Source of the DNA: an uncultured virus (IMG/VR IMGVR_UViG_3300030060_005326)
Taxonomy: Duplodnaviria; Heunggongvirae; Uroviricota; Caudoviricetes
Virus record (IMG/VR): IMGVR_UViG_3300030060_005326
Direction: 5' to 3' (one strand)
DNA: 33,242 bases
Numbering within the stretch: position 1 is the stretch's first letter; each line of letters opens with the position of its first letter. The notes beneath the pieces were generated by a model, which was not told the DNA's origin, ran no database searches, and saw only the letters and a list, made by a program, of their open reading frames with translations. Made by a program: the position numbers and the translations under genes. Shown here piece after piece: positions 1 through 33,242 of the stretch.

Positions 1-8
1 TCACCACG

Positions 9-491
9 ATGGATCATACGTTTCCCCCAGTATTGGAGAGTGTAAATGTTGTTGGTTTTGAGAGGCATGATGGTCAGGTGTTAGCTTTTCCTGAGTATCA
101 CATGAACCCCGAAGGGTATCGTGGGCCGTGCAAAACTAAAGTTACTGTCAGGTATTCTACTAATGAATTTACTTCTGCTAATGGAGGCCAACCAGAAGCT
201 AAGGCAATGATCCCTCAATCATTTACTTTTGGAACTCCTTACGTTCGTATTTCTGTCCCCGCCTGTCTCATGAATGGTGGCTTTGTTCGTTGTTCAACAG
301 GAACTGTAGATCCTGTATTCAAATACACTATATATGAGAAACAGTTGCCTGTAACTAATCCACCTAATTTAGATGGCATAGTAGAGCAACCTGATGGGAG
401 TGGAGGGCTTGTTGTCCGCGACAAACAGGAACCTACTAGAGGTGGATATGTGAGGACAACTTGGACTGTGTTTGCCCCAAAGTTTGACTAA
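9..491 (+). CDS. Hypothetical phage structural protein, probably 5'-truncated by the window edge
   Basis: Frame is open to the window start. Beta-rich Pro/Thr/Val sequence; stop overlaps the next start (TAATG); sits in the tail/lysis block. Confidence 0.55.
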   Translation: MDHTFPPVLESVNVVGFERHDGQVLAFPEYHMNPEGYRGPCKTKVTVRYSTNEFTSANGGQPEAKAMIPQSFTFGTPYVRISVPACLMNGGFVRCSTGTVDPVFKYTIYEKQLPVTNPPNLDGIVEQPDGSGGLVVRDKQEPTRGGYVRTTWTVFAPKFD

Positions 492-2308
492 TGGCTAAAG
501 AAGGTTTCTTCCAAAAAATTAAGAACTTCCTTTCAGGAGGAAGCGAAGAAGAGATTACTGAATTCTCTGAACCTGAAGAAGCAGATGTATCTATCCAAGA
601 TGCTGAAGATTCCGATTTCCCTACGTTTAAGTTCTCCCCTGTTGTTGAAGGTATAGCGGAAGCTACCGCTGAACTTTTTGATGCCCAAGCGGATGTTGGC
701 CGAGAAACTCCAGATTTATTTGAGCAGTATCGCCAAGAACATGAACCATACAGGTATGAGCCTGATGGGGATCAGATTGTTTGTATAACAAAAGCACACC
801 TCTACGAAGTCCATCCCAAAATAGAGGGGGTAAAAATGCACGCTTTAACACCGCTACAAATAAAAGCGGACGCTGAGTGTGTTATATATACAGAGTTCGA
901 CACCGATGAGCAGGGTCATGTAGTTAAAGACCCCGACCATCCTCAAATTGATAATCCAAACTTTGATGCAGATGACCCATTTAGTGGCCCCAAACTAATT
1001 GATGATCCTGATCATGGGGTATATAGACTAAAGAAAGCTGGGGCTTTACCTGAATCAACTCATTTTGAATTACCCGACGAAAGTAATGCTAATGGAAAAG
1101 TCGGCAAATACAGGTTTCCTATCGTCTGGGTTAAGGACAGAAAGCTTTATCGTCATCAGTGGAACGAAGAAGTAAGCGGAAGAGAAGCTAGATTATATGG
1201 AAGCCTAGAAGGAATCAGAGGCCCTCTGCATTGGAATTGTGGTTACAACAAACTACTAAATTTAGGGACTGGGAAAAACATTTATAGGAAGTATGTCCGC
1301 GAAAAAGTCGTGGGAGGGGGGCAACCAAATGTTGCTAAAGACGAGAAAGAATTACGAAGTATTGATCAACGACCCCCATCACTTGGTCAGTCCGATGAAG
1401 ATGGCAACCCTATTGCTACGGATAGAGTAGACGCAGATGGTAACGCCATTGCTAATCCTCCTTTTAGTGGGGAGGCCCAAGTCAAAGTAAAGTATAACGA
1501 TGCTAACCAAGCCGATGCGACTGAGATCCATATAACTGGAAACGATTATAATAAGTATTGGAAAATAGGGGGCAAGGGAGTTGGTATTGTAGAAGACGGT
1601 CTTGTTACTTGTTTAACAGATCTTACCTGCAAAGACTTCACACCTTTAACTTTAAACACAACATCTGTTCTTACTTCTTCGGGGACTACTACAGTTTTAA
1701 GTGCTGGGTCTACAACTAGTGTGGCTCAAATGCCTGACTCGTCACAAGTAGCATCAGTGGTGTCGGGTTCTGCTGTAACAACTGTCGCAGCTCCCACTAC
1801 ATCTGGAGATACCGTTGAAGTATGGAACAGTGGGACAACTACGAATGTTTGGTCAGGAGGGACTGCTACTGCTGGAGGAGGGTTGACTGCAGTTAAAGTG
1901 AGTAAATGTGGCTCTACGGACGATTGTGTTTGGGTTTTGGGTATTGACGCTTCAGGATCGTATGAGTCTTCTGCTCCTACTTTTCCTGCTTTTATCACTG
2001 GTGCTACATCTCTGGCGGGAATTACAGGAGCTAGTTTTACCTCTGTCATTAAATCTGTTCCAACAACTTCAGCTTTAGATTCTTCTGCTACTGTAAATGT
2101 AGTAAAGAGTAATTTGACTCCAGTAGATGTAGTTACGACTAGCAACACGGTCTCCGTGGTAACTTCAGGGTCAACTGTAAGTGTATATGCCCCTACAGGT
2201 TCTGCTTCTAATAAGACAATTTTAGAAGCCCCTGCAGGAAGTTCAGCAAATACTCCTATAAAAGTTGTTGAATGTCCTACAGAAGATGGATGTCCAGCAT
2301 CTGAGTAA
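491..2308 (+). CDS. Putative tail fibre/appendage protein with Ser/Thr/Val-rich C-terminal repeat region
   Basis: 605 aa. Acidic N-terminus; C-terminal ~230 aa of quasi-periodic repeats (TTSVLTSSG, TTTVLSAGS, TVEVWNSGT, TTNVWSGGT) with three Cx5C motifs. Function inferred from composition and context. Confidence 0.5.
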   Translation: MAKEGFFQKIKNFLSGGSEEEITEFSEPEEADVSIQDAEDSDFPTFKFSPVVEGIAEATAELFDAQADVGRETPDLFEQYRQEHEPYRYEPDGDQIVCITKAHLYEVHPKIEGVKMHALTPLQIKADAECVIYTEFDTDEQGHVVKDPDHPQIDNPNFDADDPFSGPKLIDDPDHGVYRLKKAGALPESTHFELPDESNANGKVGKYRFPIVWVKDRKLYRHQWNEEVSGREARLYGSLEGIRGPLHWNCGYNKLLNLGTGKNIYRKYVREKVVGGGQPNVAKDEKELRSIDQRPPSLGQSDEDGNPIATDRVDADGNAIANPPFSGEAQVKVKYNDANQADATEIHITGNDYNKYWKIGGKGVGIVEDGLVTCLTDLTCKDFTPLTLNTTSVLTSSGTTTVLSAGSTTSVAQMPDSSQVASVVSGSAVTTVAAPTTSGDTVEVWNSGTTTNVWSGGTATAGGGLTAVKVSKCGSTDDCVWVLGIDASGSYESSAPTFPAFITGATSLAGITGASFTSVIKSVPTTSALDSSATVNVVKSNLTPVDVVTTSNTVSVVTSGSTVSVYAPTGSASNKTILEAPAGSSANTPIKVVECPTEDGCPASE

Positions 2309-2320
2309 TACGCCCTCACC

Positions 2321-2349
2321 TTGACTATTCAGTGTTTTTCTATTAAGCT
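2321..2349 (+). promoter_or_regulatory. Sigma70-like promoter TTGACT-N17-TAAGCT
   Basis: Lies in the 46-bp intergenic gap with canonical 17-nt spacing; the ATG at 2355 is 5 nt after the -10 box. Confidence 0.6.
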
Positions 2350-2354
2350 ATGGT

Positions 2355-3311
2355 ATGGCTACTCTTACCGTAGCGGGAGTCGAAGAGGCCCTGTCTAAAT
2401 TTAAATCTGTAGGTTCCTCCTTTACACAGGAACTTAATCTCGTATTGCCCCGCCTCTATGCAATGGGTATGTGGAGAGATCTTCTGTATGAAACTACAAT
2501 ATCTACTACAGATGGTAATTTTACCCTCCCAGATGATGCGGAAGCAATTGTTTCTGCTTTAATCGACAACGATCCAGCCAAGGCGCAAAGTCAATTCCAT
2601 GATTATAGGTTGACTGGAAGAAATAGAGATGGGACTACTTTAGCTGGTTTTGGGATAATTGATGATGGGCTTGTCCCTACTGTCAATGAGTTAGAAGATT
2701 CTAAGAGTTATTATATTCAAATAGAACCAATAAAACCTGAGACCTCTATACCTAGAACAAGTAATAACTTCATCACTGTTACGGGATTGAATATCAGTTC
2801 TCCCCCTGAGAGGATTACTTATAAGCCTAATTTTGACACTGCTTCTGCAGCCATTTCATCTTCTGTTCAGTTCACCACTATTGAAGAAATAAGAAACGGG
2901 GATTCATCTTTATCTGCTCCCGTAAGAGTTGTAGCAGTAAACGCTGCTTCTGCTTCGGATAAATTAGAACTAGGAACAGTCCAAGAAGCAAACAAAGTTA
3001 ATTCTTTTAGGAGATATAGAATTTCTAACGCCAGTGCTGCTAAGAAGACTATGCGAATTTTGGTTAAACGAAAGTTTAAGCAGCTTATAAATTCGTATGA
3101 TGTAGTAAGGCCCAGTAATCTAAATGCAATCAAGCATGGTTTATTGGGTAATGTAGCAGAAGAGAATGCCGATTTAGAACGAGCAAACTATCATTGGAAT
3201 GTTTGCCGACAACTTCTCGATGAAGAGCTAGACGCTTACCGTGGAGAAGCAAAACCAATTTTGAAGTTCGACCCATCGGGGTCGGGATCACGAGTAATAA
3301 ACTTAACTTAA
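2355..3311 (+). CDS. Putative head-tail adaptor / tail tubular protein A-like
   Basis: 318 aa. N-terminal helices, 'GNFTLPDDAEAIVSALID' strand motif and C-terminal helical pair (NLNAIKHGLLG...ERANYHW) resemble podovirus adaptor architecture. Confidence 0.5.
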   Translation: MATLTVAGVEEALSKFKSVGSSFTQELNLVLPRLYAMGMWRDLLYETTISTTDGNFTLPDDAEAIVSALIDNDPAKAQSQFHDYRLTGRNRDGTTLAGFGIIDDGLVPTVNELEDSKSYYIQIEPIKPETSIPRTSNNFITVTGLNISSPPERITYKPNFDTASAAISSSVQFTTIEEIRNGDSSLSAPVRVVAVNAASASDKLELGTVQEANKVNSFRRYRISNASAAKKTMRILVKRKFKQLINSYDVVRPSNLNAIKHGLLGNVAEENADLERANYHWNVCRQLLDEELDAYRGEAKPILKFDPSGSGSRVINLT

Positions 3312-3317
3312 TTTAAT

Positions 3318-3506
3318 ATGACCGAATTCATTCAATACCTTAGTGACAACAGAGACAGCATACTTGCTACCCTGACTGCTGTAGTTGCTGCAGCTTCCGC
3401 ACTCTGTGCTTTAACGCCTACCCCTAAAGATGACACCATAGTTCGCAAAGTCTACAGAGTTGTAGAATGGTTGGCATTAAACGTGGGTAAAGCCAAAGAT
3501 AAATAA
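3318..3506 (+). CDS. Holin-like small membrane protein
   Basis: 62 aa with hydrophobic helix ILATLTAVVAAASALCAL, 'TPTPKDD' motif and basic C-terminus, a common phage holin-like pattern; heads the lysis cassette. Confidence 0.7.
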   Translation: MTEFIQYLSDNRDSILATLTAVVAAASALCALTPTPKDDTIVRKVYRVVEWLALNVGKAKDK

Positions 3507-3721
3507 TGCGCTTGATGCGTTTAATAACCGCTGCTTTGGAAGCTATTGTAGCTTACATAAACTTAAAAAATAGACGTTATATAGATGAGATCGAAGATGA
3601 AATTGACGAGCTTGCCCGTGTTGGCTCTCCTTCTGCAAAGTTGCGGATTGAAAGACTGGGCAAACGACTCAGTCGTGAACGACAGCGCAATCTACGATCC
3701 TCCGACGATAACTCTAATTGA
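3506..3721 (+). CDS. Putative inner-membrane spanin (Rz-like)
   Basis: 71 aa; apolar N-terminal helix followed by a charged helical region; overlapped in the +1 frame by a lipoprotein ORF. Confidence 0.55.
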   Translation: MRLMRLITAALEAIVAYINLKNRRYIDEIEDEIDELARVGSPSAKLRIERLGKRLSRERQRNLRSSDDNSN

Positions 3722-3827
3722 AGGCAAACAATACAATTTTGTTGAGGGTGTCTTAACTGGCAGGAAGAAACATAAATTCCATAGCGACTATTCATATTTA
3801 AGAGCAATCACTATTGGAAACAAATGA
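3585..3827 (+). CDS. Putative outer-membrane spanin lipoprotein (Rz1-like)
   Basis: Signal peptide MKLTSLPVLALLLQS-C with lipobox Cys; starts inside the Rz-like ORF and extends past it; stop is coupled (ATGA) to the next gene. True start may be the second Met. Confidence 0.65.
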   Translation: MRSKMKLTSLPVLALLLQSCGLKDWANDSVVNDSAIYDPPTITLIEGKQYNFVEGVLTGRKKHKFHSDYSYLRAITIGNK

Positions 3828-3997
3828 ACTCTTCTAAGTTAATAGACACCCTTTTGGGAACTTTAACCCCCACAATAGCTATTGCAGCTTCAATGCAGGA
3901 ACAAATAGAATACTGGCTTCGCGTTATTTCACTTTTACTTGGTATCTGTGTAGCAGCCGTATCTTTATACAGATTACTTTTTAAGTATAAGAAATGA
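3824..3997 (+). CDS. Small membrane protein, second holin/antiholin candidate (57 aa, not in ORF track)
   Basis: MNSSKLIDTLLGTLTPTIAIAASMQEQIEYWLRVISLLLGICVAAVSLYRLLFKYKK; ATGA overlaps at both ends; clear TM helix and basic tail; directly before the endolysin. Confidence 0.7.
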   Translation: MNSSKLIDTLLGTLTPTIAIAASMQEQIEYWLRVISLLLGICVAAVSLYRLLFKYKK

Positions 3998-4542
3998 TAG
4001 GATTAGCTATAGGCCATTCACGAAGAGGAGATTCAGGAGCTTACACTGTTGGGAAACCTAGTGTCAGTGAGAAAAAGTTTAACACTGAATTACTTCCTCT
4101 TATTACGCCTAAGTTAAAAGTTCCTTTTAAAATATACGACGATTACAACGCCTCTAGTTATGTGGGTGCGATGAACTATGTTTCTCGCAAAATGAGGGAA
4201 GATTTAGTGGATGCTTGCATAGAGTTTCATTTTAACTCAGCAGGGCCAAAAGCAACAGGACACGAATGGTTGCATTGGGAAACTAGTAGGGGTGGGAGAA
4301 GACTTGCTAATAAATTAAAAGAAGCAATGGATAAAGCATATCCTGATTTAGCTTCTCGTGGAGTCAAACCTCGGAAGAAAGGACAGCGTGGTGCTTTGTT
4401 CCTTAGAAAGACTCCCTGCTACGCTTGCATAGCAGAGCCTTTTTTTGGCTCAAATATATCTGATGTAATCTTAATAGAATCAGATTTAAACAAATTAGCA
4501 TCAGTTTACGCCGAAGGGATAAATGAATTCTATGGCAAATGA
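3994..4542 (+). CDS. Endolysin, N-acetylmuramoyl-L-alanine amidase (Amidase_3 family)
   Basis: Zn-ligand and catalytic motifs AIGHS..GDSGA, SEKKFN, IEFHFNS, IAEPFF. Confidence 0.9.
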   Translation: MIGLAIGHSRRGDSGAYTVGKPSVSEKKFNTELLPLITPKLKVPFKIYDDYNASSYVGAMNYVSRKMREDLVDACIEFHFNSAGPKATGHEWLHWETSRGGRRLANKLKEAMDKAYPDLASRGVKPRKKGQRGALFLRKTPCYACIAEPFFGSNISDVILIESDLNKLASVYAEGINEFYGK

Positions 4543-4838
4543 TAATACCCAAAAGCATACGAATAGCGGGACAAACAATTAAGATTCGTTTTGCGGATCT
4601 TAGTGACGATGATTTGTATGGGTATTATAGTCATGAAAGAAAAACTATTTTTATCTCTGAAGTTTTAGAAGGCAAACCCCTTTTAAATACGGTTCGCCAT
4701 GAGTTGATGGAAGCATCACTATGCCTTTCTGGAGTAGGATTCTGTGAAACCTTTGAACAGGAAGCCGTGGTGCGGTGTATGGATGAAGTCTTTTTCCCTG
4801 CCTACGAGCGTTTTTTAAAACGAGTAGGTGAGGGATGA
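4539..4838 (+). CDS. Small metallopeptidase-like protein (ImmA/IrrE-like fold, HExxE variant)
   Basis: Pattern 'IPKSIRIAG...YGYY....TIFIS...TVRHELMEA...EQEAVV'; the second His of HExxH is replaced by Glu. Confidence 0.55.
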   Translation: MIIPKSIRIAGQTIKIRFADLSDDDLYGYYSHERKTIFISEVLEGKPLLNTVRHELMEASLCLSGVGFCETFEQEAVVRCMDEVFFPAYERFLKRVGEG

Positions 4839-5371
4839 GCAGAAAAAAATTACCCCCGCATTTCAATAGGTCTAACGGAATGCTAGTATTTACTCCGACT
4901 AGCGATCATGTCAAAGAAGCTTTTGAACGTAGCGAAAAACTAGGAGTCTTGCCTAACTCTTTTACTAGGGGGGCTGGTCGGATGACTGGTTTCTTAGGAG
5001 AAGTTGCTTTCGAGTGTTTATACCCCGAAGCTATTTATGAGGGGGATGTAGCTTACACACACGACTATGTGTTGGGTAAAAAGACAATAGATGTTAAATC
5101 CAAAAGCTGCGCTGGTATTCCGCAACCCCATTACACGGCTTCGGTCAATTGCCCAGAAGGAAAGAAGCTACCCGCTAAAGCTTACTTCTTTGTTCGCGTT
5201 CGCAAAGATTTTCAAAAAGCTTGGCTACTTGGTTGGGCTACAGCTTTTACTATACAAAAGAGAGCCGAATATAAACTGCGTGGAGAACCTGATGATTATG
5301 GGTTTACTTACAAAGTTGACGGATACCATCTCCCAATAGCTTCCCTTAGAAAGGCTGGTTCTCTAAAGTAG
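4835..5371 (+). CDS. PD-(D/E)XK-family nuclease-like protein
   Basis: 'GFLGEVAF' helix, 'HDY' and 'IDVKSK' give the E...D...DxK catalytic pattern. Confidence 0.65.
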   Translation: MSRKKLPPHFNRSNGMLVFTPTSDHVKEAFERSEKLGVLPNSFTRGAGRMTGFLGEVAFECLYPEAIYEGDVAYTHDYVLGKKTIDVKSKSCAGIPQPHYTASVNCPEGKKLPAKAYFFVRVRKDFQKAWLLGWATAFTIQKRAEYKLRGEPDDYGFTYKVDGYHLPIASLRKAGSLK

Positions 5372-7523
5372 TTTCTTCGTAGTCAATATCGAATGGGGAG
5401 GTTACGTCTATTATCCAAATCTTACCACTTCCCTTTCCTACAGATTTTATGGGTCTGGTAGTTTCACTATGCTTCCCAACATCTTCTAAGTGTGACAAAC
5501 CATTTCTTATAAAGTCTATCTTATTTGAAGCTCCTAGTGGGCGACCTCCGTTATACGAATGAAGAGCTACTTGAAGCTCTAGTATCGTGCCACGCCATGT
5601 CGCCATCTTTTCGTTTTGCTCACGACAAGCTTTAGCAAAGAAGTCTATTAGTTCAGATACTTGAGACCTGCTAGAGTTATCAAAGGCAGCGTAAGAAATA
5701 CTTCTGTCTATAAAGCTCTTAACACCAAATCTGTCATCATCTAATATCTCTACAGGTGGCTTCCAATCCATGAGCCATTTAGCAAAATAAGGCAGCTCTT
5801 GTTCGATGATGGATTCAAGCTCTTCCTTTTTAGGGAACTCAAAAGGTTTCTTACAAACCTTGAAAGCCATGAGTTTGTCCTTGTTACTGGAATCCATTGT
5901 AGGGAGAACACTCATAGAGTTTGGGTCATCATTAAGACTTACTATTATTCTGCCAGCCCAAGGAAGAGTAACGGCATCCGCATACTTTGCCATAAACTCA
6001 ATTCTAGGATTAGCGACTCCCCGTTTAATAAGTTCTGTTGCTTTACGTTGGTCTTGGAAAGATGCAGCACTAACTGTGTCATCAATAACCCAGCAAGCAG
6101 CCCTACCTAAGTCCTTATTAAATTTAGTTCCACCAGACAAATAATCACTAGCATCCGCAAAGCCCCCTACCAAAGCTGCAATAATCTTATTAGACACGAG
6201 AGTCTTACCTCTTTTAGCAGGGCCTACCAAAATACAAGCTTGTCCCTGATCTTCTTTGTTGAAGTAGAAAGCTTTGTAGTATCGTTGCAACCAACCAAAG
6301 AAGTAATACTTACTTCGTATGTCGGTAGAGTCTACGAAGAACTGATCAAAAAACATATTGAGCCAAGGCCAGTTGCTGGGGTCTCCGTCAGATGCAGGTT
6401 CTATTGGGCATACAGTAGCTGAGTTCAATATCTGCAACCCGTTGTAGGAAACAATTCTTTCGTTCCTCCTGAATACAACTGGGGCTATTTCATCAATTCT
6501 ATTCGTGTTGCTAATCAAAACTATAGCCGACTCTACTTCAGTTACATTCTCTCCTTTCTTTGGTCTACCTCCTTTAAAACCCCTTTGCTTCAATTCCAAT
6601 ACCAGTTGATCTCTTGGGATGGGCTTTGCAGTCCCATGTAACAGTTTGAAAAACTGTCTGCCATTAAACCAATATTCATCAAGAAGATCCCCCATCTTCT
6701 GTTCTTCAAAGTCCTTAACGAAGTCAGGCCCAAAAATGTCTCTCCATGTTTTCCAAGCTAGGTCACGATCTGAGTATACGATCATACCATCTTCAAACAC
6801 CTGACAACCTTCTCTATCAATACCATCATCGATCCAAAAAAGAGGGCCTCTTGATCCGACTTCAAAATCACCTATCCACCTGTTGGGAAATCTTTTCTCT
6901 ACTTCTTCTGCAATTATCTCAATAGGAATAGATGTATCTTTTGATTCTGGGGGTTTCTCTTTGGCTGCTTTAAAAAGAGCTGTTTGAACTATAGAGCTAG
7001 GTATCTTGCCCCCCATGTTTACCCAGTCTGTTCCTATCTCCATTAACTGGGATGGGGCTTCTGACTTTTTGTCGTATCCTGCAAAGATCTTGTGGTATTG
7101 CAGCATCTGCTTTAGATGCTTGAAGAAAGGAGTCACCAGTGTGTGGTGAATCGATAGAGTTTCCTCTAGCTCAAAAAACAATCTTATGTATCCACTATAT
7201 GTTCTGCAATACCACGCTGGTAAAGCCTTCGGACACTTTGCTGTGATTATGTTTTTTACATTCGGCCAATCAGGTGGAGCATCAAAGTCTGCTGGGATGG
7301 CGTGTATCTTACATATCTTGTTCTCCCCTTCGATTCTTGCGTTAGGGTTTATCCCCTCAAAGCCTGTTAAAAATGCGTGATCAGTGTCACTACTGGCGCA
7401 CCATTCTCGGTAAAGTGCTTTTGATTTAAATCGAGGTATTGGTTTGATCTCAATATCTGTAGGATCATTTACTGTTATTAAAGCTTCTTTTGATTTTAAG
7501 TTTTTAAGGTATTTAATTTTCAT
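5346..7523 (-). CDS. DNA primase-helicase (AEP/PrimPol-like N-terminus plus P-loop NTPase, DUF5906/D5-like)
   Basis: N-terminal 'ADFD' and 'RTYSGYIRLFF'; Walker A GPAKRGKT, Walker B WVIDD, 'IIVSLND'; adjacent to polA. Confidence 0.8.
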   Translation of the reverse strand: MKIKYLKNLKSKEALITVNDPTDIEIKPIPRFKSKALYREWCASSDTDHAFLTGFEGINPNARIEGENKICKIHAIPADFDAPPDWPNVKNIITAKCPKALPAWYCRTYSGYIRLFFELEETLSIHHTLVTPFFKHLKQMLQYHKIFAGYDKKSEAPSQLMEIGTDWVNMGGKIPSSIVQTALFKAAKEKPPESKDTSIPIEIIAEEVEKRFPNRWIGDFEVGSRGPLFWIDDGIDREGCQVFEDGMIVYSDRDLAWKTWRDIFGPDFVKDFEEQKMGDLLDEYWFNGRQFFKLLHGTAKPIPRDQLVLELKQRGFKGGRPKKGENVTEVESAIVLISNTNRIDEIAPVVFRRNERIVSYNGLQILNSATVCPIEPASDGDPSNWPWLNMFFDQFFVDSTDIRSKYYFFGWLQRYYKAFYFNKEDQGQACILVGPAKRGKTLVSNKIIAALVGGFADASDYLSGGTKFNKDLGRAACWVIDDTVSAASFQDQRKATELIKRGVANPRIEFMAKYADAVTLPWAGRIIVSLNDDPNSMSVLPTMDSSNKDKLMAFKVCKKPFEFPKKEELESIIEQELPYFAKWLMDWKPPVEILDDDRFGVKSFIDRSISYAAFDNSSRSQVSELIDFFAKACREQNEKMATWRGTILELQVALHSYNGGRPLGASNKIDFIRNGLSHLEDVGKHSETTRPIKSVGKGSGKIWIIDVTSPFDIDYEETTLENQPF

Positions 7524-9313
7524 TTTTCATATCTGTCTTGAATTGATCCTTCTGCTTCTACGGCAATATCAGGAATCCATGTTGGGGGTTGAGACATTAT
7601 ATTTATAACATCCGAAAGTGTTTCTTCTGCTTTATCAGCGGGGGCCTCTACAACTAATTCATCATGAACGTGCATAATTATTTTATGACCTGCTGCATTA
7701 ACTCTTAGGAGCATATCAGAAAAAATATCCCTCGCTAATGCCTGAGATGCATTCTCTGCTACTAGCCCTCCCCATAATCTGACGGCTACATACTTGCCAT
7801 GACGAGGGACTTTAGCCGTGTATTGTGTGTTTGTTGGGTCTCCCCCTTTTTGTAGAGTTCCGTAATCTAAAACTCTTCCACTAGGAAGATCGACAGTGAA
7901 TTTAGATTTAAGCTCATTGCCGTCTTTATCGTATCCTTTTGTAACACGAGTAGATCCTGCAATATCTTCACTGTAGGAAAACCAAAGATCTTTTATTTTC
8001 TTCATCTTGTTCCTGTAAGTATTAACTCTCTTTTTGGATTCCTCTTCTGTAATACCAGACATACTAGCAAATCTTTTTGCCCCTGCTCCATAGCCACACC
8101 CCAAGACCATCGTCTTCACGGCGTGTCTTTTTTCTGCATTTTCTTTTTTGAGTATTCCTTTTTCCTTATCCCACATCCCAAACCTAATAGCGAATGCTTC
8201 GTAAATATCATCAGTGTTCTCAATCTCCTTCATCATTTCCCAATCCTTAGCTAACCAGCAAAGTGTTCTTACTTCAATCTGAGAAAGATCTACCACGATT
8301 AATTTTTTGTCAGGTTCGGGACAAATTAAATGACGTAGGTTTACCCCAAACATCTCATCCCTTGGTAAGTTCTGTAAGTTGAGGTTACCACCAGATCCAC
8401 TAAATCTACCCGTGTGTGCTCCAAAATACATACAGCCACCGTAGTATCTACCATCTGGCATGGTGGCGTAATCGAAGCTCTCTAGTTTCTTCTTTATTGA
8501 GTTTATCCTTCTCCAGCTCTTAACAGCTCCTATCCACTTGTGCTCTTCGCTATGTTCGTTAATCCACTCTTGTGCGTCTTCGTCGGCTTCCGCAAGACTT
8601 GCTGGTGGATCAAGACCAAGTAATAAACACTGCTGATCAAAAGCTGCCCTACTAAGAAGTGGCTTCTCGTCCAGCCAAGGGATGTTTTCTTCAGCTTCAA
8701 ATAAAGCTTTGTTAATTGTCTCTAACTGTTTCTTTAGAAGTTCGGTATCAATTGGAATGCCCCTTTGAACTATCCTTCGATTTACCCGACTGATGTCCCT
8801 TTCAAATTGAGGCCATTTATCTTTGAGTGTCTCCCATAGCTTGAGACATAGTTCACTATCCTTTAGTGCGTATTCACTTACCTCTTCTTTAAACTCTGGC
8901 GACATATTCTCCCATCGTTTTCCAGACATATTGTCTCGTGTCGATTTATCTACAGTGAGATTGAAGAGTTTAGCCGTGGATCCTTTTAATGATCTAGGTA
9001 ACTTGCAATATGCTGCAAGGTCTGCAGTGCAGTGCCATTCTGCTGGAGCACAATCATCCCACCAGTTTTGGGATACACCATACAGGAACAAGGTTTCATC
9101 AAAGGAAGCATTGTGTGACAGCACAATATTGCCATCCAACAAACTCCAATCAAAATCTTTAGGGTGACCTACAAAGCTTGTCCCCTCCGTTCCAACAACT
9201 GATACCATGTAGGCATCAAAGTTGGGGTGACTAAAATATCCCAAAACTCCTAGAGTTTTTATTGAGCATTCTTTGTCATAGTATGTTTCGTAATCTAAAG
9301 CAAAAGTGTCCAT
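7520..9313 (-). CDS. polA: DNA polymerase family A with 3'-5' exonuclease, no 5'-3' exonuclease
   Basis: Exo I ALDYETY, Exo II HNASFD, Exo III YALKD; HTGRFSG..NLQNLPR; motif A DLSQIEVR; motif B RHAVKTMVLGCGYG; motif C HVHDEL. Confidence 0.95.
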   Translation of the reverse strand: MDTFALDYETYYDKECSIKTLGVLGYFSHPNFDAYMVSVVGTEGTSFVGHPKDFDWSLLDGNIVLSHNASFDETLFLYGVSQNWWDDCAPAEWHCTADLAAYCKLPRSLKGSTAKLFNLTVDKSTRDNMSGKRWENMSPEFKEEVSEYALKDSELCLKLWETLKDKWPQFERDISRVNRRIVQRGIPIDTELLKKQLETINKALFEAEENIPWLDEKPLLSRAAFDQQCLLLGLDPPASLAEADEDAQEWINEHSEEHKWIGAVKSWRRINSIKKKLESFDYATMPDGRYYGGCMYFGAHTGRFSGSGGNLNLQNLPRDEMFGVNLRHLICPEPDKKLIVVDLSQIEVRTLCWLAKDWEMMKEIENTDDIYEAFAIRFGMWDKEKGILKKENAEKRHAVKTMVLGCGYGAGAKRFASMSGITEEESKKRVNTYRNKMKKIKDLWFSYSEDIAGSTRVTKGYDKDGNELKSKFTVDLPSGRVLDYGTLQKGGDPTNTQYTAKVPRHGKYVAVRLWGGLVAENASQALARDIFSDMLLRVNAAGHKIIMHVHDELVVEAPADKAEETLSDVINIMSQPPTWIPDIAVEAEGSIQDRYEK

Positions 9314-9323
9314 AATTTAAATT

Positions 9324-9365
9324 TACCCCACCCCCACAATGATACACACGACAGGGGGTGGGGTA
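9324..9365 (-). promoter_or_regulatory. GC-rich hairpin (12-bp stem, 18-nt loop) 10 nt upstream of the polA start
   Basis: TACCCCACCCCC (9324-9335) is the exact reverse complement of GGGGGTGGGGTA (9354-9365). Confidence 0.6.
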
Positions 9366-9439
9366 TATGTTATTGGGCTTTTATGCGCTTACCCAAGGGC
9401 GGATGACTAACCAGTGTGATATAAACACCGACGCATTAC

Positions 9440-9631
9440 CTAATCTGTAACGAGTTCCAATTCAGTTTCCTTATGGAGATCCTGAAGATTCTTCTCAAGC
9501 CCTTCCAAAAGAATTCTATTAGCAATCAGAGCAGTCTGTGAATTTTCCAGAACTGATTCTAACTCCTGAATAGTCTTCTTCATGGCTTCGATTTCAGTCT
9601 CGTAAACTTGTTGTGGTGTAAGGGTAGCCAT
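9440..9631 (-). CDS. Small coiled-coil hypothetical protein
   Basis: 63 aa with Leu/Glu heptads; starts 1 nt after the upstream stop. Confidence 0.7.
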   Translation of the reverse strand: MATLTPQQVYETEIEAMKKTIQELESVLENSQTALIANRILLEGLEKNLQDLHKETELELVTD

Positions 9632-9632
9632 A

Positions 9633-10289
9633 TTACTGATTCATAAACCCTTCCACAAATGAGATTACTTCTTTGCTTGGCTCATCTTGCGTAATAGCAA
9701 GAGAAGGTGCAAACCATGAATACTTACCTCTGGTGATAGCAGAGGAAGTAAGATTCCACAACCTAGTGTGAATTGGTGTAGTCTTGTTAAATACAGCAAA
9801 GGTAGTCAACCTTTTGAAGGTCTGCCTATAGGCATCCTTCGCTACATTAATGCGACCCATAGCGTAGTTCTTCTTACCAAGCGGAAGAGGGAAAGCCTCA
9901 ACATCATCATCCCCCTCAAAGAGGAAAGTGATCTCAGCAAATTCAAGGAGGTTATACTCGCTATCCAAAGCTAGTTGATTCTTCTCTGCTTCAGACCCCG
10001 CAATTCTGGGGACATCGTCAGAGTCATAAGGGATATCCTCTCTCCATTGCTTTGTTGCAATCAAAGGAATAACCTTAATAGCCGTCTCTGGCTGGGCTAA
10101 TACAATAGACTTATCTAGGACGATAGACCCGTAAGGAGCGGGTTCGCCATCGCGACAAGTAATGTCGCTAGTCTTTTGGACTACGTTCACGCGAGGGATG
10201 TCAATATCCGAAGCGTCGATTGTGTCTGGCAGTGCTGCTGTTGACAGTGCATTGACAGGTTGGGTTGCTAGTTCAGTTTCTTTACTCAT
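9633..10289 (-). CDS. Putative single-stranded DNA-binding protein
   Basis: 'DIDIPRVNVVQKTS' N-terminal motif, aromatic beta-strands (GKYSWFAP), and position between DUF2800 exonuclease and PolA where SSBs usually sit. Confidence 0.6.
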   Translation of the reverse strand: MSKETELATQPVNALSTAALPDTIDASDIDIPRVNVVQKTSDITCRDGEPAPYGSIVLDKSIVLAQPETAIKVIPLIATKQWREDIPYDSDDVPRIAGSEAEKNQLALDSEYNLLEFAEITFLFEGDDDVEAFPLPLGKKNYAMGRINVAKDAYRQTFKRLTTFAVFNKTTPIHTRLWNLTSSAITRGKYSWFAPSLAITQDEPSKEVISFVEGFMNQ

Positions 10290-10331
10290 GTTTCTAGTTT
10301 CTTGTTTCTAGTTTCTTGTTTCTTGTTATCC
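10290..10331 (-). repeat. Tandem heptamer array, 5 x GTTTCT(A/T) plus one degenerate unit, filling the gap before the SSB start
   Basis: gtttcta gtttctt gtttcta gtttctt gtttctt gttatcc; on the mRNA strand it reads (WAGAAAC)5-AUG. Confidence 0.9.
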
Positions 10332-11447
10332 TCAAGACAATGTATGCCTTGCGGGAGATTCTTCGATGATCCCTTGGTCGTTGCATCTCTGCATAAACTC
10401 ATCGGATCTTTTTTGCTTTTGTCCCCTCTCGGCTTTGTCACCGATTGACTTCGCCACTTTCGCGAGAGGGATGGAAACTTGTTCTAAGACTTGATCGCTG
10501 TCCAATCCAAAGTCGTTAGCCAGCTTAATAAATTTCTTTTTGTCTGTAATGTTACGCCTACCCGCCATTTGTTTCAGGCGAAGGTTAGGAAACTCCAGCC
10601 CTTCTTGAGCTAATTTGATTGCTCTCTTCTTAAATCCGTCCGCCCAATTGGTAACGATTTTTTGTATAGCCCACAGTTGCTCAATTACTTCGGGATCTTC
10701 TGTAGAATCAAGGTCAACATCAGGGAGGTGTGGGTTAATCTTTTTAGCTACCTCTACAACAAGCCCACCTAGAGCAGGGCAAATGTCCTCAAACTTACAG
10801 AATCTACAATTCACTGTTGGAGTAAGCTCTCCCAATTCTGGGGTTCCCTTATCCCACTTTGGTCTAACTCTTTCTGCTTCTAAAATTACAGAAGACAGAT
10901 CATCAATTAATTCCTCAAGCTCTCCCCTAATAAAAGTATCAGATAAAATCTCATTGCGTTGGGGGATGAAAAACACGAATTCAATTTTCTCCAACTTAGG
11001 GAACTTTTGAAAACAACCTATGGTATAAGCACGGGCTTGGTAATTATTTTTGGGGGTGTCAATCTTACTAATGCCAGTCTTGTAATCGATCAAAACTCCC
11101 TCTGTTTCACCATATATGCTTAGGTGATCACAGGTTCCAAAAGTAGATGTTCCTTTTAGAGCAATGTCTAAAACAATCTCTGAATATGTTTCAGATAATA
11201 TTCTGTCTTGGTAGTTTTTGAGATACTCCGTTTGATCCGCAATGATCTCTTCGTATATGGAGACCTCTTCTTCAGACTGTAAGTTGCTAGGATCAAGAAC
11301 TTCTATAGCTTCATGGATACGAGTTCCCATTTCTGCAGCAGCATTAGTGCCTTCTCTACCTTTGTAGCCAGCACAACCCGCGCAATATTTTAAGGAGGAC
11401 GGAGAAAACTCAGCGTGTCCTCTGTCAGCGTGGTCTGGTTTTATCAT
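10332..11447 (-). CDS. DUF2800 / Cas4-like PD-(D/E)XK exonuclease
   Basis: HAEFSPSS..CAGC, GTRIHE, FGTCD, IDYKTG, Q..AY and CRFCKFEDICP cysteine cluster. ATG at 11447 preferred over GTG at 11456. Confidence 0.85.
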   Translation of the reverse strand: MIKPDHADRGHAEFSPSSLKYCAGCAGYKGREGTNAAAEMGTRIHEAIEVLDPSNLQSEEEVSIYEEIIADQTEYLKNYQDRILSETYSEIVLDIALKGTSTFGTCDHLSIYGETEGVLIDYKTGISKIDTPKNNYQARAYTIGCFQKFPKLEKIEFVFFIPQRNEILSDTFIRGELEELIDDLSSVILEAERVRPKWDKGTPELGELTPTVNCRFCKFEDICPALGGLVVEVAKKINPHLPDVDLDSTEDPEVIEQLWAIQKIVTNWADGFKKRAIKLAQEGLEFPNLRLKQMAGRRNITDKKKFIKLANDFGLDSDQVLEQVSIPLAKVAKSIGDKAERGQKQKRSDEFMQRCNDQGIIEESPARHTLS

Positions 11448-11454
11448 CAGACGC

Positions 11455-11483
11455 ACTTTGGATCAGACCTCAAAGGAGGTCAA
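11455..11483 (-). promoter_or_regulatory. Sigma70-like promoter TTGACC-N17-CAAAGT with upstream A-tracts
   Basis: ATG 11447 lies 7 nt after the -10; upstream AAAAAAATTGAAAAAATAA resembles an UP element; GACCTC-AAAG-GAGGTC inverted repeat (11466-11481) overlaps the -35/spacer. The -10 is weak. Confidence 0.45.
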
Positions 11484-11491
11484 TTATTTTT

Positions 11492-11977
11492 TCAATTTTT
11501 TTGTGAGTCCCTATAATACCGTGCAACAAGGAACGCATCGACCATCCCGTCATGAGGTTTCCGACACCTCTTGTTTTTAATCCAACACTCTTTCGGGGCT
11601 AGTTCTTCCGCTTTGGCAAGGGCAGCTTGTTTAGTCATTCCCTTAGCAATGAAGCCTAACATTTTTTTCTGCCACTTATGGACTGAGATTCTTTGAACGT
11701 CATATTCATTTGCTTCCGCCATCCCCACAATCTTCCCAAAAGACAAAGCCATAGATCTCACAGCTTGTGAACTTTTTGCATGAGCTAGTGGTTCTTCAAT
11801 GGCAATAGTAAAGGGCGTGTTAAGAAACAATATCCATTGTTTCAAAGCGCGAGTATCAACTTCTCTTTTTTTAGCAACCCATTTTGTGGGCATTACAATC
11901 TTGTCTATTACTGATCCATCAAACTTAGATATAGCGCAAAGCCCACCATCTAATCCGTTATCAATTCCTATGATCAA
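11492..11977 (-). CDS. RuvC-like Holliday junction resolvase
   Basis: MIIGIDNGLDGG, IAIEE, 'FGKIVG', 'WQKKM', 'HDGMVDAFLVA': RNase H-fold acidic residues D, E, D, D. Confidence 0.85.
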   Translation of the reverse strand: MIIGIDNGLDGGLCAISKFDGSVIDKIVMPTKWVAKKREVDTRALKQWILFLNTPFTIAIEEPLAHAKSSQAVRSMALSFGKIVGMAEANEYDVQRISVHKWQKKMLGFIAKGMTKQAALAKAEELAPKECWIKNKRCRKPHDGMVDAFLVARYYRDSQKN

Positions 11978-12240
11978 AATAAATTTAAAGTAATTATTAA
12001 TCCGTCTCCTTCTGCAGGAGCATATATAAATACATTCTTGAGGAGGGACTGTAAAAAGAAAACTTCTTTGGCAGTAGATGGAATAACTTTATAGAAAGTT
12101 CCTTCTAGTTGTTTTATTGAAAAACTGAAATCATCCTTCGAGGGATTATCTTTTCGTATAATCACTTTAGGGTCATGGACAATTTCTCTGTCTTCAAACA
12201 ACGTCATTACTTTTCTACTATACTCGTATCCAAGAAGCAT
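11974..12240 (-). CDS. Hypothetical protein (probable start ATG at 12207)
   Basis: Open frame coupled to both neighbours by start/stop overlaps. Confidence 0.6.
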   Translation of the reverse strand: MLLGYEYSRKVMTLFEDREIVHDPKVIIRKDNPSKDDFSFSIKQLEGTFYKVIPSTAKEVFFLQSLLKNVFIYAPAEGDGLIITLNLF

Positions 12241-12536
12241 GGAGCTGCTGGGCCTAGATCAGCGTCAATAAGCTGGGACAAAGCAAACCCTGCATCTTCT
12301 TCTGATAACCCATGCTCTTCTTGCAAAATAGCTTTAGCTATAGAGCTGCTGTAACAAGCGACAGGAGGGCCATTAGCAAGTTCAACTATGCCAACTAAAG
12401 CTTCTTCTAGTTGGTGGAAGAATATAACTTCCGCAAAACTTGATACTCTTGTATCGCTAGGTGTTATACTCCTTCCGTGATACGGGTCTTTCTTAGGATC
12501 ATAATACCAAGAAAAATTATCAAAGTTATTTATCAT
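12207..12536 (-). CDS. Hypothetical phage protein
   Basis: 'EEALVGIV...PVACYS...ILQEEHGLSEEDA...LGPAAPCF' resembles a small protein family common in aquatic phages; no function recognised. Confidence 0.65.
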   Translation of the reverse strand: MINNFDNFSWYYDPKKDPYHGRSITPSDTRVSSFAEVIFFHQLEEALVGIVELANGPPVACYSSSIAKAILQEEHGLSEEDAGFALSQLIDADLGPAAPCFLDTSIVEK

Positions 12537-13101
12537 TTGGATCTATGTCTATTATGGTTCCCTTTCCTCTATCTGCTTTCCTGTTATTAAGAATAGATAT
12601 ATCTATCTGCATTTTGCTAGATGCTCCTCCTCCTGTTTTAGCGTTAAGCCCTAAGTTGCGCCTAATTAGTTGATCAAGTTCTGAAAGTTCTCTAACTGTC
12701 TTTGGGCCTTTTAAATTATTCATATTGTCTCTTAGAAGTTTTATTCCTGCTGCAGCAATGTAGTGTTGATACTTGTCTGCTGGACTACTTTGACTGTCGG
12801 CAATCTCCATCATTGCTTGATCTTCTTCCATACGAGCATCATGTTTTGCTCTAAGGACAGCTTCGTCAGTCATGTTTTCTAAGTTTTGCTCTATGTCTTC
12901 GGCTAGTTTATCTACAGGCTCTTCTACTTTTGGTGTCATTTCCAAACCGTTTTTCCTTGCAGGGATGCCTCTTTTTTTAAACCACCTCCTTACAGTTCCT
13001 GCATGAACGCCTAGCTCTTTTGCAATAGAACTAGTTTTCCAGTCTAGGTTATATAACTCAACTGCACGTTCTTGTATTTCCTGTTTGGAATTGATACCCA
13101 T
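12526..13101 (-). CDS. HTH DNA-binding protein, candidate terminase small subunit
   Basis: N-terminal HTH (KTSSIAKELGVHAGTVRRWFKK), helical middle, C-terminal 'MQIDISIL' strand as in TerS proteins; head-to-head with terL. Confidence 0.6.
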   Translation of the reverse strand: MGINSKQEIQERAVELYNLDWKTSSIAKELGVHAGTVRRWFKKRGIPARKNGLEMTPKVEEPVDKLAEDIEQNLENMTDEAVLRAKHDARMEEDQAMMEIADSQSSPADKYQHYIAAAGIKLLRDNMNNLKGPKTVRELSELDQLIRRNLGLNAKTGGGASSKMQIDISILNNRKADRGKGTIIDIDPNDK

Positions 13102-13128
13102 TTTTTTCTGACTTATTGTTTACAATAA
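13091..13128. promoter_or_regulatory. Divergent control region with palindrome TTATTGT-TT-ACAATAA and promoter-like boxes
   Basis: Perfect 7-bp inverted repeat at 13113-13128; TTGATA-N17-TATTGT (13091-13119) and TACAAT (13121-13126) on the + strand. Confidence 0.5.
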
Positions 13129-13130
13129 TT

Positions 13131-14918
13131 ATGGCTTTAAATGAACAAAGGAGCAAGCAGTTACTAGAACCTAAAATTGATCCTAAAACTAAAAGGATGG
13201 ATGTGGGTGGTTTTGAAATACCTCCGACTAGTTTGCTTACGGCACTTCTATACGGTTTTGCTAACCATGAAGCAGTAACTGCAAGGGAATATTATTTTTG
13301 GAGGATATGTGATGAGTTATGGAATAACGATGATTTACCAGAAAAATTAATGGTTCGTCATCCTTGGGCTACTCTCATGATTCGTGCAGCCCTAGAGAAT
13401 AAATACCTTGCTGTTGGGGGGAGTGCTTCATCAGGAAAGAGTCACACTATGGCAGCTTGGGGTATCATTAACTGGTTATGTCAACCACAAGACACACTGG
13501 TTTTAATGACATCCACCACGCTTCGTGAAGCCCGTAAACGAATCTGGGGTAGTGTAATGTCTCTGCTGTCAGTGATAGATGATGCACCGATCAAGATACG
13601 GGATTCAATTGGCAACGCAGCTTACATTAATGAGAAAGGAACGCTCATCGAAAGAGCGGGGCTTTCTTTGATTTCCGCAGAAAAGAGCAAGACTAAAGAA
13701 GCTGTCGGAAAATTTATTGGTATCAAACAGAAAAGAGTGATCCTGATTGGTGACGAGCTTTCAGAACTTTCTGAAGCTATCTTAAATGCAGGACTTACAA
13801 ACCTTTCTAAAAACCCATCATTCCAGATGATAGGAATGAGCAACCCGAATAGCAGGTTTGATGCATTCGGTATTTGGTCTACACCCAAAGATGGTTGGGA
13901 TAGTGTGGACACAAACCTTGATGATGGGTGGGATACAAAGTGGCAGGGTAAATATCTACGTTTAGACGGGGAAAAATCTCCAAACATTCTGGCAGGAGAA
14001 ACTATATACCCTTGGCTACCAACAGAGGAAAAACTCACTGAAGACAAAGCATTACTTGGAGTTGAAAGCAGGGGTTATATGCGAATGGTCAGAGCTGTCT
14101 TTTTCGACAGTGACGAGACAACAGGCATATATACTGAGAATGAGATCACATCTAGCGGAGCCATGAAGAAAGTAGAGTGGCAAGGGACACCTGTTAATCT
14201 ATGTGGTATTGACCCTGCTTTTACAAACGGTGGAGATAGAACAATTTTATATACCGCTAAATGTGGGTATGACACTAGTGGTCAGTATGTTATAGAGTTT
14301 GGTGAGGCCATACACTTGAACGACGATGCAACCAACAAAGCAGTTCCACGAACTTATCAAATTGTTCAGCAAATAAAAGACAAGTGCTTGAAGCTAAAGA
14401 TATTACCAGAGAATGTAAGTGTTGATGCCACGGGCGCGGGTGCTCCTTTTTGCGATGTTTTGGCGGGGGAGTGGTCTAATAAGTTTATGCGTATTTCGTT
14501 TGGGGGGAAAGCCAGTGACAAGCGGGTCAGTGCTAATAGCCCTAAAGTTGGTTTGGATTTGTATGTAAACCGAGTGTCAGAGTTGTGGTTTGTGGGAAAA
14601 GAATTGATGAGGACAAAGCAGGTGTTTGGCATCAACTCAGATCTGGCCCAAGAAATAACTGAAAGGAATTATGACATGGTTAAAAGCGGGAGTCTCCGCA
14701 TGAAGATTGAATCGAAGCCAGAGTTTAAAGCTCGCTTCGGCAGGAGTCCTGACTTAGCGGATGCAGCCTTTTTAGCCTTAGATTGTGCAAGGCAAAGGCT
14801 GGGATTAGTGGCGGTTGATCCGCCTGACACCACAAACGCTACAATGCCTTATAGACGAACAACTATAAAAAATTTAAGTAATGCTTTACAAAACGCTGAG
14901 ACCACCCTCATCGATTGA
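13131..14918 (+). CDS. terL: Terminase large subunit
   Basis: Walker A GSASSGKS, Walker B ILIGDE, coupling motif GMSNP, nuclease GIDPA..GGDRT, VDATG.G, SPDLADA. ATG 13131 preferred over TTG 13116. Confidence 0.92.
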   Translation: MALNEQRSKQLLEPKIDPKTKRMDVGGFEIPPTSLLTALLYGFANHEAVTAREYYFWRICDELWNNDDLPEKLMVRHPWATLMIRAALENKYLAVGGSASSGKSHTMAAWGIINWLCQPQDTLVLMTSTTLREARKRIWGSVMSLLSVIDDAPIKIRDSIGNAAYINEKGTLIERAGLSLISAEKSKTKEAVGKFIGIKQKRVILIGDELSELSEAILNAGLTNLSKNPSFQMIGMSNPNSRFDAFGIWSTPKDGWDSVDTNLDDGWDTKWQGKYLRLDGEKSPNILAGETIYPWLPTEEKLTEDKALLGVESRGYMRMVRAVFFDSDETTGIYTENEITSSGAMKKVEWQGTPVNLCGIDPAFTNGGDRTILYTAKCGYDTSGQYVIEFGEAIHLNDDATNKAVPRTYQIVQQIKDKCLKLKILPENVSVDATGAGAPFCDVLAGEWSNKFMRISFGGKASDKRVSANSPKVGLDLYVNRVSELWFVGKELMRTKQVFGINSDLAQEITERNYDMVKSGSLRMKIESKPEFKARFGRSPDLADAAFLALDCARQRLGLVAVDPPDTTNATMPYRRTTIKNLSNALQNAETTLID

Positions 14919-14943
14919 CTTTTGACTCGAAACACTTTATATT
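14915..14943 (+). promoter_or_regulatory. Sigma70-like promoter TTGACT-N17-TATATT
   Basis: The -35 overlaps the terL stop; ATG 14951 lies 7 nt after the -10. A second TTGACT-N16-TAAGCT is nested at 14922-14949. Confidence 0.65.
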
Positions 14944-14950
14944 TAAGCTT

Positions 14951-15823
14951 ATGCCGTCTCATACACAGTCGTTCGGAGAAAAACAACTTTTAAAGGAAAT
15001 TGATAGGGAAAAGCGATTAGCCGATCAGCTAAAGGAGGAACAAGAGAGGCTGGTGAGCGCGGGTGCTTCAGACTTTGATATAGCTGAATTTGCAAGACAA
15101 GGCGCAGGGCTTCTGAGATCCGTGCAGATGTCACAAGAAGATAGTGACGCATTGTCACAACCTCTTGCAGATGCTGTTAATCCTGAAGAAGAACAGGCTG
15201 CTAGAGAAGCAGCGGAGAAAGAAGAAAGAGACTACAACAGAAAGAGAAATTTAGAAAATCGTAACGAAAGAATTTCTTTGAGGAAAAGACTGACTGACGC
15301 GATGAACTTGTCGGTCGAAGAGGGTAGAGAAGAAAGGCTTGCCGAAATAAAAGACGAAGGAATCAACGATCTAGGAATTGATCAGCAAGCTATGACTCGT
15401 GAAGTTCTTGAAGAGAGATCAAGAATTGGAAGAGAATTTGGTGAGAAAGTAAGAGCACAACGTGATGCAAAACAGAAAGCTGATTATGATGCATTCTTTG
15501 CACGGGCAAATGATCCGAATAGAACACTAGGTGTTGGAAGTCGAAGAACCGTTTACTCTAGAAATGCGGGACTTAGAAAAGCCAGAAAGCTCAGAAGGAT
15601 GGGCTTCACAAAAGCAGCAGAGCAAGCAGCCGAAGATTGGGCTAGGTCTGCAGAGAGTGATGCGCCAGCAATTAGCACTCCTGCTATGAGGGCAAAGCAA
15701 GCTCAAGATGCTTCCAGATTACAAGAGGTAAGAGAGTCTAATAGAAGACTTCAGCAACTACTTCTTCAAAGAGGTATTAAGCAAGTAGACGAAGACCCTG
15801 ATTTCAAGCCTTTCAACCGATAA
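14951..15823 (+). CDS. Putative internal virion (ejection) protein 1
   Basis: Helical, E/R/A/Q-rich, Cys-free; first of a small-medium-giant series. ATG 14951 preferred over TTG 14915. Confidence 0.55.
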   Translation: MPSHTQSFGEKQLLKEIDREKRLADQLKEEQERLVSAGASDFDIAEFARQGAGLLRSVQMSQEDSDALSQPLADAVNPEEEQAAREAAEKEERDYNRKRNLENRNERISLRKRLTDAMNLSVEEGREERLAEIKDEGINDLGIDQQAMTREVLEERSRIGREFGEKVRAQRDAKQKADYDAFFARANDPNRTLGVGSRRTVYSRNAGLRKARKLRRMGFTKAAEQAAEDWARSAESDAPAISTPAMRAKQAQDASRLQEVRESNRRLQQLLLQRGIKQVDEDPDFKPFNR

Positions 15824-15827
15824 CAAA

Positions 15828-16844
15828 ATGGCGGAACCAAGCTTAAATTTTTCGACAGACATTGCTCCTATTAGGAATTCTTTTGGTCTCACTAGTAGTG
15901 AGGCTTCTTTTACCAATAGGGTAGCAGATGAGGCAATGGCTCCTCAACTTGACATGATGCTCAAACTGAGAAGTCAATTGACGAGAGAAAGAAACGCTGA
16001 CTTAGCTTATGAGACAGGTTTGTTTGATCTACAGCAGAAGAAGAAAGAGGAGGAGGACAAAATAGAATTTGCTCAGAAATCAGAAAGACTCATGCAGCCT
16101 TTGGAAGAGATCATGAATGATCCATTTGAAGATCCATATGAGCAAATGCAAGAGCTTCAAAGACTTGCTATGGAGAACAATCAAATCTTACAAAAATCTC
16201 CCCAAGCAAAACAGCTATTCGATTCAGCAACTAAATCTCTTCAGGCTAAGTTGAATCAACAAAATCAAAAGTATGCTAGAGATTCAGAGAAAAGAGCAGA
16301 ACAAAGATTAATTGATAGAGAACAAGATCCTACTTCCCTTCTCTTGACTGAGGCTCGTGGTATTAGGACAGCAGAAGATCTTACAGCTTTTAAAGAAAAA
16401 CTTCTCGATGGTGGTTCCACTGATAAAGAAGAAGCTTTACTAGGAATAGGTGCTCAATCAGTTGAGGCGAAAAAAGAACTTAGGGCAAAAGAAACACGAG
16501 AGCAAAATCTGGCCCAAGCAACTGCGCGTCAAAGACGGGCAGACAATTTACTTAAAATAGATCAAGATTATCTAGATGATTTAAGTGCTCAACTCAAAGC
16601 TGTTGCCTCAGATATGGCTGATATTGAGGGGGACGATCCTGATGCTCTTAGTAGAAGACAGTCACTCTTAGACCAATTCCAAGGATATGAATTACCTGAT
16701 GGTTCTACACTAACAGGAGTTAGTAATGTAGGAGATGTTTCTAGGGCGATAGCGGAACAACGCAAAAAACTCAGAGATAATTATAATGCAAATTTAGGAA
16801 CCACTTCTTCTAGGAGAAGAGTTGGAGGAGGCTTCAACCGATAA
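15828..16844 (+). CDS. Putative internal virion (ejection) protein 2
   Basis: 338 aa, coiled-coil-like, Cys-free; immediately precedes the giant gene. Confidence 0.55.
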   Translation: MAEPSLNFSTDIAPIRNSFGLTSSEASFTNRVADEAMAPQLDMMLKLRSQLTRERNADLAYETGLFDLQQKKKEEEDKIEFAQKSERLMQPLEEIMNDPFEDPYEQMQELQRLAMENNQILQKSPQAKQLFDSATKSLQAKLNQQNQKYARDSEKRAEQRLIDREQDPTSLLLTEARGIRTAEDLTAFKEKLLDGGSTDKEEALLGIGAQSVEAKKELRAKETREQNLAQATARQRRADNLLKIDQDYLDDLSAQLKAVASDMADIEGDDPDALSRRQSLLDQFQGYELPDGSTLTGVSNVGDVSRAIAEQRKKLRDNYNANLGTTSSRRRVGGGFNR

Positions 16845-16871
16845 TTTAAAAACACCATATACGCTTCTGCT

Positions 16872-19800
16872 ATGTCAGACCCAAGCAAACCAAAACTAGT
16901 TAACGAAACTCCTTATTCTCAATGGTCATCCGAAAACATCTACGAAGATGAAGTAGAAAGTTACGGTCGTTACGCAGAGCATTTAAGGCAAGAATATCTT
17001 TCTGCTAGGGCATACACCCCAGAAGTAGAACAAGATCTAAGGGCAGGGCTAAAAGATATTTTAGAGACAGAAGGTCTGTTAGGTTTTGATACAGCAGATC
17101 AAGTTCAAGATACTCTTGATAGTATCGAGGAACCTTCTCTCTTTGAGGAAGCAAGTCTTCTTGCCGATAACATTGATTTAGTAAAAGCCTCGTCAGAAGA
17201 CAAAGACAAGATTCTTTCTTATGTGGCGAGCCAAAAAGCTGGCGGAGAACCTGATGAAAATTTAGACCCAGATGATCTTTTCCGAATCGTCAAAGATAGT
17301 AGAAGAGATCTTATTACAGATTTATATAATAGAGGAGAAATTCTAGCGGGGGTATATGAGGACGAAGAAGGTAATGAAACTTTCTTAGGTGGTAAACTAC
17401 CAGATAACATCACAGAGGAAGAGGTTATAAAGAACTCCTCTGCCTATGGCGTTAAAGCTAGGCACTTGTTTAATCTTCAAGCAAATAGGCAAAAGATTCC
17501 ACAAAGAGGGAACCTTCGATTTTATGAAATCAAAGAAAGGCAAAAGGCTGAAGTAGACATCGACGAGTTCTTTGCGAAGACTGATCAAAAAACAAAAGCA
17601 CAACTGCAAGGATTAGCTACTGAGTTAGGAAAAAGAAAGTCTTGGGATTGGGTAGATAAGGGTTGGGAAAACACAGGTGATTTTACTGGGGATATTTGGA
17701 GATCTATCCGCATAGGGTGGAATGATTTAACTGGTGATGATGAAGAAGCTCAAGAGCTTAGACAGAAGGCTCGATTTGAAGAAAATGCAGAGGCTGCTGA
17801 AGACCGATCACAAGCAACTAGAGCACTTATTATTCAGCGTTTAGTAAATGAAACTGGGTATGATTCAGAAGTTTTAGAAGACGTAGTCGATGACTATGTT
17901 ACTAAGTTAGCGTTTTATGGAGATGGTGGAGATTTCCAACCGACTTTGAAATACACCGATGACGAGGATGATCTCGCACAGAACGTAATAAAAACAAAAT
18001 ACAATGGTGTTTTAATTCAAAGAGATCTTCAATTAAAACCAGAAATGTATGCGAAAGCTCTTGCTGGGGCTGGGTTGTCGGAAGAAGAAATCAAAGAACA
18101 AGAAACTTACAGGGCAGCAGCAAACGAAGCAGAGTTCGATTCATTTAATAAAATCCTGACTGCAGACGAAGATCACGGCGAGGATTGGCAACGTGCTTTA
18201 ATAAGTGGCAAACTCAATGGTCTCAGTAACGGATTAATTCTAGAAAAATTTGTNNNNNNNNNNGCTTTAGAAAGCGTGGAGCTTGGACAAGTGTAAAGCA
18301 GTCCTTCTCTACCTTGGGTTATGGCGTGGCAGCAATGTTTGGTTCTGAATGGGGGCAAGAAGGTCTAGTAGAAAATGAAAGAGTAAGAAATCATAACAGA
18401 GAGATAGCTGGCTTATTCGGAATCGAGATGGGGACGGGGCAAGATATTATTGAGCAGGTTGCCCCAATGTTAACTGATGCAGTTATTACTGGTGTAGCAG
18501 CATTAGCTACAGTCCCTACTGCTGGCGCAAGTGCTGCTGGAGGTGCTGCTTACTTTAGTGCAAAAACTTCAGGAACTGCTGTTGCGAGAAACATCCTCAA
18601 AGAATCCTTCAAAGGAACTTTCAAAAGGGGAGTAAAGAAAACTGCAGAAGGAAAAGTAGTAAGAGAATCTCTAGAAGATGTAAGGGATAGAATTGTAGCT
18701 AACGCTACCTTGGGAAAAGATGTAACCGCTGATACGATTTATGCAGCTACAAAGGGTTACAACAGTAAGTTAGGAGCTACTCTAGGAATCAAAGCAGCTA
18801 CTTTTGTTCCTGCTGCTACCAGATCTGGGTCGATGACTTATGGTTCGGTGTATAGCACAATGACTGAAAGTCTAACAGCAGAACATAAAGATGCTGGTGG
18901 AGAATGGCATGAAGGTTGGAGTGAAGAGAGAGTTAAACAAGAAGCACATAAGGTTGCATTCGGTGCAGGGCTTCAAGCAGGAACAACGACAGGTCTTCTT
19001 ACCTCCGCAATGGGATCTATTTTTGGTGGTAAGCTGGGAGGTTTGGAGAACGCCTTTCTTAAAGGTCTAAGCTACAGGCAAACAAGAGTTGTCACTGAGC
19101 GTTTGTTGGGCAAAGAAGTTAGTGACGTTGCTTTTCAAAAAGCTCTAAAGAAAAGTATCACCAAAGTGATGTCAAAGAATGGTTTTGGTGTTGCTAAAGA
19201 AATAGGGTTATCGGCATTAGGTGAAGGTATTGAGGAAGGTCTTGATGAATTTGTTAACACCTTGATTCAAGATGCTTACACAGGACAAGACACCCCTCTA
19301 AAAGAGAGGATGACCTCGACCTTTCAAGGCGTTATATTGGGAGGAATCATGGGGGCGGGATCTCCTTCATTGGGGAGAGTATCCCGTAACGCAGCAATAA
19401 GATTTAGATTTGATAAAACACAAGCTCGTTTACTTCAAGATGAAGTGTTGGAAGACTACAGAGAACGCATCGCAAGTGATGAAGCTCTCAATGAAAAGTA
19501 TAGTAGACTATATGATTCTGGAGCACCTCAAACAGCAGAAGCTGCTAAAGATGCAGATAAAAGGAAGCAGATAAACGAGAAGTATAATCAACCAGATAGT
19601 CCCGAAGCGGATCAAGACGCACCACAAGATCAACAAGATGCTCAAGCTGATGCGGGTGCTGCTGAACAAGATGATGTTCTCCCCGAAATTGATGAGGATG
19701 GAAACATAATTCCTAGAGAAGTAGTTGCTCAAAGAAAAAGGGAAGAAGAAATAAAACAAGAAGATGAGATACTAGAACAACTAGAGCTTGTCTTCGCTAC

Positions 19801-22800
19801 GACTCCACAAGAAGAAGTTGAAAAGGTAATTGATGACGTAGATTCAGAGAGCGAATCAGAAAATCAAACAACTGTAGACCCTGATATAGAATCAGATCCA
19901 ACTATTACTAAAGTTCTTGATTCAGACGAAAACGTCGATTCCAAAAAAGACAAGGCTTCTATTACTACTCCACACCCAGCGAATGTTGACACGCTTACAG
20001 CCAGACAAAAACATTCAGCTACTCTTGCTGATATCGAAAGAAAACAAAAACGATATCAAGAAGCTCAAGCAAATATTTCAGTATTAGAAGGACAAGAGCT
20101 TGAAAAAGCGCAGCGAGAAATAGATCAAGCTGTTGCAGAAGGAAGACTACACACGCCAGAGACTGCGTCCTTTAGCAGAAAAGAAGCAGACAAAGTTTTA
20201 GAGAAAGATCTGGCGGATGAAAGTAAACCTGCAGTTGTTTCTGAGAAAGACATCTCTTCATTATCACAACTAGAGGCAGCAGGATTTCCCGTTACTCTAA
20301 TTAAAGAACACCTAAATCAATTTGATTTAAATCTAGATAAGGCTGATCCGAAGTATCTAAATGCGGTGACCGCTAAACTAGCGGAAGCTATTAGAAAAAG
20401 ATTTCCTATTCTTAAAAAGAGAATGCCTAAAGGTGGTCTTAGAATACCCAGTGCTTTTGGTGGATCTGTCAGAAGTGTATTTATAGACGCTGATGGAAAT
20501 GGGGTATTTAACAATGACCCCTTATCAATGCTTACCTTGTTGCAGAATGGAGTCCCTATTCCTCTATCAGATCAAGACGCGACAAGCACAACGATAAATA
20601 AATCTTTTGATGTTAAAGATATTTCAGGACAGAAATTTGTAACGGATGTTCGTATACCTGTCTCAGGTGGTTACGTTTCTGCGCGAACTGCCTTCAATAA
20701 AGTAGGTGCTCACCAAGCTGATTACAGCAAAGTGGTAGCTCTTATCTCGCAAAACAAACGCTTTAGAGATTACTACTCTAATTCCAACATTCTCGAAAGT
20801 CCTGAAGGTCTTGGGGGTAAAAGATTTAAAGACCCACTAAATCCCAAGAGGAAAGCTACACTACAAGAACTCTTAAAAGACGCGCAAGATATTGGTAAAT
20901 TAAAAGGCATCATTGCTAATGACGATACTCTTAATCTTAACAAAGATTATCTAGATGCAATGGCTGTGTCTCTTAGTATATCTCTACAGAATAGACTTTA
21001 TTCATACGGCATTGATGTTGTTGCTGGTAATGCCAAATCAGATGTCCCTTACAACATAGGTGAGGTTAGAGATAGCCAAGGTCAGTTCTATAAAAAGCAA
21101 CAGGCACAAAGGTCTAAAAAAGCTAAACGTGATTTAGCGAGTATCATAAGTCCTAACTCCCCTGTCCTTAATGACCCTTCTGTTCTAAATGTTGATACTA
21201 CGGTTGAAGACAATTTCGTCCCACCACGAGTAAATCCAATCGCTCCAATCCCCCAACCTAAACTAGAGTCATTCTTAGGTAATTTATTTACAGAAGGTGA
21301 AGAAGCACTGAGGGATAATTTACCACTGCGAGCTGCTGTTAAAAGTCTTCTCGATAATGAGATGCACGGAGGTCGTAAGACTACTAAGTTTTATACCCCA
21401 AAGAAAACTTTTGAGGAGTTAGTATTCTTTTTAGCTAAAGGATCTTCAGTTACAAAGTTCCAACAACTTAATTCTGTTCTCAATCAAGGCCAAGTCTACG
21501 GAGATACAGGAACCAAGCTTAGAAGATCTTTAATGCTTCTAGGTATGTCGAACCCCACAGTTGAAGGGACTCCCCAAAACAATCTAGAATTTGGAGATCT
21601 TGTTAAAGGAGAACTACAGAAGCTAGTCGGGTCGGATACGGAAGTTACTGCAAATGATGCCATTGATTTCTACAAACAAGTTAGAGAAGGTGCTGCTGTA
21701 TATCGTCAGAGAGCTGTTGTAGATGGTAGATCAAGAAGATCTACTGCTCGAAAAAATTACAAAGAAATAGAAGAGCTGGGTCTTGAAGAGGGTAACCCAG
21801 AGTCTGTCATAGCTGCACTAGAAGAGATAGCTAACGGTAAGGTCAAACAACTTAGGCTTGCTGCTAGAGCGATCCTGCAAAACAAAGCCTTAATAAGATC
21901 AATTAGATTCGAGATAGATCCGTCTGATGCTACCTATGCAGGTCTATATTACAGAGATGAAAATGGACAACCCGTAGTTGTAATTAATCCTAACAGATCT
22001 GGGGGTAGGGGAGTAGCTGATACTTTAGTTCACGAATACGTTCACGCATTTACTAACGACATTATAAATGCAGACCCTGCTTCAAGGACACCTGCTCAAA
22101 ATGAAGCAGTCGCTAGTCTTGCTCGTTTGTTAGAAAATATTAAACGAGAAGTAAAAGGAGATGACCCACAACTATTAAAGTTTGGCACAGAGAATTTAGA
22201 TGAGTTTGTTGCTTATCTGCTAACAGCTCCTAAGTTCCAGAGCTTTGTTCGGGGGATCAGGCCAAGAGATAGGCAGCGAAACTACTTGGAAAGAATCTTT
22301 GATTTCATAGCTAAGATCTTCCGTGTTCCTAACAAAGCATTCAACGAAGCTATCAGAGATACTCTCGACCTAACAAAGAGAGCAGGTATCCCTGATCCTG
22401 AATCTGAAACAGGATACGTGAATCAGGTTGCAGGAAGCATAGTGGAGAATCAAACAGTTCTCTTTCAGATGGCTGAAGATATGGGCATGGCTGAGACAGC
22501 TCAGACTAGTGCTGCACTTGAAAGATCTATTGATTCTTACAAAGCATGGGTGAGAAATTATCTACCCGACGAAGTTGGTTTGGTATTTGACGAGACTTCC
22601 GATGTCATAGTCAAGACAGACCCAGCAACAGGAGCTGTTATATTTAACCCAAGAAGAGCTGCCATTAAGTTGTCGCAGGTAGTTTCCGAAAATGAGTTAG
22701 ATCCGATGAGGCGCGAGCACATCCTCGCTTCATTGTTGAATGAAGAGATAGCACACACCGCATCCTTTGCTACTCTGACTGATGCTCAAATTGTAGAGAT

Positions 22801-25800
22801 AGCAGACTCAATGACGGAGGATGATTACAATAGAATCATCGATGAATATTATCCTATTGATGAACGGGCCGATGCCAGAGAAAGGCTGCTCAGTGAAGAC
22901 GCTGCAGAGTCGAGCAAAGAGAGATACATTCTAGTTGAAGAATCTCTACGAAGCCACGCACAGAAAGTGATGCGGGGAACTGAGACGAATGCCCAGATAG
23001 ATTTCCTGCTTACCAACCCATCCTTGATGGCAACGGTTAAGCAATACTTTAAGAACCTGATAGCAAAACTTACTTATCACAGAACTCTTAATCAGGTCTC
23101 ACCTGAGATGAAAGTTGCTGTGATGAACGTAGTTAGGGAGATAAGAGCTATTGAAATGGGATATGCTACAGCAGATTCCAATATGGATTTCAATCCTAGA
23201 AATCCTCAAGCTGTTATTGACCAGCTTATCAAGCAAGCTATCGGAACTAACTCTCTTATTAAAGACACGCCAGAGCCTGTGGTTTTGGAATCACGGTTTG
23301 GAACAGGTGAATTGTTGCCTGTTAACACCGCGCAAACTGAAGTCGATGACGCACTGCTCAATGGTCGTGGGGATATTGACACAGGAATAAAAGGTTCTGC
23401 TGTCCACGAGCTTGCGAAGTTCATGGATAGTTTGATGCCAGCTAGAGAAAAGATTGATTGGCAAAAGAACTGGAGAGGGAAGAAGAAGAGTTTCAAAGAT
23501 ATTCCACAGAAAGAGAAAGCCTTTAACAGGGACATTGAAAGGTCAGGGACACGACTAGTCGGAGTCCTTCAGCGAGCACTTAACGAATACCCAGATTTTG
23601 TTTCTTGGTATGAAGAACGTGTGAGTATGGCTATGGATATCTTTGCCGAGTTAGACTCAGATGCATCTAATCCAGAAGACGATTTCATATTGAAAGTTCT
23701 CATGACCGTTACCTCTAATGGTAATAAAGTTAAAGAACAGACAGAAGATTCATGGGCGTTGTATCAGAATTGGAAGAGGACTGGTAAGTTAGTCCCTGCT
23801 ACAAAGAACAATCCTGATAGAACTCAACTAGATAAAGATGGCAAAGAAGTTCCAGTCTCTTGGATAAGAGGAGACAGACAGGATCAGATTAAAAAGCACC
23901 TAGCTCTAGTTGACAGACTTATTGCAGAGCACTCATGGGAAACTGTTAGTGAATTCTTTTCTAGGTCAGGAACAAGAGCAGAACTTATAGCTGATTTGCA
24001 AGAGACGTTTGGCTTCTCTAAAACCAGAGCAGAGAAACAAACAGGGGGTGAACTAATGGACGAGCAGGTTCCTTACTCTCTTCTTTTCGGAGCCAAGCTG
24101 GGGTCGTTTTATAATAACCTCAATGGAGATTTCGAGACGATCACAATGGATCGCTGGTTCATGAGAACTTTCGGTAGAACTTTAGGGGCGCAACTCCGCA
24201 AGTATAACCGAGCAGAAATGAAGGAGAAGCACGACCGCTTTGATAAAGCTCTCGCTGCATACCTGAAGCTAGATCCCAAAGCTACACTATTTAAGTTTGC
24301 TGATTCACAAAGAACAGACAAGACAAAGCTAGATCCAATAGGTCGGAAGAGGAAAAGAAATGCCACTATGGTTTTAGCTTTGGCGAAGTATTTTACTAAG
24401 TCTTCTAATAGGAAGTTAGCCTTCGATCCTGAGACAGGAACTATGGAAAAGTTCACAGGTGAGATGGAAGACGCAGCCCCAATCACTAACGAACTGAGGC
24501 TCGCAACAAATGGTTTATCTAAAGCAATTGATTCATTTGAATTAATAGAAGCCCCTGCTAGTGGGGGACATCGTAGATTTATAAGACTTGCGATGAGGAA
24601 TGCTCTGGATAAATTAGAAAAGGAACAAGGAATCAAGATGGTTCCTGCCGAAGCACAAGCAATATTATGGTATTATGAAAAAGCCCTCCACGCAGAATAT
24701 GGATCAGGACAAGATGGTGAAGCCCCAGACTACGCGACAGCAGCGAACGAAGTCTTCAAGGAGTCCAGAGGAACGAGCGCAGGATCCTTTAGAGAATCCA
24801 CCGCCAACATTAGAGGAAGAGGAATACGACAAGAACCTGACGCTGCTGCTGGAGGAACTGGGGGCATAGCACTGGAGTCTCGATTCGGGGCAGACTCTTA
24901 CATTCCTGCAGAGATAGATGTAGAGGGTGCAGACTTCTCTAACTGGTTAGAGATATTAGAAGTTCCTTTGATGGACTTTGCTAAGTATGACGCACCCAAT
25001 ACTTTCAAACAAATCTTTGCGAGGAAAGCAGACAAGAGAGTCATATCGTTCCTCGATCAAACGCAAGCGTTTATCAGAGAGACAAAGAAGATTGTTAAAG
25101 TATATCAGGACAGGGCTAACAAAGTAATAGAGGATGAAGAGAAGAAAGGGATGACCATATCTCCAAGACTTATTTCTATTGCTTCTGGTTCCAACATGGG
25201 GACGCAGTTAAGTGACGAACAGAAAGCTCTGGTAGACAATCAATTCAAGGCAGACCAAGCCAAGTCTAGAGGACTTCCTCAAAAGGAAAAAGACAAAGTT
25301 CTTCAGCAAGCTGAAGATAATAAGAAGGCAAACATCACGAGGCTCAGAGAGCAGAACCATGATAGGCTCATACGTGAAAGGAACGCTGCCCTTGAAGATC
25401 TTCTAGTCGTGTCTCCTGCAATGTATGAGATTGTGGTGGAGATGAGGAAGCTAGTAGATCAACTCTCCATGAAAGGAGAAAAGATCTTTGAGGGGACAAT
25501 GGATCGTGATGATTTCAAAGCAGCCTTTGATTTCAACAGGGGTATCTACATCACCAGAAGATACCGTATGTTTGAAGAACCAAACTTTATTAATCAGGTT
25601 CTTAACGAAGACGATGCTACCTACGTCAAAGAAAGAGAAGCTGCTATCCTATACTTTGCTCGTCGATACAAGGCGCAAAGAATTCAGGAGCTGATGGAGA
25701 AAGAAGGACTCACGAAACAGGATGCAAGAAAAAGGGCAGACGATGAAATGAATCAGAAAGATTCTGTGCATCTTTCCGAAGGTAAGCAGATGATGGAGAA

Positions 25801-28211
25801 CTTCGTCAGATCATACGCTGCAGGAAAGATCCGCCGTGAAATTGGAACTGCTCAATCTGTTGATGGTGCTCAAGCACTTATTATAGACGAGGATAAGTTC
25901 CCGAAAGGCCCACTCAGATCGCTCGCTCAAGAACTGAATGAGAAGAAAGATATTCCAGAACCAATTAGAAAATTACTTGGTGAGTATGGTGCTGAAACTG
26001 GGCTAGATAATTTAGCTTACACTGTTGTTCACACAGCTAGTGTTATGGCGAACCAATCTTTCTTCAACAAGATGAAAGAGTTTGGAACAAAAGCAGGTGA
26101 TGGCAAAGAGCCTTGGCTTTTGACAGCTCAAGAATTTGAAAAGCTATCTAAAGAAAACCCTACCAAGTATGCGGAGTGGTCTAGGATTGCCCCTGATAAA
26201 GGGCAGCTAGATCTAAATCCTTTGAAGGGTCTCTACGCACCTAACGTAGTCATCTCTAACTTGAATGACCTTATCAAGAATGAGCGGGTAGAAACTTCTA
26301 AGGCAGCACAGGATGATCTCAACAAGCGTTCAGTAATTCTTCAAAAGGTGGGAGCATTTATAAGAAAGGCAACTGGATACAGCTTGGCATACAAGACTCT
26401 AGGTGGTGTTGGTTTCTATGGACGTAACTTTATAGGTAACGCTTTGTTCTTCGGCCCAATGCAGGGATACTACGGTGGCATCGGTAAGGCTTTTGAAGAA
26501 ACTAAGAAAGCAATCGTAGGAGATGACACATCATTTATAAGAAGAGCAGCTCAAGGATCTAAAGCAGACTTAGATTTTGCTATGATCGAACTGGCTACCA
26601 TGAATGTCTTCGGAGATGAGTTGGAAGTTAACTTGTTGCAGAGTCTTCTTAAAGAAGAGAAGACTTATAAGAGTCTTGAAGATGATACTGTAGAAGCAGG
26701 TGGTCTTGCGGTGAAAGTTTTGAAGTTGATGGATAATGGTAAAAAGACAGTGCCAGAATCACTACGCAAAGAATTAAAAGACAAAGGATTTAAGGTAGGG
26801 AAAAGCCTCAAAGAAACACATGACCTACTGCTAGAGTTTGGTNNNNNNNNNNCGTATGGCTTCTGCAGCAGACGCTTACTTTAAGGTAGGACTTTATGAT
26901 TACGAACTGAGTGTTCTTAAAGATGCTGCTCAGTGGGAAATCCAAAACGGTAAGCGCGATGGTAGGTATGCTCGACTCCTCGATAAGGATGGCAAGCCCA
27001 CTACAGCTATGAAACAAATGGCTGCAGAGATTGTTAAAGATACTGCTCAGTCATACAGCAGGGCTATTCCGCTAGTTAAAGATATAACAAATAGCAACCT
27101 GTCTGTTGTCATGGCTCCGTTCATTAGGTTCGCAGCCGATGTCCCAAGAGTAGCTCTCAATGGGTTCCTAAGAATTGGTAAAGAGAAGAACGATTCTAAT
27201 CCTATTATCCAAGCGAGGGGCAAGAAGAGGAAGCTAGGTTTCCTTGGAATGAACTCAACAATCGTTCTTGTTCCGATTATACTTAAAGCACTTCAAGGGA
27301 TTGGAGAAGATGAGGACGAAGCACTACGCGAAAGCCTTCCTCCATACATGAAGGACAACACTTTCTTCTACACCCCGAATCCCTTTAAGAAAGATGGAAC
27401 ATGGAGCTGGGATTTCACTTACCTAAATCCATTCGCTATCATTCAGGATCCCCTGATGAGAATGGGTGAGCAAATTTTCAGAGGTAACTACGCAACAGGA
27501 GGGAAAAAGTTCTTCAATATTTTGAAGCCATACCTCCAAGAACAGATCCTTGCCAAGGCTGTATACCAGATGGTGGTTAACAAATCTGATTATGGGGATA
27601 AGATAACTTATGAAGGGGAGCCAAATGTAATATTGAAGAGGGCATTATATGCAGCGAACACTGCCTTTGCCCCACGATCTTTGAAAGCACTCAATGATGC
27701 ACAAGTATCTTTGAGATCTGATGAGACACAACTAGAACGAAGTCCCTTTGGCGTGTTCTTTAGAGAAGCTCTTCCTGTTAAACCATACCCAATGGATCCA
27801 CTCAGGAGCTACAGGTCTTACCTAAAGAAACACATGGAGGATTACCGCGCTTCATCAAAACCTCTAAGCCGTTTGGTAAACACCAAAGGGATGACTAAAG
27901 GGCAGATACAGAGATTGTATAATGATTACGCCAAGACAAAGATATATCAGAACAATCAACTAAGGAGAGTTCTTCGGGGCTTCAGAGGTCTTGGGGTTAC
28001 GGCTACTCAACTCAGAGAGAACGCTTTGTCCAGAGGTATAAGTAAGAAGAGATACCGTCAGGTCATGACAGGCTTTGCCGACAGACCAATTTTAAGTAAG
28101 CCACTTGAGGATGCGTTAAAGCGAACACCTCAAGGAAGAGAGAGGCTCAAAGTATTAAAAGATTTTTACGAAACCGAATATCCAAAACCAGTAATATCTC
28201 TAGGAGAATAA
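16872..28211 (+). CDS. Giant (~3,780 aa) polyvalent internal virion/ejection protein, split into three ORFs by two N gaps
   Basis: ORFs 16872-18296, 18314-26884 and 26838-28211 change frame only at the gaps (18254-18263, 26843-26852), and each downstream frame is open right from the gap. Contains G/A-rich hydrophobic helices, HEYVH zincin motif (22031-22045), an enzyme-like domain at ~23590-24700 and a helical C-terminal region (PFIRFAADVPR). Confidence 0.8.
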
Positions 28212-28429
28212 TGAAAAAGAAAGACTTCAAACCACACACAATGTATAACCCCAAGACTGGGGAAGGAACTAAAGCAGCCACATACGAACAACACCTAAAG
28301 CTAAAGAAAATGGGATACGGACACAGCAAACCAGCCAAGAAGAAATCCGCTAAGAAGAAGACAGCTAAGAAGAAGAGTAAAACTTCTTTCACTGACGCTG
28401 TTGCAAAGCGGATGGGTGGAGGATACTAA
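28211..28429 (+). CDS. Small Lys-rich basic protein, possible DNA-condensing/core protein
   Basis: 'FKPHTMYNPKTG' N-terminus followed by AKKKS/AKKKT repeats reminiscent of histone H1 tails. Confidence 0.7.
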   Translation: MKKKDFKPHTMYNPKTGEGTKAATYEQHLKLKKMGYGHSKPAKKKSAKKKTAKKKSKTSFTDAVAKRMGGGY

Positions 28430-28836
28430 AGTATCTTCTGCCTGATGGCTTCGGTCATTTCCTCTTTGAGAACCTGATAGTTCTCATCAGAGCAAGCTCC
28501 CTCACGAGGGGGCTTTTCTTGTTGTCTCTCTTGACGGAACATTGCCTTTGCTAAGATGGCATAGTTAATGATGTCTTCACACGCATCGTCCACCGTCTCT
28601 CCTGATACGGATAGTTGTCCATCGTTCGTGAAGGTTTTGATACGTTGGATCTTATCCATTACACGCATCATGATTCCAGTTACAGGATGCACATCCAGTA
28701 TGGTTGAGCAACGGAAGTTAGCGAACACATCGTCCGCCTCCTTCCCTCCTGTATAATCATTGTTCTTCTGCTCCATTATCTGACGGCATCTGTCCGTAGT
28801 TTCTTGGTGTAGTTTTAGTAGTTCTTTAAGGGTCAT
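28426..28836 (-). CDS. DUF1599 / nucleotide-modification-associated domain protein (all-alpha NTP pyrophosphatase-like)
   Basis: KNNDY, FANF, 'RVMDKIQRI' and 'ETVDDACEDIINYAIL' signature. Confidence 0.8.
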   Translation of the reverse strand: MTLKELLKLHQETTDRCRQIMEQKNNDYTGGKEADDVFANFRCSTILDVHPVTGIMMRVMDKIQRIKTFTNDGQLSVSGETVDDACEDIINYAILAKAMFRQERQQEKPPREGACSDENYQVLKEEMTEAIRQKIL

Positions 28837-28928
28837 AGGTTGTATTTAATAAGGGCTATAAATAAAATGAATAAGCCAATCAACAAGAAGACACCTGCCT
28901 GTATCTCTCTGTCGTTAATTAGATCCAT
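28833..28928 (-). CDS. 31-aa single-TM microprotein (not in ORF track)
   Basis: MDLINDREIQAGVFLLIGLFILFIALIKYNL; fills the apparent intergenic gap; stop overlaps the DUF1599 start (ATGA). Confidence 0.6.
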   Translation of the reverse strand: MDLINDREIQAGVFLLIGLFILFIALIKYNL

Positions 28929-29166
28929 TTGTTCTCGCAAGTTTAGTTAAGTGAACTGCCATCCTGTTTGCTAGTTTAGTTGATGCTTTAGAGTTATCTG
29001 TAATCTCTGGCCCAATTACTTCTTTACCAGCAAAGTTAACCCAGATAGCAAAGACCCTCACGGTTGCAGGATCTACATAGTCTTCTATGAAATCCCCTTG
29101 GATAAGTAGTCGTGGGCTATCCTGTTGGTCATCATAATTGTATAAGGCTCGGACAATGTGCTTCAT
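28915..29166 (-). CDS. Hypothetical protein
   Basis: 83 aa; ATGA-coupled to the upstream gene. Confidence 0.65.
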   Translation of the reverse strand: MKHIVRALYNYDDQQDSPRLLIQGDFIEDYVDPATVRVFAIWVNFAGKEVIGPEITDNSKASTKLANRMAVHLTKLARTNGSN

Positions 29167-29453
29167 TTTTTGAATGCTTTATCTGTTACCTCATGAATTG
29201 TTTTCTCTATGTAATTATAGTTGGGACTCCCACTAAAACCTGTCTCTCCAGATAGGGCGAGGATACTTCTGATAAACAGATCAAGGTGTCTTTCTTGGTG
29301 GGCGCGAACACAACGGATGCTGGCTGATGGTGCAAAGGCAATGATGCTCCACCCCGAAGGGTTCATGTCATCTTCATCTGTCCTTGCTTTGATTGATATG
29401 GTTGCTTCGTTTAGGGTTATAACTTTAGCCCTAGTGTTTGATGGTTCTTTCAT
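29163..29453 (-). CDS. Hypothetical protein
   Basis: 96 aa; starts 2 nt after the helicase stop. Confidence 0.65.
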   Translation of the reverse strand: MKEPSNTRAKVITLNEATISIKARTDEDDMNPSGWSIIAFAPSASIRCVRAHQERHLDLFIRSILALSGETGFSGSPNYNYIEKTIHEVTDKAFKK

Positions 29454-29455
29454 TA

Positions 29456-30847
29456 TTAAAATGGTTTGTCTTCTGTGTAATAAGAGGAGGTAAACTCCCC
29501 AACTTGTGAGTGATGGATCCTGTTCATGTTCCTCATCTTTTTACTGATGGCTCGCATGACATATTGTTCTATGGATCCATTCGATATCATCACCTTTTGT
29601 AAGGCATCAGACTTAGCACCGTTACGATGTATACGTCCTAACACCTGTGAGAATTCTTTAGCATTAAAGCTAGGGCTGATCAAAGATAAGCGGGGGCGAT
29701 TACCAATGACATCATGGAGCGAGATACCTGTCCCGCCTGTAGCTGCATTGATAACTACACAATTGGTTTTGTCTTCTTGGANNNNNNNNNNTTCATCTCG
29801 CTTCTCCGCTTTGACAGAGCCGTCGATGTAATCGCAGTTGAGTAAAGTCTTTGTCTCCATCAAGGACTCTTTGAAGTTCATGAAGACAACTACATTATAC
29901 CCTTCTGTTACTGCATCTTGTGCCATAGTTACAATGTCTTTTACTTTGAGCAACTCGCACTCTTGTCTGGCCCTCAGTATCTTAACGAGGATTGACATCT
30001 CATCTAGTTCATCAACCAGTTCTGCTGGGAGTTTACCTTCTTCAATGTATTCGGTTATATCAGAAGCCGTCATTTGAAGAGACTTATAACTCTTCACAAT
30101 CTTGTCGTTGTTGGTGAACTCAATCGGATCGACAAGAACACGGTTGTCCCTGAATGAATCAGGGAAGTCAGCAACGGTAAGACCATTAGTATTCTTGCCA
30201 TACATAGAATCTCGTAGCTTCTCCAGAGCGTAGTCAACGTCAGACATTTCATACCCTCCGAAGTATCCCTTCCTTACCTTCAGTGTCTGCATCCATAAGA
30301 ACCAACTCAGCTTGCTGCCTCTGCACTTCTCATTACTGTGAAGNNNNNNNNNNAGCCCTAGCATATAGCCCAGTGGTCTCATCTCAGTAGGACATTCACA
30401 GGGTGTTCCGCTCATGCCATGAACTTTGAACCCGAACCTAGCAAGAGAGATCAGGAGGTTAGCGTTCTGTGTCCAAGGCCCTTTGGCTTTGTGTATCTCA
30501 TCGAACAGGACAAGAGTTCCTTTCGGGATCTTCCACCTGAATGTCTTCTTGCCTATCTTGCTAACCCACTCGGACTTGCCAGTGCGTAGTTTCTCAAGGT
30601 TCAAAACAAACAAAGGATCTATGCCTGTCTCTTTTAGCTCTGCCTTCCATGATGGGAACACAGCCTTGGGGCAGACAACGGCAACACCAGTAATCTTGCC
30701 TTGATCCAGAAGAGTCTTGGCAACTTGTGATCCTACCACTGTCTTGCCAGTTCCCATATGAGAACTATCCAAGGTGTTTTGCCCATTGCTCAACCAGTTA
30801 ACGAATAAGTCGTGAGCACCTTTCTGTTTGGGGAATAGTTTCTTCAC
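29456..30847 (-). CDS. SF2 (SNF2-like) DNA helicase
   Basis: MGTGKT, VVCPK, FDEIH, SGTP, GGTGISLH, QVLGRIHR motifs; spans two N gaps. GTG 30847 is coupled to the upstream stop. Confidence 0.9.
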   Translation of the reverse strand: MKKLFPKQKGAHDLFVNWLSNGQNTLDSSHMGTGKTVVGSQVAKTLLDQGKITGVAVVCPKAVFPSWKAELKETGIDPLFVLNLEKLRTGKSEWVSKIGKKTFRWKIPKGTLVLFDEIHKAKGPWTQNANLLISLARFGFKVHGMSGTPCECPTEMRPLGYMLGXXXXLHSNEKCRGSKLSWFLWMQTLKVRKGYFGGYEMSDVDYALEKLRDSMYGKNTNGLTVADFPDSFRDNRVLVDPIEFTNNDKIVKSYKSLQMTASDITEYIEEGKLPAELVDELDEMSILVKILRARQECELLKVKDIVTMAQDAVTEGYNVVVFMNFKESLMETKTLLNCDYIDGSVKAEKRDEXXXXQEDKTNCVVINAATGGTGISLHDVIGNRPRLSLISPSFNAKEFSQVLGRIHRNGAKSDALQKVMISNGSIEQYVMRAISKKMRNMNRIHHSQVGEFTSSYYTEDKPF

Positions 30848-31058
30848 GTTCCTAGCTTCGATGCTGCTGCCCAAGTCTCAATGACGGTCAGGCAATCCTT
30901 GAGAGTTTCATTACCGTCGAGGTAGACCCACTCTCCTTCTGATTGCTCATAGATACACCATCTCCCNNNNNNNNNNGGCTGCGATCCTCGATTCTGTAAT
31001 TGTTATTCTGAGCATCAACTACTTCGTAGAAACCCTTCTGTATTTTTCTAACGATCAT
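30844..31058 (-). CDS. Hypothetical protein (~70 aa) spanning an N gap (not in ORF track)
   Basis: MIVRKIQKGFYEVVDAQNNNYRIEDRS-[gap]-GRWCIYEQSEGEWVYLDGNETLKDCLTVIETWAAASKLGT; ends in a GTGA overlap with the helicase. Confidence 0.6.
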
Positions 31059-31060
31059 GA

Positions 31061-31468
31061 TTAAAGATTCAGGGTGCGGGGTTCAAGTTCATCTTCGATT
31101 GCAGTGAGGTCATCGATTGCTTTGAGCACCTCGACCTTCAGCTTGTAATCCATATCGGAGACAGCGAGCTTTGCTTTGATCTCACTTGCTGTCCATGCGG
31201 GATCAGTTGCCATTACTTTGGCGTGGGTAATTCTCTTCGCCCCCTTCGGTGCAATGGTTACAGTGTCGGGTTTAAACTCAGGCTCTGGTGCAGAGTCTAG
31301 TTCTCCTATCAGGCTTGCCATCTTCTGGCGGTAAACCCACCTATGTCTTTTCTTACGGAGAGTGAACTCTGGTGTTCCTCCGTTCATTCCGTCAGGATCG
31401 AGAGAAGTAATATATTCTTCTCCGTTTAAGGTCACCTCACGGTGAACTGGTTTGTCTAGTTTTGTCAT
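31061..31468 (-). CDS. Hypothetical protein
   Basis: 135 aa in a tightly packed minus-strand operon. Confidence 0.7.
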   Translation of the reverse strand: MTKLDKPVHREVTLNGEEYITSLDPDGMNGGTPEFTLRKKRHRWVYRQKMASLIGELDSAPEPEFKPDTVTIAPKGAKRITHAKVMATDPAWTASEIKAKLAVSDMDYKLKVEVLKAIDDLTAIEDELEPRTLNL

Positions 31469-31470
31469 AT

Positions 31471-31686
31471 CTATTTCAGGTATTGTTGTAGTTGTTGTGG
31501 GGATCCACTAGGTAAGTGAATACAAGCAGATCCAAATTCGGTTAGTTTACTGTCTAAAAGTTCTTCATCATCAGGTCTCGATCTGGGGGTCTCCCTCGCT
31601 ATAACGTATCCCCCCCTGTATGAGCGACCTACACATTGGAGGCTGAGAGATTCTCGGATCTCGGCTATCGTTGCATTAGTATCCAT
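31471..31686 (-). CDS. Hypothetical protein
   Basis: 71 aa; 11-nt overlap with the upstream gene. Confidence 0.6.
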   Translation of the reverse strand: MDTNATIAEIRESLSLQCVGRSYRGGYVIARETPRSRPDDEELLDSKLTEFGSACIHLPSGSPQQLQQYLK

Positions 31687-32029
31687 GAGGTAAGTAACTG
31701 TGGGGGTTGGCTCTCATCTCGTCGAGGTCTGTAAGGTAGGGTTGTCCGTGTTTGTCTTTGTCGTAGAAACAACGCTCGCAGAAGATGGCATCATGCCACT
31801 CGTGAACGAACCCTTCGTCGAACCATGAGGAAGCATCAGGCGATAGAACATTCTCCGCGCCACAACGATGGCACTCTTCTATCTCCCAATCGAGGTAGTC
31901 TTCTTCTTCTTCTTCTTCTTCTTCGAGAAGATCAAACGGATTGTCGTGGGGCTTGCAAGACACTGCAAAGAATCTCAATACAAAGATCATCACAAGCACC
32001 CACGATAATATAATTATTGTTAGCGTCAC
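31676..32029 (-). CDS. Membrane-anchored acidic protein with CxxC...CxxC Zn-binding motif
   Basis: N-terminal TM helix, E8 tract from (GAA)8 at 31901-31924, CHRC...CERC. Confidence 0.65.
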   Translation of the reverse strand: MTLTIIILSWVLVMIFVLRFFAVSCKPHDNPFDLLEEEEEEEEDYLDWEIEECHRCGAENVLSPDASSWFDEGFVHEWHDAIFCERCFYDKDKHGQPYLTDLDEMRANPHSYLPHGY

Positions 32030-32187
32030 TTGTCGTATGCGGATGAAAGCTGATCCTCAACTTCAGTCTTCAGTAGCAGGAGCTTGGCTCTTACCTCTTG
32101 AGACAATGCCTGATCATTCTCTTCATTGATCATCTCCATCAGATCATTAATGTGATCGTCGAGTATTTCTAATATTTCAAACATCAT
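32026..32187 (-). CDS. Small acidic helical protein (53 aa, not in ORF track)
   Basis: MMFEILEILDDHINDLMEMINEENDQALSQEVRAKLLLLKTEVEDQLSSAYDK; 4-nt overlaps at both ends. Confidence 0.65.
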   Translation of the reverse strand: MMFEILEILDDHINDLMEMINEENDQALSQEVRAKLLLLKTEVEDQLSSAYDK

Positions 32188-32354
32188 GATGTGTATTGTT
32201 GTTGGTATTCTAAATCTTTATCCATAGCTTCCTGAGCCTCTCGTGCTCGCTCATCTAGCCATTGCTCATACTCCTCAACGTCTCGATCCAGATCAGCCTG
32301 AGTCCAGTGAGCGTAGGCTCTCTTGCCGTCCATTATTAATGCTTCAATGTTCAT
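32184..32354 (-). CDS. Small acidic protein (56 aa, not in ORF track)
   Basis: MNIEALIMDGKRAYAHWTQADLDRDVEEYEQWLDERAREAQEAMDKDLEYQQQYTS; ATGA overlaps at both ends. Confidence 0.65.
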   Translation of the reverse strand: MNIEALIMDGKRAYAHWTQADLDRDVEEYEQWLDERAREAQEAMDKDLEYQQQYTS

Positions 32355-32629
32355 TGTTCAGGGTATCTAAAGCCTCCTCCATCCCACTGTCCTTGAGCTA
32401 GGTCAAGCTCCCCCACCTTCTTGACGGGGCGCATATCTATTTTTACTTTTCGCATCGTTATGAGAAGTGCCTTGGCATCATCTCTGGATACGTCCACGCA
32501 CTTGTAATCAACAGGCCCTACTCTCACCGTAGCAAAGGCTCTCCGTTCTTTATCTTTCGGGATGATCAAACCCAAATGCTCGTTGTCGTAGTGGTTGGCG
32601 TGATCGTATTTTGTTATTCTTATATTCAT
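32351..32629 (-). CDS. Hypothetical protein
   Basis: 92 aa ORF downstream of the long hairpin. Confidence 0.65.
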   Translation of the reverse strand: MNIRITKYDHANHYDNEHLGLIIPKDKERRAFATVRVGPVDYKCVDVSRDDAKALLITMRKVKIDMRPVKKVGELDLAQGQWDGGGFRYPEQ

Positions 32630-32648
32630 CTTACTAAAGGGTGGGGGT

Positions 32649-32713
32649 GACTCTGCCCCAAAGATGTTCTTAACCCCACAGAAAAGAACACCCCCTCCAT
32701 TGGGGGCAGAGTC
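32649..32713 (-). other. Long interrupted RNA hairpin in an intergenic region
   Basis: Outer stem GACTCTGCCCC (32649-32659) / GGGGCAGAGTC (32703-32713); inner stem TGTTCTT (32665-32671) / AAGAACA (32684-32690). Confidence 0.7.
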
Positions 32714-32719
32714 GAATTG

Positions 32720-33025
32720 TTATAGTTTGATATCGGCAAGGGGTTTACCTAGTGCGGTTCTGTGATTCTTGCGGGGCGCGTTTGCCCAGTCAATGAGACA
32801 CCATATCGGAGCCAGTAACATAGCGGGGACATATGTCACAGCTAGGAAGTGGAGCAGGTTATACTGATGAAACTCAACAGCACCTTCTGCCACTTCATAC
32901 CACCCACTGATGTTTGCGATAGCTTGATCAAGCCCACTGAAGTAGACCATGAATCCAAAGAAGAAAAGCAAAGCGGTGTGAGTGGTCACAACTACACTTA
33001 CAAAGTGTGAGATGTAGCGTCTCAT
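32720..33025 (-). CDS. Hypothetical membrane protein (2 TM helices)
   Basis: Two long hydrophobic segments separated by a polar loop; basic C-terminus. Confidence 0.7.
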   Translation of the reverse strand: MRRYISHFVSVVVTTHTALLFFFGFMVYFSGLDQAIANISGWYEVAEGAVEFHQYNLLHFLAVTYVPAMLLAPIWCLIDWANAPRKNHRTALGKPLADIKL

Positions 33026-33213
33026 GATACCACCTCCTTCGCTGCCTTCTCCAATTTATCAAGGTTGATACCCATCTGGATTATCTGCTCCTTGGCATAG
33101 TGATGGTTGGAGGGGTTGTCGCTCTGCAAAAGAACGATTAATATTTTACTCGCTGCCTCCCATGTCATGGACATCGGTAGCACTTCTCCTTTTTTCTTAT
33201 TCATCTTATTCAT
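33022..33213 (-). CDS. Hypothetical protein
   Basis: 63 aa; ATGA-coupled to the next gene. Confidence 0.6.
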   Translation of the reverse strand: MNKMNKKKGEVLPMSMTWEAASKILIVLLQSDNPSNHHYAKEQIIQMGINLDKLEKAAKEVVS

Positions 33214-33242
33214 GATTCGATATACATACGTTATGATCGGGG

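Follow-up and report, generated by a model that had tools for sequence, protein, structure and literature searches.

This locus raises the question of why the hexapeptide LESRFG occurs twice in one giant protein of an uncultured tailed phage, and what such a repeat might do there. The window (the whole stretch of DNA analysed, 33,242 nucleotides) carries both copies on the plus strand, at 23285-23302 (TTG GAA TCA CGG TTT GGA; residue 1658 of the window protein P0001) and at 24872-24889 (CTG GAG TCT CGA TTC GGG; residue 2187), in a single ORF and in the same frame with a spacing of 529 aa. The initial annotation had reported them at these positions and we found them there; a six-frame search that included looser patterns detected no others. 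A third candidate site, LESFLG at P0001 residue 984, was dropped as unconserved among relatives. All six codons differ between the copies, as had also been noted, and every difference is synonymous, with 12 of 18 bases identical. This had been taken as a sign of retention at the protein level. The differences do exclude a recent DNA duplication, but a chance match would look alike. Furthermore, an exact 6-mer is repeated in 22.75% of 2000 shuffled sequences with the length and composition of the 2856-aa P0001, and the protein holds 5 repeated 5-mers against 4.28 expected from shuffles. Taken by itself, the repeat in this single protein is not significant; it becomes so only because of its relatives.

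The repeat lies in a giant gene (16872-28211, +; about 3780 aa in three ORF pieces) that lies downstream of two small ORFs and, before these, the large terminase, and it encodes a homologue of podovirus ejection, or internal virion, proteins. Two runs of 10 N, at 18254-18263 and 26843-26852, break the gene, and the ORF at 18314-26884 is, in correction of an earlier reading, its middle piece only. The three pieces are colinear with residues 17-476, 484-3474 and 3476-3927 of L001, an uninterrupted 3927-aa ORF from a relative that is 79-93% identical, and relatives of the giant protein measure 3800-4757 aa. The C-terminal piece matches PHROG 22602, annotated as 'virion structural protein' (E 1.6e-9), and a conserved C-terminal backbone of about 1100 aa (24899-28211, +) is 38-92% identical in 15 loci. 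We found no cultured relative in the phage collection searched, and the terminase of the window had no match in the cultured-phage collection. Homology to the ejection proteins 8vb2_A and 9sfn_G spans only about 200 of the roughly 3780 residues; on this basis the earlier description of the protein as injected appears reasonable. Two domains upstream of the repeat (D1 and D2), a DUF7178 glycosylase-like cassette and the C-terminal backbone give the protein the multi-domain build of a polyvalent protein, and relatives add a 2H-phosphoesterase cassette (tRNA_lig_CPD, E 1.2e-6) as well as the Pfam domains ART-PolyVal and LPD.

Among 83 homologues, the motif pattern gave 49 matches against 2.1 expected from shuffles. 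In the 19 close-clade proteins of about 4000 aa, all 49 matches to L[EQ][ST][RQ].G fell inside the variable region, that is, the stretch between two conserved parts of the backbone, and none elsewhere. The last motif stands 9-12 residues ahead of the C-terminal backbone in all 19 proteins (in the window, this backbone starts 9 residues past copy 2), and the first lies 13-30 aa downstream of the upstream backbone in 16 of them. L001, P0006 and L007 have no motif on the N side of their first module, and P0007 contains an extra stretch of about 130 aa without a motif. The extended consensus is L-[EQ]-[ST]-[RQ]-x-G-[AS]-[DGN], and in most cases Pro and Arg/Thr come before it. A hexapeptide repeat may of course arise by chance in a long protein, as illustrated by the shuffles of P0001 and by repeated 6-mers in 41 of 126 shuffled giant proteins. 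Nevertheless, relatives with as little as 33-49% identity carry the same peptide at equivalent positions, and the enrichment among homologues (49 vs 2.1) together with the placement of 49 out of 49 matches in the variable region refutes chance, to which we assign a negligible probability.

The codons of the motif indicate what is being conserved. Over 21 copies from nine genomes, Leu, Glu or Gln, Ser and Gly were each retained in 21 of 21 and Arg in 20 of 21, and these copies use six codons for Leu, four for Ser, five for Arg and four for Gly. An invariant peptide over saturated synonymous codons points to selection on the protein and not on the DNA; it is this saturation, rather than the differing codons of the two window copies, that carries the argument for protein-level selection. 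LESRFG is almost certainly a functional, selected peptide and, judged from the sequences compared, it represents a strongly conserved punctuation peptide that stands between swappable modules.

Other lineages evidently own distinct junction peptides. Pairs of repeated 6-mers were too noisy to serve as a general detector (67 of 126 real giant proteins vs 41 of 126 shuffled ones), and we therefore adopted a criterion of at least three copies, by which junction peptides were present in 15 of 126 representative giant proteins and in 0 of 126 after shuffling. Junction types of the form L-x-S-x-aromatic-G include LESRFG, LQSRYG, LETRFG, VGTSFG, LxSELG and LFSAPT, and DIRFQP represents a second type.

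Linkers had been described upstream of both copies, and KDTPEPVV and AAAGGTGGIA can indeed be read there. Linker 1, NSLIKDTPEPVV (23249-23284, +), has a pLDDT below 50 and is the point at which homology with relatives ends; motif copy 1 (model residues 19-24) lies inside a stretch of equally low pLDDT. Linker 2, which ends in RQEPDAAAGGTGGIA (24821-24871, +), likewise has a pLDDT below 50 (model residues 531-576) and is unconserved in the A3 alignment. In the AF2 model both copies are thus predicted to lie in disordered linkers flanking the folded module rather than buried within it, and the motif is placed in the cleft of neither D1 nor D2. Short, conserved and set in accessible linkers at module borders, the peptide has the features expected of a protease site.

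The modules between the motifs are exchangeable. At least ten unrelated cassette families fill the slots, in combinatorial order, across the 19 close-clade proteins. Relatives without a cassette keep a single, degenerate site: in L010-L015 the backbone parts are 49-58 aa apart and only degenerate relics of the motif are found, the first two motif residues having decayed. The checks on relatives that the initial annotation had called for, namely one site where the cassette is missing and different domains between such sites, thus turned out as it had predicted. The window cassette shares a tract of about 80% DNA identity (23320-24816, +; sliding identity vs L017), common to the genome of P0003, which stops just within both motifs, and the backbone of the partner phage is merely 25-33% identical. 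Cassettes of this family (family 1) are bracketed by LESRFG here, by LYSAP in P0003 and by GKPGIETKASK and PKLITKASK in P0030 and P0037. Given that the same cassette family carries different bracketing peptides and that the exchanged tract ends inside the motifs, the junction motif evidently belongs to the backbone and not to the cassette. In a survey of the flanks of family 1, which skipped rows with less than 110 aa of flank, 29 of 67 proteins shared a hexamer at five or more of six positions (14 of them exactly) and 38 shared none, so that bracketing is frequent and not universal.

The coincidence of exchange breakpoints with the motifs might suggest that the repeat results from cassette exchange or assists it. 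It would then be a recombination joint, comparable to the VENN-type demarcation of polymorphic toxins or to the motifs in T-even tail-fibre genes, and would do nothing in the mature protein. The DNA, however, is unconserved: the 12 of 18 identical bases here and the use of all synonymous codon families over the 21 copies leave too little identity for homologous recombination. Moreover, the motifs are excluded from the exchanged tract, and an invariant peptide over saturated synonymous sites requires selection on the protein. We consider this explanation very unlikely.

The folded cassette itself (family 1, DUF7178-like; 23309-24820, +) was predicted by AF2 with a pLDDT of 77.5 and a pTM of 0.76, residues 27-530 being folded. 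It matches Pfam DUF7178 at E 0.0024, and Atlas DUF7178 clusters gave 0.96-0.97. In VIA-align, the best 23 matches were all HhH-GPD glycosylases or relatives of that fold (Z 6.0-10.6), the first being 3n0u_A (Z 10.6, rmsd 3.4, 198/209 residues), with the limit that helical models with Z below about 13 may share a common arrangement. The predicted model has the two-lobed helical fold of the HhH-GPD superfamily. Across 13 sequences, G287, K289, G291 and D307 are invariant, the last, which is D1946 in P0001 numbering, within TMDRWFMR; they fall in a putative hairpin-plus-Asp segment, GAKLGSF...TMDRWFMR (about 24089-24151, +). Compared by eye with the family consensus, G287-x-K289-x-G291 and D307 may correspond to the HhH-GPD hairpin and catalytic Asp. 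A Pfam search gave no HhH-GPD match for the cassette, a PDB profile search gave no match, and Foldseek returned nothing from the PDB at E ≤ 0.001. Among stand-alone close relatives we found only a 914-aa piece that is 100% identical to the query, and no paper on DUF7178 was found in the openly accessible literature. Overall, the window cassette is, on its predicted structure, a DUF7178 module with an HhH-GPD DNA-glycosylase-like fold.

Which part of the protein acts on the peptide? The initial annotation had named the upstream HEYVH domain as a peptidase cutting at LESRFG. This motif is present at 22031-22045 (P0001 residues 1240-1244), within a zincin-like HExxH domain, D1 (21833-22255, +). 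In 14 sequences, the H, E and H never vary and the Glu of N-x-[DE]-E-F hardly does; with this likely third-ligand Glu, the order of secondary structures predicted by AF2 would fit a zincin core. Profile searches linked D1 to the PhiM1 gp48 ejection protein 8vb2_A (E 1.8e-5) and to 9sfn_G (E 2.8e-5), and VIA-align superposed it on 8vb2_A with Z 10.8 and rmsd 3.5 over 145 aligned residues; anthrax LF (Z 5.4) and 6mdx (Z 5.0) were weak matches. D1 is also homologous to the HExxH region of the N4-like Presley vRNAP (tblastn 5e-6), and a passage by Iyer et al. refers to this region of N4-like vRNAPs as MPTase (PMC5512222). The Pfam polyvalent MPTase model gave no match to the window protein. The type of D1 follows the junction peptide by clade (HEYxH with L[EQ]SRxG, EEYVH with L[FY]SAP, HELLH with DIRFQ), a co-variation that depends on phylogeny.

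On the other hand, several observations speak against D1. All relatives, the 15 motif-less proteins among them, retain an intact HExxH in D1, and P0172 and P0193 have three to four junction peptides and no HExxH anywhere in the protein. Moreover, N4 vRNAP, a homologue of D1, is described as packaged unprocessed in a passage of PMC5512222; and a word search of the PhiM1 gp48 paper (PMC11440229) gave no mention of peptidase or cleavage in the text covered. Complex prediction for D1 (A1 residues 55-262) with the site-2 peptide (A3) scored 0.01, which counts neither for nor against binding. D1 is thus a poorer candidate than was proposed, and we regard cutting by it as quite unlikely.

A second domain follows the distribution of the peptide more closely. 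D2 (22493-23020, +) is predicted to be a beta-sheet-plus-helix domain, with three strands ahead of the helices in AF2 (E324-345, H365-387), and carries NEEIAH, an EExxH sequence, at 22739-22756 (P0001 residues 1476-1481). At this position, 129 domain matches comprise 88 with EExxH, 26 with canonical HExxH and 15 others. The junction motif was present in all 30 proteins with an intact D2 EExxH and absent from all 15 with a degenerate D2. On the tree, three independent D2 changes and three motif changes were counted and the independent pairs were concordant in three of three, which gives p 0.25 in a sign test, many of the 45 rows being near-duplicates. The motif-less P0087, P0088 and P0089 still hold 552-789 aa of cassettes, and P0087 has kept a near-motif, IQSQFA, despite its degenerate D2.

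The searches assigned no family to D2. It had no Pfam match and no match in a PDB profile search; Pfam gave no peptidase family for eight distant proteins with canonical HExxH in D2, and Foldseek found nothing in the PDB at E ≤ 0.001 for the D1-D2 model. In VIA-align, the 591-residue D1-D2 model had a meaningful partner for D1 only; the fold matches of D2 were globin- and phycobilisome-like helices (Z 6-7), which were judged unspecific, and no peptidase was listed. A tandem duplication of D1 and D2 was unsupported, with an hhalign probability of 0.2% (E 0.31) and VVVINPNRSG / AVIFNPRRAA as the sole aligned stretch. HExxH is also present in enzymes other than peptidases, such as the alphaKG-HExxH hydroxylases cited in PMC13434306. 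Taken together, co-variation makes D2 the best candidate reader of the junction motif, ahead of D1, and the junction peptide is probably acted on by D2.

A protease encoded elsewhere, either a prohead protease unrecognisable by sequence or a host protease, could also cut the peptide. 3C-like proteases and some phage head proteases cut at sites with Glu or Gln in P1, and the alternation of E and Q at position 2, with Ser next to it, resembles such sites; besides, many of the ORFs in these phages could be assigned to no family. Nevertheless, PF04586 (S78 family) matched none of five contigs, and none of 63 ORFs on the G004 and G002 contigs, scanned for peptidases in Pfam and 74% and 95% complete, reached the threshold of a peptidase family. 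Below threshold, a 117-aa ORF adjoining the amidase matched DUF6782, 'putative metallopeptidase' (E 6.5e-4, 19.5 bits vs a cut-off of 27). Furthermore, the motif is restricted to the giant protein: in four contigs it was absent from other long ORFs, capsid-region ORFs included, and just two loose matches in short ORFs were seen outside the giant gene. The junction peptide also tracks the backbone and not the rest of the genome, as in G001, whose replication genes are 92-97% identical to those of the window and which has no motif. A protease acting in trans would leave the joint loss of D2 and motif unexplained, and we hold it to be quite improbable.

It may also be that the peptide is never cut. 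In that case it would serve as a short linear motif for docking or modification, such as a strand that is bound, or modified at its invariant Ser, by D2, another ejectosome component or a host component. With one copy in each module, it would order how the chain is packed, ejected or refolded. L, S and the aromatic residue are spaced i, i+2, i+4, like those of a beta-strand added to a sheet, the Ser/Thr is invariant, HExxH enzymes include hydroxylases (PMC13434306) and N4 vRNAP works uncut. The co-loss with D2 would suit binding or modification as well as cleavage. However, the motif stands exactly at module borders and not just anywhere in the linkers, its first two residues decay where nothing needs separating, and viral polyproteins typically have lineage-specific sites that recur from boundary to boundary. 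We leave this alternative a modest share of probability, and cleavage is the somewhat more probable action on the junction peptide.

From what was observed (the motif, its conservation as a peptide, its position in linkers, cassette exchange and co-occurrence with D2) we infer the cutting, the role of D2 as the cutter and the timing. The protein would consist of a fixed frame, with an N-terminal part that includes D1 and D2, a C-terminal part of about 1100 aa and a slot region between them. A copy of the peptide, set in a disordered linker, would open each slot, and enzyme cassettes of unrelated families could be plugged into the slots, lost or exchanged among phages; in the window, the slot would hold one 529-aa DUF7178 module. 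The peptide would be a proteolytic processing site, read by D2 (NEEIAH, an EExxH variant of HExxH) rather than by D1, and its processing, in the capsid or after ejection, would free the cassettes and separate the halves of the backbone. Zincins prefer a hydrophobic P1' residue; from this preference and the i, i+2, i+4 spacing of conserved residues, we guess that the cut might fall after position 4, just ahead of the variable position 5 (R|F). We put the probability of this mechanism as a whole, a selected peptide that is read by D2 and cleaved, at about 0.4.

Several known systems share features with this arrangement. Viral polyproteins have short conserved cleavage sites served by a virus-encoded protease (3C-like L-Q|S; ASFV pp220/pp62), and they resemble the present case in that one product has a recurring site of 6-8 residues at each module border whose sequence varies by lineage. 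They differ in their proteases, which are chymotrypsin-like or SUMO-like; the candidate protease here would be a metal-motif domain, D2, in a virion protein of a DNA phage. Polymorphic toxins likewise place a short demarcation peptide (VENN of CdiA, PxxxxDPxGL of Rhs) at the border of a constant frame and exchangeable enzyme modules. In those toxins there is one border, a C-terminal toxin and an immunity gene, whereas here there are several internal slots, the frame continues beyond them and the joint is not conserved at the DNA level. In T4, phiKZ and SPN3US, ejection or internal head proteins are reportedly trimmed at short consensus sites by a prohead protease, said to be an essential head protein in its own right that acts on capsid proteins as well; in contrast, we found no such protease or capsid-protein site in the contigs searched.

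The nearest parallels are among phage proteins. PhiM1 gp48 (8vb2; PMC11440229) and the C1 domain of N4 vRNAP gp50 (PMC13434306) are homologues of D1 and, according to these papers, belong to proteins that are likewise very large, travel in the phage head and are expelled into the host. The window protein differs from both in having D2 and cassette slots downstream of the shared part, and the Presley vRNAP has neither a repeated 6-mer nor a junction peptide. Polyvalent proteins, as portrayed in the main text of Iyer, Burroughs, Anand, de Souza and Aravind 2017 (PMC5512222), are likewise giant phage proteins of many domains, in which HExxH (MPTase-type) domains occur together with diverse enzyme modules, and autoproteolytic release of their domains is proposed there. 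By word search, that main text contains no cleavage or junction motif, nor the terms 'linker', 'low-complexity' or 'recognition site'; the present locus differs in that its peptide is defined, its modules sit in slots that some relatives leave empty, and a specific domain, D2, co-varies with the peptide. No description of such a junction motif was found in the openly accessible literature searched.

A wider reading, which we advance tentatively as possible rather than probable, is that giant ejection and polyvalent proteins are programmable polyproteins, in which an EExxH/HExxH domain of the frame would read a lineage-specific junction peptide and the cassettes would be freed in the host. A cassette between two junction peptides would be delivered into the host and released there as a free effector; protease and site would co-evolve in each backbone, with cassettes travelling between phages and the punctuation staying with the frame. 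Few phage proteins are as large, or as poorly understood, as polyvalent and ejection proteins, and their autoprocessing has been a proposal since 2017, with no site defined. This locus supplies an exact peptide, slot boundaries, natural 'empty' and 'decayed' controls and a specific candidate domain, D2. If true, the mechanism would explain how exchangeable enzyme payloads are delivered with the first protein to enter the cell, and it would offer a rule by which thousands of giant phage proteins that lack annotation could be divided into functional units.

The window belongs to a phage of an uncultured group and encodes a large terminase (13116-14918), a family-A DNA polymerase (7520-9313, minus strand), an endolysin, an exonuclease and a helicase. 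A 725-aa DUF5906 (primase/helicase-type) ORF (5346-7523, minus strand) has a 4-base overlap with the start, in window coordinates, of the 597-aa polymerase ORF, and the pair is kept in four related genomes (G001-G004). Five runs of exactly 10 N are present (18254-18263, 26843-26852, 29782-29791, 30344-30353 and 30967-30976), the first two of which fall within the giant gene (16872-28211, plus strand), flank its 2856-aa middle piece P0001 (ORF 18314-26884) and shift the apparent frame. Comparison with L001, a 92%-identical relative with an uninterrupted ORF, indicated that these two runs mask about 7 and about 1 codons and that ORFs 16872-18253 and 26853-28211 continue P0001 on either side. Since the three pieces are colinear with L001 residues 17-476, 484-3474 and 3476-3927 (79-93% identity), the true gene is predicted to encode about 3780 aa; the giant proteins of relatives have 3800-4757 aa.

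A profile of P0001 residues 1100-1690 matched, over the HExxH helix, the tetrameric ejection protein gp48 of PhiM1 (8vb2_A, E 1.8e-5) and a podovirus internal protein (9sfn_G, E 2.8e-5), and the AF2 model aligned to 8vb2_A with Z 10.8. Furthermore, tblastn matched the HExxH region of the N4-like Presley vRNAP (residues 2194-2289, HEIMH at 2212), the counterpart of the N4 C1 domain reported in PMC13434306. These matches indicate that the giant protein is a polyvalent-type ejection protein of enlarged size. Both structures carry a conserved HExxH (HEAAH in 8vb2_A, about 382-505; HEAVH in 9sfn_G, about 420-553) aligning to D1, the HEYVH domain of the window (21833-22255, with HEYVH at 22031-22045). 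A word search of the PhiM1 article's main text found none of 'HEXXH', 'peptidase', 'protease' and 'cleav'.

LESRFG occurs twice in the same frame (23285-23302 and 24872-24889; P0001 residues 1658 and 2187), with the codons reported in the initial annotation, and no further copy was found in any frame of the window, looser patterns included. By itself the pair is weak evidence, because some repeated 6-mer was present in 22.75% of 2000 P0001 shuffles and repeated 5-mers were about as numerous as expected (5 against 4.28). The six synonymous codon differences, previously read as a sign of protein-level conservation, are real, but a chance match would look identical.

The expected conservation in homologues was borne out, with exact LESRFG present 2-3 times in eight close ones (P0002, P0004, P0005 and P0010-P0014) and LQSRYG, LQSRWG, LQTRIG or LESQFG in other relatives, at the points where their BLAST alignments with the window break off. 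A motif pattern was matched 49 times in 83 proteins against 2.1 expected, and a chance origin is excluded. In 19 close-clade proteins L[EQ][ST][RQ].G is present 49 times (1-5 each), always between the end of the upstream conserved part and the start of the C-terminal part, with none in the other approximately 3000 residues. The final copy is always 9-12 residues ahead of the C-terminal part, and the first is 13-30 residues past the upstream part in 16 of the 19. Outside the giant ORF, four relatives' contigs (74-95% complete) held only two loose matches, in short ORFs. Both AF2 models, built on shallow alignments of 13-14 rows, placed the motifs in tails with pLDDT <50, in line with the proposed linker position. 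Across 21 copies from 9 genomes, L, S and G were invariant, E or Q always filled the second position and R was present in 20, with Pro common at -2 (13/21). All six Leu codons occur, five Arg codons spanning both families, and four codons each for Ser and Gly. Such full codon use with near-invariant residues indicates that synonymous sites are saturated and that selection maintains the peptide; the same saturation makes a recombination joint acting at the DNA level unlikely.

As anticipated, different domains occupy the slot between motif copies, with at least 10 segment families: that of the window (498-535 aa, 13 proteins), a second of 624-716 aa (Pfam DUF7178), three of about 292, 305-319 and 190 aa, and five singletons. 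Relatives without a cassette also exist (L010-L015, backbone parts 49-58 residues apart), but they retain only relics (SLRNRL..., then TESQFG, TPSQFS or TGSQFS) rather than an intact motif. Exceptions are the first modules of L001, P0006 and L007, which have no N-side motif, and about 130 additional residues without a motif in P0007. The extra module of L001 (L001:7913-8401, 162 aa), between backbone and site 1, matches Pfam tRNA_lig_CPD (2H-phosphoesterase, E 1.2e-6). The window's cassette was modelled with a confident fold (pLDDT 77.5, pTM 0.76). Foldseek returned no match for the model, and the 23 best VIA-align matches were all HhH-GPD DNA glycosylases or fold relatives (top, 3n0u_A, Z 10.6, 198/209 residues aligned; further, NTHL1, ROS1, MagIII, EndoIII, OGG1, MutY, AlkA, Qng1 and PaMx11 gp46). 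Its invariant G-x-K-x-G hairpin and Asp 16 residues downstream resemble the HhH-GPD hallmark. Distant copies (26-30% identity) occur in 2790-3125-aa proteins of two 39-kb podoviruses (L019, MW202640.1; L020, PQ492659.1), encoded with 'phage stabilization protein / M23 peptidase' genes on one side and the tail fibre on the other; the taxonomy line of one record, Limnohabitans phage DC33, reads Inoviridae, at odds with its gene content.

The genome G002 is 75% and 61% identical to the window in terminase and polymerase and just 25-33% in the giant backbone, against 81.5% in the cassette. Along the DNA, identity stays near 80% between about 23320 and 24816 and falls to background on either side, so the exchanged tract stops just inside both motifs. 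The G002 protein (P0003) has LYSAPF ahead of the cassette and LYSAPL ahead of the C-terminal part, while P0030 and P0037 flank the same cassette family with GKPGIETKASK and PKLITKASK. The bracketing peptide thus follows the frame and not the cassette. Strong mosaicism was also seen between G001 (L030-L032) and window positions 1-16844 and 28400-33242. Primase-helicase, polymerase, exonuclease, endolysin and terminase are 92-97% identical, and the giant gene, ORFs 14915-15823 and 15828-16844 before it, and ORF 491-2308 only 37-52%; either the virion/ejection module is exchanged, or its evolution far outpaces that of the replication module.

Junction peptides (7-mers repeated at least 3 times, with copies spaced by 80 residues or more and their flanks unrelated) were found in 15 of 126 representative giant proteins, drawn from 907 backbone-profile matches at E <= 0.001, and in 0 of 126 shuffled ones. 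They comprise KLQxRYG, VGTSFG, LETRFG, ALxSGLG, GLQSAI, LFSAPT, LxSELGA, the DIRFQ[LP] type, RFQQGxV, VRETQxG and NPxQIKSADP, many matching [LV]-x-[ST]-x-hydrophobic-G. Two bearers, P0172 and P0193, have HExxH nowhere and an intact D2 EExxH. A separate lineage with the D1 motif HEL[LFV]H (P0171, P0183, P0191, P0198, P0202, P0204, P0205, P0207 and P0211) is punctuated by 2-4 copies of (S/T)PDIRFQ(P/L), and P0205 also has three of NPxQIKSADP.

D1 has an invariant HExxH and, in the AF2 model, secondary-structure elements in a zincin-like order. As the enzyme reading the motif, D1, first proposed for this role, is a less likely candidate than the second domain, D2; D1 is intact in every relative, motif-less ones included. 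One whole clade (21/153 domain matches) has EExxH at D1. In D2 (22493-23020; P0001 residues about 1394-1569, bearing NEEIAH), 129 homologous matches had EExxH in 88, canonical HExxH in 26 and other residues in 15. Glu seems to have repeatedly substituted the first His ligand in this superfamily; no such zincin variant is known to have been described. Fold matching, D1-D2 profile comparison, and PDB and Pfam searches gave no support for a peptidase identity of D2. The sole other peptidase-like signal in relatives' genomes, from a Pfam search of 63 ORFs of G002 and G004, was a 117-aa ORF beside an amidase (L021:10942-11292, G004), which matched DUF6782 'putative metallopeptidase' below threshold (E 6.5e-4).

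In the close clade, all 22 proteins with intact D2 carry the motif and none of the 9 with degenerate D2 does; 14 additional proteins follow the same rule (8 intact with, 6 degenerate without). P0087 (NKAMGE), P0088 (NEEIGR) and P0089 (RRQVGH) are motif-less yet have 552-789 cassette residues, 62-75% identical to those of L007, with IQSQFA, PEWGDP and QPSTFG at the last junction, and the motif-less set is wider than the empty-slot group. On a 28-row backbone tree (omitting near-duplicates P0005, P0011, P0012, P0014, P0085, L002, L003, L008, L009, L013 and L015), D2 was lost on three separate occasions and the motif on three, and the independent pairs agreed 3/3 (sign test p 0.25, with three independent events only). 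These comparisons show the motif lost together with the putative D2 metal motif.

A selected peptide punctuates the slot array of this ejection protein and is tied to its frame. It may be an uncut docking or modification site, or a site for a trans-acting protease. We infer that the motif would be a cleavage site in the giant protein on three grounds: the resemblance to viral polyproteins, what Iyer et al. (PMC5512222) proposed, and the degeneration of the leading motif residues in proteins with no modules to keep apart.
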